Positions 1 through 64,000 of a stretch of DNA of 64,000 nucleotides are shown piece after piece. Under the pieces are notes generated by a model. It was not told where the DNA came from and searched no databases. It was given only the letters and a program-made list of their open reading frames with translations. The translations under genes and the position numbers were made by a program. Every line of letters begins with the position of its first letter. Positions within the stretch are counted from its first letter, which is position 1. Location of the stretch: contig JAGXOK010000001.1 of NCBI GenBank assembly GCA_023659935.1, positions 9,569 through 73,568 of the forward strand, in the 5' to 3' direction. This stretch comes from Candidatus Aenigmarchaeota archaeon LH_S6. Lineage in GTDB: Archaea > Aenigmatarchaeota > Aenigmatarchaeia > QMZS01.

Positions 1-48
1 AGGGGTGGTTGATAGCCCCGAATGTTCATTGTATAAAAAGGTGAAAAA

Positions 49-1506
49 ATGAAAAAAATAAATATATTTGGAAAACAAATTTCAGCAATAATTTTAGGAT
101 TAACCTTAATGGCAGCTTTGGCTTCAGCAGGTCTTTTGACTTATTTCGGGATGATTACAGGAACAGCAGAGGTTAGCCAATCAGTAACTTTAGATAATAA
201 GCAATGCGGTGGATCTTTCCCAGAATGTATAGTAGAAGGAGCATGGAATGGAGCTACTACAGCAGGAAATACAATTATAGACGCACACAACTTAAGCAAT
301 AATGCAGAAGTTCCAGCAACAGTAGACTTCAACACAACTTGTGAGAATTCAATAGGGGCTGATAGTTTATCACCAAGTACAGATGAATACATAGATTGGG
401 CAACTCATTGTGATGGAATAACAACAAGATATGTAGAGTACTTTGACGATGCAGGAGCAGATTTGAATAGTTATGAAGCACCAGCAACAGCAGATTGTGA
501 TATAACAGTAGATACTTCTGGAAGTATTCAAACTGCAATAAGTGGTGCAAATTCTGGCGATACAATTTGTGTGGAAGCGGGGACTTATGATGAGACAATA
601 CTGATAAATAAAAATGTAAACCTTGCAGGGGCAGGCACTGATAATACAACTATTGACGCATCAGGTGTAGAAGTGCAGGCGGCAATAAATGCCTACTCCC
701 AGTCCTCCGTCTCTGCCGTAGCGATTACCGCGAGTGATGTCACATTTCAGGGTTTTACAGTGAAGAATGCTGGAGTAGGTGTTTCTGGTGTTGACGCTAG
801 AGGCATATTCGTAGGTGGACAGTCAGATCTCACTGGTGTCAAACTGCTGAATAACAAAGTGATAAATAGCGAAGCTAGTGGAATACAGGTCCAATACGCT
901 GAGGTCGAGGTAAAGGATAACGAGGTGACCAACAACCAGTGGGACGGCTTTGTAAGCTTTAACCTCGAGATTAGCACCATCTCGGATAATATCTTCTCCA
1001 ACAACGGACCTAGCGAGCAAGAAGGTTGGAACGATGCTGGGATAGAAGTCGGATTGGTTGACGGCGCTACTGTAGCCATTTCCAGCAATACCATAAAGAA
1101 TAATGGAGGTAGTGGCCAGTCCAATGGTGTCGGCATTTACCTCAGAGAGGGCATCACTGCCAATGAAGATGTCACCATTGAGCAGAATGTCATCAACACG
1201 AACGGAGACTATGGCATCCTATCTAAAGCCAACCCTTCCAAGATAGATATCCACTACAACAACATTGTCAATAATGGTGAATACGGTGTAAAGAATAACA
1301 TAGCGAATGACCTTGATGCCACCAATAACTGGTGGGGCACAGATGGTATAAGTGTTTCAGAAAATGTAAATGCAGATTGGATGACAAAGACAGATATGAC
1401 ATTGGCAGCAGGAGAAACAGATTACTTCGGAATAGTTAACGAATTCGATATTGCTTTGATTCCAGATAGCTATACAATAAGAACAAAAGTTATTCCAGTA
1501 CAGTAA
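49..1506 (+). CDS. secreted protein with right-handed parallel beta-helix repeats
   Basis: N-terminal hydrophobic signal/TM segment. Many G/N/T/V-rich repeats typical of the pectin-lyase/NosD-like beta-helix fold. Confidence 0.45.
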   Translation: MKKINIFGKQISAIILGLTLMAALASAGLLTYFGMITGTAEVSQSVTLDNKQCGGSFPECIVEGAWNGATTAGNTIIDAHNLSNNAEVPATVDFNTTCENSIGADSLSPSTDEYIDWATHCDGITTRYVEYFDDAGADLNSYEAPATADCDITVDTSGSIQTAISGANSGDTICVEAGTYDETILINKNVNLAGAGTDNTTIDASGVEVQAAINAYSQSSVSAVAITASDVTFQGFTVKNAGVGVSGVDARGIFVGGQSDLTGVKLLNNKVINSEASGIQVQYAEVEVKDNEVTNNQWDGFVSFNLEISTISDNIFSNNGPSEQEGWNDAGIEVGLVDGATVAISSNTIKNNGGSGQSNGVGIYLREGITANEDVTIEQNVINTNGDYGILSKANPSKIDIHYNNIVNNGEYGVKNNIANDLDATNNWWGTDGISVSENVNADWMTKTDMTLAAGETDYFGIVNEFDIALIPDSYTIRTKVIPVQ

Positions 1507-1602
1507 GTTTGGTAAACTAAATAGCTGAAAAAGATTTTTTTTTCTTTTTTTTTAATTTTTTAAATTTAAAATGCTGAAAACCCGAGAGGGGATAAATTTA
1601 AT

Positions 1603-3966
1603 ATGAGAGGAAAAACCAGGAAGTTTAGGGTAAATTTAAATTTATTTGCAGTCCTGTTTATCTCTTTTTTTCTTGTTAATATTGGTTTTGGTGCCACTTT
1701 GGATTCCTATGGGACAGTTTCCGGCACAATTACAATTTTGGATAATGTCCCGCCGGAAATTTCAAATGTTACTTATCTTGTTGCGACCCCTGGAGAGCCA
1801 AATAACAGGAGTGTAATAATTAGGTGGGAAACAGGTGAAAAGGCAGATTCTACTGTTGAATTTTTGGAAGGGGGGAGTTGGTCTGTTAAGGCAAGTAATT
1901 CTTCTTTTGTTGAAAACCACAAAATAAAAATCTCCGGGCTTTCTGAAGGAAACTACACTTTCAGAGTAAATAGTTCAGATGATGAAGGCAATAGTGCAGT
2001 TTCTGGTAATTACAGTTTCACAATTGAAAAGATGAAAGAAATTAGTGGGCATGTTGTGATTAATGAAATAAGTTTAGGGGCAAATAATTTTGAATGGGTG
2101 GAATTGTATAATCCCACAGAAGAAGATATAAATTTTAGTGAAAAAGTTCATCTTGTATATTATTCTTCAGGCAGGGATTGGAATGATTCTTATAGACCTG
2201 CAGAAAAGAAATTATCTGGAATTATTCCTGCCAAAGGTTTTTATTTGGTTAAAATTGATGGGAATGGCACAACTGGAAAACCAGATTTAGAACCAACTCC
2301 AGATTATGACTGGGATTATAAGGGAGATGCAGATACTTTATCTAATAGCGATGGCACAGTAGCAATTTTCCCTTTTGACCCAGACATAAAAAACGCTGAA
2401 GTAGCAAAAACAGGAAGAATAGATGCTGTTGCTTGGGGTGAAGTAAATCTTAAAGAAGGCTCTTCTGCACTAGTCCCACAAAAAAATAAAAGTATTGAAA
2501 GAAAACTCCATGGCTATGATACAGATAACAATTCCGCAGATTTTGTTATCAGGGAAACACCAACCCCGACAAATTCAAGCCCTCAACAAGTGCAAGAAGC
2601 AGATATTGTTTTAAACGAGTTCCTGCCAATTGCCGGGAATTATTCTGAATTTATTGAATTTTACAATAAAGGAAGTGGCTCTGCAAATATGGAAAACTGG
2701 ACAATTGAAACAAACAACCACAACATTACAATAAATGAAAGTATTCTGTTGGCTGGATTTGAAAACACAACGATTGGAGCAGAGGGTTCTGACAGTGAAT
2801 GGCTTGTTATTGATTTATCAAAAGTTGGGGGTAATTTACTTAGAGAAAATGACACAATAACTCTTTATGATAATGAAAGCAGGGAAATAGATAAAGTATC
2901 CTACACAAATGCGACAATGCAGGATAAATCTTATGCAAGAATGCCCGATGGAGAGCCAAACTGGGTTGACCCACTTCCTACTCCAGGGAAACCCAATAAA
3001 CTGGAAAATCAAATAATAGGGGAACAGATTAATGAAACAGGAGGAAATCAAACCGTAAACCAATCTATCAATAATACTGCAAATCAGACTTATAACATGA
3101 CCAATCTAACTTCAAACCAGACAGAAGGAAATGACACAAATTTAACAGAAAATATAACTTATAACGGAACAAATCAGACAAATTCAACCTGTAAAGAAAA
3201 CCAAACTGGAAATCAGACAGAAGGAGCAAATGAAACCAAGCCAAGAATAACAATAATTTCTCCTGAAAATAAAATTTATAACCTTACAGAAATAGAATTA
3301 ATTGTTGAAACTAGAGGAGAAATCCAGGAATTGTGGTATTCTTTGAATAATGAGGAAAATGTGAGCTTTGAAGCAAATACAACAATAAATACCCGAGAAG
3401 AAACAAATTATCTTGTTGTCTATACAAACACAAGTTTTGGGGTTATAAATGAAGAAGTATATTTCTCTGTTAATATTTCCGGGGAGGATTTGGGTAAGGG
3501 TGAAGAAGACTTAACTAATAACTTAACAAACCAGAGTAATCAAACACAAAACAATCAACCAGATAATGATACTATTTCTCCAGATGTAAGTAACACTTCA
3601 AATAATTCAGTTACACAAGGAAATGACTCAGATGAGATAAACAATCAATCAAATACTCCTGAGGAGATGGAAATGGTTGAGGAGGATTCTGGGGAAGAGG
3701 AGCCTTTAGATGACAAACAGGAGGAAACAGGAGAAAGTGAGCAGGTACATTCTTCAGAAGAAGAATTACAGGAAGAAACTGGTTCTGAAGAAGAAGGAAA
3801 TTCAGATGTTGAAAAAGACGATAAAATTGAGGATGAAAGGAAAACTGCGAAAGTTGAAGAAGAAGTTGAGGGTGTTGAAATGGTTAATAATGTAGATCCG
3901 GAGGAGGAAACCGAAGAATATAAAAAAGAAGTTAAGGAAGCTGTAGGTTCAGGGGGTGGAAAATGA
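1603..3966 (+). CDS. surface protein with two lamin-tail domains, N-glycosylation-sequon-rich stalk and acidic C-terminal tail
   Basis: Signal peptide. Two LTD signatures (VVINEISLGANNFEWVELYNPT and IVLNEFLPIAGNYSEFIEFYNKG). A long N-x-S/T-rich Asn/Thr region. Glu-rich C-terminus. Stop overlaps the next start (ATGA). Confidence 0.55.
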   Translation: MRGKTRKFRVNLNLFAVLFISFFLVNIGFGATLDSYGTVSGTITILDNVPPEISNVTYLVATPGEPNNRSVIIRWETGEKADSTVEFLEGGSWSVKASNSSFVENHKIKISGLSEGNYTFRVNSSDDEGNSAVSGNYSFTIEKMKEISGHVVINEISLGANNFEWVELYNPTEEDINFSEKVHLVYYSSGRDWNDSYRPAEKKLSGIIPAKGFYLVKIDGNGTTGKPDLEPTPDYDWDYKGDADTLSNSDGTVAIFPFDPDIKNAEVAKTGRIDAVAWGEVNLKEGSSALVPQKNKSIERKLHGYDTDNNSADFVIRETPTPTNSSPQQVQEADIVLNEFLPIAGNYSEFIEFYNKGSGSANMENWTIETNNHNITINESILLAGFENTTIGAEGSDSEWLVIDLSKVGGNLLRENDTITLYDNESREIDKVSYTNATMQDKSYARMPDGEPNWVDPLPTPGKPNKLENQIIGEQINETGGNQTVNQSINNTANQTYNMTNLTSNQTEGNDTNLTENITYNGTNQTNSTCKENQTGNQTEGANETKPRITIISPENKIYNLTEIELIVETRGEIQELWYSLNNEENVSFEANTTINTREETNYLVVYTNTSFGVINEEVYFSVNISGEDLGKGEEDLTNNLTNQSNQTQNNQPDNDTISPDVSNTSNNSVTQGNDSDEINNQSNTPEEMEMVEEDSGEEEPLDDKQEETGESEQVHSSEEELQEETGSEEEGNSDVEKDDKIEDERKTAKVEEEVEGVEMVNNVDPEEETEEYKKEVKEAVGSGGGK

Positions 3967-5756
3967 AGAATAAATTTTTTTTGATTGGATTAATCACAAT
4001 TTTGCTAGTTTCAAATATTAATTTTGCTTCTGAAATTTATCCTTCTATTTATGATAACATTAAAGTGGAAAAGAGCATCTCTGAGAGTCTTGTTGCAGGC
4101 TCAACAGACCAGATTAAAATCTCTTTTGAAAGTTTAGTCCCAGTAAATAACACACTAGTTGTAATGGTAAATATTAGTTCTGAAATACCAATAGAGTCAA
4201 ATGATTTTCAAATAAAAGGAAAATTAAATTCAACAATTATAAATACAGATTACTCAGAAATAAAAAATTTTTCCTGCTCTCAACTAAGCACAAAACCGGG
4301 AATATTTTACTGCCTGAATCTAACTGATATAGAAGTAAAAAATTGTTATGAACAAGGAAATATAACAATTTGTAATGTTACTGGAAATAAAACAAATCCA
4401 GTTTTACCTTTATCTGAAAATAAACTAATTTTAAATGTAACTCCAAATATAGCTCTAAAACCAGTGGATTATTCTTTTAAGGTCGGACTTTTTTCCGGGA
4501 TAAGAATTGAGAATATATTAAAAGAAAATCAAACTATAACTTTAAGGAAAAATATATCAAACTCTACAAAATTCTTAAATGAACTTTTGGAACTTAATCT
4601 AACTTCAGAAGAAAATAAAACCATATCTTTAAATTTAACTTTCTACAATCTTAGTTTGAAAAACTTAAACCTGCCCGGGATTTCAATTCCTATTTTATTT
4701 GACCTTTCTGCAAATGACACAGAGAACCTATCAAATATAGAGATAAATATTAATTACAGTAAAATTGGATTACCTTCAAATTTTAATGAATCCAGTATGG
4801 AATTATACTATTATAATAAGACCACCTACACTTGGGAGAAAATAGAAGATTATAGTGTAAATAAAACCGGAAAATATATCTGGGCAAAGTTACCTCATTT
4901 AAGTTTATATGGAGCATTTGGAGAGAAAATTATTATTCCAGATATTTATACTGCAGGTGGAGGTCACCCTGTAGAATTAAGAAAATCCTATTTAACAATA
5001 ACCCCAACAGGAGCAACAATGGAGCAAAATAAAACCAGAGATTTTGAGATAGAAGTCAGAAATATTGGGAACAGGGATATAGAAAGTTTTGAAGTGGTTG
5101 CAGAGGATTCTGAAGTAGAAAAATGGATTAATATAACTCCAAGTGAGGAAAAATTAGGGGTTGGAGAGATAAAATTCTGGACAATGACAGTTTCTGTCCC
5201 CTCTGAGGCAGAACCTGGAGTTAAAGGTTTCACAATTTATGCAAAAGGAGATAAACTCTCTTTATCTGTTAATTTTACCTTAACAATTGTAAAGAAACCA
5301 GAAGTTTTTATAAAAGAAGAAAAACCAGAAATTCCTGAAAATATAACTGGTCTGGCTCCAACCAACCTAACAGTTGTAATCAATGATGGAGTAGAAACAA
5401 CAAATTCCAGAAATGTAACTTTAACTTTCTCAGCAACAAATGCAACACAATGCAGATTGAATAATGATGGAATAAGCTGGAGTAACTGGTTCAATTATAC
5501 AAAAACAAGAGATTGGACTTTATCAGAAGCCCCGGGAACAAAAACAGTTTATTACCAGTGCAGGAATAAATTTGGTAATTCAACAATTGTTTATGACACA
5601 ATAGATTTTGTTGCTCCAAAAACAACTCTCCCAACAGGTTATGCTATTTTAACAAACCCTGCTATTTTAGGTTCAATAATTGGAGGAATTTTATTGGCAA
5701 TATTGGCTTTCTTGAGGTATAGAAGAAAACTTGGGATAAACAAGGAGTTAAAATAA
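3963..5756 (+). CDS. secreted glycoprotein-like surface protein with C-terminal transmembrane anchor
   Basis: Signal peptide and many N-x-S/T sequons. C-terminal hydrophobic helix followed by RYRRK. Translationally coupled to the upstream LTD protein gene. Confidence 0.45.
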   Translation: MKNKFFLIGLITILLVSNINFASEIYPSIYDNIKVEKSISESLVAGSTDQIKISFESLVPVNNTLVVMVNISSEIPIESNDFQIKGKLNSTIINTDYSEIKNFSCSQLSTKPGIFYCLNLTDIEVKNCYEQGNITICNVTGNKTNPVLPLSENKLILNVTPNIALKPVDYSFKVGLFSGIRIENILKENQTITLRKNISNSTKFLNELLELNLTSEENKTISLNLTFYNLSLKNLNLPGISIPILFDLSANDTENLSNIEININYSKIGLPSNFNESSMELYYYNKTTYTWEKIEDYSVNKTGKYIWAKLPHLSLYGAFGEKIIIPDIYTAGGGHPVELRKSYLTITPTGATMEQNKTRDFEIEVRNIGNRDIESFEVVAEDSEVEKWINITPSEEKLGVGEIKFWTMTVSVPSEAEPGVKGFTIYAKGDKLSLSVNFTLTIVKKPEVFIKEEKPEIPENITGLAPTNLTVVINDGVETTNSRNVTLTFSATNATQCRLNNDGISWSNWFNYTKTRDWTLSEAPGTKTVYYQCRNKFGNSTIVYDTIDFVAPKTTLPTGYAILTNPAILGSIIGGILLAILAFLRYRRKLGINKELK

Positions 5757-5760
5757 TGTG
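5724..5760 (+). repeat. direct repeat copy 1 (about 33 bp), comprising the last codons and stop of the surface-protein gene
   Basis: agaaaacttgggataaacaaggagttaaaataa recurs at 7686-7721 with one indel. Confidence 0.8.
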
Positions 5761-5927
5761 GGAAAATATTTATATTATACCCCCAAAGGAGTTGGGTAAA
5801 GAAAATAACACAAATGAAATTCTAGCAATTTTCTTATACAAGAAAAAGGATTTAAAAAAATTGAAATAAAGCAATATACCTATCCAGTTTCAAAAATTAT
5901 AAATAGTTAAGTTTACATTTATTATTT

Positions 5928-6647
5928 ATGGGAATTGCAACTAAATTAAAAGAATATGTTGAGGATGGTGAAGTCTTAACCTATGAAATTATTAAAGATT
6001 TCAATCTCACCTCTGAAACCTCCCTGAAAGTTATTCTTTCAAATATGATTAAAATGAAAATCATTTTATCTCCTAAAAAAGGAGTTTATGTGTCTAAAAA
6101 TTTTAATCCTTTTAAAATTGCCCCCATCTTAGAGCCAGGATATATTACATTAACCACAGCATTTTATCATTACAATTTCATCTCCGAATATCCTTTCAAT
6201 ATATATGTTGGGGCTAAAAAATGGGCGGAGTATAGTTTGGGCAATTATAAATTTATTTATTTCCCCACCACAAATTTCAAATTTATTGACTTGGAAAGTA
6301 AAATTGCATTACCGGAAAAAGCTATATATGATTCTTTAAAATATTATAAAATTGTCCCTTTCAAGAAAACATTAGAAGCAATCCATCATGCAAGAAAGGT
6401 AAATTGGGATAATTTCTTGGCACTACTTTCTGAAGAAAAATCTTCTTTTTTACAAAGAACAGGTTATTTATTTTCAATTCTACCAAAAAAAAATAAAAAG
6501 ATTAAAGAAGTAATAATTTTCTGCAAACAAAACATGAATAAAGAATCTAAAATTTATCTTTTTGGAAGAAGTAAAGGAACTTTTATAGAAGAATGGAATA
6601 TTATAGATAATATTAGGGAAGAGGAATTATTATCATGGTGGAAATAG
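5928..6647 (+). CDS. AbiEi-like antitoxin / transcriptional regulator (type IV TA)
   Basis: Same size class as AbiEi and has a KGVY motif. It overlaps the downstream AbiEii-like gene by 13 nt. Confidence 0.4.
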   Translation: MGIATKLKEYVEDGEVLTYEIIKDFNLTSETSLKVILSNMIKMKIILSPKKGVYVSKNFNPFKIAPILEPGYITLTTAFYHYNFISEYPFNIYVGAKKWAEYSLGNYKFIYFPTTNFKFIDLESKIALPEKAIYDSLKYYKIVPFKKTLEAIHHARKVNWDNFLALLSEEKSSFLQRTGYLFSILPKKNKKIKEVIIFCKQNMNKESKIYLFGRSKGTFIEEWNIIDNIREEELLSWWK

Positions 6648-7318
6648 TTTTTAATAAAGAAGAAATAAAAAAATATTCAGCAGAGGCTGGTTTAGGATTC
6701 AATTTTATAGTAAAGGAAGCTTTTTTATTTTCAATCCTGGATGTTTTGAGAGATTATGATATTGTGTTGAAAGGAGGCACCGCAATAAACAAAATATTCC
6801 TTAAAGATAAACAAAGATTTTCAGAGGATTTGGATTTTGATACGAATTTAGGTCTAAAAGAAATAACGCAGATATTGCAAAAAGAAAAATTGAAAATAAA
6901 GAAGAGATATTATACAAAACATGCTCATGGTTTTGAAATTGCTTACACCTATGAAAACATAAAAGATGTTATTAGACTGGATTTTTCAATGCCAATAAAA
7001 GGTAATTGTTCTATTTCTACTTTAAAATCTGAGTTTTTACCTTTATCTATAAGATTTAGAGCTTATACTTTGAAGGAACTAATAAAACAGAAAGAAACAA
7101 CTTTCTTAAATAGAAAGGAGTGGAAAGATTTATATGATCTCTTCTGGATTTCAAAATTTTACCCAGACCAATTTAAAATTTCGGACAAAAAAAAATTTAT
7201 AGAAATTTTAAGTAAAATCAAAGTTCCAAAAATTGCAAATGCCTATATACCATTAAAAAATAGAATTGAGGGGAGGATTATAATTGAAGAATTTTTAAAG
7301 ACACTAACCAAAAAATAA
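6635..7318 (+). CDS. AbiEii-family nucleotidyltransferase toxin (DUF1814)
   Basis: Motif LKGGTAINK...RFSEDLDFD is the GGT plus RxSxDxD signature of AbiEii NTases. Confidence 0.6.
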   Translation: MVEIVFNKEEIKKYSAEAGLGFNFIVKEAFLFSILDVLRDYDIVLKGGTAINKIFLKDKQRFSEDLDFDTNLGLKEITQILQKEKLKIKKRYYTKHAHGFEIAYTYENIKDVIRLDFSMPIKGNCSISTLKSEFLPLSIRFRAYTLKELIKQKETTFLNRKEWKDLYDLFWISKFYPDQFKISDKKKFIEILSKIKVPKIANAYIPLKNRIEGRIIIEEFLKTLTKK

Positions 7319-7685
7319 TAAAAATGTTTCAGCTGTGGCAATCCTGCTAATCTTATACTTAACCAAAGGCAAGAAAACTCCCGATTTAAATCGTGTAGCT
7401 CAATTGTCCTTCAATACTTTTAAAACATAATTAAATATGGACATACAGGTCCTGTATTGTCTTCTGGGTATATCTTGGAAGACGGGGTTGCTGACCCTAC
7501 AATAGTGAAATAAGGCGTCTGAAAAAAGTGACTCAGCCCTAAACTAAAGCGTGTCAGATCAAAACCTCTGCTATGGTAAGTTTTGTTAGCGACTTTAGAA
7601 CCTCGTTAGCCTTCTGTATTCAAAACAGTGTTTTGGTTAAGGAAGCTCCTGAATTTATTCAGGGAGAGGAAGTCACTGTACAAAA

Positions 7686-7721
7686 AGAAACTTGGGATAA
7701 ACAAGGAGTTAAAATAAAGTG
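7686..7721 (+). repeat. direct repeat copy 2 (flanks the AbiE islet)
   Basis: Near-identical to 5724-5760. Confidence 0.8.
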
Positions 7722-7750
7722 ATTGTTGATAATAATTAAAATACAATATT

Positions 7751-7966
7751 ATGCCTGAAGATATTTCCAATAATAATGTTATCACAGAAAATGAGCATAA
7801 GTTTATAAAAGTATATTCAGATATCCCTGTAAGTTTAAGGAGAGAAATTATCCTTGTTATAGATGATGAACCACTCACTTGGAATGCTGCTTATGTGGAA
7901 ATTAAAAACAGGACAAAATTAGGAGAAAGGATATTGGGTAAATTAATAGAGTTGGAGTTTATATAG
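7751..7966 (+). CDS. hypothetical small protein upstream of gatD
   Basis: ORF only. 4 bp from the gatD start. Confidence 0.25.
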   Translation: MPEDISNNNVITENEHKFIKVYSDIPVSLRREIILVIDDEPLTWNAAYVEIKNRTKLGERILGKLIELEFI

Positions 7967-7969
7967 ATT

Positions 7970-9253
7970 ATGGGTGGAAAATCAGTAAGAACAGGTGATT
8001 TTGTTGTTATTGAGAAAAATAATAATCAATGGAAAGGGATTATAATACAGGTTGGTAGAAATTTGATAACCTTGAAATTGAAATCAGGGTATAACATAGG
8101 AATTAGAGTTGATAATAAAACAAAAATAGAAAAGACCATAGGAGAAAAAATAGAGAAACACAAACCAGTAAAATTTGAATTAAAGTTTGATAAAACAAAA
8201 CCTTTAGTTTCTATCTTATCTGCAGGGGGGACAATTGCTTCCTCAATTGATTATAAAACAGGAGCAATCTCATCTTCTTATCCTGCAGAACAGTTGGTAA
8301 ATACTGTCCCAGAATTAGTTAATTTTGCAAACATAAAAACAGAAAAGATTTTAGAAGAAATGAGTGAAAATTTGATTCCAAAAGATTGGAAAAAAATTGC
8401 AAATTCTGTTTTTAAAGAGTTGAAAGAAAGTGAAGGAGTTATTATTACTCACGGAACTGATACTTTGAGTTATACTTCCTCAATGCTATCCTTTATGTTA
8501 AGAAATCTGAATAAACCGGTTGTGGTGACCTTTGCACAGAAAAGTTCTGATAGGGGTTCTTCAGACGCATCAATGAATTTAATTTGCTCTACAATAACAG
8601 CAACAAAAAATCTTGCAGAGGTAGTTGTTGTTGGTCATGGGACAGTAAGTGATGATTATTGTTTAATTAACAGGGGAACTAAAGTCAGAAAGATGCACTC
8701 AAGTCAGAGAAATACCTTTAGGCCAATAAATACCTATCCAATTGGAAAAGTTTATCCTAGCGAAAAAGTAGAGTTTTTAAGTAAATACAGAAAAAAGGAA
8801 GAGGTAAAAGAAGAGCCTTACTTAGATGACAAAATTGAAGAAAAGGTTGCAATAATTAAGGTTTATCCAGGAATTAATCCAGAAATAGTTGATTTTTATG
8901 TTGATAAAGGTTACAAAGGACTCATCCTGGAAGGAACAGGGTTAGGGCATGTTAATACCGGAGAGATATCAATGTTACCCCAGATAAAAAGGGCAATCGA
9001 GCAAGGAGTGATTGTAGGGATGACAACTCAAACAATCTATGGAAGAGTTAATCCTTATATTTATTCTCCTGCAAGAGTATTATCAAACTTGGGAGTGATT
9101 TATTTAGAGGATTTACTCCCGGAAACAGCTTATACAAAGTTGATGTGGGTTTTAGGCCATACTCAGAATAAAGAGGAAGTGAAAGAAATGATGCTGAAAG
9201 ATGTGGCAGGGGAATTTAATAAAAGACTGCAACCTAATCAATTTTTATATTAA
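7970..9253 (+). CDS. gatD: Glu-tRNA(Gln) amidotransferase subunit D (asparaginase-like)
   Basis: Asparaginase motifs LSAGGTIAS and ITHGTDT. The length and the N-terminal extension domain are typical of archaeal GatD. Confidence 0.7.
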   Translation: MGGKSVRTGDFVVIEKNNNQWKGIIIQVGRNLITLKLKSGYNIGIRVDNKTKIEKTIGEKIEKHKPVKFELKFDKTKPLVSILSAGGTIASSIDYKTGAISSSYPAEQLVNTVPELVNFANIKTEKILEEMSENLIPKDWKKIANSVFKELKESEGVIITHGTDTLSYTSSMLSFMLRNLNKPVVVTFAQKSSDRGSSDASMNLICSTITATKNLAEVVVVGHGTVSDDYCLINRGTKVRKMHSSQRNTFRPINTYPIGKVYPSEKVEFLSKYRKKEEVKEEPYLDDKIEEKVAIIKVYPGINPEIVDFYVDKGYKGLILEGTGLGHVNTGEISMLPQIKRAIEQGVIVGMTTQTIYGRVNPYIYSPARVLSNLGVIYLEDLLPETAYTKLMWVLGHTQNKEEVKEMMLKDVAGEFNKRLQPNQFLY

Positions 9254-9690
9254 GTGATTCCTGAATGACTTCTATTAAATTCTTTCCCAGTTACCTTTTT
9301 CTATCTGGGCTACTTTACATAAGATTCTCCAAAAAGTAACTCTGTGTAGTTAGGTATACACTTCATCGGGTGTGATTGTATGTGGTAAACTGCACCTTCT
9401 GGTTTTTTTCTTCTCTTGGAGGTACACGAATAACTGCCTTGGATATATTTTCTAAAGGAGAACCTTCTGAAGTAAAACTAACAACATTTGCTCCTTGTTC
9501 CCCCCTATCTTTGCAGCATTTAAGGGAAAATCTTCACCTGAAACTGAAAAAATAATGAGACTATCACCTTCTTCCAAAGCTATTTCTCCTCTATCTCTAA
9601 AAAAATATGTTGGTCTTTTCTTGTCTTTCTCAACACAATGAGAGAATCTGGTAGCAAACATAGAACCATACTCTCCTGAAAGTCCAGTTC

Positions 9691-9888
9691 CTACAATAAC
9701 ATTGTTCTAAAGGAATGAAAAATTGAGTTATATGCAGATATTTCTGTAATTTCATATTCTTCTATTTTGTAAGTTTTATTTGCTGTATTCAAAAATCTTT
9801 CTGCAATTTTAATGGATTTCTGGATTCTTTCATTTGCTTTATAATCTTTTCTTATCAAACCTTTTTCCAAGCACTCTTTAAAGTTCAT
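9691..9888 (-). pseudogene. HEPN-domain protein, apparently truncated or frameshifted
   Basis: The 65-aa ORF ends ...SAYNSIFHSFRTMLL, which matches the HEPN helix AYYAMFHAARALLL. The expected C-terminal Rx4-6H part is missing or out of frame. It overlaps the upstream MNT gene by 4 nt. Confidence 0.4.
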
Positions 9889-10430
9889 AATTCCACTCCT
9901 TTGATAAGAATATAATTTTTTAAAACACTATTTGAAAAAGAGTCATTTTTTTTCTTCATAGTTTCCCATTTATAATAAGGAATAACTGTGAGTTGAATTT
10001 CCTTATTGCTCTTATTTTTTATACTTATCAATTTTTTATTGTTTATATCTTTGTTTTCACCAATTACCAGAATATCAATATCACTTTTTTCATCAAAATT
10101 TCCAGAAGCATAACTTCCATATATTGCAAGAGAATCCTCGTTTTTAACAATTTCTTCTATTCCTAGTTCCTTTAAATATGTTAAATAGTAAGCCTTTTTG
10201 TATTCTCTTGAAATATAATTTTCATTGTCTAGTCTGAATAGTTTTAAATTGGCTTGTTTCTTTTCTTTTAAAATATTTTCTTTTCTGAGTAAATAACAGT
10301 AAGTTTTTGCACTGCCAACACTTATCCCTAATTCTCTTGACAATTTCCTTATATGAATCTCTCTTGATGGATTCTTTAAAAAGAATTCCAGGACCATGAA
10401 TCCAACAAATTTCCTGAATTCTGATAGCAT
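9885..10430 (-). CDS. minimal nucleotidyltransferase (MNT) with N-terminal wHTH, partner of the HEPN fragment
   Basis: GSYASG...SDIDILVI Pol-beta NTase motif. N-terminal HTH-like region. Confidence 0.6.
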   Translation of the reverse strand: MLSEFRKFVGFMVLEFFLKNPSREIHIRKLSRELGISVGSAKTYCYLLRKENILKEKKQANLKLFRLDNENYISREYKKAYYLTYLKELGIEEIVKNEDSLAIYGSYASGNFDEKSDIDILVIGENKDINNKKLISIKNKSNKEIQLTVIPYYKWETMKKKNDSFSNSVLKNYILIKGVEL

Positions 10431-10493
10431 AACATATTAAACAATTGTTTAATATAAAAAACATTTGTTATCTTAAATTATTCGTATCTGCTA

Positions 10494-10722
10494 ATGGGGT
10501 TTCAATTTTTTAAAAAACGTAAAATCAATACTTGGAGTAGAAACCAGTTAGCAGGATATATAACCTATAAATCAGAAGATAGAGGAAAACCAACTATAAA
10601 AGTAAATCCTTACAAAAACAAGCCAGAGATGTTCTAAATGTGGGTATATCAAAAAAAGTAATAGAAATCACAAGATTCCATATCAAGTTTTCAGATTTGA
10701 GAAATCTGAGCCTATAATTTAG
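10494..10722 (+). pseudogene. IS200/IS605-family TnpB (OrfB) C-terminal fragment, degraded
   Basis: Two frames read WSRNQLAGYITYKSEDRGKPTIKVNPYKNKPEMF*, which lacks the TSQ-C of the consensus, and then SKCGYIKKSNRNHKIPYQVFRF. Together they resemble the TnpB C-terminal motif W..QL..YI.YKAE..G..V..V.P.YTSQ.C..CGY...NR. No N-terminal part is present. Confidence 0.45.
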
Positions 10723-10741
10723 ATAAACTTTAAAAGATTAT

Positions 10742-10962
10742 GGACCTGTAGCTCAGTAAAACTGCAAACAGTTTCCTTTAGAAATAGGCTTGATAAGCTT
10801 TCAAATTGCAGTTTTGGGTAATTGGATAGAGCACTTGCCTCCTAAGCAAGGGGTCGTCGGTTCAAAACAGGGGCTTTTTTACTTGAGGTTTTTGGAATAA
10901 GTGACAAAAAGTCAGTCAACCAAAAACAAATAAAAGTCTCTCTGAGAATCCGACCAGGTCCG
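10742..10962 (+). tRNA. tRNA-Arg (anticodon CCT) with two non-canonical introns: D-loop (about 10758-10824) and T-loop (about 10867-10948)
   Basis: 5' ggacctg-ta-gctc-ag. After a 67-nt insert comes ttggata-gagc-a-cttgc-ctcctaa-gcaag-gggtc-gtcgg-ttcaaa. After an 82-nt insert comes t-ccgac-caggtcc-g followed by an oligo-T. The spliced product is a canonical 74-nt cloverleaf. The acceptor and T stems pair perfectly only after splicing. Confidence 0.6.
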
Positions 10963-10973
10963 CTTTTTAGAAA

Positions 10974-11882
10974 ATGAGAATAATTAAAAAAGAGAAAGAA
11001 GAAATAAAATTGATTCCAGAGAACCTAAAGGATTTGTGGTTTCTATACAACAGATTAGATAATTTGGTGATTGAGCAGAAAAGTTTGAGGACAAAATCAA
11101 TTAATAGAAGGGGGGAAATTTTAAAGGGGAAAAAAATTCCTCAGATAATTGCAATAAAACTTGAGAAAAAAAAGTGGGAAAGCGACAAAATCAGGGCAAC
11201 AGGAAAAATTGTCTCAGGTTCGGACAAAAACAAGTATCATTCTCTAAATTTGGAAATAGATAAAAAGTTAAAGGTAGAGGGAGAATTAAAAAACCTGCCA
11301 AAGGAAGAAAAATATGAAATTTTAATCTGTGTTGTTGATAAGAAGAGGGCAGATTTCAGAATTTACAAATCCGGAAAACTCAGGGAGACAAAGAAAATTC
11401 CTTCAAAAGGCAGGGAAAATAATTTTTATAAAGAAGTTGCTTCAAATTTAAAAAAAGAAAGCAGAGAGATTTTAGTTGCTGGCCCTGGAAACACAAAAGA
11501 TAAAATTTCAAAGTTGTTAGATAAAGATGTTGTATTGGATAACTTGTCTTACAGTGGTGAAAAAGGAGTTAAAGAATTGCTAAAAAGGGGGAGTATTAAA
11601 AGAATAATTGAAAAACTTAGAGACCGGCAGGAGGCAGAAATAGTTAAAAAGTTTCTCGTTGAGATAAAGAAAAATCCAGAGAAAGTGTGCTATGGATCAG
11701 CTGTTGAAACACAAATTAAAAAGTTCAAAGAAATTCTAATTTTAAGCCCTCTAATTACAAAATATGAGAGAATTTTAATTGAGGCAGAAAAAAATGGGAC
11801 AGAAATAAATATTGTTCGGAGTGAAAAAGAATATTGTGAGGAAGTCAGAAAGTTTGAAATTATTGGGATTTTATGGTGGTAG
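10974..11882 (+). CDS. pelA: Pelota/Dom34-like mRNA surveillance factor
   Basis: Central ILVAGPGNTKDKISKLL (Pelota VVLAGPGF.KE.F). C-terminal eRF1-domain-3-like VCYGSAVETQ...EIIGILWW. 302 aa. Confidence 0.6.
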   Translation: MRIIKKEKEEIKLIPENLKDLWFLYNRLDNLVIEQKSLRTKSINRRGEILKGKKIPQIIAIKLEKKKWESDKIRATGKIVSGSDKNKYHSLNLEIDKKLKVEGELKNLPKEEKYEILICVVDKKRADFRIYKSGKLRETKKIPSKGRENNFYKEVASNLKKESREILVAGPGNTKDKISKLLDKDVVLDNLSYSGEKGVKELLKRGSIKRIIEKLRDRQEAEIVKKFLVEIKKNPEKVCYGSAVETQIKKFKEILILSPLITKYERILIEAEKNGTEINIVRSEKEYCEEVRKFEIIGILWW

Positions 11883-12574
11883 GAATTATGGAAGAATACA
11901 AAAAAGAATTTATTGATTTTTTCTTAGAAAAAGAAGCTCTGAAAATAGGCAAATCTGAGTTGAAAAATGGAAGGGTTTCTCCATATCCTGTGGATATAGG
12001 AATGTTTGATGATGGAGAGAGTATTAGGAAGTTAGGATATTCTTATGCAAGTAAAATAGCAGATAGTTTTAAACCAGAAGAATATGATATCATATTTGGA
12101 CCTGCATATAAAGGAATTCCTTTATCAGTAGCAACTACTATCGCTTTAAGTAGTGATTTTGGTATAAACAAGGGCTATTCTTTTAACAGGAAAGAGCCAA
12201 AGGGTCATGGTGAGGCCCCCAAGGAAGACAGACAAAAGAACTGGATAGTTGGACATAAAATTGAAGATAGGGATAGAATTCTGATGATAGATGATGTTTT
12301 CACAACTGGGGGTACGAAATATGAGTCTGTTGATTTATTGAATAGAGTCGCGGATAATCTCCATTATGTAGGATTAATTATAGCAGTTGACAGAAAAGAA
12401 ATTGGAGAAGATGGGAAAAGTGCAATTAAGCAATTTGAGCAGAAAACAGGAATACCTGTTGAGTCAATTGTAAATATAACTGAAACAAAAAATTATTTGT
12501 CAGATAAAGGAAAAATTTCTGAAGGAGATTTAAAAATAATTGATGATTATTTAGGAAAATATGGAAGAGATTAA
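11873..12574 (+). CDS. pyrE: orotate phosphoribosyltransferase
   Basis: FGPAYKGIPLSVA and the PRPP-binding loop ILMIDDVFTTGGT. Confidence 0.7.
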   Translation: MVVGIMEEYKKEFIDFFLEKEALKIGKSELKNGRVSPYPVDIGMFDDGESIRKLGYSYASKIADSFKPEEYDIIFGPAYKGIPLSVATTIALSSDFGINKGYSFNRKEPKGHGEAPKEDRQKNWIVGHKIEDRDRILMIDDVFTTGGTKYESVDLLNRVADNLHYVGLIIAVDRKEIGEDGKSAIKQFEQKTGIPVESIVNITETKNYLSDKGKISEGDLKIIDDYLGKYGRD

Positions 12575-12753
12575 GAGAAATTTATAAAATCAAAAAAAAC
12601 CCTTAAAAATACAATAATTAGCAAATCAACAAAAATACTTATCAAAGCAGCACTTAAATCCCCACTCACTAAATCGCTGCTACAGCAATTGTTTAAAATA
12701 GGAATCAATAAAAACAAAAATCAGTATGGCTTTTTGTGGATTAAAAAATTATC

Positions 12754-13082
12754 CGCCGAGAGCAGGATTCGATTGCATAAGCCTTTCTGGTTAATTCCTC
12801 TATTGCAACCTTACAAACAGGAAATTGGTTAATAGGGGGTAGGTAAAGGTAAAAGCGGAAAAATGAAATTGGTTTTGGCTTGAATCTTTCGCTTAAATTT
12901 TTTCCCAAAAAAGGCTTTACCTGCGTTTCCTTACGGAAAACTAGTCTCAAGCCAGCCGCGTTAGGTCGCAAATAGCACCATCTGGGGTGCAGTTCTTGTT
13001 TTTTCAGAGAAAAAACAGATGTTCTATCTTTGATAGAACAACCTTTTTTAAAGGATTGCTTAGACCACTCCGCCATCTCGGC
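12754..13082 (-). tRNA. tRNA-Ser (anticodon TGA, class II) with two long non-canonical introns: D-loop (12961-13059) and T-loop (12773-12918)
   Basis: Minus strand: gccgaga-tg-gcg-gagtggtctaa[99-nt intron]cgc-g-gctgg-cttgaga-ctagt-tttccgtaaggaaa-c-gcagg-t[146-nt intron]tcgaat-cctgc-tctcggc-g. All stems pair and the spliced product is 84 nt. The six-frame ORF 12741-13076 coincides with this locus and is rejected. Confidence 0.55.
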
Positions 13083-13349
13083 ATAATAAGTTAAATAATT
13101 AATTTTTAAGAGTAATTTAATATCCCTGATATAATTGATAATAATAAGAAATAATATTGCAAAATTCTGTAAGGGATAGGGTCCAAAAAAAGAGCTTTCT
13201 TGATAAAAATAAAATAGATGAACTTTCTTTGGAGGATAAAGATTTAATCAAAGATGAGATTATCTATTAAAAAAACTCAAGCAAAAACAGAGAGATAATT
13301 TTGTTATCTGTGATTCAGATCCTGTAAATTCTTAAAAGTTATTATTAGT

Positions 13350-14543
13350 TTACTCTAATTTCTTTTTTAGATAAATTCTCTCAATTCTTTCCATTTTTTT
13401 GAATTTATCCAGTTTTTTAATTACTTCTTGGGGCAATGTTTCAAAAACTCTTGACAATTTAAAAGTATCTAATCTAGATAATTCGTTCCACAGGTTATTT
13501 TCTCTTATTATTTTTTCAACTTGTTCTCTTTTTTCATCATTCTTCCTAGGAAAAGTTGCAACATCTTTCACCCAGATTCTTGAGATACAACCAGAGCCAT
13601 TAACAGAAGTCACTCCTTCTCTTTTACTATATTTTATAAGAGCCTCTTTTACCTGCTCAATTTCAGAATCAATTTTATTAAGAAATCTTTCCCTCTCATT
13701 TTTAAGTTTTACATATTTATTCACCAAATTCACTCCTGGTTCCCCAAGGAATTTGTTTGATTCAAGAGATTCTGTTTTTACCAAGTGTTTCTGTTCTGGG
13801 CATATATCCCTAAACTCGCACCAGTTGCAAAGATTTGAAACTTTTTGCTTAAATTCTTTTTCTTTTTCTATTCTTTTTATTAATTCTATTGTGTCTGATT
13901 TTAATTTTTCAAGTTCTCTCTCTGTTTTTTCTATAGTAACCTCCTTGTCTGCGGACAGAAAATGCCAAACTAATTTTACTCTTTTTGCATCCTGATAATT
14001 TTTAAGAACTGCAATTGCATAAAGAGCAAGCTGCCTGTCCCTATGCAAATATTCTTCTCGAGGAAGTTCAAAACTTGTTTTGTAATCATGAATTTCATAT
14101 TCTCCTTTTCCTGTTGACATAAGTCTGTCAATGAATCCCTGTAATTTGTATTTTCCTTCCAGGTCAAGGGAAATAATTACTTTTTTCTCAAGACCTATTA
14201 TTTTCCCTTTATCAAATGGATAATATCTATTATAATAATCCTTAAGATATTGCTCGCCCATTTTCTTGAAGTTCTCCTTGGTATATTCTTTTTTTACAAT
14301 CAGGATTGAATCATTCCAGTTTTTATTCCACAACCTGTTGTAAAATTGTAGTATTTCTTTAAGAGAATTTTCTTTCTTAAATTTAATATCTTTGTACACT
14401 TTTTTAAGAGTCATATGAACCATATTTCCCATAAATGCCTCCACACCCTGCTGAATCTTTGGCTCTAATCTATCTATATATTTGAATTTAAATTTCAGTG
14501 GACACTGCTCAAAACAGGAGAGCCTTGAATGTGAATAAATCAT
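13350..14543 (-). CDS. PD-(D/E)XK nuclease, Cas4/AddB-like with Fe-S cysteine cluster and K/E-rich C-terminal extension
   Basis: N-terminal YSHSRLSCFEQCPLKFKFKYI. The pattern D...EIHDYKTS. QLALYAI (the QxxxY motif). C-terminal CNWCEFRDICP. Confidence 0.6.
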   Translation of the reverse strand: MIYSHSRLSCFEQCPLKFKFKYIDRLEPKIQQGVEAFMGNMVHMTLKKVYKDIKFKKENSLKEILQFYNRLWNKNWNDSILIVKKEYTKENFKKMGEQYLKDYYNRYYPFDKGKIIGLEKKVIISLDLEGKYKLQGFIDRLMSTGKGEYEIHDYKTSFELPREEYLHRDRQLALYAIAVLKNYQDAKRVKLVWHFLSADKEVTIEKTERELEKLKSDTIELIKRIEKEKEFKQKVSNLCNWCEFRDICPEQKHLVKTESLESNKFLGEPGVNLVNKYVKLKNERERFLNKIDSEIEQVKEALIKYSKREGVTSVNGSGCISRIWVKDVATFPRKNDEKREQVEKIIRENNLWNELSRLDTFKLSRVFETLPQEVIKKLDKFKKMERIERIYLKKKLE

Positions 14544-14622
14544 AATTAATACTAAAAATTTCTATTGGAGAATGAAGTGTAATTGATAATACCCTTATTT
14601 TTAAAGGTTGACAAAAGTTGAA

Positions 14623-15210
14623 CTATTTTAGAAATTTATCTTTAAATTTTGATATATTGAATTTTAATTTTCGATAAAAAAACAAAAATTCCTGGGTTTC
14701 CTTTTTTATGTAATCAAGAATTTTTTTGTATTCTCTATCCTTATACCATGCAGGAATTATTGCTCCTGAATGTTCCTTTCCTGTAAATTTATCCAGGCTA
14801 CAACCTTTAAAATTAAAACCATTCATTGCCAGACATATTGGTTTGAGATCAATTACAGGCAAATTATGATAAATAAACCAATTATTATAATTAATTCCAT
14901 AGATTTCTGCCCTATGCTTGAATATACCCAAATCAAAACAAACATTAAAACCAACAGGAATAAATTTCCATTTGTTTTCTGGGCATAGAATTTTTGAGAA
15001 TTTTTCTATAATCTCTTTTTCAGAGGACTCCCATTCCTTTAAGATTTTTAAATCTCCGACAGGCCCTCCATACTTGCCGATTTCCTGGTATTGAATTGTT
15101 ATAATCTTACTTTTTTCTGGGTCAAATGGAACCCTCTCCTTCCTTCTTAATTTTTCCACAATTTCTGGATCAGTATATCCTATCTCTATATCAAGATAAT
15201 ATTCAGACAT
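14623..15210 (-). CDS. RNase H-like (DEDD-type, YprB/COG3359-like) exonuclease
   Basis: YLDIEIGY (Exo I, DxE) and FNVCFDLGIF (Exo II). Overlaps the upstream paralog by 8 nt. Confidence 0.4.
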   Translation of the reverse strand: MSEYYLDIEIGYTDPEIVEKLRRKERVPFDPEKSKIITIQYQEIGKYGGPVGDLKILKEWESSEKEIIEKFSKILCPENKWKFIPVGFNVCFDLGIFKHRAEIYGINYNNWFIYHNLPVIDLKPICLAMNGFNFKGCSLDKFTGKEHSGAIIPAWYKDREYKKILDYIKKETQEFLFFYRKLKFNISKFKDKFLK

Positions 15211-15697
15211 ATTCTTTCAAGATAATTGAGTATAGTTTTTCAGAGGCCTGCAAATTTTTTATAACAGCTTCTTCCATTTTCTGATAGTCTTTATTTTTAT
15301 AAAAATCCAAAATTTTTTCTTCAGGAACAGCCATAATATTATACCTCTGACAATAATACTTAAAACTTTTTATTTCTTTTTTTAAAAAAATCAAAACTGC
15401 AAACAAATCCAAAATATTAGAACGGTTTAATTTTAGATAAAATTCATCAAATTTTTCCAGAGAAGAAAGTTTTAATAATAAAAGAGGAAAGTCAAATTTC
15501 AGTATATTATACCCAACAAATATTTTGTCATTTTCTTTTAAAAACCAGTCTCTAAAATTTTTAAGGAGATTTTCTTCACTACTAAATTTCCAACTCTTCC
15601 AGATTCTTATATTACTCAGGCCTCTCTTCTTGACCTGAATAGTTAATATTTTTGCGGAATAGGATATTCCCTCAGTTTGAATATTTAGAAAGAGCAT
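15203..15697 (-). CDS. RNase H-like exonuclease paralog with substituted catalytic residues (NxQ instead of DxE)
   Basis: LFLNIQTEG (Exo I degenerate) and YNILKFDFPLL (Exo II). Tandem with 14623-15210. Confidence 0.35.
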   Translation of the reverse strand: MLFLNIQTEGISYSAKILTIQVKKRGLSNIRIWKSWKFSSEENLLKNFRDWFLKENDKIFVGYNILKFDFPLLLLKLSSLEKFDEFYLKLNRSNILDLFAVLIFLKKEIKSFKYYCQRYNIMAVPEEKILDFYKNKDYQKMEEAVIKNLQASEKLYSIILKEYV

Positions 15698-15751
15698 AAA
15701 AGACTTAAATAATTTATAGATATGAAACTTAATTTATTAAAAGATATAATT

Positions 15752-16687
15752 ATGTTTGAACTTTGGACGGAGAAATACAGGCCAAAAAAACTGGATGATA
15801 TAGTTGGTCAGGAGGATACAACAAAAAGATTAAAGGCATTTATTTCAAAAGGCTCAATTCCAAACCTGCTATTCGCTGGGATACAAGGAAGTGGTAAAAC
15901 AAGTACTGCTTTAGCTTTGGTTAATGAAATTTTTGGGAATACGGAGAATTTTATTGAGTTAAATGCCTCTGATGAGAGGGGAATAGACACAGTCAGGATA
16001 AAAATAAAAGATTTTGCAAGAACAAGGCCAATTGGAGAAGGAAGTTTTAAGATTATTTTGCTTGATGAGGCTGAGGCTCTTACAAAGGATGCCCAGCAGG
16101 CTTTAAGGAGAACGATGGAAAATTATTCTGAAACCTGCAGGTTTATTCTAGATTGTAATTATTCTTCAAAACTAATTGAGCCTATCCAATCAAGGTGTGT
16201 GGTTTTTAGGTTTAAACCCCTTAAAAAAGACTATATCAAAAAATATTTGGAAAAAATAGAGAAAGGAGAGGAACTTAAAATAGAAGAAGATGCTATAGAA
16301 GCAATTTTTAAGGAGTGTGGGGGTGACTTGAGAAGAGCAACAAATATTTTACAGGCTTGTGCTTCAATGAACAAAGAAATATCAGAGAATAGTGTTCTTG
16401 AAGTTGTTGGAAAGGCTAAAGGCAGGGACATTGAAGAACTGCTAAAACTTGCAATAGCAGGCAAATTCTTAGAGTCAAGAAAGAAACTTTACAATTTGAT
16501 GATTGAACAGGGAATAAGTCCTGATGATTTACTGAAACAGATTCATTCCCGGATTTTTGAATTAGAGATAGATGATAATGAAAAACTTAGAATTATAAAA
16601 TTACTTGCAGATTACGAATTCAGGGTTGTTGAGGGCTCAAATCCTTTAATTCAGGTAGAAGCATTTCTGGCAAGTTTGAGTAAATAA
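15752..16687 (+). CDS. rfcS: replication factor C small subunit
   Basis: WTEKYRPKKLDDIVGQ. Walker A GIQGSGKTS. LLDEAEALT. The SRC motif region QSRCVVFRF. The ORF track starts 30 nt earlier at 15722. Confidence 0.8.
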   Translation: MFELWTEKYRPKKLDDIVGQEDTTKRLKAFISKGSIPNLLFAGIQGSGKTSTALALVNEIFGNTENFIELNASDERGIDTVRIKIKDFARTRPIGEGSFKIILLDEAEALTKDAQQALRRTMENYSETCRFILDCNYSSKLIEPIQSRCVVFRFKPLKKDYIKKYLEKIEKGEELKIEEDAIEAIFKECGGDLRRATNILQACASMNKEISENSVLEVVGKAKGRDIEELLKLAIAGKFLESRKKLYNLMIEQGISPDDLLKQIHSRIFELEIDDNEKLRIIKLLADYEFRVVEGSNPLIQVEAFLASLSK

Positions 16688-16800
16688 TTTTAGAATAAAT
16701 GATTTGTTGGATTTATTTTCTTAGCAATTAGTATTGTTTTGATTATTTTCAGAAAAAAGGAAAGTTAAATAACTTATTTAAATACTTTATATATATTATC

Positions 16801-19533
16801 ATGGTAAACAAACTATATGTATTTTTAGGTCTGGTAGTTTTAGTCTTTGGATTATCTTTAGCAGTTGCCCAGGAAAATATTGGTGAAGAGAGTAATATTA
16901 TACCAAATGCTACATCTAGAGAGGGCCTCCCTAGTGAAGAAGGTAATGTTACTTTGGAGGGAGCGGCATTTCCAGTTCCCCATTCTCTTAAGGACGATAT
17001 CTCCCAATATAGACGAAGCATGCCTGAGCTTCCTGTTAATGCGTTTCTTTTGGTTGCGAAAGATAATCTTTCCTTGGTCTTCACTCATGAAAAAGTGAGT
17101 AAAGGTCTTGCCACTGTTGAGGGTAAAAAACTTTCTTACAATCTACCCTGGAAAAATACTGAATTGTCAGTGATAAAAGCAGATACTGTATCGGTTAGAA
17201 AAGAGGGCGATCCAGCTACAATCAATGATATACTGTCAAACCCAGATGCATATAGGCTGGAACTTGTTAAACTAGACACCACACTAAGACAAGTCTCCAC
17301 CCTTTATGACCCTGATGATGGTTCTGGGATTGAATTTCCCATAACAACTGGCGTAGTCGTTAACTCCCCACGGAATCCTGTAGATTTCGTTGATGATATG
17401 TCCAGAAAGGTTAGAGAATTTCATGATAATCCTTCCAGAAGTGTTGCTGACAGGCTTCTTGGAGATACTCCAAGGCAACATCTATATACTTTTAATTTCC
17501 AGGAAGATTTCTGGATTGATTCTAAAGCAGAGGTCAATGGTATAGTCTTATATCCCCAAGGTACAGTTGTTGATTTGATCGAGAACCTAGAGACAAGCGA
17601 ACTCGAACTCGTTCATACAGATAAAAATGTACTGCTTTACGTTGTAAAAACTGATATGAAGGCTACACATGTTACGTCTGTAAATGAGATAACCACTCAT
17701 TCAAAGAAATACATGGGAAAAGTTGTCAAATTTACCGCCTTTGGTAAAGGTGGAACCACCAGCATCCAAGAGATGATCAAGAAATCTGGGAAATATCCTC
17801 CAGTAGATGTTCTTCTACATGGAGTTGTTGCATGGAACAGTATTAGTGTACCACCAGAGAGAAATGATATCATTTTAACTACTGGTGCCTCATCTCATCA
17901 CCAGGACAGGGTCTTTGCGCCTGTTGAGGGTAAATTTAACTACATTGGAAAAATCGTTTCGTCCAAGCAGGTCAACGAATCATTGCCAGAAGGATTAGCT
18001 CTAATTACTTATGCTAGGAATAAAACAGGTGAATTGGATTATGAAAAGTTACCAGAGTCCGCTAAAGAGATGATCAAAAGGGAGTACTCCAACCTAAATG
18101 CATCTCTAGGGGGTGCTGCTCCAATCGAAATATCTACCCCTAAAGAGACGGCTCCAACCCCCACTGCAACACCTACTGCAACTCCGACACCTACACTACA
18201 ATCTCATTATCCAGGGAAATGTACTCAATTAGAAGACTTGATAGAAAAGAAAAAACATTATGAACGTTTATATAACTTATCTGAGGAAGAACTTGAGGAG
18301 AAGGGATATAGTAAAGGAAGAGAAGGTATTAAAAAAGTACTGGAAAAACTTGAAGAAAGAATTAGAAATATTAAACCAGAGTGTGAAAATTATACAAATT
18401 ATACAGCTTATACAAATAGATGTGCTGAATTAGAAGACTTGATAGTAAAGAAAAAACATTATAAACATTTATATAGCTTATCTGAGGAAGAACTTAAAAA
18501 GACGGGATATCCTCAAGGAAGAGAAGAGGTTAAAAAAATACTAGAAAAACTTGAAGAAAGAATTAGAGAATGTGAAGAAGTTAGATCTCGGGTAATTCAG
18601 GGAAACATATCTAGAATTAATGGTACGCCAAAGTATACAAATAGATGTACTCAATTAAAAGACTTGATAGTAAAGAAAAAACATTATAAACATTTATATA
18701 ACTTATCAGATAGAGAACTTAAGAAGAGAGGAGATAAAGGAAGAGAAGAGGTTAAAGAAATACTAGAAAAACTTGAAGAAAGAATTAGAGAATGTGAAGA
18801 AATTACAGCCAGATCTGGTGGTAGAAAAGGTCAAGGTGTTAATGTTTCTCAAGAGAGATACCCTGTAGTAAAACCTAGTAATGTAAGTATAACAAAACCT
18901 ATAGTAGCAGAATCCGGAAGGGAGATAACAGATTATTACACATCTAAAATCACCACCATAATGAAAAAAGAAACAAATGTAGAACAACAGGTAAAAGAAC
19001 TAAAAGAATTGAGAAATGAAGTTGATAAATTAATAGAAGAATTGATAAAAAGTAAAGATGAAATAAATACTGAAGAAGTGGATGAGTTGGTTTCAAAAGT
19101 AAAAATAAAACCCGGTAAAATAAAAGCTGATAATGCTATTGTAAATTCTACTAATAAAACAATAATAACAAAAGTCAATAAAAAGAATCTAACAATAAAA
19201 CCAACAAAATTGCATGTTACTATCCAAGAGGGAAAATATGAAATAAAAGCTCCTGAAATAAAGGTACAAAACAAGACATTAGTAGTTGGAAACTCTACTG
19301 TTAAACTTACAGCAAGTGATATTGTAGAAAAAACCAAGGTTGAGCCAAAAGATATTGAACTGAAAGAGGAAAATGCAAAAGCAGTCTATAAGATTAAAGC
19401 AGATGAAAACAGAAAATTGTTTGGATTTATTCCAGTAAAAGTTGAGAAAGATATGACTGTAGATGCTGGGGATAGAGAAGTAAAAGTTCTTAAAGAAAAG
19501 AGGCCTTGGTGGAGTTTTTTAACATCCAAATAG
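16801..19533 (+). CDS. secreted 910-aa protein with PT-rich linker, three tandem ~70-aa Cys-containing repeats and K-rich C-terminal region
   Basis: Signal peptide. PTPTATPTATPTPT linker. Three repeats beginning C(T/A)(Q/E)L(E/K)DLI(E/V)KKKHY at about nt 18221, 18421 and 18643. Coiled-coil and Lys-rich tail. Confidence 0.5.
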   Translation: MVNKLYVFLGLVVLVFGLSLAVAQENIGEESNIIPNATSREGLPSEEGNVTLEGAAFPVPHSLKDDISQYRRSMPELPVNAFLLVAKDNLSLVFTHEKVSKGLATVEGKKLSYNLPWKNTELSVIKADTVSVRKEGDPATINDILSNPDAYRLELVKLDTTLRQVSTLYDPDDGSGIEFPITTGVVVNSPRNPVDFVDDMSRKVREFHDNPSRSVADRLLGDTPRQHLYTFNFQEDFWIDSKAEVNGIVLYPQGTVVDLIENLETSELELVHTDKNVLLYVVKTDMKATHVTSVNEITTHSKKYMGKVVKFTAFGKGGTTSIQEMIKKSGKYPPVDVLLHGVVAWNSISVPPERNDIILTTGASSHHQDRVFAPVEGKFNYIGKIVSSKQVNESLPEGLALITYARNKTGELDYEKLPESAKEMIKREYSNLNASLGGAAPIEISTPKETAPTPTATPTATPTPTLQSHYPGKCTQLEDLIEKKKHYERLYNLSEEELEEKGYSKGREGIKKVLEKLEERIRNIKPECENYTNYTAYTNRCAELEDLIVKKKHYKHLYSLSEEELKKTGYPQGREEVKKILEKLEERIRECEEVRSRVIQGNISRINGTPKYTNRCTQLKDLIVKKKHYKHLYNLSDRELKKRGDKGREEVKEILEKLEERIRECEEITARSGGRKGQGVNVSQERYPVVKPSNVSITKPIVAESGREITDYYTSKITTIMKKETNVEQQVKELKELRNEVDKLIEELIKSKDEINTEEVDELVSKVKIKPGKIKADNAIVNSTNKTIITKVNKKNLTIKPTKLHVTIQEGKYEIKAPEIKVQNKTLVVGNSTVKLTASDIVEKTKVEPKDIELKEENAKAVYKIKADENRKLFGFIPVKVEKDMTVDAGDREVKVLKEKRPWWSFLTSK

Positions 19534-19808
19534 GTCTTAGAAGTGATAAACTCTTGCCTCAAAATTCATAATCTTTCCTTTTTTAATTTTAACTTAAAAT
19601 AGCCAAGAAGTCTATTTCCAAAATCTTAGCTAATAATACAGGATTTTGGTGGTAGCTCAATTGGCATACTAAAGGTTTTTTGCTATATTATACTAAGGGA
19701 ATGAACAAATACCGCTGGACGAGTGGGAATTCACGCCTGTGGAGATTTGACCTCTACTGCTCAGTCAGCAAGTCGAGTCGTGGAAGCAGGAACTATATAC
19801 GATGATTC

Positions 19809-20126
19809 TCAATAGCATAATTTCATCGTTGGAAGCCACTTCCAAAAATCAATTTGGTGGTGGAGGATGTCACTCCCTTCTCTCCTCAGTTTTCTAATTT
19901 TCTCGGTTTTTCCTAATTTATATCCTCTAATTTCTCTATTAGTCCCAACAACTTTATAGCATTTAATCCCTCTTAAGTTCTCATTTTTTGACAAAATTCT
20001 GCCAACTTCTCTTGGATTTAAACCAAGTTTAGAGCCAATTTCTTTATAGGTGGTAATTTTTCCTTTGGGAATTTTCTGGAGTAATCTAAAAACTTGCTCA
20101 CTTTTTGGAGTTGGTTTGTATCCCAT
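19809..20126 (-). CDS. MGMT/Ogt DNA-binding-domain protein (methylated-DNA-protein-cysteine methyltransferase C-terminal domain only)
   Basis: TYKEIGSKLGLNPREVGRILSKNE...IKCYKVVG resembles the MGMT HTH and PCHRV active-site region. Confidence 0.5.
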   Translation of the reverse strand: MGYKPTPKSEQVFRLLQKIPKGKITTYKEIGSKLGLNPREVGRILSKNENLRGIKCYKVVGTNREIRGYKLGKTEKIRKLRREGSDILHHQIDFWKWLPTMKLCY

Positions 20127-20156
20127 AACTTTTGGAAATTATCTCTATCTTCAATT

Positions 20157-21557
20157 ATGGGAAGTTTAAGAGATAAATGTGGGGTGGGATTTGTAAATTC
20201 TTGTTTAGATGCTTATGGAATGCTTAGGGGTCTAGAACATAGAGGTGAGGAAAGTACAGGAATAGCAGGGATGAAAGATAAAGAAATATATGCTATGCGG
20301 TGGCTTGGAAAGGTTTACAACAAAAATTATGAGGATATTGAAGGAATAGGAGGAGAGCAATTTGCTATTCATACCAGATATGCAACTCAGGGATCGAAAA
20401 AGGAGTTATTAAAGGATGCTCATCCTATAACAATAGATGGATATGATAATTTGAACATGGAAAAACAAACTTCTTTTACAAAGGGTGCCAGTTCTGCAAT
20501 AGTTCACAATGGACAGGTAGTTGGAGATAAGATATTTCCTAATGAAATAGAAAGTGATACAGAATTACTTCTACGAACTTACAAGAAATATGGAATTCAT
20601 AAGTTAATGGAAGAAATTCCAGGTTCTTATTCAATGATAATCTTAGATGAAGGTAATGTGATAGGATGCAGAGACAGATATGGGATTAAACCTTTATGGT
20701 ATGGAGAAAAAGATGGTTTGCCAGTCCTTTGCTCAGAAGACTTTCCAATAAAGAAAATAGGTGGTAAACCGATAAGAGAAGTAGATCCTGGGGAAATGGT
20801 TTATATAGAAGATGATGATGTGAACTTTGAGAGAGTGGTTGAACCAGAAGAAAATTTTTGTTTTTTTGAGAAAAACTACCTGTCTAACCCAAACTCTACT
20901 TTTAAAGGAAGAAAAAATTGGGCAAACTCTACTTTTAAAGAAAGAAAAAATTGGGATACAAGAAAATCTTTAGGAGAGAAACTAGCAGAAGAATTTGAAA
21001 TAGAAGCAGACATTGTAATGGACGTCCCAAATACAGGAAAACCCTATGCCATTGGTTACTCTGAAAAAAGTGGGATTCCCTATTTACCTGAGCTAAAAAA
21101 GAAAAAAGTTGAGAGGTCATTTATACAATCAACAAAGGAAGAAAGAAGAAAATCGATAAGAGAGAATTTGTATCTTGAGAGACCTGAAGTTTTACGTAAA
21201 AAAGGAGTGGTTTTTGTTGATGATTCTATAATAAGAGGGAATGTGTTAGAAAGAGTTGCTAAAATATCTGAAGAAGCTGGAATTGAAAAAATATATTATC
21301 TTTCAGGAACTCCTCCAGTAGGCAGAGATGAAAATTGTTTTTGTTGTTATGGTGTTGACATGCCTAAATATGATGAGTTTATAATGAGGAGATATAGAAA
21401 TGAAAGAGAAATAGAAAAATATTTATCCGAAAACTATGGAATTCCGTTCGAATTGGATTATATTTCTCAAAAAGGATTATTTGATGTATTAGGAGACCCG
21501 GATAACTATTGTAAACGATGTATTACAGGAGAGAAACCCATTAAATCAAGAAAATAA
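20157..21557 (+). CDS. purF: amidophosphoribosyltransferase (class-II glutamine amidotransferase plus PRTase)
   Basis: Short propeptide then CGVGF (Cys nucleophile). HTRYAT. PRPP loop VVFVDDSIIRGNV. The ORF track start at 20094 is probably too early. Contains an in-frame 33-bp tandem duplication at 20892-20957. Confidence 0.7.
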   Translation: MGSLRDKCGVGFVNSCLDAYGMLRGLEHRGEESTGIAGMKDKEIYAMRWLGKVYNKNYEDIEGIGGEQFAIHTRYATQGSKKELLKDAHPITIDGYDNLNMEKQTSFTKGASSAIVHNGQVVGDKIFPNEIESDTELLLRTYKKYGIHKLMEEIPGSYSMIILDEGNVIGCRDRYGIKPLWYGEKDGLPVLCSEDFPIKKIGGKPIREVDPGEMVYIEDDDVNFERVVEPEENFCFFEKNYLSNPNSTFKGRKNWANSTFKERKNWDTRKSLGEKLAEEFEIEADIVMDVPNTGKPYAIGYSEKSGIPYLPELKKKKVERSFIQSTKEERRKSIRENLYLERPEVLRKKGVVFVDDSIIRGNVLERVAKISEEAGIEKIYYLSGTPPVGRDENCFCCYGVDMPKYDEFIMRRYRNEREIEKYLSENYGIPFELDYISQKGLFDVLGDPDNYCKRCITGEKPIKSRK

Positions 21558-21563
21558 AGTCCT

Positions 21564-22370
21564 TTAGTCTCTACATTTTTCCAAAATTTTCTTCATCCTT
21601 AAACTATCTTGCTCAATAACAGGACTTTCAGAGATAATCCTTATATCTCTTTTATTAGTTCCAAAGCCTCTACTAAGTAACTCCTTCGCTAATTCCCTAA
21701 AAATTGGTTGGTTGGAGGAAATTACTAAATGTCTTTTTTCTCCTTTTTCAGTAAATTCAATCCCTGAGAAGTGAGTATGCAATTCTTTAAATTTTCTGAC
21801 TTTGTCCAGAATTTCAGAATAATTTATTTTTCCTCCCTGTCTCGCAAAGATATGTGCAAAATCTATTATTGGAACACAACCTTTAACTTCCCTGCAAATT
21901 TTTAGAATCTCGTCTAGAGTTCCGAATTGTGATTTTTTCCCTGTTGTTTCCAAGCCAAGAAAGACATTCCACTTATTTTTATCTATCTCTTCCCTTAGTT
22001 CCTTACAACCTTTTTTTACAAATTTATAAGCTTGCTCTTTTGGAAGTCTTCTGTAATATCCAGGATGAAAAACAATATATTTTGCTCCTAAATAATAGCC
22101 AATCTCACAGGAATCTAAGATTCTTTTCTTACTAACCTCAATTTTCTCTGGGTTGCAGAGGTTTATAAAATAAGAGGCATGGATAGATAGTTTAACTTTT
22201 AAATCCTTTGCAATTTTTCCAACTTCAATTGCCTTTTCTTTTTTCAGATAAACATTCCTTACAAATTCCATTTCAAGGGCATTCAACCCAAGTTTCTTTA
22301 CATCTTTAATTCCCTGAATTGTATCCCCTTCTGTAATTGTTGGTATTCCTGCTGGACCAAGGTAAATCAT
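21564..22370 (-). CDS. nfo: apurinic/apyrimidinic endonuclease, Endonuclease IV family (TIM barrel)
   Basis: IHASYFINL (HAPYLINL), GLETTG (GLEN) and IDFAHIF (DTCH) motif equivalents. Confidence 0.65.
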   Translation of the reverse strand: MIYLGPAGIPTITEGDTIQGIKDVKKLGLNALEMEFVRNVYLKKEKAIEVGKIAKDLKVKLSIHASYFINLCNPEKIEVSKKRILDSCEIGYYLGAKYIVFHPGYYRRLPKEQAYKFVKKGCKELREEIDKNKWNVFLGLETTGKKSQFGTLDEILKICREVKGCVPIIDFAHIFARQGGKINYSEILDKVRKFKELHTHFSGIEFTEKGEKRHLVISSNQPIFRELAKELLSRGFGTNKRDIRIISESPVIEQDSLRMKKILEKCRD

Positions 22371-22371
22371 T

Positions 22372-22620
22372 TTACTCAGAAGGAATTTTTATACCAAGAG
22401 GCTTTTCAGTATCCCATTCTACTGTGCGAGGTTCATATACATTTAATAATTTCAACTCTTTATCCCCTTTAATATATTCCTTAATTTTTTCTATATCTCT
22501 GTATTCCATATTTTTCATATAGGCATAGTCGTATGTCCTTGTAGAGCTTCCGGGTCTAGCTATGACTTCTTTTAACCATTTTTTAAACCCATCCTCTCTA
22601 CCTGTAAAGTCTATTCTCAT
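22372..22620 (-). CDS. hypothetical protein, co-oriented with nfo
   Basis: ORF only. Confidence 0.3.
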   Translation of the reverse strand: MRIDFTGREDGFKKWLKEVIARPGSSTRTYDYAYMKNMEYRDIEKIKEYIKGDKELKLLNVYEPRTVEWDTEKPLGIKIPSE

Positions 22621-22713
22621 ATTTAAATTTAATTTTAAAATTAATATTACTAATTGTTACTTCGACAATTAACGATTCTTTATTTTTTACTTCTTCTTAC
22701 AATTACATAACTT

Positions 22714-22974
22714 ATGATAGAATATAAAAAAGTAGATAAGTTTGACTGCTTATATAATGGTGAAAATCTAGAGATTGATTGTATAGTGAGTAAATTTGGA
22801 CAAACAATCTATTTAGGATCAGGATTTACAAGAGCAAGAGTTCTAAATCCAGAGACTCTTAATGAGTTAAGAAATAAGCAGAAAATTATGGCTTATGGCT
22901 CTGAGAAAATTACATTTAAAAAAGACTATGAATTTGGTATATTTGAATTTTTAGTGGATTATTATAAGATCTAA
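22714..22974 (+). CDS. hypothetical protein
   Basis: ORF only. Confidence 0.25.
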   Translation: MIEYKKVDKFDCLYNGENLEIDCIVSKFGQTIYLGSGFTRARVLNPETLNELRNKQKIMAYGSEKITFKKDYEFGIFEFLVDYYKI

Positions 22975-23002
22975 TATTCTTTACTATGTAAAATTTAGTT
23001 CC

Positions 23003-23497
23003 TTAAACTTTGTTACCTAATTTTATAGGTTCCATAAAAACACTTCCATTTAAATGAAGTAAAGGAGTAAATTTTTCTTCTCTAATCCATTCTTTTAGAA
23101 CTTTTCCAACAATTAAAAAATGATCTCCATATTCCTTTATTTCAGCAATTTTACATTCAAAAGAGATTGGACACTTAATTACTGGTGGAGAAACAAGTTT
23201 TGATTTTTCTGTAATCAAATTTGCTTTTTTAAATTTGTCTAATTCTCTACCAGAATAAGTTCCGCAGATTATTGCCTCTTCTTTCATTTCTTTACCTAAT
23301 AAATTTAGAGTTAGTTCTTTTCTCTCTTTCAAATTCTTAAAAGTATATCTTTTTGGAGAAACTGAGAAGGCTATATACTTCGGCTCAAAACTAACAGGCA
23401 TTAAAAAACTTGCTGTCATAACATTCGCTTTACCCTCCTTACTTAGAGTTACAATTAAACCAACCATTCTTGGAAATATTTGTTCTGAGATTCTCAT
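23003..23497 (-). CDS. flavin reductase-like FMN-binding split-barrel protein
   Basis: MTASF..PVSFEP..IAFSV, NLLG, AIICGTYSGRELDKF and FECKI all match the flavin reductase domain pattern. Confidence 0.55.
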   Translation of the reverse strand: MRISEQIFPRMVGLIVTLSKEGKANVMTASFLMPVSFEPKYIAFSVSPKRYTFKNLKERKELTLNLLGKEMKEEAIICGTYSGRELDKFKKANLITEKSKLVSPPVIKCPISFECKIAEIKEYGDHFLIVGKVLKEWIREEKFTPLLHLNGSVFMEPIKLGNKV

Positions 23498-23539
23498 AAA
23501 TTACATTTAATATGATATATAAAGGAATAGTAGGAGGGA

Positions 23540-23828
23540 GTTTCAATCCTTATTTCATTCGTTTTCTTTGAAAACGATGCACCGTTTTTCTTTGAAAAAC
23601 GAGTGTCTTGGACCTATCTCTAAAACGCAACCCTTTTCAAGGTAATTGTTGAAAAAGGTCTGCACCCTAAAAACTAAAATAACAGAATTATCACCCTGTT
23701 TTGGCTTGAGCCTTTTTAATTTATAATACCCATAAAAGGCTCATTTAATCCTTATTTCATTCGTTTTCTTCGAAAACGATGCACCGTTTTTCTTTGAAAA
23801 ACGAGTGTCATGGACCTATTTCTAAAAC
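23540..23828 (-). CRISPR. satellite repeat-X-repeat unit: two 85-87-nt expanded CRISPR repeats (each with a 52-nt twin-palindrome insertion) flanking a 117-nt X element
   Basis: 23540-23626 and 23744-23828 are the normal 37-nt repeat, with cattcgttttctttgaaaacgatgcaccgtttttctttgaaaaacgagtgtc inserted between cttattt and ctggacc. 23627-23743 is 95 percent identical to 25894-26009. Confidence 0.55.
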
Positions 23829-23881
23829 TTGAAAGACTTAAATATCTATTATATCATTAATAATAAATGGTGTGATGTAAT

Positions 23882-24406
23882 ATGTTTCTCAAAAAATACC
23901 TAATTCGAAAGATAGTAGAATACGATTTACTTCCTTGCTCTATTAGATGGAAAAAATCCGTTAGTGGTATTGGAAGAATGTATGCAGATATTATGAAAAT
24001 GATGAAAGAAAATTACAGTTCTGAGGGGGTTAAAAGATTAAGTAAAGTTATGTATAACATTGGTTTTACTCAAGCATCTGAGATATTAGAATTATTAGGA
24101 TTGGAAAGGAACTTGGAAGGTTGCGCATATGCCTTATTAGCTATGCATAGGATTTTCGGAATTAAAAGCAAGATCGTTAAAAAAGAAAGTAATAAAATTA
24201 TAATCCATGTAACAGACTGCTGTTGGGGTAGAAAGAAGAGGGGTTGGACTCCCCAAACATGTGCTTCAATTGGTCAATATGAAACGGGTTTAGTAAAGGG
24301 AATACTGCCTGATGCTACCCCTATATATCCTAAAAGGCATACTCTTGGACATGATGTATGCGAACTTGTTCTCACTCTAAAAGAGGAAGGTGATAAGGAT
24401 GAATGA
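23882..24406 (+). CDS. hypothetical Cys-containing protein (possibly V4R-like ligand-binding domain)
   Basis: ORF with C..C motifs. The family assignment is weak. Confidence 0.25.
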   Translation: MFLKKYLIRKIVEYDLLPCSIRWKKSVSGIGRMYADIMKMMKENYSSEGVKRLSKVMYNIGFTQASEILELLGLERNLEGCAYALLAMHRIFGIKSKIVKKESNKIIIHVTDCCWGRKKRGWTPQTCASIGQYETGLVKGILPDATPIYPKRHTLGHDVCELVLTLKEEGDKDE

Positions 24407-24926
24407 AATGGTAATACTTGTAGACGAAAACGATAGGCAAATTGGAGTGGAAGATAAAATAAACGCTCATCAAGGAGAAGGAAAATTGCATAGGGCATTG
24501 TCAATATTTATATTCAACCCCAAAGGAAAATTGCTAATTCAAAGAAGAGCTAAAACAAAATATCATTGTGGTGGTCTATGGACTAATACTTGTTGTTCTC
24601 ATCCAAGACCAGAAGAATCTTTAGAGCAAGCAGCTCATAGAAGATTAAAAGAAGAAATGGGCTTCGATTGTGATTTTAAAGAAGTGTTTTCGTTTATATA
24701 TAAAGCGAATTTTGATAATGGTCTCACAGAATGGGAATTTGATCATGTTCTTATTGGAGAGTTTGACGGAGAGATAAAAGCAAACCCAAAAGAGGTTGCT
24801 GATTGGAAATGGGTCGGTCTTAATGAATTAAAAGAAGACATTAAAGAAAATCCGAATGAATACACACAGTGGTTTAAAATTGCTATTGACAGAACTCTTT
24901 CTTATTATACCCAGTATAAGGAGTGA
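24390..24926 (+). CDS. idi: isopentenyl-diphosphate delta-isomerase type 1 (Nudix fold)
   Basis: GKLHRALSIFIFN, LLIQRRA..K, GGLWTNTCCSHP and the Nudix-like EE..GF. Confidence 0.7.
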   Translation: MIRMNEMVILVDENDRQIGVEDKINAHQGEGKLHRALSIFIFNPKGKLLIQRRAKTKYHCGGLWTNTCCSHPRPEESLEQAAHRRLKEEMGFDCDFKEVFSFIYKANFDNGLTEWEFDHVLIGEFDGEIKANPKEVADWKWVGLNELKEDIKENPNEYTQWFKIAIDRTLSYYTQYKE

Positions 24927-24948
24927 TATAGAATGGTTGATGTGTTAA

Positions 24949-25145
24949 TTTTTACGCGAGCCCATAGCTGCAGAGTATGTTGCTGGATATTTAAAATTAA
25001 AAGGATTATCTGTTGATGTAATACAGCATACAACAGAAGATGATAATGTTATATTGAATTTAATTAGGAAAGAAAAACTAAAAATACTGGGCATATCTAT
25101 TCATAGTACCCATATTTTTCCTTCAGCTGTATCTCCAGGTTGGTA
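24949..25145 (+). pseudogene. N-terminal fragment of a B12-binding-domain/radical-SAM-type gene, frameshifted and truncated
   Basis: Frame B reads EPIAAEYVAGYLKLKGLSVDVIQHTTEDDNVILNLIRKEKLKILGISIHSTHIFPSAV, which looks like a B12-binding N-terminal domain. The ATG (MVDVLIFTRAH) is in another frame. The gene ends at the CRISPR trailer. Confidence 0.35.
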
Positions 25146-25265
25146 AGGTACACTAACTTCAAATAAATTATGTAATCCCAGAAATAAAAGAGAAATTGTA
25201 ACTAAAATAACAAATCCTAAAATTACCTTATTCTCTACAATAAATTTTCTCAATTCCATAATTCA

Positions 25266-26117
25266 GTATTTTAATCCTTATTTTACTGGATCTATTTCTA
25301 AAACTGCCATATCTCCTACTACATCATCAGAACTCTCCGTTGCGTTTCAATCCTTATTTTCATGGACCTATCTCTAAAACAGAAAATTTAGAAAATCTGG
25401 CTGAAGAGTATGGTATGTTTCAATCCTTATTTTCATGGACCTATCTCTAAAACTTTCTTTTAGGTCTATGTTTCCCCCCATTCCAGCATGTTTCAATCCT
25501 TATTTTACTGGACCTATCTCTAAAACATTAGATACAAGGGAGAGAAAGCTTGAAGAATCTAAAGTTTCAATCCTTATTTTACTGGACCTATCTCTAAAAC
25601 AGGAATGCGCTCCAGAATCTATCATTACTTTTCCTTGTTTCAATCCTTATTTTACTGGACCTATTTCTAAAACACAAAGGACTTAGAGGGAACATAAAAT
25701 ACAAAACCCTGTTTCAATCCTTATTTTCGTGGATCTATTTCTAAAACTAACTCTGGAGGACGGGTTCAACGCAACTTCTGATGGTTTCAATCCTTATTTT
25801 ACTGGATCTATCTCTAAAACGAGACAGGGAAAAACCAACAACCAACACCATATCACGTTTCAATCCTTATTTTACTGGATCTATCTCTAAAACGCAACCC
25901 TTTTCAAGGTAATTGTTGAAAAAGGTCTGCACCTCAAAAACTAAAATAACAGAGTTATCACCCTGTTTTGGCTTTAGCCTTTTTAATTTACAATACCCAT
26001 AAAAGGCTCATTCAATCCTTATTTTACTGGACCTATCTCTAAAACTGTATTTTCAAGAAGGAAAAACCTTATCTCTTCTCGTTTCAATCCTTATTTTACT
26101 GGACCTATCTCTAAAAC
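25266..26117 (-). CRISPR. CRISPR array of 11 repeats; 37-nt repeat GTTTCAATCCTTATTTTACTGGACCTATCTCTAAAAC on the + strand; 35-39-nt spacers
   Basis: Repeats at 25266 (degenerate), 25344, 25417, 25490, 25564, 25637, 25711, 25784, 25857, 26010 (5'-truncated) and 26081. The reverse complement starts GTTTTAGAG and ends ATTGAAAC (a typical 8-nt 5' handle), so it is probably transcribed from the minus strand. That places the leader at 26118-26677 beside cas6 and makes the degenerate 25266 repeat the terminal one. Confidence 0.85.
25894..26009. repeat. 116-nt X element inside the CRISPR array between repeats 9 and 10 (second copy at 23627-23743)
   Basis: Too long to be a spacer. It holds two hairpins (ccttttcaa..ttgaaaagg and agccttttta..taaaaggct). 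The adjacent repeat is 5'-truncated. Confidence 0.7.
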
Positions 26118-26550
26118 AGCACCGAAATCCTTTGATTTTGGCTGTTCTTGGCGATTTTAATTCACCAATTTCGTCATATATATTATTTATCATTTTCTTT
26201 ATAAAGGAGTGCTATTGTACACATATTCGCCTGTAACAACAATCAACACACCTCATATTATAACTTGTTTTTTTTTAGGATAGAAACCCTTTTGGATTAT
26301 ATTTAGGATTTCATTTATCATCCCGATTGCCCCAATCATAAATTATAATCACTTATTTTTATAACTTCTCTAAAATCTCAAGTAATTCCTTATCTTCTTT
26401 CATCATTTTTTCTATCTGTTTATCTGCAATTTCCTTGGAAACTTTTAGTTCTTTTATACCTTTATCTGTTAATACATGTCTTATATAATACTTCCCTTCA
26501 ACTTTTTTCAATTCTCTCATAAATATAATTTGTAAGTTTATTTAAATCAA

Positions 26551-26664
26551 TTTGGGTGTTGGCCTTTTGATAGATTTAACCAATAAAGGCTGACTCTTTT
26601 TTTATTGACCAATTTTGTAGTTTGGGTGTTGGCCTTTTGATAGATTTAACCAATAAAGGCTGAC
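26551..26664. repeat. tandem duplicated 44-bp hairpin unit (period 70 bp) in the CRISPR leader / cas6 3' region, carrying a TTAACCAA loop motif
   Basis: TTTGGGTGTTGGCCTTTTGATAGATTTAACCAATAAAGGCTGAC occurs at 26551-26594 and 26621-26664. Confidence 0.8.
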
Positions 26665-26677
26665 AAGGGTTGCATAT

Positions 26678-27328
26678 TTAAACTGATTTAACTGTTCCAA
26701 AACCCTGTGAAACTCCTTTACCCAATCCAATAAATTCAGGTAATTTAAAATTGATTTTAAAATCACCAGTAAAACCAATCATAGGTACTTCTTTATATAC
26801 AACCGAGACAGGTTTAACTTTTGTCTTGACTTTTAATTCAGACAAAACAACATATTCAAATGCTTTTGCAACAGAAAGAATATTTCCAATCAGGACCTTG
26901 TGCAATAGCAATGTCTGTTCTTTTTTATTTAAACTATTATACTCTTTATAATTCTTCTCATTCAAAGCTATCCATGGTATGACAAACCTATATTTTCTCT
27001 CTTTTTCACTAAAACAAAAGTTCTGATATTTTTCTATTGTCTTTTTTTCTACAATTTTGTAACTGCTTGTTCCCAATTTAAGGTTGTCAAACTCATTCGA
27101 AATATTTTTTAAAGCAGTTGCACCCTCATTAATACCTAAAATAACTGGAGTGCCTTCTATTACTTTGTATTGTACTAGTGGATAAGTATATAGATAATTT
27201 TTCTCCAGATGATGATGTAAGATTGGTTCATCTCTAAATTTATTCCCAACAAAACCGCGGAGAAATGTTCCGGATTCTTTAACAGGTTTATTTGTTTTCA
27301 GAATTAAAGTATAAATTAAAAGTTCCAT
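26678..27328 (-). CDS. cas6: CRISPR-associated endoribonuclease Cas6
   Basis: Adjacent to the array on the inferred leader side. C-terminal glycine-rich loop GLGKGVSQGFGTV. RRM-like size of 216 aa. Confidence 0.65.
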   Translation of the reverse strand: MELLIYTLILKTNKPVKESGTFLRGFVGNKFRDEPILHHHLEKNYLYTYPLVQYKVIEGTPVILGINEGATALKNISNEFDNLKLGTSSYKIVEKKTIEKYQNFCFSEKERKYRFVIPWIALNEKNYKEYNSLNKKEQTLLLHKVLIGNILSVAKAFEYVVLSELKVKTKVKPVSVVYKEVPMIGFTGDFKINFKLPEFIGLGKGVSQGFGTVKSV

Positions 27329-27348
27329 AAAAATAAGGAATAATAAAA

Positions 27349-27738
27349 TTACCTTTTACTCCTCTGCTTGTGTCTTCTTGGACCTTTCTTGCTTCTGCTT
27401 GGTTTGTGGGGTTCTGTTCTCCTGACATCTGGAACCAGTAGATTTCTGTCATAACCTATAAATTTCTTTTTTAGTTCTTTTCCTTTAAGAGAAGCTAAAC
27501 CAATTGCTATTGCTTGTCCAACTGCTTCTGCCTGCCCTATAATCCCTCCTCCTTTCACGTTAGCCTTTATTGTGAAGTTTTCATCTTCTGCAATTAATAG
27601 GGGTTCAAGAATTTTTAATTGGATAACTTTTGGAAAATTTTCAATATCTTTATGATTAATTATTATTTTTTTATCTCCTTTTTCTAGCCTTACTCTAGCA
27701 ACCGCCCTCTTCCTCTTTCCAGTAAATAGTTTACTCAT
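27349..27738 (-). CDS. rps9: ribosomal protein uS9
   Basis: GGGIIGQAEAVGQAIAIGL... and the C-terminal PHKPSRSKKGPRRHKQRSKR. Confidence 0.8.
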   Translation of the reverse strand: MSKLFTGKRKRAVARVRLEKGDKKIIINHKDIENFPKVIQLKILEPLLIAEDENFTIKANVKGGGIIGQAEAVGQAIAIGLASLKGKELKKKFIGYDRNLLVPDVRRTEPHKPSRSKKGPRRHKQRSKR

Positions 27739-28150
27739 TATCTTTATTCCCCAAAAATTTACTTAATTCACTAACAAAAATAGACCACCTTTTTACTTTA
27801 TCAACTTGTTTGCCAATTTTCTTGAATTCAGAATTTTTATATTTATCAGGTACTCCAACAAAAACTTTTATCCTTTTAAAGGTTTTTTTTCCCTCTTTTG
27901 TTTTATAAGGGAGCATCCCTCTGATTGCTCTCATGACAATCTGGTCAGGTTTTGATGGAAAAAAAGGCCCATGCTGGGGATTTCCTCTCCTTCTTCTCTC
28001 TAAATATTTTTTAAATATGTCCTCTTTTTTACCAGAAATTACAGCCTGCTCAGAATTTATAATTATAATCTCTTCTTCCCTCTTTGCTTTTTTTGCAACT
28101 TCTGTTGCTAGCCTTCCAAGAATACAGTTTTTGGCATTTATAACTTCCAT
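27731..28150 (-). CDS. rpl13: ribosomal protein uL13
   Basis: ILGRLATEVAKKA...IRGMLPYKTKEGK...IKVFVG. Overlaps rps9 by 8 nt. Confidence 0.8.
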   Translation of the reverse strand: MEVINAKNCILGRLATEVAKKAKREEEIIIINSEQAVISGKKEDIFKKYLERRRRGNPQHGPFFPSKPDQIVMRAIRGMLPYKTKEGKKTFKRIKVFVGVPDKYKNSEFKKIGKQVDKVKRWSIFVSELSKFLGNKDNE

Positions 28151-28395
28151 CTTTAAATATCATTAAAAATCTTTATATGAAGACAGAAATAATTGTTGTC
28201 TTAAATTCAAAAAAACAGGAGATTCTAAGAGGTAATTAAGAATTAAAGTAAAATCAAAACCGGAAAATAATAAAGTTAATTAGAGGTTGAGAAATTACTC
28301 TCAAAACATCTTGGCAAAAAAGTCAGAATAATCAGAGGATTTAAAAGCAAGAGAAAGGTTGTTGAAGTACATTAACCTTAAATAATTAATATATT

Positions 28396-28695
28396 ATGGT
28401 AATCGATGTTGGAGAATCTTCAGATTTTGATGAAAGCAAAGAAGAAAAGCCTACAAAGGAAATTCCTGCATTTATGGAGGAATTAGTTGATTTAGTAAGA
28501 AAGAAATTTGAAGCACAGAATGAGCAGATAGAGAGATTAAAGGCAGAGGTTGGGATGATTAAAGAAAATGAAATTGAAACTTTTAGTAAGAAAGTAGTAG
28601 AACTAGAAAATAAAATAAAGTCTTTAGAAAATAAACTAGAGAAACAAAAACCAAATATTAATGACAAGATTCTTGATGGTCTGAAAAGAGTTTGA
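28396..28695 (+). CDS. hypothetical coiled-coil protein
   Basis: Heptad-like E/K-rich sequence. Confidence 0.3.
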   Translation: MVIDVGESSDFDESKEEKPTKEIPAFMEELVDLVRKKFEAQNEQIERLKAEVGMIKENEIETFSKKVVELENKIKSLENKLEKQKPNINDKILDGLKRV

Positions 28696-28968
28696 TTTTT
28701 TTTTGGGTTTATTTTTTCATAAAATCTACTGTAATTAGAAAATATCTGTTCCTGCAAAAATCTAATCAGGGAACTGGAAAATTATAAATATAGAGTCTCA
28801 AAGGGTTCTATTCAGGAATTACCTGTTAAATCAGAGAACGATGCTGTTGACAGTTTACGCTATAGGCTTTTTTCTTATAATCTCTCAAATCAGCAATCTT
28901 CAGAATTATGTGATGATGTTGTTAGTTGAAATTGGTAAGAATAACTTTTATAAATAATTTTATATATT

Positions 28969-29790
28969 ATGACCGTTTGTATATCTGCAATTTGTTGTGA
29001 TAACAAGCATGAAGATCCAAAAATTATAGTATCTTCGGATAGAATGATTACAACGGAATTGGGAGCCCCTGTCGAATATGAAGGAACAAGTACAAAAATT
29101 AGTGAACTGACCTCTAGCTGCGTTGTATTGTCGGCTGGAGTCACAACTTGGATAGAAGACCTTGTATACCGAACTAAACAAGCTATTAAAAATGAAAATA
29201 CTCTGGTTATTCGGGGAATTGCAAAAAAATGTGCTAATGCCTATATCGAGCTTATTCAAGATAATATTAAAAGACTTATTCTTAGTACTTATAATATGAG
29301 TTTTGAAGAGTTTAAAGATCAACAAAAATATAATTCTAGTTTTTTAGCAGAAGTAAACAAAAGTATTTCATTAACCAGACAAACTATAGGAGATAATTTA
29401 GCTTCATTAATTGCAGGCATTGATAAAAATGGTGCTGATATTTTTGGGATTAACAATGGCAATTTTTATCCATTTACCTCATTAGGTTACCAAGCATTAG
29501 GAAGTGGTCAAGCGTCAGCAGAATCAGTTTTTGTTCATAGGGGATATGATACTAAATGGGATCTTAAAAAAGCTATAATAACATTAATAGAAGCGAAAAA
29601 ACAAGCAGAAGAAGCTCAAGGAGTGGGAAAAAATACAGATATTGTTATTATATCAAGGGATGGAATAAAATACCTAGAAGAAGGAACAATTGAAGAACTT
29701 GAAAAAATCCACAGGGAATTAATGAATAAAATATCAGATACTAGAGATGAAGTAATTAAAGATAAATTAAATAAGTTAGATATATTATGA
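28969..29790 (+). CDS. proteasome beta-type (Ntn-hydrolase) homolog, propeptide-less with C-terminal coiled-coil extension
   Basis: Starts MTVCISAI (Thr2, as in HslV/Anbu). The following positions line up with those of the T. acidophilum proteasome beta subunit: SSDRMIT (the D17 region), GTSTKISEL (K33), VLSAGVTTWIEDLV, ALGSGQASAESVFV (the GSGS loop) and GKNTDIVIISRDG. Confidence 0.55.
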   Translation: MTVCISAICCDNKHEDPKIIVSSDRMITTELGAPVEYEGTSTKISELTSSCVVLSAGVTTWIEDLVYRTKQAIKNENTLVIRGIAKKCANAYIELIQDNIKRLILSTYNMSFEEFKDQQKYNSSFLAEVNKSISLTRQTIGDNLASLIAGIDKNGADIFGINNGNFYPFTSLGYQALGSGQASAESVFVHRGYDTKWDLKKAIITLIEAKKQAEEAQGVGKNTDIVIISRDGIKYLEEGTIEELEKIHRELMNKISDTRDEVIKDKLNKLDIL

Positions 29791-29796
29791 GAATGA

Positions 29797-29937
29797 AAAG
29801 AAGAGAAAAACTTGGTTTAAGGCACATATCCGAATTTGAGTTAATGGGTATTAGGTTTGAAGAACTCGGAGAAGAACTTGTAAAGAGGAGAGAACTGGAG
29901 AGAAAACTGGAAGAATTAAAAAAGTAATTTTTTAATT
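29797..29937 (+). CDS. small 46-aa charged protein translationally coupled (ATGA) to the proteasome-like gene
   Basis: MRMKRREKLGLRHISEFELMGIRFEELGEELVKRRELERKLEELKK. Below the ORF-track size cut-off. Confidence 0.2.
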
Positions 29938-30085
29938 AAAACTCTTTTTAGGCACCAAAGTCTTCTAACTTAGTTTTCATATTTTTGGAATAAATTCTTT
30001 CTTCCCTCTATTTAAGTTTTTTTCCATATGCCTCACTGTCTAAATTTGTTTTGCCTTTCTTAAATAGACCAGTGAGGCTTTAGTC

Positions 30086-30221
30086 AGCCACGGGAGGGAC
30101 TTGAACCCCCAACCTGCGGTTTACAAAACCGCTGCTCCACCAGTTACCCCAACCTTTTATTTTCCTATCGACGCTTTTTGATGGACTTAACCAATAAAAG
30201 GGTTGATTGAGCCACCGTGGC
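30086..30221 (-). tRNA. tRNA-Thr (anticodon TGT) with a ~63-nt D-loop intron (about 30144-30206)
   Basis: Minus strand: gccacgg-tg-gctc-aa[intron]ctggtg-gagc-a-gcggt-tttgtaa-accgc-aggtt-ggggg-ttcaagt-ccctc-ccgtggc-t. The acceptor stem pairs perfectly and the discriminator is U, as is common for Thr. The intron contains the TTAACCAATAAAAGG motif on the opposite strand. Confidence 0.6.
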
Positions 30222-30264
30222 ATAACTCTTTTTTGATAAAATTAAATTATTTATAATTATATTT

Positions 30265-30720
30265 ATGGCAAGGATATATGCAAGAAGGAAGGGGAAAAGT
30301 GGCTCAAAAAAAGTTGTCAGATATAAGGTCCCTGAGTGGCAGAGTTTAAAAGAAAATGAGATTATCGAAACAATAATAGAACTGAAAAAAGAAGAGAAAA
30401 GCAGAGCAGAGATTGGTCTGACTTTGAGAGATTCCTATGGAGTCCCATCTATAAGACTGGCAACCAATAAAAAACTCCAGAAAATTCTGGAAGAACAGGG
30501 CTTCAAAGAAGAATACCCCGAAGATTTGATGAACCTTATCAAAAAAGCTATAGACTTAAGGAAACACCTGAACAGGAATAAAAAAGATTTACACAATAAA
30601 AGAAGTTTACATCTAACAGAATCAAAAATTAGGAGACTTGGAAAATATTATATTAGAAAGAAAAAATTACCTAAAAAGTGGAAATATAAACCAGCAGAGG
30701 CTGAACTTCTTGTTAGGTAA
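30265..30720 (+). CDS. rps15: ribosomal protein uS15 (archaeal S15P/S13e)
   Basis: N-terminal MARIYARRKGKSGSKK and a 151-aa length typical of archaeal uS15. Confidence 0.7.
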   Translation: MARIYARRKGKSGSKKVVRYKVPEWQSLKENEIIETIIELKKEEKSRAEIGLTLRDSYGVPSIRLATNKKLQKILEEQGFKEEYPEDLMNLIKKAIDLRKHLNRNKKDLHNKRSLHLTESKIRRLGKYYIRKKKLPKKWKYKPAEAELLVR

Positions 30721-30728
30721 TTAACTGA

Positions 30729-32201
30729 TCACCAACTATTTAAAGTTTCTCTGACCAAAAAATTCTTCATTTTCTTTTCTTTGTGATAAGCAGTCCAGTA
30801 ATAAGCTTCATCCCTTGTTCCTTTTGTAATTAAAATATAAATTTTACCTTTAATTAATCTTGCAACTCTCCCCCTTCTTTGAATGCTTCTGATTTCAGAT
30901 GGAACTGGCTCATAAAATACTGCTGTTCCAACCCCTTTTATATCAAGACCTTCTTCCCCTATTGAAGTGCAAATAAGACAATTGTAAAATCCCTCCTCAA
31001 AATCCCTTATAATTCTAACCTGTTCTTTCTGGCTCAACCCGGATTTTTGGCCAATCAAGATCCCAACTTTTGCACCTTCCACTTCTTTTAATTTCTTTAC
31101 AATTTCATCAACACTCACCCTATATTGTGTAAATATAATCACCTTTTTGTCCAATTCCTTAGAAACAATTTTCATCAGTTTTTCTAATTTTGGGTGTCCT
31201 CCAAGTCCTGAGACTTTTTTATTAAAAATTTTAAATTCTGAATCAAAAAATAGTTTTTGTGAGGCTTTAGTTTTTTCTTTCTCAAGTTTTTTCAGATATT
31301 CTCTCAATTGTTTCGCTCCCTGCATCTCAAGTAGTTCTAAACAATAATCCAATTTAATTAGTTCAGCAACTTTAGAGACTGCAAAAAACAACTCTTTTCT
31401 TTTTGATTGTTTTGCTTTTTTTGAATAAAAATTCTGAAAATCAAGCAACATTTTCTTTGAGACCCTCTTTGTCGGCAAAGCTCCAATTTTAAATAAATAT
31501 TCAACTTTTTTATTAAAAATTCTTTCAAGCAATTTCTTGGCAGTTTTGTAGTCCTCAGGCAATTCTGTTTCTATTCTTTCTACTTCCTTTTCCTTTACAT
31601 ACTTTTTTACTTCTTTATCTTTTTCTACTCTTGATTCAACCTGCTCAATAAACAGATTGCTTTTTATCTCTCCAATTTTTTTTGCTTTTCCTCCTGGAGA
31701 AGCAGTCAAACCCAAAATTAAAGGATTCTTAGACTCTTTAATATATTTCTGTGCAATACTAGTATAAGCATAATTTCCAATAGAATGGTGTGCCTCATCA
31801 ACAATCAACAAAATAAAATCTTTTAAATCTATTATCCTATTTTTAATATCATTCTCTATTGTCTGAGGGGTTGCAAACACAACTCTTGCCCTCTTATATT
31901 CTTTTTCTCTTTTTTCTGGTTTCACCACACCCGTAAAAACTTTCAAATCTGCAAGTTCAGACATATTTTCAAAAGTTTTTTTATGTTGCTCTATTAAAGG
32001 TTTTGTTGGGGATAAAAATAAAATCTTTCCATCCAATTTGTTTAATCTTTCAGCAGTAACGAGCAAAGCAATTGGGGTTTTACCCAGACCTGTTGGCAAA
32101 ACAACCAGAGTATTCTTCTCTAAACAATTCTTTGTAATCTCAGTCTGGTAATCTCTGATTTCCAATTTATTCTTTTTGATTAATGGATGTGAGACAAACA
32201 T
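30729..32201 (-). CDS. Hef/FANCM-family DEAH-box helicase (helicase domains only)
   Basis: VVLPTGLGKT Walker A and IVDEAHHSIG (DEAH). Helicase C motifs are present and there is no nuclease domain. Confidence 0.6.
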   Translation of the reverse strand: MFVSHPLIKKNKLEIRDYQTEITKNCLEKNTLVVLPTGLGKTPIALLVTAERLNKLDGKILFLSPTKPLIEQHKKTFENMSELADLKVFTGVVKPEKREKEYKRARVVFATPQTIENDIKNRIIDLKDFILLIVDEAHHSIGNYAYTSIAQKYIKESKNPLILGLTASPGGKAKKIGEIKSNLFIEQVESRVEKDKEVKKYVKEKEVERIETELPEDYKTAKKLLERIFNKKVEYLFKIGALPTKRVSKKMLLDFQNFYSKKAKQSKRKELFFAVSKVAELIKLDYCLELLEMQGAKQLREYLKKLEKEKTKASQKLFFDSEFKIFNKKVSGLGGHPKLEKLMKIVSKELDKKVIIFTQYRVSVDEIVKKLKEVEGAKVGILIGQKSGLSQKEQVRIIRDFEEGFYNCLICTSIGEEGLDIKGVGTAVFYEPVPSEIRSIQRRGRVARLIKGKIYILITKGTRDEAYYWTAYHKEKKMKNFLVRETLNSW

Positions 32202-32203
32202 TA

Positions 32204-33142
32204 TTATAATTGATAAGAACTAATTGTTTCTTTCACAGCTTCTCTGACAGCCTGTTTTGATGAACTTCTTGGCTTAAAACCTAATTTTTCTAATTTAGAA
32301 ATATCTAAAAGCATTTCCTTAACATCACCTTTCCATCCTTTTCCATTATCAACTCCACCTGTGAATTTAAATTTCGGTTTTTTCTGAAGTAATCCTGAGG
32401 AAATCATCTCTTCAACAACAATTTCTGCAATTTCTTTCACATTTGTCTTGTCTCTACTTCCAAGGTTGAATATATTAATCAAATCTTTTGCTTTATCTCT
32501 TGCCATAAGCATTCCATTTATACAATCACTAACAGAGAGATAACTTTTTGTCTGTTTTCCATCACCTAAAATTTTTAATTCTTCTTTATTTTTTGAGAGT
32601 TTTCTAACAAAGTCATAAATCACACCATGGGTAGAGTTTTTTCCAATTATATTTGCAAGTCTGAAAAGGAAGCCCTGAATTTTATAGAGGGAGCAGTAGT
32701 TTGAAATCAGGGATTCACAAGCGAGCTTTGTACCTCCATAAAAAGAGATTGGTTTTGTTTCGCAGTTTTCTGGTGTGTTTAATTTAGATTCTCCATAAAC
32801 AGTGGAACTTGAAGTAAATAAAATTCTCTTGACTTTATTTTTTCTACAAGCTTCAAGAACATTTTTTGTTATTTCCAGATCCCTAAAAAAAGTTTCTATT
32901 GAAGAATCCTTTACAGAAGGGTCTGCTGCCAAATGCCAAACTTCTTCAACCCCAGAAAAATAATCATTTACATTATTTAATAAATCAACTTTGTAGAATT
33001 TTATTTTATCAAGAAAAGGTTCTATGAATTCCTTCCTGCCTCCAGATAAATTGTCAATTACAATTAGTTCATTTTTCTCAGCTAATTTTTCAATTAAGTT
33101 TGAGCCAATAAAACCTGCACCTCCTGTTATTAGGATTTTCAT
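32204..33142 (-). CDS. NAD-dependent epimerase/dehydratase (UDP-sugar 4-epimerase-like)
   Basis: MKILITGGAGFIGSNL Rossmann start. 312 aa. Confidence 0.7.
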   Translation of the reverse strand: MKILITGGAGFIGSNLIEKLAEKNELIVIDNLSGGRKEFIEPFLDKIKFYKVDLLNNVNDYFSGVEEVWHLAADPSVKDSSIETFFRDLEITKNVLEACRKNKVKRILFTSSSTVYGESKLNTPENCETKPISFYGGTKLACESLISNYCSLYKIQGFLFRLANIIGKNSTHGVIYDFVRKLSKNKEELKILGDGKQTKSYLSVSDCINGMLMARDKAKDLINIFNLGSRDKTNVKEIAEIVVEEMISSGLLQKKPKFKFTGGVDNGKGWKGDVKEMLLDISKLEKLGFKPRSSSKQAVREAVKETISSYQL

Positions 33143-33165
33143 AAAATATCTTCTAAAATATAGTT

Positions 33166-34695
33166 ATGAGAAAAATAATTTTAGTTATAATGGATGGTTG
33201 GGGAATTGCTCCTCCTAGTACAGGAAATTATATTTCTCAGGCAAAAACACCAAATTTTGATTATCTCTTAAAAAATTTTCCTTCTACTCAAAATAAAGCT
33301 TCTGGAGAATCTGTTGGTCTTCCTAAGGGTACTCAGGGGAATTCTGAAGTCGGGCATCTTCATATAGGGGCTGGAAGAGTTGTATTACAGATGTATAAAA
33401 AGATTAATAGAGAAATTAGAAACAAAGATTTTTTTAAAAACAAAGTTTTGATAAAGGCAGTAGATTTTGCAAAGAAAAATTATTCAAGTTTACATTTGAT
33501 TGGTCTTTGCTCTGATGAAGGAGTACACGCGCACATAGATCATTTGATTGCTTTAATTCAAATTGCAAAGAGAAGAGAGGTGAAAAAAGTTTTTATTCAT
33601 TTTATTGCAGACGGGAGAGATGTTCATGAAAAATCTGCGAAGAAATACATAAAAATTATAGAGAGGGAAACAAGAAAACTAAAATTAGGGAAGATAGCAA
33701 CCGTTGTTGGAAGATATTATAGTATGGATAGGGACAAAAACTGGAACAGAACAAAAAAGGCTTATAGATTGCTGACCTTGGGAGAAGGTTTTAAGGCAAA
33801 AAGCGGAATAGAAGCAGTAGAGAAAGCTTACAAAAGAGGAGACAAAACAGATTATTATATAAAACCAACTATTATTGTTGATAAAAATAAAAAACCAGTT
33901 TCTTTGATAAAAGACAAGGATTCTGTGATATTTTTTAATTTCAGAACAGACAGACCAAGACAATTAACTAAAGCCTTTATCTCTAAAAAATTTGATAAGT
34001 TTGAAAGAGAAAATCACCCTAAGATTTTATTTACAACAATGACAGAATATAGTAAAACTTTCAACTGTCCCTTTGCTTTTGAGGAAGAAGTTGTAAAAAA
34101 TAATCTTGGCCAGATTTTGGCAAAACACAACTTAAAACAGCTTAGGTTTGCTGAAACAGAAAAATATGCTCATGTAACTTATTTCTTTAATTCACAGGTT
34201 GAGAAACTAAATAAAGGAGAAAAAAGAATTTTAATTCCTTCTCCAAAAGTTCCCTCTTATGATAAAAAACCAGAGATGTCTGCTTATAAAATAACAGAGG
34301 AGTTAGTAAAACAAATTAAAAAGAAAAAATATGAGTTTATTTTAGTCAATTTTGCTAATTGTGATTTGGTTGGTCATTCTGCAGTAAAAAAAGCAATTAT
34401 AAAAGCAGTTGAAATAGTTGATGATAATACAGGAAAAGTTGTAAAAGTAGGATTGGAAAATGATTATACTCTTATTTTAACTGCAGACCATGGAAGTGCA
34501 GAAGACAAACTATATCCAGATGGAAAACCAAAACCCTCACACTCAACAAACCCTGTAAATTTTATAGTTGTCTCAAATGATTTGAAAAAAATAAAGCTTG
34601 GTAGAGGAGGACAGAAAGATGTTGCACCAACTATTTTAGATTTGATAGGGATAAAAAAGCCAAAGGAGATGACAGGAAAAACGTTAATTTTATAA
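33166..34695 (+). CDS. gpmI: 2,3-bisphosphoglycerate-independent phosphoglycerate mutase
   Basis: IMDGWGIAP. Ser/His metal-site motifs (ADHG, CDLVGH). 509 aa. Confidence 0.8.
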   Translation: MRKIILVIMDGWGIAPPSTGNYISQAKTPNFDYLLKNFPSTQNKASGESVGLPKGTQGNSEVGHLHIGAGRVVLQMYKKINREIRNKDFFKNKVLIKAVDFAKKNYSSLHLIGLCSDEGVHAHIDHLIALIQIAKRREVKKVFIHFIADGRDVHEKSAKKYIKIIERETRKLKLGKIATVVGRYYSMDRDKNWNRTKKAYRLLTLGEGFKAKSGIEAVEKAYKRGDKTDYYIKPTIIVDKNKKPVSLIKDKDSVIFFNFRTDRPRQLTKAFISKKFDKFERENHPKILFTTMTEYSKTFNCPFAFEEEVVKNNLGQILAKHNLKQLRFAETEKYAHVTYFFNSQVEKLNKGEKRILIPSPKVPSYDKKPEMSAYKITEELVKQIKKKKYEFILVNFANCDLVGHSAVKKAIIKAVEIVDDNTGKVVKVGLENDYTLILTADHGSAEDKLYPDGKPKPSHSTNPVNFIVVSNDLKKIKLGRGGQKDVAPTILDLIGIKKPKEMTGKTLIL

Positions 34696-34751
34696 ATTTA
34701 GAAATATTCCAAATAGATCTATTATTTTTTAAATAATTTGTTAATCAATTT

Positions 34752-35033
34752 ATGGAAGAAATAAATCTTGAAGTGGCAATTACAAAAGTAAAGAATTTTT
34801 TTGCAGAATTAAAAGGTGTTGATTTAAAGGTTGAAGGAAATATAAAATTGATAGATTTACTTGATTTTGATGTTTTGAAAACTGAAGAAACTAAAGAAGA
34901 ATTCATTATCAATTGTGAAGTTAAAGAAAATTTGTTTTCTCCCAAAAAATTGGAATATAAAATTGAAGTAGACAAGAAAACTGGAGAAATTAAAAATGTT
35001 GAGAAAAATCCGGTTCACACTGATATTGAATGA
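34752..35033 (+). CDS. hypothetical small protein, overlaps downstream PIN gene start (ATGA)
   Basis: ORF and coupling only. Possibly an antitoxin. Confidence 0.25.
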   Translation: MEEINLEVAITKVKNFFAELKGVDLKVEGNIKLIDLLDFDVLKTEETKEEFIINCEVKENLFSPKKLEYKIEVDKKTGEIKNVEKNPVHTDIE

Positions 35034-35488
35034 AAAATGAGATTGTTCTGGATACAAAACCAGCCTTGATGGTACTAGCTGAAATTTTTAGAGTAAGTTC
35101 CAATTCAGATAGGATTACAAAAAAGTATGGTGAAGGAAAGTGTAGATTACTTTGGGAATTTTTAAAAAACAAAGAAATTTCAACAATTCCTCAAGTTTTT
35201 TCAGAAGTTTATTCCTTTGTCAAAAATATAGATGAGAATTTAACAAAAATTTTTTTGAGAAACCTAAAACAAACTTTTAAAGAAGGAATAAGAGAGATTT
35301 ACATTGGGAAAGATGAAATAATTGTAGATAAAAAATTTGAGGATCTTGGGTTTACTGATATTGGATTAGTAGAAGCATCAAAAAATAAGTGCTTGTTAAC
35401 ATCTGATGAGAATCTCTATTTATATGCTAGAAATAGAGGAATTAATGCAAAACACTCAGATGAAATCTTTTTCAAACCTGGAAAATAA
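35030..35488 (+). CDS. PIN-domain protein (VapC-like nuclease fold)
   Basis: N-terminal IVLDT and the LLTSDENLY...ARNRGI acidic-residue pattern of PIN domains. Confidence 0.45.
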   Translation: MKNEIVLDTKPALMVLAEIFRVSSNSDRITKKYGEGKCRLLWEFLKNKEISTIPQVFSEVYSFVKNIDENLTKIFLRNLKQTFKEGIREIYIGKDEIIVDKKFEDLGFTDIGLVEASKNKCLLTSDENLYLYARNRGINAKHSDEIFFKPGK

Positions 35489-35489
35489 A

Positions 35490-36101
35490 TTATTTATTTT
35501 TATTATTTTTTTCTTCAAGAATTTTTTTAATAGATTCCTCATCTTCAAGACGTTTTGTGGTTTCCTCATCACCTTCAACAGCATCTTTATATAATTCAAG
35601 TCTTAACTTATAAGGGATATCTTGGATAATAGGTGGGTTCCTACGCAACCATCTTTCAAAACTCTCTTTACTTTCAAATGCATCTTTCCATTTATTAGGA
35701 TCAGAATTATATTCCTGCTCGTAACAACTTCTTTCATATTCCTTCAGTTCTTTTCTGGTAGGGTCTCTATCACCAATTTTATTTTGAACTTCTTTGGCAA
35801 CTTTTACAGAATGCCTTGCTGAGTATCCTTTAAATTTTTCTCTATTTTTTTCCATTTTAATATAATTTTTTTGTTTCTCTTCTAGTTCTTGTAAACCTAC
35901 TTGCAAATCTTCAGTAGAAACACCAACCCTTTTTCCTAACTCTATCGCTTTTTCCCCATATTTTTTTGCATTCTTATAATGTAATCTTCCAACATAGTAT
36001 CTATCTCCTTTTATATATCTCTCAAACTCTTGTTTAAACTCTTCAAATTTATCTTGAAATGACCATTTATTCCACCCATACTTAATCTTAAGTGTCACCA
36101 T
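35490..36101 (-). CDS. hypothetical charged protein
   Basis: ORF only. Confidence 0.3.
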   Translation of the reverse strand: MVTLKIKYGWNKWSFQDKFEEFKQEFERYIKGDRYYVGRLHYKNAKKYGEKAIELGKRVGVSTEDLQVGLQELEEKQKNYIKMEKNREKFKGYSARHSVKVAKEVQNKIGDRDPTRKELKEYERSCYEQEYNSDPNKWKDAFESKESFERWLRRNPPIIQDIPYKLRLELYKDAVEGDEETTKRLEDEESIKKILEEKNNKNK

Positions 36102-36165
36102 AATAAAACAATATTAATATATTAATATACAATTGATGTGAATCCTCCAAAATTGTTAGTTTAGT

Positions 36166-37188
36166 TTATTTAATCTGTTCTCTCCATTCTTTTACAAACC
36201 CACTTAAAATATATCTTGTATTTCTAAGTTCTTCAAGATTTTTAGCTCCAACCAAAAACATCACTATTTTTAATTCCTTTTCTAATTCATCAATATATTT
36301 TAAAACTCCCATCTCACCTTCTTTCTCATAAATTTTTAAAAAAGGGAGAGCAATCCCGCAGATTTTTGCTCCAAGAGTTAAAGATTTTGCAATGTCTACT
36401 CCATTTCTTATTCCCCCGCTTGAAATCAAATCAATTCCAAGATTTTTTAATTCTAATAGGGAGCATGGGGTTGGAATTCCAAAATTTAAGAGATTATCTG
36501 AAATTTTTCCACCCCTTAATTTTTCAACTTTTATCCAGTTTGTTCCCCCTGTTCCTGAAACATCTATTCCTCTAACTCCACAATCTTTTACTATTTCACC
36601 AACCTCTCTGCTGATTCCCAGGCCAACCTCTTTTACAACAACAGGATATTTTATCCTCTCAACAACTTTTTTTAAATTTTTAGCAGAATTTTTAAAATCT
36701 AAATTACCCCCTATTTGTGTAACTTCCTGAGCAGGATTTAAATGAACAAACAAAGCATCTGCCCCAAATTTATCTAGTGCTTCTTCTATTTCTTTAATTT
36801 TCATTTCTTTTAAATTAACTATTCCAATATTTCCAAAAATTAAAGTAGAAGGAGCAACATCCCTCACAAAGTAAGTTTCATCCAATTTTTTATTTTCAAT
36901 TATCGCCCTCTGTGAACCCAAAGCAAAACCTATTTTTTTCTTTTCAGCAATTTTAGCAAGAGTCTTATTTATTTCCCTGGCTTCTTCTGTTCCTCCGGTT
37001 AGAGAAGAGATTATTAGCGGTAAATTAAGTTTTTTCCCCAAAAAATTAGTTTTGGTATCTATTTTCCTAAAATCAATATCTGGCAGAGCATTATAAACCA
37101 AGTTAATATCATTAAAATAGTTTTTTCCTTCAACTTCTTTATTTAAACAAATCTCCAGATGCTCCTTTTTTCTTTTTGATATTTTCAT
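36166..37188 (-). CDS. fni: isopentenyl-diphosphate delta-isomerase type 2 (FMN-dependent)
   Basis: KKEHLEI, SSLTGGT, GADALFVHLNPAQE and SSGGIRNGVDIAKSL (TIM-barrel FMN protein). Confidence 0.75.
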   Translation of the reverse strand: MKISKRKKEHLEICLNKEVEGKNYFNDINLVYNALPDIDFRKIDTKTNFLGKKLNLPLIISSLTGGTEEAREINKTLAKIAEKKKIGFALGSQRAIIENKKLDETYFVRDVAPSTLIFGNIGIVNLKEMKIKEIEEALDKFGADALFVHLNPAQEVTQIGGNLDFKNSAKNLKKVVERIKYPVVVKEVGLGISREVGEIVKDCGVRGIDVSGTGGTNWIKVEKLRGGKISDNLLNFGIPTPCSLLELKNLGIDLISSGGIRNGVDIAKSLTLGAKICGIALPFLKIYEKEGEMGVLKYIDELEKELKIVMFLVGAKNLEELRNTRYILSGFVKEWREQIK

Positions 37189-37600
37189 AATATGTTATGA
37201 AGAAAGGTTTAACAATGGGTGTACTATTTTGGGTACTTATATTTTTTATAGTACTTATTGTTTTTGTCTCTCTTGCCCTGTGGAGTAAAGGTTTTGGTTT
37301 AAATATTTTAAGTGCTTTATTAGGCTCAGTACCTTAGTATGGGGAATATAGGTTTGATAATATTATATGTTGTTTTGGGTTTAGTGTTTATTCTCCTTGT
37401 ATTTTCTGTTGGTTCAGCCCTCTCTTTAATATGAAAAGAGTTTTTTTTTGCTTGAGCCTTTTTAGTAAACTTAACCAACAAAAGGCTTATATGAAAGGAA
37501 TAACTATCGATATGATTGCGAGTATTATAATTTTATTTATGGTTTTTATAATCCTTACTGTAATTTTTATAGCAATGGGTAATGCAATACCATCCCCAAC

Positions 37601-39343
37601 ATGAGAGGAGTTGTGATTACTAAGATACAGGGAGTTATTTTCGTATTAATTTTTTTAGTGGTTATATTTTTAATTATTACCTATCTTTTCTCAGGACAAG
37701 AAAAAGAAGGCTTTATGAATTTACCAAGAGGAGTCGGGATTTCTTTGGAATCAGCAGATACAAAGATTTTTGTTTTACCTCCAGTTGTCTGGTTTGGAAA
37801 AACTCTTGGTTTGAATGTAAATTCTGTAAATTTTGATGAGGTGTTTGATGAGGATAATAGTAAATCAACAGATTTTATTTTCCCTACCAATAATGTTTAT
37901 ATAAAAAAGCCTACAACTGGAGGGGCCTTGACAGCTTTGGAATTAATATTTTTTTCTAACCCGACTGTTATAGTATTATCTGATGTGTTAGGCTTTTCAG
38001 GAAATATAGATTTTAAATTCAAAACCACTAAACCAATTTCTCCTGTAATTGCATTTTATCCTTTAGTTACTGATAATTTTGATTCTCTAGTTTCTAATGC
38101 ACCCGCAAAATCTGATTCAATAAATGGACAAGATATCTACTATCTAAATTCTAAAAAACCCTTCGGCTCTGTAAATTTTACTTTAACAATTGATCCAAAA
38201 GAACTTTACAAACATTATAGCCTAAAAAATGAAAAATTTGATAAAGCCAAAGCAGATGAAAATATAAAATTATCTGTTAGTTATTTTACTGATAAGAGCT
38301 CAGAAAAATATTATAATTCCAAAACAGTTGAACTTGGGATAGGTAAAACAAAACTAGGGAATTTGGATGGAAAGGATTATGAAATTACATTAACAAGTTG
38401 CTGTGATCCTCCTGAATTAAAAGTTGAATATGGTGGGGGAACAGAAACAGGAATCCTTATTAAAAATGAAATCGTAACAATAGCTGGATTAGATATCTAT
38501 ACAAAAAAAGCGGAACATAGGGATACAGAAGTTCAAGTAGGTGCAGCAAGAACTATAAAGGATTTAATAGATAGTGGAGAGTGTAAAGAAGATTCTGATA
38601 AATATAATTGCTCTTTTAGTTTTAATACTAGTGAGAAATGTTGTCCAGATTATGTATATATAAAACCAATTTTCAGAGTAAACTTAAGTAAAGGAAAGTT
38701 ACAGAGGTGGAAAGAAGAGGAAATAGATCCAATATATTTCCAGATTGTTTATTACTTAGATGTCCTTGAAGATAAAGATTTTATTTTTGAGAATTTTAAA
38801 GATATTCAAAATTTATATAAGGAAGAAGATGAAGATAAAGTAAGTCCTGTTAAAGATATTTTAATTTATCCTTGTAGGGCAATAGCAAGATTAGATAAAG
38901 GTCAAATTTCCCTATTACCGTCAAGAGTTAAAAGTTTTGATAAAAAAATAATTGACTGGAGTGAATGTGAGTCTGCAACCAGTAATTTTATTCAACTAAA
39001 ATATAAGAATTTGTATCAGAACTCTACTTGGTTTTGTAAAAATTCTGGAGGAGATTACCTTCTTTACAATCCTTATGCTTTCTGCAGACTTAATGGAGAA
39101 GGGTTGCCAGAAATCCCAACTCCTACATATTTACAGGGAATAATTCCAAGCGGGAATCTTTCTGTTAAATGGGGACCTTGGATAATACCAGATGTAACTT
39201 ATAAGGAATATCATGAAGCTGCTTTAATCTGGGCCTTTCATATGATTGATACTGTCACAGAGACTTTAAAAAATGGCGGTAATATAAACTTCCCAGAGGA
39301 TGATACTATTGGTATAATAAATGTTACCTATAATTTTAATTAA
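37601..39343 (+). CDS. secreted/membrane-anchored Cys-containing hypothetical protein
   Basis: N-terminal TM helix. No recognisable domain. Confidence 0.4.
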   Translation: MRGVVITKIQGVIFVLIFLVVIFLIITYLFSGQEKEGFMNLPRGVGISLESADTKIFVLPPVVWFGKTLGLNVNSVNFDEVFDEDNSKSTDFIFPTNNVYIKKPTTGGALTALELIFFSNPTVIVLSDVLGFSGNIDFKFKTTKPISPVIAFYPLVTDNFDSLVSNAPAKSDSINGQDIYYLNSKKPFGSVNFTLTIDPKELYKHYSLKNEKFDKAKADENIKLSVSYFTDKSSEKYYNSKTVELGIGKTKLGNLDGKDYEITLTSCCDPPELKVEYGGGTETGILIKNEIVTIAGLDIYTKKAEHRDTEVQVGAARTIKDLIDSGECKEDSDKYNCSFSFNTSEKCCPDYVYIKPIFRVNLSKGKLQRWKEEEIDPIYFQIVYYLDVLEDKDFIFENFKDIQNLYKEEDEDKVSPVKDILIYPCRAIARLDKGQISLLPSRVKSFDKKIIDWSECESATSNFIQLKYKNLYQNSTWFCKNSGGDYLLYNPYAFCRLNGEGLPEIPTPTYLQGIIPSGNLSVKWGPWIIPDVTYKEYHEAALIWAFHMIDTVTETLKNGGNINFPEDDTIGIINVTYNFN

Positions 39344-39380
39344 ATCTGAATTTAATATTTTATTGATAATTAAATAATAG

Positions 39381-39447
39381 AGGATGTGAAATTAACCAAA
39401 TTAATAGAGGGAAGAAAGTAAATTGATAAGGAGTATTAATAAACATT
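39381..39447 (+). repeat. ~67-nt conserved element, copy A (copy B at 47648-47710)
   Basis: A is attaaccaaattaatagagggaag..agtaaattgataagg..ttaataaaca. B is attaaccaaattaataggtggaag..agtaatttgataagg..ttaataaaca. Confidence 0.75.
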
Positions 39448-39523
39448 TATACAGATTTCTCGCCTTGACAGTCGTTCTTAATTACTCACTATGTTCGCTT
39501 GATGGAATACCCAAAAGTTATTG

Positions 39524-41344
39524 TTATTTCTCTGAAGAGTTCCATTCCTCAATATCCTTCCAGGGCTCTCTGCTCACCTTAAAGTTCTCTCCACTGAGAA
39601 CCTGCCTATAATTTCTCCAGAGGAATCTTTCATCCAGATAGACCACCACAGCCTTGTCCTTTTCTGACCTTATTGCTCTTCCACTTGCCTGGATTGCTTT
39701 TTGTACTGCTGGATAGATATATCCATATTCCATTCCTTTTCCATAATTTTTGTTATAACAATCTATCCTACTTTTTGTTTCTAAATCTGGCATGGCAAGG
39801 GCAACTCCTGCAATTATTATACACTTGAGAGAATTATTTGGAAAATCAATTCCTTGGTCAAATGAGCCAGATTGTACCCCTAATAATAATCCTTTTTCAG
39901 AACCTATAAATTGTTTGAGTAAATTGGTTTTCCGCTCTTTTGTTAGTTCTTGTACTTCCTTAAAAATGTTTAACCTACTATCTAAAAAATTACTCACTTG
40001 ATTCAGAAAATAATAGGATGGAAAGAAAATTGCTGTGTTTCCATTAACAGCATTGAATATTCTGCTTATGATGTCCGCATAATTCTTGTATTGTGCTTCT
40101 CCTCTCCTTGAAAACTTTGTTGTTGCAATTGGCGCAACCAGATTTAGCCTGTTTTCTTTTGGGAAAATTGATTTAAAGGAAATTGTCTCATAATTTTTAA
40201 CTCCTAACAGATTAGCATACATTTCCAAGGGTTGCAGGGTTGCTGACATTAAAATTGTTGAATAACTATTATTAATTATATCTGAAGTTATTGCTGCTGG
40301 CAGTAAAGCATTTAACTTTAATTCAATCTGCTTCCCATATTTTGTATCTTTTTTTCTTATTATTCTTGTAAAGTTCTCATCGCTGTTTATCCAGTTTTCA
40401 ATAAATTTTGATAAACCTGAGCAGTAACTTTTCTCCTTTCCCTCTCCCCTAACCAAATCTGAAACTTCCTGTAATTCATCCAAAAATTCAGGGCTAAGAG
40501 AATTCAGAATTGATACTATCTCTTCCTTACTGACATAAGCTTCATTATTATGCTCTAATCTATCCTTTGCAAGTTCCTCTATTCTAATCCTAAGATTATC
40601 AATATCTTGACTAACATCCCTCTGCATTCCGCTGGCCTCCTTAATAGCAGTGTTTAAAACAAAAGTTGTCAGTTTTGAGGAAATCAAATCTGTTGCCCTG
40701 CCTGGAAGCTGGTGTGCCTCATCAACAATAACTATGGAGTCTTCAAGGTTTTTATTTATTTTTGCAAGGAAAGTTCCTGAAACAAAAGGATTAAAAAGAT
40801 GAAAATAATCCGCAACAACTACAACACTTCTCTTTGCAGACTGGCAAACAATTTCATAGGGACAAAAATCCTTGCATTTCTTCTTTAGTTCTTCTGAATT
40901 TAGAATTTCCTTAGAGACCTCATTAATTTTGGTTTTTGCTTCTTCTGTGAGTTCTCCTTTTTTGAAAACTTTATTATAAAATTCACATTTCTCTTCTTTT
41001 TTTAGATAATTGCAGAGTTCCTGAAAATCTGATGAACCCAAATCATCATAAAAATAATTACAAAACCACCTTTTTCCTATTATATTAACAGTTTTTATTT
41101 CTCCGATTTTCTTTAGAGTTTCAAGGGCAATCAGATGCTGGGAGTGTCTCGGCGTCAGAAAGAATACTGTTAATCCAAGTTCAGATGCTAACTTTACAGC
41201 TGGATAAAGAACTCCGGCAGTTTTTCCAATTCCAGATGGTGCGTGTATCAATAGATTTTTTCTATTTTTAATGCAATCTTCAACTCTCTGAACCAACTCA
41301 TCCTGATTTTCCCTTTTTTTCTGAAATGGAAATTTCAATGACAT
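39524..41344 (-). CDS. xpd: XPD/Rad3-family 5'-3' DNA helicase with Fe-S domain
   Basis: LIHAPSGIGKT. A four-Cys cluster (CNYF...C...C...C). VIVDEAHQLP. The C-terminal helicase motifs. Confidence 0.75.
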   Translation of the reverse strand: MSLKFPFQKKRENQDELVQRVEDCIKNRKNLLIHAPSGIGKTAGVLYPAVKLASELGLTVFFLTPRHSQHLIALETLKKIGEIKTVNIIGKRWFCNYFYDDLGSSDFQELCNYLKKEEKCEFYNKVFKKGELTEEAKTKINEVSKEILNSEELKKKCKDFCPYEIVCQSAKRSVVVVADYFHLFNPFVSGTFLAKINKNLEDSIVIVDEAHQLPGRATDLISSKLTTFVLNTAIKEASGMQRDVSQDIDNLRIRIEELAKDRLEHNNEAYVSKEEIVSILNSLSPEFLDELQEVSDLVRGEGKEKSYCSGLSKFIENWINSDENFTRIIRKKDTKYGKQIELKLNALLPAAITSDIINNSYSTILMSATLQPLEMYANLLGVKNYETISFKSIFPKENRLNLVAPIATTKFSRRGEAQYKNYADIISRIFNAVNGNTAIFFPSYYFLNQVSNFLDSRLNIFKEVQELTKERKTNLLKQFIGSEKGLLLGVQSGSFDQGIDFPNNSLKCIIIAGVALAMPDLETKSRIDCYNKNYGKGMEYGYIYPAVQKAIQASGRAIRSEKDKAVVVYLDERFLWRNYRQVLSGENFKVSREPWKDIEEWNSSEK

Positions 41345-41506
41345 AATTGTTTAGATTGATATTTAGTTTTATTTCTTCTCTTCATTCAATAATTACTAAA
41401 ACTTTTAAATCTATATACTACAAACTATATATTCTATCACCGAAACCTTTATATAATTTAAATACATATATTTAAATGCTCTTTTTTAACTAAAAAGTGG
41501 TGTAAC

Positions 41507-42460
41507 ATGTTTAAAAGAAAGAAAGAATTTGGTTTGAAATGTCCCGAATGTGGGTCAACAGAAATATTAGTGGATAATGAAAAAGGAGAGAAGACATGCT
41601 CAAAATGCGGATTAATACTGAATGAAAGCATGATTGATACACAACAGGACTGGAGGGCTTTTGATACTGAGGAATTGGAGAAGACTGCAAGAACAGGAGC
41701 TCCATTGACAAAGATGAGACATGATAAAGGAATTGGGACAGAAATCGGAAAAAGCAAGGCAGAATTGTTTAAAGTTTCTGCTGGAAAAAGAGGACAATAC
41801 TTCAGAATAAAGAACTGGCAGAAGAGACTTGTAAGTGGTAAGGACAGAAATTACGGTTATGCTTTGTCTGAATTGGAAAGAATTGCCTCTGCTTTGAGCC
41901 TGCCAAAGAATTTGCAGGAAGAAATAGGGTCAATGTATGAAAAAGCTTTGGAAGAAGGTTTAGTAAAAGGCAGGAGTATTGAAGCTATTATAGGTTCCCT
42001 CGTTTATGCTTTATCAAGAGAATATGGTAGTCCAAGGCTGATGTCAGAAATCTGTGATGTTTCAGGAGTTGACAAAAGAGATTTAGGAAGAACTTATAGG
42101 TATGTTGCAAGAAAACTAAATCTAAGAGTTATTCCTGCAAAAGCAGTTAATTATGTCCCAAGATGTGCAACAATCCTTAAATTGGGTGATAAAACTCAAA
42201 TTAAAGCAAAGCAATACCTGAAAAATATAAAAAGTGAAGAAGACATTTCAGGAAAGGGTCCTATAGGGCTTGCTGCAGCAACTTTATATATTGCAGCAAT
42301 AATGAATGGAGAAATTGTATCACAAAGAAAAATTGCAGAAGCAATTGGAGTAACAGAAGTTACAATTAGAAATAGGTGTAAGGACATTGCAAAAAGTTTG
42401 GGTATAGAGGAAAAAGTTGAGCAGAAGATTAAAGAATTAGAAAATTTGCAGAAAGAATAA
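41507..42460 (+). CDS. tfb: transcription initiation factor TFB (TFIIB homolog)
   Basis: N-terminal Zn ribbon CPECGS...CSKCG, B-reader and two cyclin repeats. 317 aa. Confidence 0.85.
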   Translation: MFKRKKEFGLKCPECGSTEILVDNEKGEKTCSKCGLILNESMIDTQQDWRAFDTEELEKTARTGAPLTKMRHDKGIGTEIGKSKAELFKVSAGKRGQYFRIKNWQKRLVSGKDRNYGYALSELERIASALSLPKNLQEEIGSMYEKALEEGLVKGRSIEAIIGSLVYALSREYGSPRLMSEICDVSGVDKRDLGRTYRYVARKLNLRVIPAKAVNYVPRCATILKLGDKTQIKAKQYLKNIKSEEDISGKGPIGLAAATLYIAAIMNGEIVSQRKIAEAIGVTEVTIRNRCKDIAKSLGIEEKVEQKIKELENLQKE

Positions 42461-42570
42461 TGTCAGCCTTTAGAAAAGGCCGACACTCCAAACAAGGAAA
42501 TTTTGTTTTTTTCTAGTTTATACTAAGTTATTAATTTAAAATTTCAAAAATAAAAAGAAGATTAAGGAGG

Positions 42571-43143
42571 TTATCCTCCTGGTGGTTGTCCTCCTGCTGG
42601 TTTTCCTCCTTCTGCTTGTTCCTTGCCTGCGCCCATTACAAACCACATCATTACTCCAATTACTGCCAAGATTATTATTAATGCAACTAAATCCTGTCCT
42701 GCAAATCCTGAATACCATCCAACACCTCCTGTTAATCCACCTAAGATTGCCCAAGCAGCGAAGATTATTATTACCAGTAACAAACCCTTTTTACCTTCTT
42801 TTATACTACTCACATAACCTGGTACTGCCAGTTCTATAACCAAAGCAATTCCTAAAACTGCAACCAAAAACATCATTGTCATTCCTGAAGCAGATATAAA
42901 GAATTGACCAACTGAAGAACCCCAGGGAGTAAATGATACTAGGAAAAATCCTAAAGCCAAGGCGATTAGTCCTGAAGCTCCTCTTGCTGTTGTCTCACTA
43001 GATTCACCAAACAACTTTGACTTCATTAATAGTCCGAAGATTATTGCGAATGTCAGAACCCATGGAAAAATCACTTCATACAACAGCGTACAAAGTTGTC
43101 CACTAATCCCAAGTACAGTACAAGCTGTGTAACTAACTACCAT
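42571..43143 (-). CDS. integral membrane protein with Gly/Pro-rich C-terminus
   Basis: Several hydrophobic helices and ...GGKPAGGQPPGG. The antisense ORFs in the region are rejected. Confidence 0.4.
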   Translation of the reverse strand: MVVSYTACTVLGISGQLCTLLYEVIFPWVLTFAIIFGLLMKSKLFGESSETTARGASGLIALALGFFLVSFTPWGSSVGQFFISASGMTMMFLVAVLGIALVIELAVPGYVSSIKEGKKGLLLVIIIFAAWAILGGLTGGVGWYSGFAGQDLVALIIILAVIGVMMWFVMGAGKEQAEGGKPAGGQPPGG

Positions 43144-43173
43144 AATATTATTTTAAAGTATTTATAAGTTATT

Positions 43174-44616
43174 ATGAAAGATAAATTAAAGAAAATTTCT
43201 GATGTAGAATATTTGGTTTCAAAAGAAGTAAGGGAAAAAATGAGGGTAAATGCAAAGATACTTGTTACCAATAAAATTATTGAAGCTGCTGAGGATGAGG
43301 CAATAAAACAACTCACAAATGTTGCCTGTCTGCCTGGGGTTGTGGAGCCTGTCTACGGCATGCCTGATATTCACTGGGGTTATGGTCTGCCTATGGGAGC
43401 TATAGGGGCTTTTAACTCTGAGGAAGGTGTAATTTCAAGTGGGTGCACTGGTTTTGATATTAACTGCGGAATCAGGATGATTAAAACAAATTTAACCTAT
43501 AAAGAAATTAAACCAAAATTAAAGCAATTAATTAATGTTTTGTTTCATAATGTTCCAACAGGGGTTGGCTCAAAGGGGAAATTGAGATTGTCAAGAGATG
43601 AATTAGATGAAGTTCTTGTTAAAGGAGCAAGATGGGCTATGGAAAATAATTATGCAACAAAAGAAGATTTGCAACATATGGAGGAATACGGTAATATGTC
43701 TGGTGCAAGTGTAGATAAAATTTCTGATTTGGCAAAAAAGAGGGGTCTTCCACAATTAGGAACTTTGGGTGCAGGGAATCATTTTCTGGAAATTCAGAAA
43801 GTTGACCAGATTTTTGATTCTGAAACTGCAAAAATTTTTGGTGTTACTGACAAGGATCAGATTATTGTAATGTTACATTGTGGTTCTCGTGGTTTGGGTC
43901 ATCAGATTGCCACAGATTATTTGAAAATTCATGAAAAGGCTGCAAAAAAATATAATATCTGGCTTCCAGACAAGCAACTTGTTTGTGCTCCTGCAAATTC
44001 TAAGGAAGGACAGGATTATTTTGAAGCAATGAAAGGAGGGGTAAATTATGCTTTTACAAACAGAACTGTGATGACAGATTGGATTAGAGAGAGTTTTGAA
44101 AAAGTTTTTGGAAAAACTAGAGAGGAAATGGATATGAAACTAATTTATGATGTGTGCCACAATATTTGTAAACTGGAAGAACATGAAGTTGAAGGTGAGA
44201 AAAGAAAATTATATGTTCATAGGAAAGGAGCAACAAGAAGTCTTCCTGCCGGACATGAGTTATTACCAGAAACTTACAAAAAAGTGGGGCAGCCTGTTTT
44301 AATTGCGGGTTCAATGGGAACTGCAAGTTATATTTTAGTTGGAGGTGAAAAAGCAAAGAAAACTTTTTACTCGAGTTGCCATGGAGCAGGAAGAGTAATG
44401 AGCAGGAGCAAAGCAATAAGAGATTTCAGGGGGAATACAATTAGAGAAGAATTAGCTAAAAGAGGAATTACTGCAAAGTCCACAAGCCCAAAAATTCTGG
44501 CTGAAGAATCACCAAATGCTTATAAGGATATTGACGAAGTTGCAAAAGCAGTTGACATTGCGGGAATCTCAAAGAAAGTTGTTCGGGTTGTTCCTGTTGG
44601 GGTTGTTAAGGGATAA
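43174..44616 (+). CDS. rtcB: RNA-splicing ligase RtcB
   Basis: HWGYGLPMG, NCGIRM, GAGNHF and SCHGAG motifs. 480 aa. Confidence 0.85.
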   Translation: MKDKLKKISDVEYLVSKEVREKMRVNAKILVTNKIIEAAEDEAIKQLTNVACLPGVVEPVYGMPDIHWGYGLPMGAIGAFNSEEGVISSGCTGFDINCGIRMIKTNLTYKEIKPKLKQLINVLFHNVPTGVGSKGKLRLSRDELDEVLVKGARWAMENNYATKEDLQHMEEYGNMSGASVDKISDLAKKRGLPQLGTLGAGNHFLEIQKVDQIFDSETAKIFGVTDKDQIIVMLHCGSRGLGHQIATDYLKIHEKAAKKYNIWLPDKQLVCAPANSKEGQDYFEAMKGGVNYAFTNRTVMTDWIRESFEKVFGKTREEMDMKLIYDVCHNICKLEEHEVEGEKRKLYVHRKGATRSLPAGHELLPETYKKVGQPVLIAGSMGTASYILVGGEKAKKTFYSSCHGAGRVMSRSKAIRDFRGNTIREELAKRGITAKSTSPKILAEESPNAYKDIDEVAKAVDIAGISKKVVRVVPVGVVKG

Positions 44617-44617
44617 A

Positions 44618-44994
44618 ATGCAAAGTCTAAAACATTATAAATCTATAAAAGGACTAATTTTTTATAATAATAAGTTTCTTATTTTAGAAAAGGAAAATTT
44701 ATTCCTAGGGGAAGAAAAAAAGAGAAAGAAGAAACTGATGAAGGAACTTTGAAAAGAGAGGTAAAAGAAGAAGTTGGACTTAAAATTGAAATTCAAAGAG
44801 TATTAAATGAGTGGTCTTTAGATTTGCCAGAGAAAGGAATTCATTTGGATGGAAAAACATATCTATGCAAATCTAACTCAGATAAAATTATTTTAAGTGA
44901 GGAACATATAAAATACAAGTGGATTGAAAAAGAAGAGTTAAAAGACCTTGATTGTCCTGACTGGAAGATGCAATTTCTAAATTATAAATCCTAA
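44618..44994 (+). pseudogene. Nudix hydrolase interrupted by a -1 frameshift near 44690
   Basis: The first frame gives MQSLKHYKSIKGLIFYNNKFLILEKEN. A frame shifted by -1 then gives GKFIPRGRKKEKEETDEGTLKREVKEEVGL (a Nudix box) through to the stop at 44994. The shift lies in a run gaaaaggaaaattt. Confidence 0.5.
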
Positions 44995-45062
44995 AACATA
45001 AATAAGTGAAAACTGCGACTGCCAATAAAGACAGGTATACATTATTAAAGTTAGAAATATGC

Positions 45063-45755
45063 TCACTTCTTTCTCTTTCCAGTTCTTTTTGGAGCAATAG
45101 AACCTATTTTCTGTCCTGGAGGTGCATTGGCTGAAACTGAAGTGGAGCTTCCTGGTTTTGTTTTACCTCCATAAGGGTGGTCAACAGGATTCATCTTGCT
45201 TCCTGAAGTTCTAGGATAAAGTTTTCCTTTTGATTTCATAAACTTCCATTTAGTTCCTGCCTTTAGAAAAGGTTTTGTATTTCTGGCAAATCCTGCAGGT
45301 TTTCCAACAATTGCCCTACAATTCCCGCTTAGTTTCTTCATCTTTTTTGAAGGAAATATCAGAAAAGAGTATCCTTTTTCATGTGATTTTACAATTGCAA
45401 AAGAGCCTGAAGATTTACAAAATTTTCCACCATCTCTATAAACAGACTCAATAAAATAAACAGAATGCCCCACCGGAGTTCTGGCGAGAGGAAGAATATT
45501 TCCTGTAGAAACTCCTGCATCAGGAGAAATATCTATAATTTGGTCTGTTGCCAAACCAACAGGTGCAGCAATAAAACTTATTATTCCATCCTTAAATCTT
45601 ATTTTTGCAATAGGGGCATTTCTGGCAGATATATGTTTTATATCAACGACTTTTGCTTTTCCTTCTCTTTTAGGTAATTTCAACTCTAATTTACCTTTTG
45701 CTCTATAAGTTGAACTTCCTTTACCCCTTCTCCTAGCAATAATTCTTTTTCCCAT
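45063..45755 (-). CDS. rpl2: ribosomal protein uL2
   Basis: NPVDHPYGG...KPGSS and overall uL2 similarity. 230 aa. Confidence 0.85.
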   Translation of the reverse strand: MGKRIIARRRGKGSSTYRAKGKLELKLPKREGKAKVVDIKHISARNAPIAKIRFKDGIISFIAAPVGLATDQIIDISPDAGVSTGNILPLARTPVGHSVYFIESVYRDGGKFCKSSGSFAIVKSHEKGYSFLIFPSKKMKKLSGNCRAIVGKPAGFARNTKPFLKAGTKWKFMKSKGKLYPRTSGSKMNPVDHPYGGKTKPGSSTSVSANAPPGQKIGSIAPKRTGKRKK

Positions 45756-45878
45756 AAACCTTCTCTTTTATAAATAATTTAAATGCACGTCTTCGGATGG
45801 CACCCATTTGCTTCGCAAATCAGGAAGGCTCGGCTTAAGCGAAAATTATGAAATTAGTAAGAGTTACAAACACAACAA

Positions 45879-46295
45879 TTATGGACAAGTAAGACTATTG
45901 TAATAACTACATTCACCGCCACATGTTCCAGAAGTATTTATACAACAGCAAGGAGAAGTAGAAGTAAATGGAGTTTCTGTGCAATTTCCCTCTCCACATC
46001 TTATTAGATTTATTGGATTTATGTCCCTTACACATCTTCTTTTTGCGGTTATAGCTCCTTTATAATTTGCTAAAAGTCCGGGATATTTATCTACATTTTC
46101 AGAAAAATCCTTGTAACTATATCCATGTCCCTGCCAATCCATACATTCACTGTCCAACTGTGCTTCAGAAGTTACTCCTTTTGCAGTAGGAGTGAATGTC
46201 CCAGAAAAGAATAAAAGTATAGTTATAAGTACCAGAGCACAGATAACAATTACAATAATTGTTTCAATAGACAGAGATACTCCTTTTAGTTTCAT
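45879..46295 (-). CDS. type IV pilin-like protein (class III signal peptide), Cys-rich C-terminal domain
   Basis: MKLKGVSLSIETIIVIVICALVL fits the archaeal prepilin motif KG|xSxIE plus a hydrophobic stretch. The ORF track starts 17 codons earlier at 46346. Confidence 0.45.
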   Translation of the reverse strand: MKLKGVSLSIETIIVIVICALVLITILLFFSGTFTPTAKGVTSEAQLDSECMDWQGHGYSYKDFSENVDKYPGLLANYKGAITAKRRCVRDINPINLIRCGEGNCTETPFTSTSPCCCINTSGTCGGECSYYNSLTCP

Positions 46296-46299
46296 AATA

Positions 46300-46608
46300 T
46301 TATTTAATTTCTTTAAGTTTACCAAACATTTTCTTATAAACTTCAAATTTTTTTAAAGTTAGCAAATGTAATTCAAATTCGTAAGGTAATTTTAATTCTT
46401 TCCTTATTTCTGCGATTATTTCGGCTCTTCTCAAACCTTTTTCTGGAATAGAGGACGAGCAAATTAAAATATCTATATCACTGCAGGCACTGTACTTTTT
46501 TTTAATTACACTACCAAATCCATAGACATGAGTATCACCTAAAATTTTTGTACTTAGTTTTTTTATTTCTTTTGCATAAGTCTCCCAATTTTTGAAAACT
46601 TCATTCAT
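46300..46608 (-). CDS. minimal nucleotidyltransferase (MNT antitoxin-like)
   Basis: GFGSVIKKKYSACSDIDILI matches the GS..x..DxD motif. Confidence 0.6.
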   Translation of the reverse strand: MNEVFKNWETYAKEIKKLSTKILGDTHVYGFGSVIKKKYSACSDIDILICSSSIPEKGLRRAEIIAEIRKELKLPYEFELHLLTLKKFEVYKKMFGKLKEIK

Positions 46609-46979
46609 TCTACTAACCGTATAATTTTCTGAACTACTTCTACAAGTTTTTTTATCTCCGCTATTTCAAACTCTCTGGCAAAATACCTTGATGTTATATA
46701 TGCATCTTCTAATAATGCTAATCCTAAACTTTCATCCTCCAATAATTTTTTTGCTCTTTTATCCAATTCTGCTACCTGTGATAATAGAATCCTCAAAGAA
46801 TGTGTTTTTGGATAATATCCTTTTTTCTCTAACAAAAAAGATTTTAAAAAAAGTTGTGCCGCCTGCTCCAAATTAAAAGCTGCTAAATCAAAAATTTTTT
46901 TATTTGCTAAACTTTCAGCATTTTCAAAAAAATTTCTCGCCTTCTTTTTTAACAAGTTTGTTTCTTCTTTTGAACCCAT
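46605..46979 (-). CDS. HEPN-domain protein, partner of MNT (4-nt overlap)
   Basis: LEQAAQLFLKSFLL...KTHSL...YITSRYFAREF shows the HEPN helical pattern. Confidence 0.55.
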   Translation of the reverse strand: MGSKEETNLLKKKARNFFENAESLANKKIFDLAAFNLEQAAQLFLKSFLLEKKGYYPKTHSLRILLSQVAELDKRAKKLLEDESLGLALLEDAYITSRYFAREFEIAEIKKLVEVVQKIIRLVE

Positions 46980-47007
46980 AACTAAATATTTAAATACTAC
47001 TTAATAA

Positions 47008-47545
47008 ATGAAAGGAATCAGTTTGACTATAAATTCTGTAATTGTAATTACTCTTGCAATACTGGTTCTTGTTTTCTTAGGGTACATGTTCATCACAGGA
47101 ACAAATCCTTTTGTTTCAGTAGGATATGAAAGTGCTCTAAATAATGGTTGTAAAACTTATCTACAAAGTAATCAGTCAGTAGAAAGTATTATGGTTGGGG
47201 ATATAACTAAGGATGGAAACCCGGATAATTTACTTACTGCCTGCAGGTCGTATTACTCAAATGAAAGTATGGAAGCAGAGGGATGTGAGCAGAAATGTAG
47301 AGACAGATTTCCTTTTGGTTCTACTAGTTAAATCTAGTGGTGAGAGCCTTCCTTCATCTTTTGTTGGAATAGGTAAATGCTGTGATAAAGGAAGTGAAGG
47401 TAATACAGAATGCTCAACAGGATTATGGTGTAGAAAAAAAGATTATATTTATAGCAGATGTAGAAAAAGTTGTGCCAAAGGAATTTGTGTAAAACAAAGT
47501 GGAGTATCTTCTTGCCATCCTAAGGAAGAGTGTAATTATAACTGA
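47008..47545 (+). pseudogene. type IV pilin-like protein, apparently split by a frameshift near 47300
   Basis: MKGISLTINSVIVITLAILVLVF is a class III signal peptide. The Cys-rich C-terminal part (GKCCDKGSEGNTEC...CHPKEECNYN) continues in another frame and resembles the C-terminus of 45879-46295. Confidence 0.35.
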
Positions 47546-47647
47546 TTATCAGGTTATTGTAACTCTAACAACAAATGTGAATAAATTCTTTTCTCATAGT
47601 GCTACTCTGATATTTAATAAGGATTTTATAATTTAATAAAAATACTG

Positions 47648-47710
47648 GGTGTAGGGAATTAACCAAATTAATAGGTGGAAGTTAGTAATTTGATAAGGTT
47701 GTTAATAAAC
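47648..47710 (+). repeat. ~63-nt conserved element, copy B
   Basis: See the 39381-39447 entry. Confidence 0.75.
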
Positions 47711-48002
47711 AAAGAGATAGTTCCACCACAGAAAGGCAGAGGTAGAAGCATAAGGTGAAACTACAAAAACCAAATCGGTGGTTCCACATTGTGGAGGCTA
47801 TGGAAATCTAGCGAGAATAAGAGTATTGATTTATCAGAGACTTAAGGAGTTCAATAACTGTCAGATAAACAAATACTTAAAAGCCAATCAGAAAGTAAGA
47901 AGGAACCTTGGATTAACAGAAGTCTCCGAATTCTTTTATTTAGTAAGAAGAAACAACCAAACCGGAATAAATAAAATCTCTTTTTTATCAATTTCTTCTT
48001 TC

Positions 48003-48725
48003 TTAAACAAATCTTTTGTAACAACAATACCTTTTTTTTAACTTAAATTTATCACAGAACTTTAAAAGACTTCTCAAATCATTTTTAGTAATTTGCGACT
48101 TATACTTAACTTCTATTGGAATTAATTTATTTTGTTTCTTAAGGATTATATCTACTTCATCTTTTTGTTGGGTTCTCCAAAAGGAAATTTTTTCAAGATT
48201 ATTTACCATAAGGGACTCCACCAGATGTCCTGAAACTTCTGTGTTTATAACTTCAAAAGGATAATCCAACAAACCCAAAACAATAGAAGGATGAGCAATA
48301 AAGTGTTTCTTGTTTGCTCTCACCTGCTTGGCAACACTCGCAGTGAAATTGTAAACAATTCTTATCAAATATGATTTTTCTAATAAGTTAATATAAAAGG
48401 ATACAAGATTTCTGTTAATTTTTAAAATTCTTGAGATATTTATTATTTCAAATAATTGTGCATTACTATTTACCAAAATTCTAAATAATTCATAGATTAC
48501 TTTTTCGTTAGAATCTGTAATTCTTGCTATATCACTAATTGCTTTTTCAACCACAGATTCTTTTATATATTTATTGATAAATTCCTTATCTTTTATTTCA
48601 AGCAATTCTGGAAAACCTCCTTTTACCAAGTAATCCTCAAATAATTTCTTATACTTTTCTTTCTTTGTTATAAATTTTAATTCATATTCTCTAAATAAAT
48701 TTTTTGCAGATATATCCTCTTTCAA
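48003..48725 (-). pseudogene. 5'-truncated COG1373-type ATPase (AAA_14/DUF4143 family), C-terminal half only
   Basis: It starts inside the family at the conserved GGFPE motif. The Walker A N-terminal half is absent and only 92 bp separate it from gatC. Confidence 0.45.
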
Positions 48726-48817
48726 ACCAAAATATCTTACAAATTCTCTAAAAGTAAAAATTGGAAGATAAAAGGTAAGTATTCTCCCAGCAAGTGTTTC
48801 CTTATATTTTTTTAACT

Positions 48818-49093
48818 CTAAACTTTTGGCCCCTTAAAAAAGTTTTTCTCCCTGTGTTCTGTATTTGAAAATGTATCCTCAACAGAAAATCCTCTCTTCA
48901 CTTTATCCTTTCTTACTACATTTTTCAATTCAACAGGCTGAAAGCATGGTCTTTCTTTAACTTCAATTTTGTCGATTTTATCAAATTGTTTCTTAACCTC
49001 CTGTAAATCTTTTTTAAATTTTTTAATTTCTTCCTCAGTTAATTTTAACCTCGCCAGTTTAGCAATTTCCCTAACTTCAATTTCCTCACTCAT
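48818..49093 (-). CDS. gatC: aspartyl/glutamyl-tRNA amidotransferase subunit C
   Basis: EVREIAKLARLKLTEEE...DL..V...FDKID and a 91-aa length fit the GatC pattern. Confidence 0.55.
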   Translation of the reverse strand: MSEEIEVREIAKLARLKLTEEEIKKFKKDLQEVKKQFDKIDKIEVKERPCFQPVELKNVVRKDKVKRGFSVEDTFSNTEHREKNFFKGPKV

Positions 49094-49116
49094 AAATTTA
49101 GTAGTAAAAGAATATT

Positions 49117-52100
49117 ATGACTGAAGAATATTTTAAAAATCTAAAATTACAAATTGATAAGTTATACTATATTGCTGGGAAAGCTAAGGAGAGTGGGAAA
49201 GATTATGAACTTTTTGTAGAGAGTAAAAGGGCTGCTGACAAAGATAATAGGTGTATTGATATTTTAGCAATAGTTTATCCTCAGTTAGATAAACACAGAG
49301 AAGAGATAATTTCCAGAATATTGGAACTAGAAAAAAAATATAGCATTGGTGGGGATGAGGTTGCTTTGGAGATATCAAAGGAAATAGCCACAGAAAAATT
49401 TTGCAAGTTTGAATCCAAGGAAGAGGCAATTTTAGCTGGTTTGAGATTAGGATGTGCTTATAATACACAGGGAGTTGTTGGAGCCCCAATAGAAGGAATA
49501 ACAGGAGTAAAAATAGACCCAAAAGAGAATTTTCTTTATGTTTATTACGCTGGACCTATCAGGACAGCAGGAGGAACAGCCCAGGTATTTACCTTATTTA
49601 TTGCGGATTATTTGAGAAAAACCCTTGGATTAGAAAGGTATAAGCCAATAAAGGCAGAAATAGAAAGGTATTATACTGAGGTTACGGATTATTTAACTTA
49701 TGTAACAAAAAAGCAGTACAAGCCAAATGAAGAAGAAATTAGTTTTCTTGTTAGAGGAGTACCAATTTGTATCACTGGAGAACCAACAGAGAAAAGAGAG
49801 GTATCAAAGTACAAAGACTTAAAGAGAGCTGAAACAGCAAGAATAAGGGGTGGAATGTGTTTGATTTATTTAGATGGTCTATCCCTAAAAGCAAACAAAC
49901 TACTTAAAAAACTAAAAAGCTATGGAGCTCGGTTTGGTCTAACAGAGACTTGGAACTGGCTTGAAGATTTTATAAAACTGAAGGAGAGTAAAGCAGAGAA
50001 TACAGAAGGCTCTAAAGAATACAAATTCCTTGAAGAGGTTCCCGCAGGCAGGCCAGTATATTCCATGCCAACAATGAAAGGAGGTTTCAGACTGAGGTAT
50101 GGAAGAACTAGAAATACAGGTTCAGGATGCTTTGGTTTCCACCCTGCAACTTTAGAAATACTCGACTCTTTTCCTGCAATAGGCTCACAGATGAAAATTG
50201 AACTTCCAGGAAAAAGTTGTACTGTTGCAGTTTGTGATTACATAGAAGGACCTATTGTTAAACTAAAAAGTAGGAATGTTATTAAAATAGATACAATAAC
50301 AAAGGCAAGAGAAATTAAACAGGAAATTGATAAAATTCTTTTTATTGGAGATATTCTAATTTCTTTTGGAGACTTCTATGAAAACAGTGAAAAATTAATT
50401 AAGAGCCCTTATGTGGAAGAAGAGTGGAAACTTGATTTGGAAGAAAAAATAGAAGAAACTTCAAAATTAATTGGTGAGGAAAGAGTAAAAGAATTAGTAA
50501 AAAACCCAAAAGACATAAATTCCGAGGAAGCAATAAAACTCTCTCAGATTTTGCCTTTACACCCAAAATATCTTTATTTCTATGATAACTTCTCTTCAGA
50601 AGAATTGGCAAGTTTAATAGAATATCTGAATTCTGGAGAGAAAAAAGATAATCAACTAATCCTAAGAAATAGGGAGGAAAAGAAACTACTTGAAAAAGCA
50701 GTTATTCAACACTTTGTTTCACCAGACAAGTTATATATTATTATTGAAGATTTTTTACCTATTCTAAAAACTTTTGAGGGAGTTGATTTGATAGAACTTA
50801 GGAAAAGTGATTTAAGTGGTTTTGCTCTTGTAAATAAATTCTCAAAACTTGAGATTAAAGACAAAGTTACAAGATATATAGGAGCAAGAATGGGAAGACC
50901 GGAGAAAGCACAAGAGAGAAAGATGAAGGGTTCCCCACAGATATTATTTCCTGTGGGTCAGGAGGGTGGTAAGATGAGAAATATGGTTGAAGTTTCCCAG
51001 ATTACAGCAGAAACAAGTGATTTTACCTGTCCTGAGCATAGGAGTTCAATATTTCCTTACTGTCTTAGATGCGGAAAACATCTGAAAAACCCAAAAATTG
51101 TTAAGAAAAAAATAAATGTTACAGGTTTGTTAAATGAGGCTTACAAAAACTTGAATGAGCACAGATTACCTCTAATAAAAGGGGTTAGAGGAACCAGTTC
51201 AAAACACAAGGTCCCAGAGCCAATAGAAAAAGGTATTTTAAGAGCAAAACACAATTTATATGTTTTTAGGGATGGAACAATTAGATATGATATCGTTAAT
51301 GCTCCTTTAACACATTTTAAACCAAAAGAAATTCAGACATCTGTTGAAAAATTAAGGAAATTGGGATATAAAAAAGATATTTATAGGAAGGAATTGGTAA
51401 GTGAAGAGCAAGTATTAGAACTTTTTCCGCAGGATTTTGTAATTTCCAACTATGGTGAAAAGAGTGCAGCTGATTATTTTTTATCTATTACAAAATTTGT
51501 TGATGAAGAACTTAAAAATTTTTATAAAACTAGACCTTTTTACAATGTAAAAAAGAAAGAGGATTTGATAGGACACTTGTTTCTGAATATTGCCCCTCAC
51601 ATAATTTCTCCTGTTGTCTGCAGATTAATTGGATTTACAGCAAACAGGTGTCATTATGCACATCCTTATCTATTTGCTGCAACTAGGAGGGATTGCGATG
51701 GAGAAGAAAATGGTATAATTTTGATGCTTGACTGTCTTCTGAATTTTTCAAAAGAATATTTACCAGCCAAGAAGGGGAGTATATCTGATGCTCCTCTGAC
51801 AATAACAACAATATTAGATTTGGGAGAAGTAGATGATGAAGTTTATGATTTAGATATTGCTTTTAGATACCCAAAAGAATTCTATGAAAAAACAGAAAAA
51901 CAGGTTTATCCATCAGATGTTAAGATAGAGAGGGTTGCTGACAGACTTAATTTAGAAAATAAATATTCTGGTCTTGGATATACAACAGAAACAACAGATT
52001 TCAATACAGGGGTTCATTTGACAAGATATAAGGATGTTACAGATATGGTTGAAAAAGTTATGATCCAATTAAAACTAGCAGAAAAATTGAAATGTGTTGA

Positions 52101-52434
52101 TGAAAAACTTGTCGCTTACAAAATTCTATCAACTCATTTTTTGAAAGACTTAAAAGGAAATTCCAGAACATTCTTTAGACAAACATTTAGATGTATTAAC
52201 TGCAATACAATCTATAGGAGACCTCCCCTATCTGGCAAATGTCTAAAATGTAGTGGTAATCTTGTTTTAACTGTTTCAGAAGGTACAATCTCAAAATATC
52301 TGGAAGCAAGCAAAAAAATTGCAGAGCAATATAATATTCCAGACTATACAAAAGAACAACTAAAACTTTTGGAGAATCAACTGGAAAATGTTTTTGGAAA
52401 GAAGCCAAGGCAGTTTTCTCTGGGTGCTTTTTAA
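49117..52434 (+). CDS. polC: DNA polymerase II (PolD) large subunit DP2, no intein
   Basis: 1105 aa with overall PolD-DP2 similarity. Conserved cysteine clusters near the C-terminus (CINCNT...C..C). A small-subunit gene is not adjacent. Confidence 0.85.
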   Translation: MTEEYFKNLKLQIDKLYYIAGKAKESGKDYELFVESKRAADKDNRCIDILAIVYPQLDKHREEIISRILELEKKYSIGGDEVALEISKEIATEKFCKFESKEEAILAGLRLGCAYNTQGVVGAPIEGITGVKIDPKENFLYVYYAGPIRTAGGTAQVFTLFIADYLRKTLGLERYKPIKAEIERYYTEVTDYLTYVTKKQYKPNEEEISFLVRGVPICITGEPTEKREVSKYKDLKRAETARIRGGMCLIYLDGLSLKANKLLKKLKSYGARFGLTETWNWLEDFIKLKESKAENTEGSKEYKFLEEVPAGRPVYSMPTMKGGFRLRYGRTRNTGSGCFGFHPATLEILDSFPAIGSQMKIELPGKSCTVAVCDYIEGPIVKLKSRNVIKIDTITKAREIKQEIDKILFIGDILISFGDFYENSEKLIKSPYVEEEWKLDLEEKIEETSKLIGEERVKELVKNPKDINSEEAIKLSQILPLHPKYLYFYDNFSSEELASLIEYLNSGEKKDNQLILRNREEKKLLEKAVIQHFVSPDKLYIIIEDFLPILKTFEGVDLIELRKSDLSGFALVNKFSKLEIKDKVTRYIGARMGRPEKAQERKMKGSPQILFPVGQEGGKMRNMVEVSQITAETSDFTCPEHRSSIFPYCLRCGKHLKNPKIVKKKINVTGLLNEAYKNLNEHRLPLIKGVRGTSSKHKVPEPIEKGILRAKHNLYVFRDGTIRYDIVNAPLTHFKPKEIQTSVEKLRKLGYKKDIYRKELVSEEQVLELFPQDFVISNYGEKSAADYFLSITKFVDEELKNFYKTRPFYNVKKKEDLIGHLFLNIAPHIISPVVCRLIGFTANRCHYAHPYLFAATRRDCDGEENGIILMLDCLLNFSKEYLPAKKGSISDAPLTITTILDLGEVDDEVYDLDIAFRYPKEFYEKTEKQVYPSDVKIERVADRLNLENKYSGLGYTTETTDFNTGVHLTRYKDVTDMVEKVMIQLKLAEKLKCVDEKLVAYKILSTHFLKDLKGNSRTFFRQTFRCINCNTIYRRPPLSGKCLKCSGNLVLTVSEGTISKYLEASKKIAEQYNIPDYTKEQLKLLENQLENVFGKKPRQFSLGAF

Positions 52435-52674
52435 TTGCTCTACGGATTAATGAAATAAAACTATTTATTGTTTTCGGTTGTGGAATATATATATTGAATA
52501 CTCAAAATCTTTAAATATTTTATCTATATATAAAAAAAATGAGATACGACGAAGATGAGGAATCTGAAGACGGGGAGGATGAATAAATCTAATTTATAAA
52601 TAGAGAAATATAGTGAAGACCCAAAGATTTTTATTTTTTATTTCGTTGTTTTTTTAAAAGATTTAAAGATATTT

Positions 52675-53037
52675 ATGGTATTTTGGCACTTGAGAAGTAG
52701 GAAAAAGAAAACCGGAGGCATAGCAAAAAAAAATAGGAAAAAAAAGAAGTTTGAGAGGGGAGGTTATTTTATTTCAACAAAAATAGGGAAAAATAAAGTA
52801 AAGGTAAATAGAGTTAGAGGTGGAAATACTAAATTAAAGTTGCTAACTACAGAATTTGTTAATGTTGGAGGGAAAAAATACAAAATTCTCCAGGTTTTGG
52901 AAAACAAGGCAAATTTTTGGTTTGCGCGGGAGAAAACAATCACAAAAGGAGCAATTATTGAGATTGAGAAAGGAAAAGTCAGAGTTACATCAAGACCAGG
53001 ACAGGATGGTTTGGTTAATGGAGTTTTTGTTGAGTAA
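52675..53037 (+). CDS. rps8e: ribosomal protein eS8
   Basis: N-terminal W.LRSRKKKTGG and a basic composition. 120 aa. Confidence 0.65.
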   Translation: MVFWHLRSRKKKTGGIAKKNRKKKKFERGGYFISTKIGKNKVKVNRVRGGNTKLKLLTTEFVNVGGKKYKILQVLENKANFWFAREKTITKGAIIEIEKGKVRVTSRPGQDGLVNGVFVE

Positions 53038-53127
53038 AAGAGTAATATTAAAGAAATTGCAGATATTAGTAAAGAAACTTTCTATATCAATTTCATACAT
53101 CGCATTATATAATATTTTTATATATTT

Positions 53128-54198
53128 ATGAACAAACGAGTTTTATCTTTCCTAGAAAAGAAGTGCCAACAACTTGTCAAAAAATATCCCCTAATTAAGG
53201 CAATTTTTGTTTATGGTTCATCTGTTAGAAAGAAGAAGATAACCAATGATGTTGACTGCGCTATAATTGTTGATGATACCTCTGAGCAGTTTAAGGAATC
53301 AATTCTTGATTATCTGGAGGGGGATATGGGGATTATTTCAAAAGAAGGAGACGAGAAATATAAGGTGGATATGCACTTTCAGTCCCCAAAACCTTTATCT
53401 ATGTGGTGGGATTCACTTAGAAGTGGAGAACCATGGGTAATAACATCTTTAAAAGACGCTTATGTTATCTATGATCCTTCTGATTATATAACTCCATTAA
53501 AATCTTTAATTAATCAGGGAAGAATGACTGGAACTAAAGAGAAGGCTCAGGCTTTGATTGAGAGGGCTCCTTATAGATACAAAGAAGCACAGAGAATGAT
53601 GCTTGATGAAGTAACAGAAGAATTATTATCTGCAATGGTTGAGACAGCACAAGCAGTTTTAATGTTTTTTGGGATTGCACCCCCAGCAGCAAGAGATATT
53701 CCAAAAGAATTAAGAAAAAATTTTGTTAGCCGGGGTCTGTTAAAGGAAAAAGTCGCAGACTGCATTGAGGATTTCTATGAAACAACAAACAAAATAAACC
53801 ACAGAGAAATTACAAAATTAAGCGGAAAAGAGATAAAAAAACTTTTGAACAGAGCAATTCTTTTTATTGACAAGATGGACGATTTGTTTTCCATACTTGA
53901 AGTTGCAAAAAAGAAAGACATTATTGAGAAATCCTATGAGAAAGCAATTAAAGTTTGCAAAAAGGCTCTGAAACTGAAATCGCCCAAATTAGATACAGAA
54001 ACCATGAAAAAATTCAAAAAAGAATTTGTTAATACAGGGATGATTTCAACAGATTATTTAAATCTGCTAAAAAAACTCGAAAAAATGAAAAATCTTGCAG
54101 AAAAAGGAAAACTTGGGAATATCCCAGAAAGAGACATTTATTCCTCAATTATTTACACAAAAAGTTTAGAGGAGATTTTAATGAAAAGGAAGAAATAG
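53128..54198 (+). CDS. Pol-beta-superfamily nucleotidyltransferase with extended helical C-terminal domain
   Basis: FVYGSSVRKK...NDVDCAIIVDD. A paralog is at 55556-56341. Confidence 0.45.
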   Translation: MNKRVLSFLEKKCQQLVKKYPLIKAIFVYGSSVRKKKITNDVDCAIIVDDTSEQFKESILDYLEGDMGIISKEGDEKYKVDMHFQSPKPLSMWWDSLRSGEPWVITSLKDAYVIYDPSDYITPLKSLINQGRMTGTKEKAQALIERAPYRYKEAQRMMLDEVTEELLSAMVETAQAVLMFFGIAPPAARDIPKELRKNFVSRGLLKEKVADCIEDFYETTNKINHREITKLSGKEIKKLLNRAILFIDKMDDLFSILEVAKKKDIIEKSYEKAIKVCKKALKLKSPKLDTETMKKFKKEFVNTGMISTDYLNLLKKLEKMKNLAEKGKLGNIPERDIYSSIIYTKSLEEILMKRKK

Positions 54199-54240
54199 GT
54201 ATTTAAATAGTTTAAATATATATTATGGCAAAAGAACTTG
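54163..54240 (+). repeat. ~78-bp segmental duplication copy 1 (copy 2 at 55130-55207)
   Basis: ttagaggagattttaatgaaaaggaagaaata.gtatttaaatagtttaaatatatattatggca.aagaactt, with a few mismatches. Confidence 0.8.
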
Positions 54241-54578
54241 GAAAAAAACAGGTCTATACTACTGGGGTTGAGCAGGTTCCAAAAACTACGGACTACAGAA
54301 ACGAAAGACTGGTATACAAAGTATATGAAAGTGCAAATAATCTGCTAAGTCGTAGAGGAGGTCCTAAGGGAGAAATAGAAGTTTTTGGGTATAAGAAGTC
54401 TGAAGAATATACCACAGAAGATGGTAAAACTGCTTTCAAAGTTGAACCCATCACTGATGAAAAAGAAAAGGTACGGTTAAGTAGGCGTTTAATACATACC
54501 GTTGCAGATAAGGTAGTAGCATATGGATCAGGAGATAGATGGTACCAGGGTAAGAAAACCAAAGATAACTATACCTAA
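54225..54578 (+). CDS. hypothetical protein
   Basis: ORF. Its start lies inside the duplicated segment. Confidence 0.3.
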   Translation: MAKELGKKQVYTTGVEQVPKTTDYRNERLVYKVYESANNLLSRRGGPKGEIEVFGYKKSEEYTTEDGKTAFKVEPITDEKEKVRLSRRLIHTVADKVVAYGSGDRWYQGKKTKDNYT

Positions 54579-54622
54579 TACTAATTTTTTTTAATTTTTA
54601 ATATATTAAAACAAAATAAATT

Positions 54623-54886
54623 ATGGAGAAACAAATAGAAAAGTCTCTTCACAGAGAATTAAAAGGAATAAACCCAAAAATTTTTGCAGAGTCAAGAATA
54701 ATTGAAGAATCTGTTTTTCATCTTCTAAGAGTCAGAGAAGAATTAGATGATTTTATAGATACTTTAGAAATGTTATCTGATGAAAATTTTAGGAAAAATT
54801 TGGAGGAAGGGTTAAAACAATATAAAAATAAAGAAACCATTCCAACAACCCTAAATAATTTAAGAAAACAATTAAAAGATGAGTAA
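54623..54886 (+). CDS. putative antitoxin of the RelE/ParE module
   Basis: 87-aa acidic protein that overlaps the start of the RelE-like gene by 8 nt. Confidence 0.4.
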   Translation: MEKQIEKSLHRELKGINPKIFAESRIIEESVFHLLRVREELDDFIDTLEMLSDENFRKNLEEGLKQYKNKETIPTTLNNLRKQLKDE

Positions 54887-55134
54887 TTATCAATTAGAAT
54901 ATACAAAACTATTCATAAAGAAGCTAAAAAAGTTTGAATCTAGGATTAGAGACAGAATTTTACAGGCTATTGAAAACATCCTGGATAATCCTTACAATGG
55001 TTCTCAACTAGTTTTTTCCAAAGAAAAACTGTGGAAGTGGAGAATAGGGAATTATTTATAAAATAGATGAGAAAGAACCTAGAGTTGTATTAATCGTTGT
55101 GAACCACAGAAAACGGGTTTATAAAAGATTTTAG
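54879..55134 (+). pseudogene. RelE/ParE-family toxin with a frameshift near 55056
   Basis: One frame reads YQLEYTKLFIKKLKKFESRIRDRILQAIENILDNPYNGSQL...LWKWRIGNYL*. A frame shifted by +1 continues KIDEKEPRVVLIVVNHRKRVYKRF*. Joined, they make a typical ~85-aa RelE. Confidence 0.5.
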
Positions 55135-55207
55135 AGGAGATTTTAATGAAAAGGAAGAAATAAGTATTTAAATAGTTTAAATATATATTATGGCAGAAGA
55201 ACTTAGA
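55130..55207 (+). repeat. ~78-bp segmental duplication copy 2
   Basis: See the 54163-54240 entry. It includes an identical MKRKK*-promoter-MA.EL segment. Confidence 0.8.
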
Positions 55208-55525
55208 AAAAAAAGAGAAAACGTAGCAGAATATCTAACTAAGATGGTAGATTACACAAAGCAAGGTGAGGTAGATAAAGCAGATAGCAACTATCAAAAT
55301 GCAATGTCTCATTTAGACTATAATTCAAAAAAGAAGTTACACAAACTTGAGGATAGTGTAGGCTATAAAAGCGATACGGCTCCTGTAGCTAAAGGAGCTA
55401 GTGAAGTTATAAAATCGTATGCAAACTATATCAACAGAGAAATAAAAGAATTGAAAAAAGAGCAGAAAGAAGCAGAGGCAGCAGAAAAAAAATTCGCGAA
55501 AGTTAGAAAAAAATTAGAAAAATAA
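55190..55525 (+). CDS. hypothetical coiled-coil protein
   Basis: ORF. Its first 8 codons are duplicated from the 54225 gene. Confidence 0.3.
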   Translation: MAEELRKKRENVAEYLTKMVDYTKQGEVDKADSNYQNAMSHLDYNSKKKLHKLEDSVGYKSDTAPVAKGASEVIKSYANYINREIKELKKEQKEAEAAEKKFAKVRKKLEK

Positions 55526-55555
55526 TTTTTTCTTTTTTAATATATAAACACTATT

Positions 55556-56341
55556 ATGTCCCCAAATACTGCAAAAATTGAAGAAAAACAAATTAATGCA
55601 GTAAAGGATTTTTGCTCGAAGATTCTAAAAGAATATAGGAGAGTTATAAAAGCAATCTGGTTGCTGAAACAGGAAACCGAGAGGTCCAAGGATTTGCTGA
55701 CAATTGTTTTACTTGATGACACAAAAAAAGTTGATGGAATTACAAAAAAGAAAATTGAAACAAAAGTTTTAGAAGAGGAAAGGAAGATCAAAAAGAAATA
55801 TGGAATTTCTCTTTATTCGAGTTTTTATTTGCTTTCTGATTATTGGGAGTTGATAAAACATGGTTCCCCAACAGTTTTCTGTGAAATCAGGGAAGGAATC
55901 CCAGTTTATGATCCAAGCGGGTTTTTTGTTCCTTTGAAAAAATTGTTGCTGCAGGGTAAAATTCCAGGAACAAAGGAAGCAATGAGAGATTTAATTGAAA
56001 AGGCTCCTGTAAGGATAAAGAGAGTTGAGACCCTGTTTAAAATTAAAATTCTAGAGCATTTGTTTAATGCTGTTGTTGAGGCGGGTCAGTCTCCTCTAAT
56101 CTTGGTTGGAGTTGCCCCTCCAACACCAAAAAAACTCGCAGAAAACCTGAAAATCCACTTTATAAGGAAAAAACAACTCGAGCCTGAATATCCAAAATAC
56201 TGCGAGCAGATTGTCAAATACTGGAAAGAGTACGAGCATAGTGAAATAAAAGTTGACTGGGAAGACATCGATGAAATTGCTGAAAAAACCGCAAAATTTG
56301 TTTCAAGAATGGAAAAATTAATGGAAATTGTTGAAAAATAG
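55556..56341 (+). CDS. nucleotidyltransferase-family paralog with degenerate catalytic motif
   Basis: Shares the central domain with the 53128 gene (...YDPS..PLK.L...G...GTKE...LIE.AP.R.K...). Its NTase motif is LLTIVLLDD and lacks the GS. Confidence 0.4.
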   Translation: MSPNTAKIEEKQINAVKDFCSKILKEYRRVIKAIWLLKQETERSKDLLTIVLLDDTKKVDGITKKKIETKVLEEERKIKKKYGISLYSSFYLLSDYWELIKHGSPTVFCEIREGIPVYDPSGFFVPLKKLLLQGKIPGTKEAMRDLIEKAPVRIKRVETLFKIKILEHLFNAVVEAGQSPLILVGVAPPTPKKLAENLKIHFIRKKQLEPEYPKYCEQIVKYWKEYEHSEIKVDWEDIDEIAEKTAKFVSRMEKLMEIVEK

Positions 56342-56481
56342 AATATTATTTCAATTAACAGATTATGAATATCAAAAATTTAGGAAAGGAAATAATTAAA
56401 AAACTGAAGGGTATAAACTATTTTGATAAACTTATCTTTGTTTATGTTTTTCTTCTAGTTTAGATTTATAATCTATATTAA

Positions 56482-58770
<2,289 letters not shown>

Positions 58771-59003
58771 AATTAAAACTTTTTATCTTTTAAATACTTT
58801 TTCTTTTAATCCAGACAGATTAATTTATTACTAAAAGGTTTTTTTTTCCCAATCTTGTAATACCCTACGGAACAAGAAGATTACAGTCACATAGGGATTT
58901 CATTTTTCTTATACTATCTTCCACCTATAACACTGATCTCCATGCAAACTTTTCTACTTCTTCTACAGTACTAAAAGTCTTGTACACAATTAGGTATATT
59001 AAT

Positions 59004-59417
59004 TTATTTTACTAATCCAAAAAAACTTTTTCCAAAGCAGTCACTAATTTCTATTTTTACACCTTTTACTCTTTCCAGTTTAGTTTCAAATACTATTGTC
59101 TTTTTTTCGGATTTTTTAAGTGGAGTTGTTATTTCCTTTACTTTTTCTTCTAAATCACTACTGGCGAAAACATAAACATTATACCTATCTATAGTTGGCC
59201 CTGTATTTTGTATTCTAAAGCTACCCTCTTTTGATGAAGAATCATAACTTACATTAAGAAATTCTACATTTATATCTTCACACAATTCTATATCTGTTAA
59301 CTGACCCTGTGTATAGCCCATAGCCCAAGTTCCGACAACTGCAGCAATTGCAGTACTAAACGCTATTAAAAGGACACTTGCAACTATCGGAGAAATTCCT
59401 TTTAATTTGTATTTCAT
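59004..59417 (-). CDS. type IV pilin-like protein (class III signal peptide)
   Basis: MKYKLKGISPIVASVLLIAFSTAIAAVV. Confidence 0.45.
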   Translation of the reverse strand: MKYKLKGISPIVASVLLIAFSTAIAAVVGTWAMGYTQGQLTDIELCEDINVEFLNVSYDSSSKEGSFRIQNTGPTIDRYNVYVFASSDLEEKVKEITTPLKKSEKKTIVFETKLERVKGVKIEISDCFGKSFFGLVK

Positions 59418-59455
59418 ATATATATTTATTCAAATAAATATAGTATAAATTGGTA

Positions 59456-60775
59456 TTATTCAGCTAAAATCCCCCTACCAGCCAAAATACCTGTTGCCGC
59501 AGCATTTATAATATCTCTTGATAAACCACACCCATCTCCTGCTGCATATAAATTCTTAACTGAAGTTTGCATATTTTTATCAATATTCAGCTTTATTGCA
59601 TAAAATTTTACTTCTGGGGCATAAAGCAGGGTTGAATCAGATGCAACTCCCGGAATAATTTTATCCAGGACTTCAAGACCATCTAAAATATCTTTTACAA
59701 TTCTATGAGGCATGGCCATTGAAATATCTCCTGGAGTTACCTCTTCCAGACTATTATTCACAGGATTTCGCTTTATTTTATCCCAGGTTGACCTCCTTCC
59801 TCTCCTCAAATCACCGAACCTCTGTATTAGTGGTTTTCCTCCTCCAATCGTGGTTGCAAGTTTTGCAATTGACCTTCCATATTTTGTTGTGTTCTCAAGT
59901 GGCTCTGTTAGATTAACCCTAACCAAAAATGCAAAGTCTGTATTCTCTGATTTTGTTTTTCTAAGAGAATGCCCATTTACAGTCACAAAACTATCCTGCT
60001 CTTCCTTAACAACAAACCCTCTCTCATTAGTACAAAATGTCCTGACAAAATCATCATAAGTTTTTGTGTAAATATGAAATTTCGGGTCTCTGTTTATTTC
60101 TGTTATAGAATTTGTAAGTATTGCGGGAACTTCTATTCTCACTCCAACATCAATCTTCCCATAAGAAAATTCAATTTTGTGTTTTTCAACCAAATTATTT
60201 ATAAACTCTGCACCAACTCTCCCGGGAGCCAACAAAATTTTTTCTGCTCTTACTTCTTCCCCATTTTTTAGAATCACTCCGTTACAGCAGTTATTTTCAA
60301 TAATCAAACCAGAGACCTCGGAATTCAACAAAAATTCTACACCCCTTTTTTCAAGGTTTGATTTAAAATTTTTTATAACTTCCGGAGAATTATCAGAGCC
60401 AATATGTTTCTGCCTTATTTCAACAAATTTTGCTCCATAAGATAAAGTTACTCTCTTTAGTCTTTCTATCTTTGTAGGATCATAATATTGTAAATCTTTT
60501 GGAGTACCATATTTAATAAAAATTTTATCAACTTGGTTAACTAAATTCCATGATCCTATTCTGTTTGTAAAATCCATAAGATTTCCACCTATTTCCGGAT
60601 TTAAATTTAAGGTTCCGTCAGAGAAAGTCCCTGAGCCTCCAACACCACACAATATATTTGTTCTTTTATCCACATCCTTGCCTTTATCAACAATTATTAC
60701 ATCTTTTTTACCTGCCAATTCATTTGCTGCAAATAGACCAGCCTGTCCTGCTCCTATTATTAAAACATCTTTCAT
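59456..60775 (-). CDS. FAD-dependent dehydrogenase (COG2509-like)
   Basis: VLIIGAGQAGLFAA Rossmann start. GGSGTFSDGTLNL motif. Confidence 0.55.
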   Translation of the reverse strand: MKDVLIIGAGQAGLFAANELAGKKDVIIVDKGKDVDKRTNILCGVGGSGTFSDGTLNLNPEIGGNLMDFTNRIGSWNLVNQVDKIFIKYGTPKDLQYYDPTKIERLKRVTLSYGAKFVEIRQKHIGSDNSPEVIKNFKSNLEKRGVEFLLNSEVSGLIIENNCCNGVILKNGEEVRAEKILLAPGRVGAEFINNLVEKHKIEFSYGKIDVGVRIEVPAILTNSITEINRDPKFHIYTKTYDDFVRTFCTNERGFVVKEEQDSFVTVNGHSLRKTKSENTDFAFLVRVNLTEPLENTTKYGRSIAKLATTIGGGKPLIQRFGDLRRGRRSTWDKIKRNPVNNSLEEVTPGDISMAMPHRIVKDILDGLEVLDKIIPGVASDSTLLYAPEVKFYAIKLNIDKNMQTSVKNLYAAGDGCGLSRDIINAAATGILAGRGILAE

Positions 60776-60930
60776 AATATTCTTTTAACTTAAAAACTTT
60801 CTTTCTTACTCTTGAAAACCTATTTTTGTTTGTGGTTTTCTGTAATTTTCTCTGAGTTTGGTTTTTGTCTAATTAAGATTCCCTAAGATACTTTAATTAG
60901 AAAACATTTAAAATTAAAACAAAAAATCTT

Positions 60931-62421
60931 ATGGAATTTGGCACAGTTGTATGCAAAGATGAAACACCCAATACAACTATATTTTATTTTGTTGCAACAA
61001 AGGAGAGTAAAGTGAAGAGGGGTTTATTTGTTCAGACAAAGACGAGGGAAGGGTTGCTTGTTGGAAGAATTGAGGAGATAACAAAGACAAACAGGTACTT
61101 TATGCAGCCTGAGACAATTTCAAATTATGAGACAAACATTAACCTACACTTTCCAACAGACAAATGGGAGTTTCTTTTGTGCAAAGTATACTGTCTCGGA
61201 ATTTTGGATGAAAGAGTAAGAAAAGCCAATTATCCTGTGTCCCCTGGAGAAGCAGTCAAACTTGCAGAGAATAAAAATTTAGAAAAATTGTTTAAATTTG
61301 ATGAGCAGGGATTAAAAATTGGTAATGTGAGTGGTCATGCTCTAGAAGTAAAACTGAATTTAAACAGACTATTTCAGAAACACATTGCTATTCTTTCTTT
61401 GTCTGGGGCAGGGAAAAGTTATGCAACTGCTGTTTTGGTTGAAGAACTGTTAAACAGGACTGATGAGCAGGGTAAAGTTGGTGTTATTATAATTGACCCT
61501 CACGGAGAATATTCAAGTTTTGCTTATGATGAAAATTTTTCACAAAAGGCAAATCTGATTAAAGGCAGGGATATCAGAATTGGAATTCCACACCTTTCCA
61601 GTTATTATTATAGACTTTTTCTTCCGAACTTGAGTTTTGCACAAGAAAGAGATCTGATAAAAATTATTGAAGAACTGAAAAAAACCGAGGATGTTTTTGG
61701 AATCAAAGAGATAATCCAAAAAATTGAGGAGAGTGAGAGGATAAAACAGGCGACAAAAGATGTTTTAATCCAGAATTTTTATTTTCTTAATTCTTTAAGA
61801 CTATTTGGTTACTATGATATCCCTTCTGTAAATACTATAATTCTCCCTGGACAGGCTTCTATTCTGGACATTTCTGAAATAACAAATGATAAGAAAAAGA
61901 AGATGGTTGCTGCCTATTTTCTAAGAGAACTTTTTAACAAAAGAGCAAAAAGAAAAACTCCTCCCTTTATTGCTTTTATTGAAGAGGCACACAATTTCGC
62001 TCCTGAAGGAAGTAGCAAGGAAAATTTCTCAAAAAATATTATAAAAAAGATTGCAAGAGAGGGGAGAAAATTCAATGCTTTACTTTGTTTAATTTCCCAG
62101 AGACCTGTTCATTTATGCACAACAAGTCTATCCCAGTGTAACACTTTTATGTTTTTGAAGATAACAAACCCTTATGATTTGAAACACATTTCAGAGAGTA
62201 GTGAGGGGATAACTAGTGAACTCCAGAGACAGATTACCTCCTTAGATGTTGGCGAGGCTGTTTTAGTTGGCGAGGCAAGCTCGTTTCCTTTGTTTATAAA
62301 AATCAGAGAGAAAAAAGTTATTGATGCAGAAACAAATAAGAGTCTTGAAGATGAGTGTATCGAATATTTGGAGAAAAAGGAAAATAGGAAGAAAGACGCA
62401 AGGGATTTGATGGGCAGATAA
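60931..62421 (+). CDS. herA: HerA-like ATPase (DUF87; FtsK/HerA superfamily)
   Basis: N-terminal barrel-like region. Walker A ILSLSGAGKSYA. Walker B VIIIDPHGEY. 496 aa. Confidence 0.55.
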   Translation: MEFGTVVCKDETPNTTIFYFVATKESKVKRGLFVQTKTREGLLVGRIEEITKTNRYFMQPETISNYETNINLHFPTDKWEFLLCKVYCLGILDERVRKANYPVSPGEAVKLAENKNLEKLFKFDEQGLKIGNVSGHALEVKLNLNRLFQKHIAILSLSGAGKSYATAVLVEELLNRTDEQGKVGVIIIDPHGEYSSFAYDENFSQKANLIKGRDIRIGIPHLSSYYYRLFLPNLSFAQERDLIKIIEELKKTEDVFGIKEIIQKIEESERIKQATKDVLIQNFYFLNSLRLFGYYDIPSVNTIILPGQASILDISEITNDKKKKMVAAYFLRELFNKRAKRKTPPFIAFIEEAHNFAPEGSSKENFSKNIIKKIAREGRKFNALLCLISQRPVHLCTTSLSQCNTFMFLKITNPYDLKHISESSEGITSELQRQITSLDVGEAVLVGEASSFPLFIKIREKKVIDAETNKSLEDECIEYLEKKENRKKDARDLMGR

Positions 62422-62453
62422 ATAGAAGTTTTCATAAAATATCTATTTAAATA

Positions 62454-63422
62454 ATGGGAGTTAACTTATCTTCAATAATACAGTCACAAAAGGTAGATTT
62501 CAATTTTTTGGTTGGGAAGAGTTTGGCAGTTGATAGTTATAATATAATTTATCAGTTTCTTTCAAGTATTAGGCAAGCTGATGGGACTCCTTTGAAAGAT
62601 GGAAAGGACAGAGTAACCTCACATTTATCCGGACTTTTTTACAGGACAATAAATCTAACTTGTAAGGGGATTGATCTGATTTTTGTTTTTGATGGGGAGC
62701 CACCTGATTTTAAAGAACAGGAAATTGAGAGGAGGAAAAAAATAAGAGAGGAGGCGAAAGAGAAATGGGAGATTGCATTGAGTGAAAGGAAAATAAAAGA
62801 AGCACAAAAATATGCGAGAATGAGCTCTACCCTCTCAGATGAGATGATTGAAGAAAGTAAACTTCTGCTAAGTTATCTTGGTTTTCCTGTTGTTCAGGCT
62901 AAAAGTGAGGGAGAAGCCCAGTGTGCAAAAATCTGCAGGGACGGAAAAGCATTTGCAACAGCAAGTCAGGATTTTGATTCCTTACTTTTTGGCTCACCAA
63001 GGATTTTAAGAAATCTCTCGATAAGCAGGGCAGAGTCCTTAGAACTAATAGAATTGGAAAAAATAGGTTTGACTAAAGAAAAGCTAATTTTGATAGGATT
63101 ATTAATTGGGACAGATTACAATCCTGGAATAAAAGGGATTGGGCCAAAAAAAGCTGTAGAATTGGTCAAAAAAACAACTTCTCTAAAGGAAATAGAAACG
63201 GAGGTAAAATGGGATTTTGGAATCTCTTTGGAAACCTTATATAATTTCTTTCTAAACCCTCCAATTTTTGAAAAATATGAGATTAAATCCAGAAAACCAG
63301 AACCAGAGAAAATAAAAAAAATACTGTGTGAAGAGCACAATTTTTCAGAGGAAAGAGTGCAGAAATTCATTGATAGATTAGGGGAAAAAGGAGGGAAACA
63401 GAGTAGTTTGGGTAGTTTTTAG
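62454..63422 (+). CDS. fen: flap endonuclease 1
   Basis: MGVNLSSII... N-domain, I-domain, acidic catalytic residues and the H3TH region. 322 aa. Confidence 0.85.
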   Translation: MGVNLSSIIQSQKVDFNFLVGKSLAVDSYNIIYQFLSSIRQADGTPLKDGKDRVTSHLSGLFYRTINLTCKGIDLIFVFDGEPPDFKEQEIERRKKIREEAKEKWEIALSERKIKEAQKYARMSSTLSDEMIEESKLLLSYLGFPVVQAKSEGEAQCAKICRDGKAFATASQDFDSLLFGSPRILRNLSISRAESLELIELEKIGLTKEKLILIGLLIGTDYNPGIKGIGPKKAVELVKKTTSLKEIETEVKWDFGISLETLYNFFLNPPIFEKYEIKSRKPEPEKIKKILCEEHNFSEERVQKFIDRLGEKGGKQSSLGSF

Positions 63423-63679
63423 TATTTACCTTATATTAACCTTCTGAATAATTTACTGGTCTAATTTTACTAGTTGTAACTTGGATTATAAACTCTCACA
63501 ATAAAAAATGTGAGTTAATATCAAAATATATATTATTTGTAATATATATAGTATTATATTTAATATAATAATTATAATAATTAGTATATACTTTAAACTA
63601 TATATATAGTAGCAACGATTGAAAAATCGCTATAAACTATTCAGTCAGGTTTTATATATATTTATATATATAAATAATT

Positions 63680-64000
63680 ATGGAAAAAGAAAAGGAGAGG
63701 TTTAGTGCATTATCTCTATTTTTAAGAGAGAAGCCTGCAAAGTTGTTGTTGGCATTAGGTACAACTGGAAAGAAAGCAAAATATGTGAGTACACTCTCAA
63801 AGGAGATAAACTGCACATATTCCCATAGTGTAAGACTTTTGGACGAATTCAAGAAATTTGGATTGGTTAAATTTATGAAAGTCAGCAGGGTAAAATATAT
63901 AGAATTAACAGAGGAAGGTAAGGATTTAATGTTGCAGTTGGAAGGGATTATCAGAAAATTGTCAAAACTCAACCCAACAGAGCTTAAAAACAAGGAAAAA
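63680..64000 (+). CDS. winged-HTH transcriptional regulator, 3'-partial at the window edge
   Basis: MEKEKERFSALSLFLREKPAKLLLALGTTGKKAKYVSTLSKEINCTYSHSVRLLDEFKKFGLV... has a wHTH-like pattern. The ORF runs off the end of the window. Confidence 0.35.
   Translation, partial: MEKEKERFSALSLFLREKPAKLLLALGTTGKKAKYVSTLSKEINCTYSHSVRLLDEFKKFGLVKFMKVSRVKYIELTEEGKDLMLQLEGIIRKLSKLNPTELKNKEK

What the first reader, a model, noticed from the sequence alone, without database searches (positions are those of the whole stretch)
13350..15697. Three-gene nuclease cluster: two RNase-H-like (DEDD/YprB-like) paralogs plus a Cas4-like Fe-S PD-(D/E)XK nuclease
Three co-oriented, overlapping genes on the minus strand. 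The first (15203-15697) is a DEDD-like protein whose Exo I residues are substituted (NIQTEG), so it is likely inactive. The second (14623-15210) is an intact paralog (YLDIEIG, FDLGIF). After an 80-bp gap comes a 397-aa RecB/Cas4-family nuclease (CPLKFKFKYI ... QLALY ... CNWCEFRDICP) with a 130-aa K/E-rich C-terminal extension. An active/inactive exonuclease pair coupled to a Cas4-like enzyme is not a described module. It could be a DNA-end processing or defence system, especially with the CRISPR array being cas-poor.
Basis: partly seen in the sequence, partly recalled or inferred. Interest (0 to 1): 0.65.

Follow-up and report, generated by a model that had tools for sequence, protein, structure and literature searches.

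The report
Exonuclease gene pair beside unrelated nuclease
The three genes are real, but only the first two belong together: an intact DNA-polymerase-type 3'-5' exonuclease and its catalytically dead paralog, conserved in a group of small archaea. The Cas4-like nuclease next door is an independent, widespread gene that sits there by chance.

Summary
All three minus-strand ORFs and every quoted motif are confirmed. ORF1 (15203-15697) and ORF2 (14623-15210) are paralogs (hhalign 97%, E 1e-10) related to the family-B polymerase 3'-5' exonuclease domain. The ORF2 model (pLDDT 93) has a DEDD/DnaQ fold and keeps all catalytic residues. ORF1 has lost Exo I and Exo III in all 18 members examined, yet it is under purifying selection (dN/dS 0.10-0.19).

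The ORF1-ORF2 pair, usually with overlapping stop and start codons, recurs in 18 distinct loci. These form one clade of the ORF2 family (Aenigmatarchaeota, Altiarchaeota, Woesearchaeota, Undinarchaeota). The rest of this pan-archaeal family is solo.

The three-gene module is not supported. None of 83 other ORF2-family loci has an ORF3-like gene nearby. None of 80 ORF3-family loci has an ORF1- or ORF2-like gene. In a relative with about 94% nucleotide identity, synteny breaks inside the 79-bp ORF2-ORF3 spacer.

ORF3 is a full-length member of a very large (more than 3,800 hits) archaeal family of about 400-aa pfam12705-type Cas4-like Fe-S nucleases. Its "extension" is a conserved C-terminal domain. 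There is no evidence of a defence or CRISPR link.

Most likely reading: a heteromeric exonuclease with a pseudo-enzyme partner, next to an unrelated solo repair-type nuclease. Interest is modest.

The parts
15203..15697 (-). ORF1, 164 aa: catalytically inactivated paralog of ORF2 (PolB-exonuclease-like pseudo-enzyme). The Exo I D-x-E reads N5-x-Q7. The Exo II motif GYNILKFDFP is retained. Exo III Y/E is lost.
   Evidence: PF03104 DNA_pol_B_exo1 at E 1e-6, above the gathering score. Best PDB sequence hits are the Pol delta Exo II region, E 7e-6. hhalign to the ORF2 family gives 97% probability over 149 columns. Exo I is never intact in 18 members. dN/dS is 0.10-0.19. The family is rare: 24 representatives at E<=1e-10 among 1.84 billion.
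14623..15210 (-). ORF2, 195 aa: predicted active stand-alone DEDDy-type 3'-5' exonuclease of the PolB-exo-like / PF13482-PF10108 borderland. Invariant residues are D7, E9 (Exo I), N89, F92, D93 (Exo II), D121, and Y167, E171 (Exo III as YxxxE). A clade-specific insertion of about 16 aa lies within residues 10-34.
   Evidence: 327 homologs across Archaea. Invariant residues. AF2 model pLDDT 93, pTM 0.88. Foldseek matches to Pol III epsilon, ExoI and PolB exo domains at probability 1.0. The insertion and the paired state map to one clade.
15203..15210 (-). 8-nt overlap (ATGTCTGA) between the ORF1 stop and the ORF2 start, implying translational coupling.
   Evidence: Sequence. Small overlaps or gaps of 43 bp or less occur in 16 of 18 paired loci.
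14544..14622 (-). 79-bp ORF2-ORF3 spacer: a synteny breakpoint between two independent gene blocks. It contains an A/T-rich TATA-like element (TTTAAAAATAA) about 50 nt upstream of the ORF3 ATG.
   Evidence: blastn: L178 (93-96% nt identity) matches the window only from 14603 downwards; L012 (80% nt identity) matches only down to 14627. Sequence. The promoter assignment is inference only.
13788..14543 (-). ORF3 N-terminal domain (aa 1-252): RecB/AddB/Cas4-superfamily PD-(D/E)XK nuclease with a 4-Cys Fe-S cluster site (C14, C239, C242, C248). Catalytic residues are D139, E150, D153, K155, Q171 and Y175.
   Evidence: PF12705 at E 3e-36 over the full profile, with only weak Cas4 hits. Invariant columns in A5. 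AdnAB/UvrD-nuclease domains are the only weak PDB sequence hits. phrog_69 and phrog_1218 'exonuclease' at 1e-28.
13350..13787 (-). ORF3 C-terminal domain (aa 253-397, plus the stop codon): a family-wide conserved domain of unknown fold, not a low-complexity tail.
   Evidence: Hits cover 99% of the query. Invariant H253, G270, L273, N275, G316, P332, L363. No Pfam or PDB match.
15722..16687 (+). Replication factor C small subunit, transcribed divergently with its start only 24 bp from the ORF1 start. This linkage is shared only with the closest relatives. It is context, not part of the pair.
   Evidence: Pfam Rep_fac_C/AAA. The same arrangement occurs in L012-L016 and L175/L176.

Best explanation
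The region holds two unrelated functional units that happen to be adjacent in this lineage.

Unit 1 is a two-gene operon, ORF1-ORF2. ORF2 is a stand-alone DEDDy-type 3'-5' exonuclease derived from, or sister to, the family-B DNA polymerase proofreading domain. It should remove nucleotides from free 3' ends by two-metal catalysis using D7/E9/D93/E171, with Y167 positioning the water. ORF1 arose by duplication of an ORF2-type gene in the ancestor of one archaeal clade. It lost the Exo I and Exo III catalytic residues but has been kept under purifying selection and translationally coupled to ORF2. The most likely arrangement is a fixed-stoichiometry complex in which ORF1 is a non-catalytic pseudo-exonuclease subunit that contributes substrate binding, stabilisation or recruitment. 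The clade-specific insertion in ORF2 is a candidate contact surface.

Unit 2 is ORF3, an independently transcribed member of a very large archaeal family of about 400-aa pfam12705-type (AddB/RecB/Cas4-like) Fe-S nucleases. It probably processes DNA ends in repair or recombination.

Shown: gene reality, paralogy, fold, motif states, selection, conservation of the pair, and non-conservation of the triple. Inferred: physical ORF1-ORF2 complex, substrate, and cellular pathway.
For: - Paralogy: hhalign 97%, E 1e-10, 149 columns.
- PolB-exo affinity: PF03104 and PF10108 hits; PDB sequence hits to Pol delta and Deep Vent exo regions.
- Fold of ORF2: AF2 pLDDT 93. Foldseek finds DnaQ epsilon, ExoI, and PolB/Pol epsilon exo domains at probability 1.0, and viral exonucleases.
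- Catalytic residues are invariant in 88 ORF2-family sequences and in all paired ORF2s.
- In ORF1, the Exo I D..E pair is never complete and the Exo III Y/E is lost in 17-18 members. Even so, dN/dS is 0.10-0.19.
- Pair conservation: 18 of 84 distinct ORF2 loci have ORF1 directly upstream on the same strand, mostly with -4/-8/-20/-25 bp overlaps and in different genomic contexts. ORF1 is the only recurrent neighbour.
- Paired ORF2s form a single NJ clade that carries a specific insertion.
- Independence of ORF3: 0/83 and 0/80 reciprocal co-occurrence. The breakpoint lies in the spacer in L178 and L012. L177 has an unrelated upstream ORF. ORF3 stays linked to Pelota, while ORF1-ORF2 stay linked to RFC-S in close relatives.
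Against: - No direct evidence that ORF1 and ORF2 interact. No multimer prediction could be run, and the ORF1 monomer model is poor (pLDDT 56).
- Three members nested in the paired clade (L018, L029, L031) have no adjacent ORF1, so the partner is dispensable or encoded elsewhere in them. In L023 and L024 the two genes are 0.6 and 2.1 kb apart.
- ORF2 itself scores below Pfam gathering thresholds (21.2 vs 24). The last acidic residue is Glu, not the canonical Asp.
- The substrate (DNA or RNA) is unknown. No family member has been characterised in the sources searched.
- L175, the nearest strain (97% nt identity), shares the spacer down to 33 bp before ORF3, where its contig ends. The ORF2-ORF3 adjacency may therefore be stable within the species, and read-through co-transcription here cannot be excluded.
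Confidence: 0.7

Rival explanations
1. One reading: ORF1, ORF2 and ORF3 form one three-component DNA-end-processing or anti-phage defence module, possibly compensating for a cas-poor CRISPR locus.
For: The three genes are co-oriented and closely spaced in this window. Fusions of a PF13482 exonuclease with a Cas4-like DUF83 nuclease exist in COG2251 and DUF2779 (PMC3985635), so the enzymatic combination is biologically plausible. ORF3 hits PADLOC Cas4 models at 5e-14. L175 shares the spacer up to 33 bp from ORF3.
Against: Reciprocal co-occurrence is 0/83 and 0/80. Synteny breaks inside the spacer in a ~94%-identical relative and at the ORF2 stop in an 80%-identical one. ORF1 and ORF2 have no PADLOC hits. 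The flanks are housekeeping genes. ORF3 is below the TIGR00372 Cas4 cut-off (44.7 vs 65). The CRISPR array is 10 kb away. pfam12705-type Cas4-like proteins are not CRISPR-linked (PMC5704561).
Confidence: 0.04
2. ORF1 is not a stable subunit of ORF2. It is an independently acting non-catalytic protein: either a regulator or inhibitor that occupies substrates or titrates ORF2, or a nucleic-acid or replisome-binding factor that merely shares an operon.
For: ORF1 evolves about 1.5-2 times faster than ORF2. The partner is absent next to three nested paired-clade genes and is separated from ORF2 in L023 and L024. Most of the ORF2 family works without any such partner (66 solo loci). ORF1 retains the very PolB-like Exo II segment, which could serve another interaction.
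Against: Tight stop/start overlaps in most pairs suggest coupled, stoichiometric synthesis. The origin of ORF1 coincides with a clade-specific insertion in ORF2. ORF1 was never found without ORF2 in the loci examined.
Confidence: 0.2
3. ORF1 is still an enzyme. It would use a rearranged active site (retained N64, D69, D97 plus other residues) for a different hydrolytic reaction, making the pair two active nucleases with distinct specificities.
For: The Exo II N/F/D and the D97 equivalent are (nearly) invariant in ORF1. Some members have a single acidic residue in the Exo I region, for example E in L001, L002, L005 and L033, or D in L026.
Against: No position in the Exo I or Exo III regions carries a conserved acidic or tyrosine residue across the family: the most common residues are S, Q, A and K at frequencies of 0.35-0.53. 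DEDD catalysis needs four carboxylates for two metals (established knowledge of the DnaQ-like superfamily).
Confidence: 0.05

Closest known systems
[quoted passage not shown]
   Same: The order and spelling of the Exo I / SSE-linker / Exo II motifs match. Examples are GYNILKFDxP in ORF1 against GYNxxxFDxPYL in Pol delta, and SSEKEII in ORF2 against SSEREMI in Deep Vent Pol. ORF2 has the DEDDy-type fold.
   Different: These are stand-alone proteins of 160-200 aa with no polymerase domain. ORF2 ends Exo III with Glu (YxxxE) and falls below the PF10108 gathering score. ORF1 is catalytically dead.
PF13482 RNase_H_2 / YprB-like predicted exonucleases (RNase H-like superfamily clusters F.10, F.13, F.23 of Majorek et al. 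2014, PMC3985635)
   Same: 10 of 22 ORF2-family members match PF13482. All are uncharacterised predicted 3'-5' exonucleases adjacent to the PolB-exo cluster.
   Different: This archaeal ~183-aa family has no TPR, helicase or DUF83 fusion. The window protein itself matches PF10108, not PF13482. The dedicated inactive paralog partner is not described there.
Active/inactive paralog arrangements in replication and RNA-decay machines. Examples: Pol epsilon (active N-terminal plus inactivated C-terminal PolB-exo module, PMC2669801), archaeal PolB2 (PMC2527604), and the exosome Rrp41/Rrp42 pair (own knowledge).
   Same: The logic is the same: a duplicated catalytic module in which one copy loses its catalytic residues but is retained as a structural partner.
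   Different: Here the two modules are separate small proteins consisting of the exonuclease domain only. Complex formation is inferred, not shown.
Homodimeric DEDD exonucleases with composite sites (RNase T, oligoribonuclease, TREX1/2; own knowledge)
   Same: Same fold class. They offer a precedent for a partner subunit supplying substrate-binding residues to the neighbour's active site, which would rationalise a dead partner.
   Different: Those are DEDDh enzymes and homodimers. No sequence-level relationship beyond the superfamily was found (RNase T, REXO2 and Cas2-DEDDh appear only as low-ranking Foldseek hits).
pfam12705-type Cas4-like / AddB-RecB nuclease domain proteins; solo-Cas4 (Hudaiberdiev et al. 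2017, PMC5704561)
   Same: ORF3 has the RecB motifs, QxxxY, and the 1+3 Cys Fe-S cluster site. It is stand-alone with non-conserved neighbours.
   Different: ORF3 carries a conserved ~145-aa C-terminal domain with no detectable relatives. It is not fused to UvrD or COG1205 helicases. It is below the Cas4 equivalog cut-off and is not next to cas genes.
COG2251 / DUF2779 proteins that fuse an RNase-H-like exonuclease with a DUF83 (Cas4-like) nuclease (PMC3985635)
   Same: The same two enzymatic superfamilies are combined.
   Different: There they form a single polypeptide and a conserved architecture. Here they are separate genes whose adjacency is not conserved.

Membership tests
DEDD (DnaQ-like) 3'-5' exonuclease superfamily, PolB-exo-like branch: ORF2 | Exo I motif D-x-E | tested here: met
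   D7 and E9 are invariant in 88 family sequences.
DEDD (DnaQ-like) 3'-5' exonuclease superfamily, PolB-exo-like branch: ORF2 | Exo II motif N-x2-3-(F/Y)-D | tested here: met
   N89, F92 and D93. Position 93 is D in the paired clade and E in solo members.
DEDD (DnaQ-like) 3'-5' exonuclease superfamily, PolB-exo-like branch: ORF2 | Exo III motif Y-x3-D (DEDDy) | tested here: inconclusive
   Y167-x3-E171 is invariant, but with Glu in place of the canonical Asp. It is chemically equivalent, but the geometry was not inspected.
DEDD (DnaQ-like) 3'-5' exonuclease superfamily, PolB-exo-like branch: ORF2 | RNase-H-like alpha/beta fold of DnaQ-type exonucleases | tested here: met
   AF2 pLDDT 93. Foldseek probability 1.0 to Pol III epsilon, ExoI and PolB exo domains, with TM 0.5-0.58 normalised to the query.
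DEDD (DnaQ-like) 3'-5' exonuclease superfamily, PolB-exo-like branch: ORF2 | Score above the Pfam gathering threshold for PF10108 or PF13482 | tested here: not met
   PF10108 21.2 bits against a cut-off of 24. Among 22 family members, 10 match PF13482 and 9 match PF10108 at E<0.01.
DEDD (DnaQ-like) 3'-5' exonuclease superfamily, PolB-exo-like branch: ORF2 | Metal-dependent 3'-5' exonuclease activity | not testable with these tools
   Requires biochemistry.
Active DEDD exonuclease: ORF1 | Exo I D-x-E and Exo III Y-x3-D/E catalytic residues | tested here: not met
   ORF1 has N5-x-Q7. No member has both D and E. The Y and E equivalents are A/V and K/N/L.
PolB exonuclease domain homolog (PF03104): ORF1 | Significant profile match including Exo II | tested here: met
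   PF03104 28.8 bits against a cut-off of 23. The Pol delta Exo II region matches at E 7e-6. The fold itself is not confirmed (model pLDDT 56), but hhalign to the ORF2 family gives 97%.
Cas4 (CRISPR-associated; TIGR00372 / PF01930): ORF3 | RecB-type nuclease motifs and a 4-Cys Fe-S cluster site | tested here: met
   D139, E150, D153, K155, Q171, Y175, C14, C239, C242 and C248 are invariant.
Cas4 (CRISPR-associated; TIGR00372 / PF01930): ORF3 | Score above the Cas4 equivalog cut-off, with Cas4 as the best-matching family | tested here: not met
   TIGR00372 44.7 against 65. PF12705 scores 126 bits against 24.8 bits for PF01930.
Cas4 (CRISPR-associated; TIGR00372 / PF01930): ORF3 | Encoded in a cas operon or next to cas1/cas2 or a CRISPR array | tested here: not met
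   The nearest array (25268-26117) with Cas6b is about 10.7 kb away, behind housekeeping genes. There is no recurrent neighbour in 80 family loci; cas1 and cas2 were not searched for explicitly.
Multi-gene defence system (PADLOC-type) | Component proteins match defence-system models, and the gene set is conserved as a module | tested here: not met
   ORF1 and ORF2 have no PADLOC hits. ORF3 gives only generic Cas4, DruK or Aga-Cas4-like nuclease-domain hits. The triple is not conserved.
COG2251 / DUF2779 exonuclease-Cas4-like fusion proteins | RNase-H-like exonuclease and DUF83 nuclease in one polypeptide, or a conserved operon | tested here: not met
   They are separate genes here, and the adjacency is unique to this lineage. 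The family is described in PMC3985635.

The most novel reading that the evidence does not exclude
The ORF1-ORF2 pair is an obligate heterodimeric 3'-5' exonuclease specific to a group of DPANN-type archaea. The pseudo-exonuclease subunit would have taken over substrate binding or docking to the replisome (PCNA, RFC or a polymerase without a proofreader). That would make it an archaeal trans-acting proofreader or 3'-end editor, analogous to bacterial Pol III epsilon with its accessory subunit. The much larger solo family would then be a so-far unrecognised pan-archaeal DNA 3'-end processing enzyme.
Probability: 0.15. Interest if true: 0.55.

Novelty: new variant of a known kind. Interest (0 to 1): 0.3.

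Why it matters
If the pair is a heteromer, it would be a compact, experimentally tractable example of pseudo-enzyme evolution. One exonuclease domain would have been duplicated, one copy killed, and both kept and co-translated. This happened in organisms with very reduced genomes, where retaining a dead enzyme implies a real function.

It also draws attention to an uncharacterised family of stand-alone PolB-exonuclease-like proteins found across DPANN, Asgard, Thermoplasmata, Thaumarchaeota, Bathyarchaeota and methanogens. Its role in archaeal DNA or RNA metabolism is unknown.

The negative result matters for annotation. Adjacency of nuclease genes in one genome is not evidence of a defence module, and this Cas4-like gene should not be linked to the nearby CRISPR array.

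Tried and rejected
1. Split gene or pseudogene of one PolB-exo protein. Rejected: ORF1 and ORF2 match the same N-terminal half of the exo profiles, align to each other end to end, and both are under purifying selection.
2. Defence-system membership. PADLOC gives nothing for ORF1 or ORF2.
3. Viral or mobile origin. PHROGs gives only weak polymerase hits for ORF1, none for ORF2, and generic exonuclease families for ORF3. BFVD gives only generic exonuclease folds. The flanks are housekeeping genes.
4. Other conserved partners of ORF2 or ORF3. Neighbour clustering found none beyond ORF1: at most 6/84 and 6/80 loci share any family. RFC-S adjacency occurs in only 4 loci.
5. A hidden, divergent ORF1 next to the nested solo genes L018, L029 and L031. 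tblastn gave only cross-hits to ORF2 itself, and the 133-aa ORF upstream in L018 is unrelated.
6. ORF1 structure. The AF2 model is too poor (pLDDT 56), so no fold search was made with it.
8. The bacterial-type promoter/terminator scan was uninformative, with hit counts equal to shuffles.
9. Literature searches for a characterised member or a described pair found nothing.
10. Subfunctionalisation signature. There are only weak hints: ORF1 keeps the solo-type Gly in the NxGxFKG loop where paired ORF2 has Phe.
11. The P0066 (Methanocaldococcus) neighbourhood look-up found no record.
Full report
OBSERVATION. ORF1 is 15203-15697 (164 aa), ORF2 is 14623-15210 (195 aa) and ORF3 is 13350-14543 (397 aa). 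ORF1 and ORF2 overlap by 8 nt (ATGTCTGA). ORF2 and ORF3 are separated by 79 bp. All quoted peptide strings are present. The window is AT-rich (about 31% GC) and archaeal. The flanking genes are GatD-like, Pelota, PyrE, the RFC small subunit and ribosomal proteins. Exact-sequence look-up places the window on an unnamed 93-kb NCBI MAG contig. The closest named relatives are Aenigmatarchaeota.

WHAT THE PROTEINS ARE. ORF1 matches the family-B polymerase exonuclease domain: PF03104 at E 1e-6, above the gathering score. Its family profile hits the Exo II region of Pol delta at E 7e-6. [quoted passage not shown] Of 22 family members, 10 match PF13482 and 9 match PF10108. The ORF2 profile aligns with Exo I-Exo II of Deep Vent polymerase. 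The two families are homologous over their full lengths (hhalign 97%, E 1e-10, 149 columns). An AlphaFold2 model of ORF2 built from 88 sequences is confident (pLDDT 93, pTM 0.88). Foldseek matches it to Pol III epsilon, exonuclease I, and PolB and Pol epsilon exonuclease domains at probability 1.0, and to viral exonucleases. The ORF1 model, from only 6 sequences, was poor (pLDDT 56) and was not used.

ACTIVE VERSUS INACTIVE. In the ORF2 family, D7, E9, N89, F92, D/E93, D121, Y167 and E171 are invariant or nearly so. This is a DEDDy-type site whose last carboxylate is Glu. In ORF1 the Exo I pair reads N-x-Q. Across 17-18 family members the first position is N/K/R/S/G/T/A/D/E and the third is Q/E/A/F/L/Y, and the two are never D and E together. 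The Exo III Tyr and Glu equivalents are also lost. The very PolB-like Exo II segment (G-x-N-x-L-K-F-D-x-P-L-L-L-L-K) and the D97 equivalent are kept. ORF1 is not decaying: dN/dS is 0.10-0.19, against 0.055-0.115 for ORF2 in the same genome pairs.

DISTRIBUTION AND SYNTENY OF THE PAIR. ORF2 belongs to a large family of proteins of about 183 aa, found in DPANN lineages, Asgard archaea, Thermoplasmata, Thaumarchaeota, Bathyarchaeota and methanogens. None carries a functional name in any source. ORF1's family is small: 6 word-indexed hits, and 24 representatives at E<=1e-10 among 1.84 billion. I scanned all fetched loci with HMMs of the three families. Of 84 distinct ORF2-family loci, 18 have an ORF1-like gene upstream on the same strand. 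In 16 of those it is adjacent, typically overlapping by 4-25 nt. In L023 and L024 it lies 0.6 and 2.1 kb away. The 18 loci sit in different genomic contexts. The other 66 loci are solo, and 6 of those have too little upstream sequence to judge. ORF1 is the only recurrent neighbour of ORF2. In an NJ tree the paired ORF2 genes form one clade. An Undinarchaeota member is basal, and three apparently partner-less members are nested inside. That clade carries an insertion of about 16 aa just after Exo I. The simplest history is one duplication of an ORF2-type gene, inactivation of the upstream copy, and retention of both as a translationally coupled operon.

THE THREE-GENE MODULE FAILS ITS OWN TEST. 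None of the 83 other distinct ORF2-family loci contains an ORF3 relative within the fetched flanks of up to 6 kb. In the reciprocal test, none of 80 ORF3-family loci (578 kb) contains an ORF1 or ORF2 relative. Close relatives give the sharpest evidence:
- L178 (93-96% nucleotide identity, ORF3 95% identical) aligns with the window only from 14603 downwards, that is, from inside the spacer. It has an unrelated 300-aa gene upstream.
- L012 (80% nt identity) aligns only down to 14627, at the ORF2 stop codon, and continues with unrelated genes.
- L177 (ORF3 69% identical) has an unrelated 64-aa ORF upstream.
- L175 (97% nt identity) shares the spacer to 33 bp before ORF3, where its contig ends. 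The same arrangement in the nearest strain therefore cannot be excluded.

ORF3 keeps its convergent linkage with Pelota, and ORF1-ORF2 keep their divergent linkage with RFC-S. The window simply joins two blocks. The spacer contains a TATA-like A/T-rich element about 50 nt upstream of ORF3. This is consistent with ORF3 having its own promoter, but that is inference only.

ORF3. It matches PF12705 end to end (E 3e-36). Its matches to Cas4 are only weak: PF01930 at 24.8 bits, and TIGR00372 at 44.7 against a cut-off of 65. It is a full-length member of a very large archaeal family, with more than 3,800 hits covering 99% of the query. Invariant residues are the RecB-type set (D139, E150, D153, K155, Q171, Y175) and four cysteines (C14, C239, C242, C248). 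Residues 253-397 are a conserved domain (invariant H253, G270, N275, G316, P332) with no Pfam or PDB match. It is not a low-complexity extension. The family has no conserved neighbours. Hudaiberdiev et al. (PMC5704561) report that Cas4-like proteins closest to pfam12705 are not CRISPR-associated. The window's CRISPR array has about 12 repeats of 37 nt (25268-26117) and an adjacent Cas6b (26678-27328). It lies about 10.7 kb away, behind housekeeping genes.

MECHANISM.
Shown:
- ORF2 has the fold and the full catalytic residue set of a two-metal 3'-5' exonuclease.
- ORF1 is a conserved, selected, catalytically disabled paralog, co-encoded and usually translationally coupled with ORF2.

Inferred:
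- The two proteins form a complex in which ORF1 acts as a pseudo-enzyme subunit for substrate binding, stabilisation or recruitment.
- The ORF2 insertion may be the contact surface.
- The substrate is probably a DNA 3' end, given the PolB-proofreader ancestry, but RNA is not excluded.
- ORF3 probably resects or trims DNA ends in repair or recombination, by analogy with AddB/RecB/Cas4 nuclease domains.

Rivals:
- ORF1 acts as an independent regulator or inhibitor (0.2).
- ORF1 has a re-wired active site (0.05).
- The three-gene module (0.04).

COMPARISON WITH KNOWN SYSTEMS. The pair works like other active/inactive paralog assemblies, such as the two PolB modules of Pol epsilon, archaeal PolB2 and the exosome Rrp41/42 pair. 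It may also resemble dimeric DEDD enzymes such as RNase T, where the partner subunit supplies substrate contacts. It is not a member of any of these families. Majorek et al. (PMC3985635) list PF10108/COG3298 and PF13482 as uncharacterised predicted exonucleases next to the PolB-exo cluster. They also describe exonuclease-DUF83 (Cas4-like) fusions in COG2251 and DUF2779. I found no description of the ORF1-type pseudo-exonuclease or of the pair.

VERDICT.
- Observation: confirmed.
- Interpretation: partly supported. The paralog pair and the inactive/active split are supported. The module, defence and CRISPR links are not.
- Novelty: a new variant of a known kind, namely a stand-alone PolB-type exonuclease with a dedicated dead paralog partner. 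The Cas4-like gene is an ordinary member of a known class.
- Interest: 0.3.

Noticed in passing
window 25268-26117 and 26678-27328; also 26551-26594 / 26621-26664: A CRISPR array of about 12 repeats of 37 nt (Rfam CRISPR-DR7) has Cas6b as the only cas gene found among the nine flanking ORFs scanned, and ribosomal protein genes lie immediately beyond. A perfect 44-nt direct repeat sits between the array and cas6b.
   Followed up: partly
window 13353-13787 (ORF3 aa 253-397): The C-terminal domain of the Cas4-like nuclease is conserved across the aligned members of a family with more than 3,800 hits (invariant H253, G270, N275, G316, P332). It has no Pfam or PDB sequence match and may be an undescribed domain.
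   Followed up: partly
window 16801-19533: A 910-aa ORF with an N-terminal hydrophobic segment contains three internal repeats of about 60 aa (…LEDLI.KKKHY..LY.LSEEEL…). The gene at the corresponding position in the 97%-identical relative L175 is only 442 aa, and blastn shows repeat-unit copy-number differences.
   Followed up: no
L023 4919-6600; L024 3363-6588: In two related Aenigmatarchaeota loci, the ORF1-like and ORF2-like genes are separated by 587 bp and 2137 bp instead of overlapping. L024 also carries an ORF downstream whose sequence looked like a tyrosine recombinase by eye (not tested). The content of the insertions was not examined.
   Followed up: no
L018 2536-3138; L029 6001-6609; L031 6001-6591: Three ORF2 genes nested in the paired clade still carry the clade-specific insertion but have no adjacent ORF1 and no detectable remnant. 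The partner is either lost or encoded elsewhere. L031 comes from the complete genome CP058998.1, which could settle this.
   Followed up: partly
window ~11911-12910 vs L178 2583-2670: The block that covers most of PyrE, between ORF3 and Pelota in the window, is absent from the ~94%-identical relative L178. This neighbourhood is therefore rearranged on both sides of ORF3 among close relatives.
   Followed up: no
window 15698-15721: The start codons of ORF1 and of the divergently transcribed RFC small subunit are only 24 bp apart. The two promoters must therefore overlap each other or the neighbouring coding sequences. The same arrangement occurs in L012-L016 and L175/L176.
   Followed up: no
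window 30086-30153 (minus strand): A tRNA is called by the Rfam covariance model (32 bits) but not by ARAGORN. It may be an atypical or intron-containing archaeal tRNA.
   Followed up: no
window 9691-10430 (minus strand): A 181-aa nucleotidyltransferase-domain protein (PF01909/PF18765, with an N-terminal HTH) overlaps by 4 nt with a downstream 65-aa ORF. The layout resembles a minimal nucleotidyltransferase/HEPN-type toxin-antitoxin pair. The small ORF was not tested.
   Followed up: no
P0273: A 474-aa protein made of nine identical tandem copies of a ~52-aa unit plus a short tail matched the ORF1 profile in eight stretches. It is most likely an assembly or gene-calling artefact rather than a relative.
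   Followed up: partly

Follow-up and report, generated by a model that had tools for sequence, protein, structure and literature searches.

A split-repeat CRISPR satellite as a probable decayed array trailer, entered by a 50-nt twin-hairpin element and duplicated by recombination

A small satellite of a CRISPR array, in which two repeats enclose a structured 116-nt sequence (X) and both repeats are split by the same 50-nt insert, is described here from a 64-kb stretch of DNA from an uncultured archaeal lineage, referred to throughout as the window. This locus is probably the remnant trailer of a type I-B-like array, into which small hairpin insertion elements moved before recombination duplicated it, and as a whole it looks like genome wear-and-tear rather than a novel RNA system. 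The insert, hereafter element E, is a discrete non-coding element of 50 nt with two abutting hairpins and is not specific to CRISPR, and the unit in which it resides, composed of a degenerate repeat, X, and a further repeat, is an old trailer unit of an array beside a flavin reductase gene that can be found in three sister MAGs.

The window is AT-rich (32% G+C) and carries archaeal genes, including those for PolD DP2, TFIIB, RtcB, and archaeal ribosomal proteins. Its main CRISPR array is located on the minus strand (25268-26117) with the leader side at high coordinates, and consists of 11 repeats of 37 nt and spacers of 35-39 nt, one spacer being replaced by a second copy of X; the regularly spaced, near-identical repeats and unique spacers identify it as a CRISPR array, and the Rfam family CRISPR-DR7 matches its repeats on the minus strand. 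In minus-strand sense the repeat reads GTTTTAGAGATAGGTCCAGTAAAATAAGGATTGAAAC and ends in the 8-nt tag AUUGAAAC. Repeats of 37 nt with this 3′ tag are of the type cut by Cas6b in subtype I-B (PMC3479195), and a cas6b gene lies on the leader side of the array (26678-27328, minus strand; Pfam E=5e-39 and 7e-29), so that both the tag and the nearby gene point to Cas6b-type repeats and the array is type I-B-like (Cas6b-type) by its repeat and its cas6b. No further cas gene was found among the 40 window ORFs, mostly the larger ones, that were scanned against Pfam; cas8b, cas7, cas5, cas3, cas1, and cas2 all had no match among them. Matches to the two repeat halves number 13, compared to 0.15-0.24 expected by chance, and are confined to the array and the satellite except for one match with two mismatches to the 16-nt half (47205-47220).

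Sister MAGs were found via Cas6b homologues and cluster members, and are denoted below by their locus numbers. The leader of the main array (26118-26350, minus strand) is also that of sister locus L084. Directly 3′ of the cas6b stop codon are two 44-nt direct repeats (26551-26664, minus strand), each with a hairpin of the dispersed family A described below, and this 44-nt repeat is present downstream of cas6b in one full copy in L084, shortened in L075, and missing from L077. Sister loci retain cas1 and a Fic gene, together with a cas8b fragment (L077) or an ORF that runs off the contig (L085). The region differs even among strains that are approximately 96-97% identical, in the presence of cas1 and Fic, in the cas8b fragment, and in the copy number of the hairpins.

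The satellite (23540-23828) has the order repeat-X-repeat. Its expanded repeat R′a (23540-23626, minus strand; 87 nt), separated by 42 nt from the ATG of the flavin reductase gene downstream of it, is a 37-nt repeat whose parts GTTTTAGAGATAGGTCCAAGA and AAATAAGGATTGAAAC are split by E1 (23556-23605, minus strand), and the reductase gene (23003-23497, minus strand) neighbours the repeat-X-repeat unit in the window, in L075/L076, and in L081 alike. The other expanded repeat, R′b (23742-23828, minus strand; 87 nt), is a “TGA” variant of the 37-nt repeat split by E2 (23758-23807, minus strand), which differs from E1 by 1 nt in the loop of its second hairpin. The 85-nt core shared by R′a and R′b is 95% identical, and within the window the 42-nt twin-palindrome core was found only in these two repeats, with 0 matches in shuffled controls. 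The initial annotation of this DNA, made from the letters alone, had recognised a shared insert in both satellite repeats and put it at 52 nt; the shared insert is borne out, while its length is really 50 nt, because deletion of 23556-23605 and 23758-23807 yields exact 37-nt repeats, with nothing duplicated and with boundaries that cannot be shifted. The restored R′b (GTTTTAGAAATAGGTCCATGAAAATAAGGATT…) equals, across the insertion site, the “TGA” variant seen in main-array repeats 2 and 3. The same annotation held the 3′ handle to be intact, which is correct for R′a, where the tag ATTGAAAC is preserved, and not for R′b, whose 3′ end is degenerate (…GGATTAAAT followed by G, reading ATTAAAT(G)). 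Two Logan contigs (SRR14170883) reproduce the outer junctions of the satellite, one (L004) running from E through the repeat 5′ half into a 174-aa gene and the other (L082) from E through the repeat 3′ half into the flavin reductase gene; being independent, they indicate that the insert is not an artefact of one assembly. The inner 197 nt (23583-23779) rest on a single assembly, and a 36-aa ORF spanning X1 and R′a, looked up in search of an independent contig, returned no record.

In minus-strand sense E1 reads 5′-CACTCG-hp1(GTTTTTC/GAAAAAC)-GGTGCATC-hp2(GTTTTC/GAAAAC)-GAATG-3′. Between copies the motifs CACTCG, GGTGCATCG, and GAATG are constant and the stems vary, with a compensatory change of GTTTTTC/GAAAAAC to GTTTTGC/GCAAAAC. 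Two abutting hairpins are predicted for every E copy (z-scores -3.0 to -3.7), and in all copies they lie 4-6 nt from both ends, although the five E sequences, two of which are near-identical, align poorly in hairpin 2. In the predicted fold of the expanded repeats the repeat halves remain base-paired (GGUCC/GGAUU) with the twin hairpins between them, leaving E in the loop.

Copies of E are also present outside CRISPR loci in two sister strains. In L075 (GCA_023659955.1) a 148-nt composite with the same termini as E, starting with CACTCG-GTTTTTCtttGAAAAAC-GGTGCATC and ending with TTTTGCgaaGCAAAA-TGAATG, interrupts an rve transposase pseudogene that has other lesions as well, and its removal gives …GFGVFKR-K-TAENCL…, matching intact rve homologues. 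In L083 (GCA_023659895.1) a 48-nt copy, CACTCG-TTTTGCgaaGCAAAA-CGGTGCATC-GTTGtgaagCAAC-GAATG, lies inside an IS5-like transposase gene, where it amounts to 16 extra in-frame codons (HSFCEAKRCIVVKQRM) that are missing from all five aligned homologues, including a 93%-identical relative. The presence of E in two unrelated transposase genes means that it is not CRISPR-specific, and the orthologous repeats of L075 and L081 are free of it. Of the repeat-targeting mobile element that had been suggested for this locus, the mobile or insertional part is thus supported and the repeat-specific part is not. Three independent sites provide the flanks GA^AAA (twice) and CA^AAT, with ATTT, GTTT, and GATT on the other strand before the element; E enters (G/C)A^AA(A/T) sites without target duplication, an apparent preference that is drawn from these three contexts. 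A simple site preference is insufficient to explain its distribution, since E occupies each of the two satellite repeats and is absent from all 11 repeats of the main array, though two of these offer the identical TGA^AAAT target. All three insertion contexts have E on the sense strand of the host transcript, which counts against a DNA transposon, as an element of that kind need not be so oriented. A fuzzy motif search over approximately 176 kb of window and sister loci, and then over L085-L087, returned only the known copies. One look-alike inside cas6b (27094-27152) was rejected as a chance match: it has no hairpins, Cas6b is of normal length, and approximately 0.08 such matches are expected per window. 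Among viral contigs, the sole match to pieces of E and X was a chance 21-mer in a phage coding region.

Classical MITEs have terminal inverted repeats and produce target duplications, and E can be ruled out as one of them because no duplication accompanies it at any insertion site. IS and MITE insertions occur in archaeal and bacterial CRISPR arrays and cas loci, and the present case is like them in that cas genes are being lost from a CRISPR locus into which a mobile element has inserted; it is unlike them in that E has only 50 nt, sits in the middle of the repeat, has entered both members of a pair of repeats, and leaves the repeat halves intact. A closer counterpart is provided by the palindrome-associated transposable elements (PATEs) of Haloquadratum, which carry palindromes close to their ends, lack inverted terminal repeats, do not duplicate their target, and encode no protein (PMC3119063). 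IS605-type transposons in that genus shrink to terminal-only PATEs of 52 bp with strain-specific insertions, examples of this size being HqIRS46 and ISHwa23 in Haloquadratum walsbyi (PMC3119063). E agrees with the PATE description in its palindromes near both ends, in the lack of target duplication in the repeat, in the rve frame, and in the IS5-like transposase gene, in its size of 48-50 nt (with the 148-nt composite), in its lack of transposase coding, and in its occurrence in three unrelated hosts and three strains. With the terminal-only PATEs it shares a length of approximately 50 bp, a non-coding nature, two similar near-terminal palindromes fused to each other, the lack of target duplication, insertions that differ between strains, and frequent entry into other mobile elements. 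E therefore seems to work like a terminal-only PATE and is a candidate member of that group. Whereas PATEs have a cognate IS605-type transposon, none can be named for E in the sequence at hand: no IS200/IS605 TnpA/TnpB and no full-length parent with E ends were found in the window or in the approximately 150 kb of sister loci, and neither Y1_Tnp nor OrfB_IS605 matched a scanned window ORF or appeared in the gene tables of the sister loci. E further differs in that only 4-6 nt separate its hairpins from the two ends, in that its flanks are known from three sites only as compared to the conserved 4-6-nt targeting oligonucleotide of PATEs, and in that its host belongs to a different, uncultured archaeal lineage and the interior of a CRISPR repeat is an unusual site. 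The SMR-A/B elements of Haloquadratum are, like E, short (80-110 bp) and non-coding, lack target duplication, and prefer mobile elements (PMC3119063); the inverted terminal repeats of SMRs are prominent and have no relation to palindromes, while the terminal likeness of E consists of its two hairpins only.

Two copies of X are present in the window, as had been annotated: X1 (23627-23742, minus strand; 116 nt) in the satellite, and X2 (25894-26009, minus strand; 116 nt) between repeat 10 (26009/10-26045, 3′ end …GAAT) and repeat 9 (25857-25893) of the main array. They are approximately 96% identical with 5 differing positions (110 of 115 aligned positions identical). Two further points of that annotation need revision. 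Instead of two hairpins, folding gives three in the crRNA sense, hairpin A (23708-23742, with a tail at 23698-23707) and the predicted hairpins B (23681-23700) and C (23631-23658), all on the minus strand; and repeat 10, which had been read as 5′-truncated, in crRNA sense has a degenerate 3′ end (…GGATTGAAT) that is kept in all sister strains. Hairpin C in L075 has an uncompensated mismatch and one extra base. We also note that hairpin C of X recalls the right half of E, with GGTGCA, a hairpin, and G..G.

The first 45 nt of X (GAGCCTTTT…AAAAGGCTCAAGCCAAAA) are a member of the dispersed hairpin family A, which nhmmer detects, besides the two X copies, at 37442-37487, 30172-30201, and 26551-26660 and as a tandem in L077, and which also occurs inside the intervening sequence of a tRNA-Thr(UGU) gene (approximately 30083-30221). 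A decayed copy of the hairpin-A module together with the middle hairpin is located at 13266-13307. X is thus built at least partly of dispersed hairpin modules. It is conceivable, if improbable, that the hairpin-A family is a mobile intron-like module. Occurrence of X at many non-CRISPR sites had been named in advance as the sign of a plain MITE; in the sequence examined the whole X is restricted to CRISPR context, while its 45-nt hairpin module is dispersed. In representative genome contigs the pattern TTTTKGCTTKAGCCTTTTTA gave 69 loci, all of them chance matches, the source species being evidently unrepresented there, and in metagenome contigs the pattern AAGCCAAAACAGGGTGATAA gave 2 chance matches. 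A reading of X as spacer, decayed repeat, and spacer was considered on a weak resemblance by eye (ATTTTAG…AGGTGCAG…TTGAAAAG) and dropped.

Comparison of the array structure in the sister MAGs, which the initial annotation had proposed, reveals the repeat-X-repeat unit without E and at the trailer end. In L081 (GCA_023658955.1), read in crRNA sense, at least six repeats are followed by a degenerate last repeat (…GGATTGAAT), X, a truncated repeat that ends after GTTTTAGAAATAGGTCCA, and the flavin reductase promoter. The same unit of degenerate repeat, X, and truncated repeat is fused directly to a cas8b remnant in L075/L076. In all three of these loci (L075, L076, and L081) the downstream repeat breaks off after GGTCCA and has neither a Cas6 site nor E, the truncation point lying within 2-3 nt of the insertion point of E, and the upstream repeat has a degenerate 3′ tag in all sister strains. 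L084 has a leader of the window type, four repeats, a degenerate last repeat, and then only the first 45 nt of X, so that hairpin A is followed by unrelated DNA resembling the 3′ half of a tRNA. This trailer position in the sisters speaks against the unit being a leader or a recently made RNA gene.

The duplication in the window involves more than X itself. A 149-nt unit, comprising X with 18 nt and approximately 15 nt of the flanking repeats, occurs at 23609-23757 and again on the minus strand at 25876-26024 with 95% identity, and these direct repeats bracket 2,267 nt that contain nine repeats with their spacers, a 52-aa ORF (approximately 25100-25258, minus strand), a NUDIX hydrolase gene (24390-24926, plus strand), and the 174-aa gene (23882-24406, plus strand), these three genes lying between satellite and array. 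For the 174-aa protein no close relative is recorded, and its cluster has no second member. The sisters L075 and L081 have one repeat-X-repeat unit and lack the 2.27-kb segment there, the stretch between satellite and main array (23829-25267) being missing at this place in both. Direct repeats of 149 nt together with a segment missing in sisters are the footprint of homologous recombination, and the suggestion of recombination between arrays is in that sense supported in spirit. In a comparison of four X copies, one state unites the two window copies to the exclusion of the sisters, and changes of its own are present in each of the two, a pattern that polarises nothing.

Several other readings of the locus were weighed, of which those assigning it a function at the RNA level deserve particular attention. 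CreTA is a system of type I-B haloarchaea in which an antitoxin RNA resembling a crRNA is encoded between degenerate repeats, and the satellite resembles it in having two repeats around an unusual “spacer” in the neighbourhood of a I-B-type locus; the initial annotation had raised the option of a crRNA-like regulatory RNA and a match of X to a promoter or toxin gene. There is a small chance that R′b-X-R′a is a functional mini-array, cut by Cas6b to a long structured crRNA-like RNA that acts in a CreA-like or regulatory manner with E as a structural module, since cas6b is kept 3 kb away though the scan of window ORFs gave no second cas gene, the repeat halves still pair in the predicted fold, an AT-rich divergent promoter region can be seen by eye upstream, and R′a retains the AUUGAAAC tag that 37-nt I-B repeats give via Cas6b (PMC3479195). 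However, with the Cas6 site of the downstream repeat lost in L075, L076, and L081 and the upstream tag degenerate everywhere, two-sided processing is not conserved, and hairpin C has decayed in L075. In addition, no Cascade or other effector genes were found in the window, neither an adjacent toxin nor a matching promoter was found, BLAST of the satellite gave only other hairpin-family copies in the window, and X, with its 116 nt of dispersed hairpin modules, is unlike the CreTA RNA. A regulatory or CreTA-like role of X is therefore unlikely. It is harder still to credit, at very long odds, that E is an RNA-level intervening sequence or archaeal intron by which expanded repeats and transposases are repaired in RNA. 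Its sense orientation in all three host transcripts, the exact restoration of the host sequences upon its removal, the RtcB encoded in the window, and the tRNA-Thr gene with a non-canonical intervening sequence all speak for such an element, but no bulge-helix-bulge, with two 3-nt bulges on either side of a 4-bp helix, could be recognised at the boundaries of R′b (three registers, by hand) or of R′a and the rve host (by eye), the flanks differ between hosts, and the rve host is a pseudogene with other lesions. The broader notion that E is not inert debris, either acting at the RNA level or leaving 87-nt repeats that Cas6b still cuts into a crRNA-like RNA of mobile hairpin modules, seems to us quite improbable; the reasons named for it are the sense-strand location of E, its position in the loop between the repeat halves, and the one transposase frame that stays open through it.

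The remaining readings concern targeting, the nature of X, and the assembly. A CRISPR-directed element that targets repeats for sabotage of immunity or for homing is suggested by the two out of two satellite repeats hit at the identical position, and is nevertheless very unlikely in view of the copies in the rve and IS5-like transposase genes, the untouched repeats of the main array with their two identical targets, and the empty orthologous repeats of the sisters. We likewise see slight probability in X being a CRISPR leader, or an internal leader duplication with a promoter, such that the window would hold two tandem arrays: a repeat 5′ end always comes after X, the repeat before it is degenerate and terminal-looking, and X is AT-rich with TATA-like runs by eye, but in L081 and L075 only a truncated repeat follows X, which makes it a trailer, X has no similarity to the true leader at 26118-26350 that is common to the window and L084, and the terminal repeat of L084 is followed only by the hairpin-A part. 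Finally, the satellite could in principle be an assembly chimera of co-occurring strains or repeated k-mers, given that several approximately 96-97% identical strains are present in the same sample series, that Logan contigs break inside E, and that the inner 197 nt are found in one assembly only. This too is highly doubtful, because both outer junctions, each with E, a repeat half, and unique flank, are reproduced independently, X1 is distinct in being 5 positions off X2 and in differing from the X copies of the sisters as well, and E is shorter than a read.

Hence, a decayed trailer that was entered by hairpin elements and then duplicated is the reading we prefer, and a plausible scenario can be proposed for it. 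An IS200/IS605-type (Y1/HUH) transposase acting in trans may have moved E in the form of single-stranded DNA, in the manner of the haloarchaeal 52-bp terminal-only PATEs. The two copies of E in the satellite could have resulted from one insertion with subsequent conversion or duplication, or from two insertion events that hit the same favoured position. The arrangement of the window would then have been made by homologous recombination between 149-nt repeat-X-repeat stretches, its outcome being an integration or duplication of 2.27 kb here or a deletion in the sisters. The repeat-X-repeat unit would presumably have no dedicated RNA function, and any transcript of it would be a by-product.

These observations suggest that a designed-looking CRISPR oddity, with expanded repeats around a structured insert, can come from ordinary processes, namely colonisation by miniature hairpin elements, recombination of array units, and decay of cas genes. 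They also place on record, for an uncultured archaeal lineage, a mobile element of approximately 50 nt with exact boundaries and three independent insertion sites. For annotation, such loci are ones that CRISPR finders will miss or mis-call. The locus also supplies a naturally split Cas6b repeat, its halves separated by 50 nt, with which the recognition of the unstructured 37-nt substrate by Cas6b could be probed.

Family A, the dispersed hairpin family that includes the first 45 nt of X (the 116-nt element of the CRISPR array trailer), is represented in the window by strong copies that all lie on the minus strand. Two of its hairpins form perfect 44-nt direct repeats (26551-26594 and 26621-26664) directly 3′ of the cas6b stop codon. 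In the sister strains, this site carries a single full copy of the 44-nt repeat in L084, a copy with a shortened loop in L075, and cas1 in place of the hairpin in L077. Another family-A hairpin (37442-37487) is located in a divergent intergenic region, where 2 nt separate its end from the start of an opposite-strand, membrane-like ORF of 37 aa, and its counterpart in L077 (698-807) consists of two tandem copies. A 42-nt stretch at 13266-13307, downstream of a PD-(D/E)XK / Cas4-like nuclease gene (13350-14543, minus strand), resembles the middle of X with 86% identity, covering hairpin B and the tail of hairpin A in decayed form.

A hairpin-A-like sequence (30172-30201) also resides within the intervening sequence of a tRNA-Thr(UGU) gene (30083-30221, minus strand). 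This gene gave only a partial Rfam match and was not called by ARAGORN in its intact form; it was called once ~58-66 nt had been deleted from the D-loop region. The same arrangement is found in L001, L075, and L077. In L084, a sequence resembling the 3′-half of a tRNA (...TTCGGGTTCAAATCCCGGCCAGCGCA; 7283-7330) follows the terminal repeat of the array and hairpin A, and it could be the att-site remnant of an integrated element.

As for E, the ~50-nt twin-hairpin insertion element of the satellite CRISPR repeats, a 148-nt composite in L075 (15017-15164) strings together six short hairpins, and within it lies another small unit that is itself complete (CACTCG-TCGttcCGA-TGGTGCATC-GTTGCtccGCAAC-TAATG), which suggests that E elements nest or grow in modules. 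The E motifs also occur in the correct order within cas6b (CACTCC...GGTGCAAC...CGAATG; 27094-27152); this resemblance was judged to be chance, since the hairpins are absent and the Cas6b protein has no extra length.

Elsewhere in the window, an unannotated 239-aa ORF precedes an AbiEii-type toxin gene (6635-7318), and the two (5928-7318) may together form a toxin-antitoxin pair of type IV.

A 53-aa ORF (MRELKKVEGKYYIRHVLTDKG...; 26351-26512, minus strand), for which no Pfam match was recorded, occupies the interval from cas6b to the leader of the main array, and it is kept in every sister locus regardless of the surrounding genes. In the cas regions compared (L077 10654-12361; L085 8839-10780; L075 9194-9367), sister strains retain cas1 and a Fic-domain gene directly after cas6b. 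In L077 and L075, an in-frame fusion joins a CRISPR repeat to a short fragment of cas8b (Cas_TM1802); at the corresponding position of L085, an ORF is cut by the contig end. The cas1 gene, the Fic-domain gene, and the cas8b fragment are all lost from the window strain, a difference in gene content that reads as a stepwise decay of a I-B locus.

What the first reader, a model, noticed from the sequence alone, without database searches (positions are those of the whole stretch)
25266..27328. CRISPR array with only Cas6 nearby, wedged between housekeeping genes; orientation inferred from the repeat
Eleven 37-nt repeats with 35-39-nt spacers. The repeat's reverse complement GTTTTAGAG...ATTGAAAC indicates minus-strand transcription. 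That puts the leader between the array and cas6, and the degenerate repeat at 25266 at the trailer end, which is internally consistent. No cas1, cas2 or effector genes occur within at least 25 kb on either side. A ribosomal-protein operon (rps9, rpl13) follows cas6, and a truncated rSAM gene fragment abuts the trailer. This suggests either a relocated, decaying array or trans-acting cas genes elsewhere.
Basis: partly seen in the sequence, partly recalled or inferred. Interest (0 to 1): 0.55.

Follow-up and report, generated by a model that had tools for sequence, protein, structure and literature searches.

The report
Decaying CRISPR locus: cas6 plus array
This is a real CRISPR array with its RNA-cutting cas6 gene in a tiny symbiotic-type archaeon (Aenigmarchaeota), and it is what remains after internal deletions removed the other immunity genes, an ordinary case of CRISPR loss that related strains document well.

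Summary
There are 11 copies of a 37-nt repeat at 25268-26117 and an intact Cas6b gene at 26678-27328 (minus strand). No other intact cas gene lies in the 64 kb.

The arrangement is neither relocated nor mysterious. Close relatives carry the same repeat and leader and the same rpl13-rps9-cas6 junction, and some still hold cas genes between cas6 and the array. Strain LH_S4 has cas6-cas1-fic-53aa-cas8b... on one contig and cas2-cas4-leader-19 repeats on another. A more distant relative (RS_11_5) has a full type I-D operon in that position.

The window keeps the scars of deletion. It has a fic 3' remnant. It also has a cas8b(5 codons)::cas4(last ~40 codons, frameshifted) fusion joined at a GGCAAT microhomology. 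Other sister strains show further decay: a cas6 frameshift, or an array reduced to one repeat.

The leader and the Cas6b catalytic residues (H38/H40) are intact, so crRNA may still be made. Spacer uptake is gone. Interference would need an effector encoded elsewhere, which I could not check.

The 115-nt "spacer" is a conserved trailer-like element, not a spacer. It has a second copy at 23627-23741, flanked by two interrupted repeats.

Verdict: a new member of a known kind, of low to moderate interest.

The parts
27731..28150 (-). rpl13 (ribosomal protein L13), first gene of the co-oriented run rpl13-rps9-cas6
   Evidence: Pfam Ribosomal_L13 2.8e-17. The same junction is found in sister strains L008, L010 and L016.
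27349..27738 (-). rps9 (ribosomal protein S9). Its stop codon lies 20 nt upstream of the cas6 ATG.
   Evidence: Pfam Ribosomal_S9 1.6e-29; sequence.
26678..27328 (-). cas6b, intact at 216 aa: the crRNA-processing endoribonuclease
   Evidence: Pfam Cas6b_N/Cas6b_C. PADLOC Cas6 1.2e-74. PDB 4z7k Cas6b 1.5e-41 with H38, H40, Y47 and Y49 aligned and conserved (their roles from PMC3479195). It is 99.5% identical to Cas6 of LH_S4, which still has cas1 and cas8b next to it.
26551..26664 (-). Two perfect 44-nt copies (26551-26594 and 26621-26664) of a hairpin element. They sit where sister strain L008 has cas1 plus most of fic (deletion 1, about 1.3 kb).
   Evidence: Fold -9.1 kcal/mol, z -2.4. Members of the same hairpin family lie after other genes in the window.
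26501..26563 (-). 3' remnant of a fic/doc-family gene (last 21 codons)
   Evidence: tblastn with L008 Fic, aa 105-125, 81% identity. Pfam family of the intact gene.
26359..26520 (-). 53-aa ORF of unknown function. It is conserved in all LH strains and follows fic inside the cas locus.
   Evidence: No Pfam or PADLOC hit.
26218..26345 (-). Deletion-2 scar. The first 5 codons of a cas8b gene are fused at a GGCAAT microhomology to the last ~40 codons of cas4. The remnant is frameshifted (A9 run against A7).
   Evidence: Alignment A3. tblastn with Cas4 aa 158-194, 75-95% identity. L008's 59-aa ORF matches the Cas8b N-terminus. The CxxCx5C Cas4 motif is seen in the L003 remnant.
26118..26217 (-). 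Leader, with the TATA-like TTTATAAA at 26198-26205, 88 nt upstream of the first repeat
   Evidence: Nearly identical to the leaders of the cas-linked arrays in LH_S4 (L005), LH_S7 (L004) and RS_11_5 (L012). Promoter function is inferred, not tested.
26009..26117 (-). Array part 1: repeat 11, a 35-nt spacer, and repeat 10. Repeat 10 is the terminal variant ending ...GGATTGAATG.
   Evidence: The same terminal variant ends the arrays in L005, L004 and L010.
25894..26008 (-). 115-nt T element, not a spacer. It begins with the genome-wide GCCTTT..AAAGGC hairpin and contains U-runs. It is conserved after the terminal repeat in sister strains.
   Evidence: Fold -34.3 kcal/mol, z -3.5. Its similarity to the leader is not significant (38 of 1000 shuffles).
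25268..25893 (-). Array part 2: repeats 9 to 1 with eight unique spacers of 36-39 nt. The last repeat has 4 mismatches.
   Evidence: The array as a whole has 7 repeat variants in 11 copies.
24964..25147 (+). Fragment of a B12-binding (radical-SAM-type) gene, overlapped by a 52-aa minus-strand ORF (25101-25259)
   Evidence: Pfam B12-binding 2.8e-05, 24.4 bits, below the cut-off of 32.1.
23540..23828 (-). Second repeat-T-repeat module. Repeat A is at 23742-23828, the T copy at 23627-23741, and repeat B at 23540-23626. Both repeats are interrupted after nt 18 by the same 53-nt double hairpin.
   Evidence: Insert fold -17.1 kcal/mol, z -4.4.

Best explanation
The feature is the hollowed-out remnant of a class 1, type I CRISPR-Cas locus in an Aenigmarchaeota (DPANN) archaeon. 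In this lineage the locus has the order cas6-cas1-(fic-53aa)-[effector cassette]-cas2-cas4-leader-array and sits directly downstream of rpl13-rps9. The effector cassette was type I-B-like in the closest strains.

In the window's strain, two internal deletions removed everything between cas6 and the leader.
- Deletion 1 (about 1.3 kb) took cas1 and most of fic.
- Deletion 2 (roughly 9-10 kb, by analogy with related loci) ran from codon 5 of cas8b to about codon 155 of cas4. It was joined at a 6-nt microhomology.

What is left: an intact cas6b, an intact leader, and a composite array of 2 repeats, a trailer-like element, then 9 repeats.

Inferred working state: the leader can still drive a pre-crRNA. 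Cas6b is probably read through from the ribosomal-protein operon and can still cut each repeat 8 nt from its 3' end, leaving the AUUGAAAC handle. No new spacers can be acquired. Without Cas8b/Cas7/Cas5/Cas3 in the genome, the crRNAs have no complex to load into. The locus is then a fossil on its way to loss, as sister strains show.

Shown: the anatomy, the homology, the deletion scars and the comparative series. Inferred: transcription, processing and lack of interference.

The confidence given (0.75) is for the whole statement. Origin by in-place deletion alone I put at about 0.9, and absence of any interference function at about 0.65.
For: - The array and Cas6b are real.
- The same repeat and leader lie next to full cas sets in relatives. 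RS_11_5 has cas6-cas1-...-cas3'-cas10d-csc2-csc1-...-cas2-cas4-leader-29 repeats. LH_S4 (Cas6 99.5% identical) has rps9-cas6-cas1-fic-53aa-cas8b... and cas2-cas4-leader-19 repeats.
- The window carries scars: a fic 3' remnant, a cas4 3' remnant and a cas8b::cas4 junction at GGCAAT.
- Closely related strains carry different deletion alleles. L008 keeps cas1 but has a single repeat. L010 has cas6 plus one repeat. L003 has a cas1::cas4 fusion. L004 has a frameshifted cas6.
- No other cas gene is in the 64 kb.
- The window's repeats are unusually heterogeneous: 7 variants in 11 copies, against 2 in 19 and 2 in 29 in cas-linked arrays.
- In Haloferax type I-B, Cas6 alone does not maintain crRNAs (PMC3945376, abstract seen).
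Against: - cas6 is intact, keeps H38/H40/Y47 and shows dN/dS of 0-0.23 among LH strains. The leader is also undamaged. Both are compatible with continued use by an effector encoded elsewhere.
- The window is part of a larger contig and genome that I could not retrieve, so absence of effectors is shown only for 64 kb.
- The low dN/dS may simply reflect the time before very recent deletions.
- The size of deletion 2 is estimated from related loci (L018, L012), not measured.
Confidence: 0.75

Rival explanations
1. The pair is a working satellite. cas6b and the array are kept because an effector complex encoded elsewhere in the same genome (type I-B, I-D or III) uses their crRNAs in trans. Only the local copies of the other cas genes were lost.
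For: cas6 is intact with its catalytic residues. dN/dS is low and the leader is intact. Distant arrays served in trans are common: 23% of arrays in bacterial genomes (PMC7145637). A related locus (L018) has a type III cas10 right after cas4. A type III-A system is reported in another Aenigmarchaeota MAG (PMC8407114).
Against: There is no effector in the 64 kb. Sister strains let cas6 frameshift and let arrays shrink to one repeat, which argues against selection on this module. No Cas7d closer than 75% to the RS_11_5 protein was found in the public collection, which includes the LH assemblies; the hits I traced came from unrelated samples. The adaptation genes are gone, so the array is frozen.
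Confidence: 0.2
2. Part of the anatomy is an assembly chimera of co-occurring strains. The two array parts, the duplicated T element and the tandem 44-nt hairpin could have been joined across repeats by the assembler.
For: Several strains 97-99% identical coexist in these samples. An independent assembly of the same sample breaks at 26635, inside the 44-nt duplication. The repeat variants in the window look like a mix of those seen in different strains.
Against: The repeat-T-repeat unit is seen in independent assemblies L010 and L011. The cas6, 53-aa ORF, cas4 remnant, leader and first repeats are colinear at 92% in L004. The deletion scars do not depend on the disputed joins.
Confidence: 0.1
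3. The array was relocated or brought in by a mobile element or virus, and is unrelated to the neighbouring cas6.
For: The region is flanked by repeated hairpin elements and by a duplicated 115-nt element.
Against: The leader and cas4 remnant are homologous to the cas-linked loci of relatives and lie in the same order and orientation. The repeat is absent from 2.9 million viral contigs. No integrase or transposase is nearby.
Confidence: 0.02

Closest known systems
Type I-B CRISPR-Cas with Cas6b (Methanococcus maripaludis, Clostridium thermocellum, Haloferax volcanii)
   Same: The Cas6b family matches (PDB 4z7k, E 1.5e-41) and both catalytic histidines are conserved. The repeat is 37 nt, essentially unstructured (MFE -2.8 kcal/mol, z -0.45) and ends in ATTGAAAC. 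The closest strain, LH_S4, has a cas8b-type gene in the locus.
   Different: There is no Cas8b, Cas7, Cas5, Cas3, Cas1, Cas2 or intact Cas4 here. The lineage's gene order is also atypical: cas6-cas1 at one end and cas2-cas4 at the other.
Type I-D locus of Candidatus Aenigmatarchaeota RS_11_5 (JAGLVB010000012.1)
   Same: Same repeat and homologous leader. Cas6 is 78% identical. The array lies downstream of cas4 in the same orientation.
   Different: That locus is complete (cas3', cas10d, csc2, csc1, cas1, cas2, cas4, 29 repeats) and sits in a different genomic neighbourhood.
Distant or orphan CRISPR arrays, which may be remnants or be served in trans (Bernheim et al. 2019, PMC7145637; Anabaena orphan arrays and Cas6, bioRxiv 10.1101/2020.04.14.041012)
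   Same: The array has no effector or adaptation genes within 20 kb. It is short and its repeats are drifting.
   Different: Here the processing enzyme is still adjacent, and the deletion junctions and intermediate alleles can be read directly.

Membership tests
CRISPR array | Near-identical direct repeats of 23-47 nt, regularly spaced by unique spacers of similar length | tested here: met
   11 repeats of 37 nt. Nine spacers are 35-39 nt and all unique. One 115-nt interval is not a spacer.
CRISPR array | Repeat matches a curated CRISPR repeat family | tested here: met
   Rfam RF01320 CRISPR-DR7. Three copies score 38-41 bits against a gathering score of 37, seven more score lower, and all are on the minus strand.
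CRISPR array | Leader with promoter at the end where new spacers are added | tested here: inconclusive
   The leader is homologous to those of cas-linked arrays and contains a conserved TTTATAAA. Promoter activity was not tested.
Cas6b endoribonuclease | Cas6b_N and Cas6b_C domains above the curated thresholds, in a full-length ORF | tested here: met
   100.4 and 133.5 bits against cut-offs of 25 and 39.4. The ORF is 216 aa, as in relatives.
Cas6b endoribonuclease | Catalytic histidine pair H38/H40 (M. maripaludis numbering) | tested here: met
   The alignment to 4z7k places the query's H38-H39-H40 opposite H38-N39-H40. Y47 and Y49 are also conserved. Roles are taken from PMC3479195.
Cas6b endoribonuclease | Cleaves the cognate repeat 8 nt from its 3' end | not testable with these tools
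   Needs an in vitro cleavage assay or small-RNA sequencing.
Complete type I-B (or I-D) CRISPR-Cas system | Effector genes present: cas8b/cas7/cas5/cas3, or cas10d/csc2/csc1/cas3' | tested here: not met
   None by Pfam or PADLOC in the 64 kb. tblastn with all I-B (L018) and I-D (L012) proteins finds only cas6 and a cas4 remnant. The PADLOC 'type IV DinG' hit at 39524-41344 is the housekeeping XPD helicase, shown by its HBB domain.
Complete type I-B (or I-D) CRISPR-Cas system | Adaptation genes cas1, cas2 and cas4 present | tested here: not met
   Only a frameshifted remnant of about 37 cas4 codons at 26218-26330.
Distant array served in trans | A compatible cas operon elsewhere in the same genome | not testable with these tools
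   The rest of the genome could not be fetched. The repeat scan of species-representative genomes found only other strains.

The most novel reading that the evidence does not exclude
The cas6-leader-array pair is not dead. It could be a retained crRNA-producing module used by an effector encoded elsewhere in the genome. Alternatively it could be an 'empty frame' that can be refilled by recombination with co-resident strains. That fits a lineage in which nearly identical frames carry either a type I-B or a type I-D effector cassette (L018 and L012 frames are 90-95% identical).
Probability: 0.15. Interest if true: 0.45.

Novelty: new member of a known kind. Interest (0 to 1): 0.28.

Why it matters
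By itself it matters little. Arrays without neighbouring cas genes are common: 35% of bacterial arrays, of which 12% are orphans (PMC7145637).

Its value is as a clean natural series. At least five deletion alleles of one CRISPR-Cas locus occur in strains that are 97-99% identical. They range from apparently complete (LH_S4) to a single repeat (L008, L010), and one junction is resolved to a 6-nt microhomology. That records how a small-genome DPANN archaeon sheds CRISPR immunity piece by piece.

It is also a warning for automated annotation. A solo cas6 plus array would be scored as a 'CRISPR-Cas locus', and the XPD helicase as 'type IV DinG'.

Tried and rejected
1. The 115-nt interval as a duplicated leader plus a degenerate repeat. 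Its similarity to the leader is weak (score 22; 38 of 1000 shuffles reach it) and no repeat-like segment was found. Rejected as unproven.
2. A tRNA-derived attachment site after the array in L004, suggested by a T-arm-like GGGTTCAAATCCCGG. ARAGORN finds no tRNA there.
3. The 606-aa PADLOC 'type IV DinG' hit (7e-108). It is archaeal XPD: DEAD_2, HBB and Helicase_C_2 domains.
4. Synteny of the NUDIX gene downstream of the array with the NUDIX gene after the RS_11_5 array. The proteins are only 24% identical, so not orthologous.
5. Spacer targets.
   - BLAST of the array against 50,697 phage records gave only chance hits (E >= 0.3).
   - Six spacers were scanned as 24-27-mers against viral contigs, with no hits.
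   - There is no self-match in the window and no spacer shared with L004, L005 or L012.
6. Walking beyond the window and finding the source contig. The exact-protein look-ups returned only short Logan contigs or nothing. The 93-kb NCBI contig that carries the identical Cas6 was not retrievable.
7. Looking for a type I-D effector in LH strains through Cas7d homologues. Nothing closer than 75% was found, and the two candidates I traced came from unrelated samples.
8. Using low dN/dS of cas6 as proof of present function. Rejected, because the deletions differ between near-identical strains and are probably younger than most of the divergence measured.
9. The repeat in JGI metagenome contigs and in viral contigs: no matches.
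Full report
**Observation.** The window holds 11 copies of a 37-nt repeat between 25268 and 26117.
- On the minus strand the repeat reads GTTTTAGAGATAGGTCCAGTAAAATAAGGATTGAAAC.
- Ten of the eleven copies match Rfam CRISPR-DR7, all on the minus strand, and three exceed the gathering score.
- The repeat RNA is essentially unstructured (MFE -2.8 kcal/mol, z -0.45).
- Nine intervals are unique 35-39-nt spacers. The tenth (25894-26008) is 115 nt.
- The ORF at 26678-27328(-) is an intact 216-aa Cas6b. It matches Pfam Cas6b_N and Cas6b_C, PADLOC Cas6 at 1e-74 and M. maripaludis Cas6b (4z7k) at 1.5e-41.
- The two catalytic histidines defined for that enzyme, H38 and H40, and also Y47, are conserved (PMC3479195).
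- rpl13 and rps9 lie on the same strand immediately upstream. Only 20 nt separate the rps9 stop from the cas6 start.

**Rest of the window.** The organism is an archaeon: it has PolD DP2, Cdc48, TFB, RtcB, RFC and XPD.
- I scanned the ORFs I judged to be genes, mostly of about 100 aa or more, with Pfam and the large ones also with PADLOC.
- No cas1, cas2, intact cas4 or effector gene is present.
- The strong PADLOC 'type IV DinG' hit at 39524-41344 is the housekeeping XPD helicase, shown by its HBB domain.
- tblastn of every Cas protein from two related complete loci against the window found only cas6 and a short cas4 remnant.

**Relatives.** A scan of species-representative genomes for the repeat found it only in Aenigmarchaeota (DPANN) MAGs. 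Exact-protein and homology look-ups then recovered a series of loci.
- **RS_11_5 (L012).** The locus reads cas6-cas1-[ATPase]-...-cas3'-cas10d-csc2-csc1-...-ATPase-cas2-cas4-leader-29 repeats. This is a type I-D system with the same repeat and a homologous leader. Its Cas6 is 78% identical to the window's.
- **LH_S4.** Its Cas6 is 99.5% identical to the window's.
  - Contig L016 has rpl13-rps9-cas6-cas1-fic-53aa, then the first 133 aa of a Cas8b-like protein, and the contig ends there. That fragment is 83% identical to the PADLOC-typed Cas8b of a JGI type I-B locus, L018.
  - A second contig, L005, has intact cas2 and cas4, the leader and 19 repeats.
  - In this lineage the cas genes therefore sit between cas6 and the array.

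**Deletion scars in the window.** The window carries two scars between cas6 and the leader.
- **Deletion 1.** Between the cas6 stop and the 53-aa ORF, L008 has cas1 and fic (1,311 nt). The window has 118 nt there, made of two perfect 44-nt hairpin copies, followed by the last 21 codons of fic.
- **Deletion 2.** After the 53-aa ORF, L008 begins a cas8b gene (MIEAIKEIG...). The window and L004 follow it for five codons and then switch, at a shared GGCAAT, into cas4 at about codon 155. They continue to the cas4 stop with a +2 frameshift in an A-run.
- By analogy with L018, the second deletion removed roughly 9-10 kb.
- The leader that follows is almost identical to that of LH_S4, including a TTTATAAA box 88 nt upstream of the first repeat.

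**Other alleles.**
- L003 fuses the cas1 N-terminus to the cas4 C-terminus.
- L008 keeps cas1 but has one repeat.
- L010 has cas6, the 53-aa ORF and one repeat.
- L004 (LH_S7) has the window's two deletions plus a 1-nt deletion near codon 10 of cas6. Its upstream genes are housekeeping.

The locus is therefore being lost by repeated, different deletions in strains that differ by about 3% in DNA.

**The 115-nt interval and the second site.**
- The interval (the T element) follows a terminal-variant repeat (...GGATTGAATG) in L004, L005 and L010 as well.
- It opens with a hairpin of a family (GCCTTT..AAAGGC) that recurs after other genes. Examples are 42466-42480 after TFB, 37456-37486, and the 44-nt copies after cas6.
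- It contains U-runs. It therefore looks like the end of the transcription unit rather than a spacer.
- In the window it is followed by nine more repeats.
- A second T copy lies at 23627-23741, between two repeats. Each of those repeats is split after nt 18 by the same 53-nt double hairpin.
- L010 can be derived from a window-like arrangement by recombination between the two T copies. I cannot establish the direction of that change.
- The window's 11 repeats comprise 7 sequence variants, against 2 in 19 (LH_S4) and 2 in 29 (RS_11_5). This fits drift or a recombinant origin.

**Function.**
- Shown: the anatomy and its history.
- Inferred: the leader can still drive transcription and Cas6b can still cut the repeats, but nothing can add spacers. 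Unless an effector is encoded elsewhere, nothing can use the crRNAs.
- In Haloferax type I-B, Cas6 is necessary but not sufficient for a stable crRNA population (PMC3945376).
- cas6 shows dN/dS of 0-0.23 among the LH strains. Because the deletion alleles differ between near-identical strains, this mostly reflects the time before the deletions. I do not count it as evidence of present function.
- I could not retrieve the rest of the genome, so use in trans remains open, at about 0.2.
- Spacers have no match in phage records, viral contigs, the window or related loci. No spacer is shared with the L004, L005 or L012 arrays.

**Comparison and verdict.**
- Arrays without neighbouring cas genes are common, and remnants of this kind are expected (PMC7145637).
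- This is a new member of a known kind: a decaying type I (I-B-like) locus reduced to cas6b plus array.
The 'decaying' reading is right, 'relocated' is wrong, and 'trans-acting' is untested.
- The most interesting by-product lies outside the finding. Two loci with 90-95% identical cas6, cas1, ATPase, cas2 and cas4 carry entirely different effector cassettes, type I-B in L018 and type I-D in L012.

Noticed in passing
L012 (JAGLVB010000012.1) versus L018 (JGI Ga0164318_10001872): Two loci share a 90-95% identical frame: Cas6 90%, Cas1 94%, the 441-aa ATPase 92.5%, Cas2 95% and Cas4 90%. Between cas1 and the ATPase they hold entirely different effector cassettes. L012 has type I-D (cas3'-cas10d-csc2-csc1). 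L018 has type I-B (cas8b+109aa-cas7-cas5-cas3), followed by a type III cas10. This is a recent effector-module swap in which the same Cas6, and presumably the same repeat, serve both (the L018 array was not seen).
   Followed up: partly
window 23540-23828 (-): Two CRISPR repeats are each interrupted after nt 18 by the same 53-nt double-hairpin insert (-17.1 kcal/mol, z -4.4). They flank a second copy of the 115-nt T element. The insert occurs nowhere else in the window or in the fetched loci.
   Followed up: partly
window 26562-26590, 26632-26660, 25977-26007, 23710-23740, 37456-37486, 42466-42480; L008 700-793: A family of GCCTTT...AAAGGC hairpins sits just after genes and just after the terminal CRISPR repeat. 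It looks like a terminator-like or REP-like element. The copy after cas6 is tandemly duplicated in the window and marks a deletion junction.
   Followed up: partly
L008 11646-12162; L016 9836-10352; window 26359-26563: A fic/doc-family gene (125 aa) and an overlapping conserved 53-aa ORF sit inside the cas locus between cas1 and cas8b in LH strains. They may be a toxin-antitoxin-like pair. The window keeps only the 53-aa ORF and 21 fic codons.
   Followed up: no
window 39524-41344 (-): The housekeeping XPD/Rad3 helicase (DEAD_2, HBB, Helicase_C_2) scores 6.8e-108 against the PADLOC 'type IV DinG' model. Next to an orphan array, this is a trap for automated defence annotation.
   Followed up: yes
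window 13350-15697 (-): A 397-aa PD-(D/E)XK nuclease (PDDEXK_1, DUF2800, and Cas4 family just above threshold) lies next to two short ORFs with PolB exonuclease-domain hits. This may be a relic of a virus or other element with a split or decayed PolB.
   Followed up: no
window 46300-46979 (-), 5928-7318 (+), 48003-48725 (-); L007 954-1211: Other defence-type or toxin-antitoxin genes are scattered in the window. They include a HEPN-nucleotidyltransferase pair, an AbiEii toxin with an upstream 239-aa ORF, and a ParE toxin just left of the window. There is also an N-terminally truncated AAA_14/DUF4143 ATPase, 41% identical to the ATPases embedded in the related cas loci.
   Followed up: no
L004 5785-6546 (LH_S7): This copy of the locus keeps only the last 36 nt of rps9 upstream of a frameshifted cas6 and is otherwise surrounded by different genes (LysRS and others). 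The remnant has therefore been moved or rearranged in that strain.
   Followed up: partly
window 16801-19533, 3963-5756, 37601-39343: Three large ORFs (910, 597 and 580 aa) have no Pfam or PADLOC match. In L010 the position syntenic with the 910-aa ORF holds a cohesin-domain protein, so they are probably variable surface proteins.
   Followed up: no

What the first reader, a model, noticed from the sequence alone, without database searches (positions are those of the whole stretch)
28969..29937. Divergent proteasome beta-like Ntn hydrolase without propeptide, with coupled 46-aa ORF
The protein aligns along its length with the 20S beta subunit. The Thr1, D17 and K33 equivalents, the GSGS loop and the C-terminal GxxDIVIISRDG all line up. 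It starts directly at Met-Thr, as in HslV and Anbu. It has a 6-9-residue insertion after the first strand and a ~55-aa coiled-coil C-terminal extension. There are no alpha-subunit or PAN genes nearby. A tiny charged ORF is translationally coupled (ATGA). It may be the organism's beta subunit in an unusual form, or a stand-alone HslV/Anbu-like protease.
Basis: partly seen in the sequence, partly recalled or inferred. Interest (0 to 1): 0.55.

Follow-up and report, generated by a model that had tools for sequence, protein, structure and literature searches.

The report
Mobile proteasome-like protease with small partner
This is a real but very divergent relative of the proteasome's catalytic subunit; it is not the cell's own proteasome but part of a 1-kb, two-gene mobile cassette (protease plus a tiny helical partner protein) found next to integrases and defence genes in archaea and bacteria, and its job is still unknown.

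Summary
A 273-aa ORF (28969-29790) starts Met-Thr. It keeps the proteasome Thr1/Asp17/Lys33/Gly47/GSG residues, and its stop overlaps (ATGA) the start of a 46-aa ORF (29787-29927).

The idea that it is the organism's beta subunit is not supported.
- It scores 27 bits against the archaeal PsmB model, whose cut-off is 224.
- The same 1,055-bp unit (28878-29932, 96.6% identical) sits in an unrelated defence island beside a decayed integrase.
- A 77%-identical copy sits beside an intact integrase.

The protein belongs to a large uncharacterised family: 417 50%-identity clusters at E<=1e-30, from archaea and Actinobacteria. Thr1, Asp and Lys are invariant in the 94 members I aligned. The family lies closer to 20S alpha and beta subunits than to HslV. 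It most likely corresponds to the WPH, ACC or PHI proteasome homologs catalogued by Fuchs et al. (2021), but I could not test that directly.

Every assessable locus (16 lineages) has a small same-strand ORF directly downstream. Its sequence is conserved within clades. Neighbours are mostly integrases, transposases, restriction-modification genes, toxin-antitoxin genes and CRISPR.

Best reading: a stand-alone N-terminal-threonine protease with a small helical partner, carried as cargo by mobile elements. Its role is probably in genetic conflict or element regulation.

The parts
28878..28968 (+). Conserved 5' non-coding part of the mobile cassette. It presumably holds the cassette's own promoter. 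It is AT-rich with TATA-like runs, but the exact promoter was not resolved.
   Evidence: blastn: the window matches L001, whose genomic context is unrelated, only over 28878-29932 (96.6% identity). The flanks diverge abruptly.
28969..29790 (+). Gene for the 273-aa proteasome-like N-terminal-threonine (Ntn) hydrolase. Key codons: Thr2 at 28972-28974, Asp24 at 29038-29040, Lys43 at 29095-29097, Gly-Ser-Gly 178-180 at 29500-29508. The C-terminal amphipathic helix spans residues 238-269.
   Evidence: ORF. Family of 417 clusters at E<=1e-30. Profile match to 20S beta at 9e-15 and alpha at 5e-13. AF2 model with pLDDT 85 and a proteasome fold. Invariant T, D and K.
29787..29927 (+). Gene for the 46-aa partner protein, with an ATGA overlap onto the protease stop codon. 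It is charged and predicted to be a single long helix.
   Evidence: Conserved as MRMKxxxxGxKxxSxFExxGIxF downstream of proteases 50-92% identical to this one. A small same-strand ORF follows the protease in all 16 assessable lineages, with clade-specific conservation. Single-sequence AF2 predicts helix 2-45.
29928..29933 (+). T6 run immediately after the partner's stop codon. It marks the right end of the mobile unit (homology ends at 29932) and is a plausible archaeal oligo-T terminator.
   Evidence: Sequence. Right boundary of homology to L001 and L004. The terminator function is inferred.
30086..30153 (-). tRNA-Thr(UGU) gene whose 3' end lies 153 bp from the cassette. This is context, not part of the cassette: it is a plausible former integration target of the element that delivered it.
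   Evidence: Rfam tRNA, 32 bits. ARAGORN calls tRNA-Thr(tgt) at the same place in L002. The integration role is inferred.

Best explanation
**What it is.** The locus is a self-contained, horizontally mobile two-gene cassette of about 1.06 kb, with its own upstream region and a T-run at its end.

**Gene 1.** It encodes a stand-alone proteasome-fold hydrolase.
- Methionine aminopeptidase removes Met1 and exposes Thr as the N-terminal nucleophile.
- That Thr works with the Asp17 and Lys33 equivalents (D24, K43) and the Gly47 equivalent of the oxyanion hole (G57), as in 20S beta subunits.
- Compared with a beta subunit it has a longer S1-S2 hairpin, a helical insertion of about 34 residues in the H1-H2 region, and a C-terminal amphipathic helix of about 32 residues.
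- In Anbu the corresponding helix (H5) forms inter-subunit coiled coils.

**Gene 2.** It encodes a small, fast-evolving, single-helix partner made in step with the protease through the ATGA overlap. It most likely binds the protease as a regulator, inhibitor, assembly factor or dedicated substrate.

**Role.** The pair is not the housekeeping proteasome. It is cargo of integrase-bearing elements and defence islands. It probably acts in conflict (defence, exclusion or addiction) or in regulation of the mobile element.

**Shown:** the fold, the conserved catalytic residues, the separateness of the family, the mobility of the cassette, the conserved partner gene, and the association with mobile elements and defence genes.

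**Inferred:** catalytic activity, oligomeric state, physical interaction with the partner, and the biological role.
For: **Fold and catalytic residues.**
- AF2 model pLDDT 85 and pTM 0.81.
- Foldseek top hits are 20S alpha and beta subunits, E about 1e-12.
- The family profile matches M. jannaschii 20S beta at 9e-15 and alpha at 5e-13.
- T2, D24 and K43 are invariant in 94/94 members, G57 is present in 92/94, and 92/94 start MT.

**Separate family.**
- PsmB model: 27 bits against a cut-off of 224.
- HslV: 15 bits.
- 417 clusters at E<=1e-30, all about 265-290 aa.
- Members come from haloarchaea and from actinobacterial MAGs.

**Mobility.**
- Window 28878-29932 matches L001 at 96.6% with unrelated flanks.
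- In L001 the cassette follows a GmrSD-domain gene (Pfam GmrSD_N), an HKD-Snf2 helicase and a type IIG restriction-modification enzyme (PADLOC E=4e-201). A decayed integrase follows it, homologous to the intact integrase next to the 77%-identical copy in L004.

**Partner gene.**
- A small same-strand ORF lies directly downstream in 16 of 16 assessable lineages.
- It is conserved within clades. The relatives closest to the window (low-GC contigs) share MRMK..G.K..S.FE..GI.F. One haloarchaeal group shares SAxE+RxAMGL followed by an acidic LEE(L/F). The actinobacterial group ends in RDLSP(L/M)GR.
- The chance rate of such an ORF in this genome is about 15%.

**Neighbourhoods.** Integrases, resolvases, IS elements, RelE/MqsA, McrBC, type ISP and type IIG restriction-modification genes, CRISPR, and upstream HTH genes.
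Against: - No biochemical or oligomer evidence was obtainable.
- The HMM alignment places Ala216 and Val219 at the proteasome Asp166 and Ser169 positions. The active-site support network therefore differs, although a nearby Glu214 is conserved in 86 of 94 members.
- The AF2 model is poor at residues 27-37, a loop that lines the substrate pocket in proteasomes.
- The helical insertion could block ring assembly. Fuchs et al. raise the same concern for PHI and PMI.
- The partner shows no detectable similarity between clades, so 'one conserved partner family' is not proven.
- In high-GC genomes a downstream ORF is expected by chance fairly often.
- One haloarchaeal locus (L018) lies among ordinary chromosomal genes.
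- No member matches PADLOC or PHROGs models. No copy was found in the phage or plasmid record collections. Only 2 distant hits were found in IMG/VR.
Confidence: 0.6

Rival explanations
1. It is the host's housekeeping 20S beta subunit in an unusual, propeptide-less form.
For: It keeps Thr1, Asp17, Lys33, Gly47 and GSG, and its best PDB relatives are archaeal 20S beta and alpha subunits. The window has no canonical psmB. A Cdc48-type unfoldase gene is in the window.
Against: The PsmB equivalog model gives 27 bits against a cut-off of 224. The same gene pair occurs at 96.6% nucleotide identity in an unrelated defence island and next to integrases. Homologs are accessory genes in haloarchaea, which from general knowledge have canonical proteasomes. 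There is no alpha subunit in the window. A 64-kb window is only a fraction of the genome, so the absence of psmB here says little.
Confidence: 0.03
2. It is a regulatory protease of the mobile element, analogous to the ImmA/ImmR or RecA-LexA logic. It would cleave the element's repressor or another regulator to switch the element's state, with the small partner acting as sensor or inhibitor.
For: The pair sits beside the integrase or recombinase and small HTH genes at the element's edge in several loci. These include a wHTH gene (HVO_A0261_N) and an integrase in L004-L007, DUF433 and an integrase in L016, XRE-type HTH_3 genes directly upstream in L021 and L022, and a large serine recombinase directly upstream in L020.
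Against: The cassette also moves alone, without any HTH gene or intact integrase, as in the window and L001. The upstream regulators belong to different families in different clades. No cleavage target was identified.
Confidence: 0.15
3. The small ORF is the dedicated substrate. It would be a precursor or pro-toxin peptide processed by the hydrolase, or a ligation partner as with connectase, rather than a regulator.
For: Gene order and translational coupling are strict. Short conserved motifs lie within otherwise variable peptides: LG(L/I) or MGL after a basic stretch, and the C-terminal RDLSP(L/M)GR. Connectase shows that a proteasome homolog can be a sequence-specific transpeptidase (PMC7980362, cited from its abstract).
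Against: The AF2 model keeps both helix pairs H1-H2 and H3-H4, whereas connectase lacks H1-H2 (PMC8665760). There are no modification or export genes nearby. Nothing indicates cleavage.
Confidence: 0.12
4. It is a catalytically dead structural or chaperone-like proteasome homolog.
For: The Asp166 and Ser169 equivalents are not conserved in the HMM alignment.
Against: Thr1, Asp17 and Lys33 are invariant across 94 members only about 30% identical to one another, 92 of them start MT, and the Gly47 equivalent is present in 92 of 94. That pattern is hard to explain without catalysis.
Confidence: 0.05

Closest known systems
WPH, ACC and PHI proteasome homologs (Fuchs, Alva & Lupas 2021, Bioinformatics 37:4694, PMC8665760)
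   Same: - Uncharacterised prokaryotic proteasome homologs without a propeptide, keeping Thr1, Asp17, Lys33 and Gly47.
- WPH, ACC and some PHI members are predicted to have a C-terminal coiled-coil helix. PHI has a helical insertion.
- WPH and group II families resemble both alpha and beta subunits, as this family does (9e-15 against beta, 5e-13 against alpha).
- ACC is archaeal only. WPH spans archaea and Actinobacteria, which matches the taxa seen here.
   Different: - Which of the three it belongs to, or whether it belongs to any, could not be tested. The representative sequences (WP_161937350.1, WP_040339656.1, WP_012956871.1) were not retrievable.
- That paper reported no informative genomic context. 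Here the gene is always paired with a small downstream ORF and travels as a mobile cassette.
- The family is much larger in metagenomes (417 clusters at E<=1e-30) than the 17-90 sequences listed there.
Archaeal 20S proteasome beta subunit (PsmB, TIGR03634)
   Same: The fold, the catalytic Thr1/Asp17/Lys33, Gly47, the GSG loop and the C-terminal strand motifs. It is the best-scoring solved relative (M. jannaschii beta, E=9e-15 with the family profile).
   Different: - 27 bits against the model's cut-off of 224.
- No propeptide.
- Six extra residues in the S1-S2 hairpin, an insertion of about 34 residues in the H1-H2 region, and a long C-terminal helix.
- Asp166 and Ser169 are not aligned to conserved residues.
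- No alpha subunit partner. The gene is mobile and paired with a small ORF.
Anbu (ancestral beta subunit; PDB 5LOX)
   Same: A stand-alone proteasome homolog that starts at Met-Thr and has an extended C-terminal helix H5. In Anbu this helix forms inter-subunit coiled coils (PMC8665760, PMC5666114).
   Different: - Anbu is bacterial. From general knowledge, it sits in a conserved operon with ATP-grasp, alpha-E and transglutaminase-like genes. None of these appears in any gene table read.
- No Anbu chain is among the 60 best PDB hits of the family profile.
HslV
   Same: An Ntn threonine protease of the proteasome fold that starts at Met-Thr.
   Different: - The family profile scores E. coli HslV at only 15 bits.
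- HslV is about 175 aa, lacks H5 and insertions, and works with HslU. No AAA+ gene is adjacent here.
Phage- and mobile-element-borne proteasome homologs (PPH, AAH) and prophage cargo 'morons'
   Same: Proteasome-fold proteins spread by mobile elements (PMC8665760). The BFVD structural hits are uncharacterised phage proteins plus a few annotated as proteasome subunit or HslV. The cassette is an independent unit with its own upstream region and T-run, placed next to an integrase, as morons are (from general knowledge).
   Different: PPH and AAH are compact, bacterial, group I (HslV/BPH-like) proteins. This family is larger, resembles both alpha and beta subunits, is largely archaeal, and matches no PHROG.

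Membership tests
20S proteasome beta subunit (archaeal PsmB, TIGR03634 / PF00227) | Scores above the curated family cut-off | tested here: not met
   TIGR03634 gives 27.3 bits against a cut-off of 224. PF00227 gives 17.2 bits against 22.4.
20S proteasome beta subunit (archaeal PsmB, TIGR03634 / PF00227) | Catalytic Thr1, Asp17 and Lys33, oxyanion Gly47 and the GSG loop | tested here: met
   T2, D24, K43, G57 and G178-S179-G180 align to these positions. T, D and K are invariant in 94/94 members.
20S proteasome beta subunit (archaeal PsmB, TIGR03634 / PF00227) | Housekeeping chromosomal gene that works with an alpha subunit | tested here: not met
   There is no other proteasome-like ORF in the 64 kb. 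The gene is part of a mobile cassette found in unrelated contexts. The rest of the genome could not be searched.
HslV | Sequence similarity to HslV, a compact subunit of about 175 aa, and an adjacent hslU | tested here: not met
   The family profile scores E. coli HslV at 15 bits, E=0.12. That sequence was recalled from memory and matched deposited E. coli HslV chains over its full length at 375 bits. The protein here is 273 aa with insertions and H5. No adjacent AAA+ gene.
Anbu | Operon with ATP-grasp, alpha-E and transglutaminase-like genes; bacterial distribution | tested here: not met
   None of these Pfam families appears in the gene tables. The window organism is archaeal (PolD, GatD, Cdc48).
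Anbu | Sequence membership in the Anbu cluster | tested here: inconclusive
   No Anbu chain is among the 60 best PDB hits of the family profile, all with E<=1e-7. No direct profile-to-Anbu comparison could be run.
Connectase | Lacks helices H1-H2, has a two-helix lid between S3 and S4, and is restricted to methanogens | tested here: not met
   The AF2 model has H1 (59-73) and H2 (123-143), with no insertion between the third and fourth strands (40-48, 51-58). Family members come from haloarchaea, Actinobacteria and uncultured low-GC organisms whose contigs resemble this archaeal window.
ACC / WPH / PHI (Fuchs et al. 2021) | No propeptide, predicted C-terminal coiled-coil helix, similarity to both alpha and beta subunits | tested here: met
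   MT start in 92/94 members. C-terminal helix 238-269. Beta at 9e-15 and alpha at 5e-13. Feature definitions come from PMC8665760.
ACC / WPH / PHI (Fuchs et al. 2021) | Clusters by sequence with the family representative (WP_161937350.1, WP_040339656.1 or WP_012956871.1) | not testable with these tools
The paper's text and its one held supplement contain no sequences.
Known anti-phage defence systems (PADLOC-DB 2.0.0) | Match to a defence-protein model | tested here: not met
   Among the 94 family members, each of 9 different PADLOC models is hit by exactly one member (E>=1e-3). Neither the protease nor the partner matches any model convincingly.
Type II toxin-antitoxin module | Two co-transcribed small genes in which one product neutralises the toxicity of the other | not tested
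   Only the gene arrangement (coupled pair, mobile-element location) is compatible. No toxicity data can be obtained here.

The most novel reading that the evidence does not exclude
The protease-plus-micro-partner pair may be a previously unrecognised, widespread two-gene conflict module. It would be a defence, exclusion or addiction system whose effector is a proteasome-like threonine protease held in check or targeted by a hypervariable single-helix partner. Integrative elements would spread it across archaea and Actinobacteria. That would give the first biological role to one of the 'orphan' proteasome homolog families.
Probability: 0.25. Interest if true: 0.75.

Novelty: new member of a known kind. 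Interest (0 to 1): 0.55.

Why it matters
Stand-alone proteasome homologs are a catalogued group with almost no known function. Twenty-two such families were described in 2021, with no genomic context that pointed to a role. This locus supplies a context for one of them:
- a strictly conserved small partner gene;
- movement as a 1-kb cassette;
- residence next to integrases, restriction-modification genes, toxin-antitoxin genes and CRISPR.

That turns 'function unknown' into testable hypotheses: a regulated protease acting in defence, addiction or control of a mobile element. It also identifies culturable haloarchaea that carry homologs (Halorubrum, Halobaculum, Halobellus) and so could serve for tests. 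Finally, it warns annotators not to count such genes as an organism's proteasome in reduced archaeal genomes.

Tried and rejected

**Searches that returned nothing useful.**
- tblastn of the window protein and of the Halorubrum homolog against the phage and plasmid record collections: no match.
- PHROGs: no match. PADLOC: no consistent match.
- A search for an 'empty site' or further contexts using the cassette's right flank in metagenome contigs: 0 hits.
- The protein-pattern scan of metagenome contigs gave only 4 loci.
- The viral-contig scan for the bacterial branch gave none.
- Literature searches found no functional study of these families and no defence system that uses a proteasome-like protein.

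**Checks that did not help.**
- No att-like direct repeat of the tRNA was found flanking the cassette.
- The cassette shows no compositional anomaly.
- The sigma-70 promoter and intrinsic-terminator scan is not informative for an archaeon.

**Readings rejected.**
- The 99-aa coiled-coil ORF upstream (28396-28695) is not part of the unit. It is absent from L001 and L004.
- The minus-strand ORFs that overlap the gene (28890-29144 and 28960-29325) are spurious.
Full report
**1. The observation**

The window has a 273-aa ORF at 28969-29790 (+) and a 46-aa ORF at 29787-29927 (+). The protease stop codon and the small ORF's start codon overlap as ATGA. 28969 is the first start codon after an in-frame stop, so a propeptide cannot be encoded.

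As a single sequence the protein is only marginally recognisable:
- Pfam Proteasome gives E=0.004, below the gathering score.
- NCBIfam archaeal beta gives 27 bits against a cut-off of 224.
- PDB proteasome subunits match at E of about 1e-4, over the C-terminal half only.

A profile built from 94 relatives (A2) settles the matter. It matches M. jannaschii 20S beta at E=9e-15 and alpha at 5e-13, and it aligns both halves. T2 falls on Thr1, D24 on Asp17, K43 on Lys33, G57 on Gly47 and G178-S-G180 on the GSG loop. 'GKNTDIVIISRDG' falls on 'GNGISLAVITKDG'. T2, D24 and K43 are invariant in 94/94 members, and 92/94 start MT.

The AF2 model (pLDDT 85, pTM 0.81) has the proteasome sandwich. Foldseek's best PDB matches are 20S alpha and beta subunits, with E about 1e-12 and TM about 0.6-0.7.

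- The C-terminal element is one helix of about 32 residues (238-269), not about 55 aa.
- There is an unnoticed helical insertion of about 34 residues in the H1-H2 region. Profile positions 70-121 correspond to beta residues 64-81, and the model has extra helices at 81-116.

The register shift is real: D24 lies 6 residues and K43 9 residues beyond their M. jannaschii beta counterparts.

**2. It is not the housekeeping beta subunit**

The nearest relative (P0001, 92% identical) is encoded in two unrelated contexts:
- L002 and L003 are syntenic with the window: Cas1-Cas6b-S9-L13-99 aa-protease-small ORF-tRNA-S15-helicase.
- In L001 the pair follows a GmrSD-domain gene (Pfam GmrSD_N), an HKD-Snf2 helicase and a type IIG restriction-modification enzyme (PADLOC E=4e-201).

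blastn shows that the window and L001 share exactly 28878-29932 (1,055 bp, 96.6% identity) and nothing else. The shared unit runs from 91 bp upstream of the ATG to 5 nt past the small ORF's stop codon, inside a T6 run.

A 77%-identical copy (P0002, L004-L007) lies beside an intact tyrosine integrase. L001 carries frameshifted remains of a homologous integrase directly after the cassette. In the window the cassette ends 153 bp from the 3' end of a tRNA-Thr(UGU) gene, and no integrase is present.

The family HMM finds no other proteasome-like ORF in the 64 kb. Ten ORFs of >=164 aa within about 12 kb that had no annotation from the relative's gene table were scanned, and none has an AAA+ domain. 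A Cdc48-type ATPase lies 27 kb away, among ordinary archaeal housekeeping genes (PolD, RtcB, GatD, XPD).

**3. The family**

The word-indexed search found only seven relatives. The exhaustive profile search found 417 50%-identity clusters at E<=1e-30 and 2,559 at E<=1e-10. The best 150 are nearly all 240-300 aa, and most match over almost the full length, including the C-terminal helix.

Named members are 'hypothetical proteins' of Halorubrum tropicale (WP_139042970.1), Halorubrum sp. BOL3-1, Halobaculum, a Halobacteriales archaeon and Halobellus marinus. A large branch occurs in actinobacterial MAGs (Gaiellaceae, Acidimicrobiia). Two distant copies are on IMG/VR contigs.

The profile scores E. 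coli HslV at 15 bits, against 40 bits for T. acidophilum beta and 58 bits for M. jannaschii beta. The HslV sequence was recalled from memory and matched deposited E. coli HslV chains over its full length at 375 bits. No Anbu, BPH or HslV chain is among the 60 best PDB hits. No PHROG or PADLOC model matches the family.

**4. Relation to the literature**

Fuchs, Alva & Lupas (2021, PMC8665760) described 22 new proteasome homolog families. All lack a propeptide and keep Thr1, Asp17, Lys33 and Gly47. Three fit this protein:
- WPH, 'Widespread': archaea, Actinobacteria and others, similar to both alpha and beta subunits.
- PHI, 'Helical Insertion': some members have a coiled-coil C-terminus.

The haloarchaeal accession numbers are lower than that of the ACC representative, so those proteins were probably already in nr when that survey was made and fall into one of these families. 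I could not obtain the representative sequences, so the assignment stays untested.

**5. The partner gene and the neighbourhoods**

In every locus where the 3' flank is available, a same-strand ORF of 36-66 aa (at most 86 aa) starts between 50 nt before and 24 nt after the protease stop codon. This holds for 16 protease lineages: the window clade, L004, L008, L009, L010, L011, L013, L015, L016, L018, L019, L020, L021, L022, L024 and L025.

In sequence of this window's composition, such an ORF is expected about 15% of the time: 14% in random sequence, and 7 of 44 real genes.

The partner's sequence is conserved within clades:
- The closest relatives of the window (low-GC contigs): MRMKxxxxGxKxxSxFExxGIxF, across proteases only 50% identical.
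- One haloarchaeal group (L010, L024, L025): 'SAxE(R/K)RxAMGL', then an acidic '(D/E)LEE(L/F)'.
- The actinobacterial group: a C-terminal '(A/P)(L/V)RDLSP(L/M)GR'.

No similarity is detectable between clades. The window's partner is predicted to be a single long helix, although only by single-sequence AF2.

The neighbours fall into three groups:
- Mobility genes: tyrosine integrases, serine recombinases and resolvases, and IS transposases.
- Conflict genes: RelE/MqsA, McrBC, type ISP and type IIG restriction-modification, SLFN/AlbA_2, HNH and CRISPR-Cas.
- Small HTH genes directly upstream: XRE-type in L021 and L022, a wHTH in L004-L007, and DUF433 in L016.

One locus (L018, Halobaculum) lies among ordinary chromosomal genes.

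**6. Interpretation**

*Shown.* This is a proteasome-fold protein with an intact, strongly conserved catalytic set and an N-terminus that only needs Met removal. It belongs to a family distinct from PsmB, HslV and, as far as could be tested, Anbu. It is always paired with a small co-translated ORF. It moves as a 1-kb unit among integrative elements and defence islands.

*Inferred.* It is an active threonine protease, possibly oligomeric through its C-terminal helix as in Anbu. The partner binds it as a regulator, inhibitor or substrate. The pair serves the mobile element or its host in conflict or regulation.

*Caveats.*
- The Asp166 and Ser169 equivalents are not conserved in the HMM alignment.
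- The 27-37 loop is poorly modelled.
- The helical insertion might preclude rings.
- Neither oligomer nor complex prediction could be run.

*Rivals.* A regulatory protease of the ImmA type, a dedicated-substrate or connectase-like reaction, a dead scaffold, and the housekeeping beta subunit. The last is very unlikely.

**7. Verdict**

'Stand-alone proteasome homolog' is right. 'The organism's beta subunit' is not, and 'HslV/Anbu-like' is only an analogy.

The protein is most likely a new member of an already catalogued but wholly uncharacterised family (WPH, ACC or PHI). What is new here is the conserved two-gene architecture and the mobility of the cassette. Together they give that family its first functional lead.

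Noticed in passing
window 25269-26117 (repeats) and 26678-27328 (-): A CRISPR array of about 12 repeats of 37 nt. Three copies reach the Rfam CRISPR-DR7 gathering score; the rest were located through blastn matches to the single repeat in L002. It lies next to a Cas6b gene (PADLOC Cas6, E=1e-74). The 95%-identical relative L002 instead has Cas1, a Fic gene, a Cas8b-like fragment and only one repeat at this place, so the CRISPR locus is polymorphic between close strains.
   Followed up: partly
window 26551-26594, 26621-26664 and 30162-30205: Two perfect 44-nt direct repeats 70 nt apart lie between the CRISPR array and cas6. A 61%-identical copy sits immediately upstream of the tRNA-Thr gene. 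It may be a shared promoter or leader element; this is unexplained.
   Followed up: no
window 30086-30153 (-): tRNA-Thr(UGU) is found by Rfam (32 bits) but missed by ARAGORN in the window. ARAGORN does call it in L002, which differs by a few substitutions in the acceptor and D-arm region.
   Followed up: partly
window 56482-58770 (-): A Cdc48/VAT-type double-AAA+ ATPase (CDC48_N plus two AAA domains) lies 27 kb from the cassette. It is the only potential unfoldase seen among the 20 largest ORFs scanned and is probably a housekeeping gene.
   Followed up: partly
window 28396-28695 (+): A 99-aa coiled-coil ORF just upstream of the cassette has no family match, only weak coiled-coil noise. It is present in L002 and L003 but is not part of the mobile unit.
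   Followed up: partly
window 16801-19533 (+), 37601-39343 (+), 3963-5756 (+): Large ORFs of 910, 580 and 597 aa with no Pfam match at E<=1e-3 (1e-4 for the 597-aa ORF). At the window start are proteins with a beta-helix domain and a Lamin-tail domain, likely surface proteins (49-3966).
   Followed up: no
window 13350-14543 (-): A 397-aa PD-(D/E)XK nuclease with a weak Cas4 match (DUF2800 and Cas_Cas4 matches), 12 kb from the CRISPR array.
   Followed up: no
L001 743-9070: The defence island next to the second copy of the cassette carries an HKD(PLD)-Snf2 helicase (PADLOC C3a139 / DrmD-like), a 1,260-aa type IIG restriction-modification enzyme, a YopA_M-domain protein and an upstream GmrSD-domain gene (Pfam GmrSD_N).
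   Followed up: partly
L020 5030-5218, L021 7891-8088, L022 7830-8030: In actinobacterial relatives the small partner ends in a strictly conserved '(A/P)(L/V)RDLSP(L/M)GR'. This might be a C-terminal docking motif, by loose analogy to the C-terminal motifs of proteasome activators.
   Followed up: no
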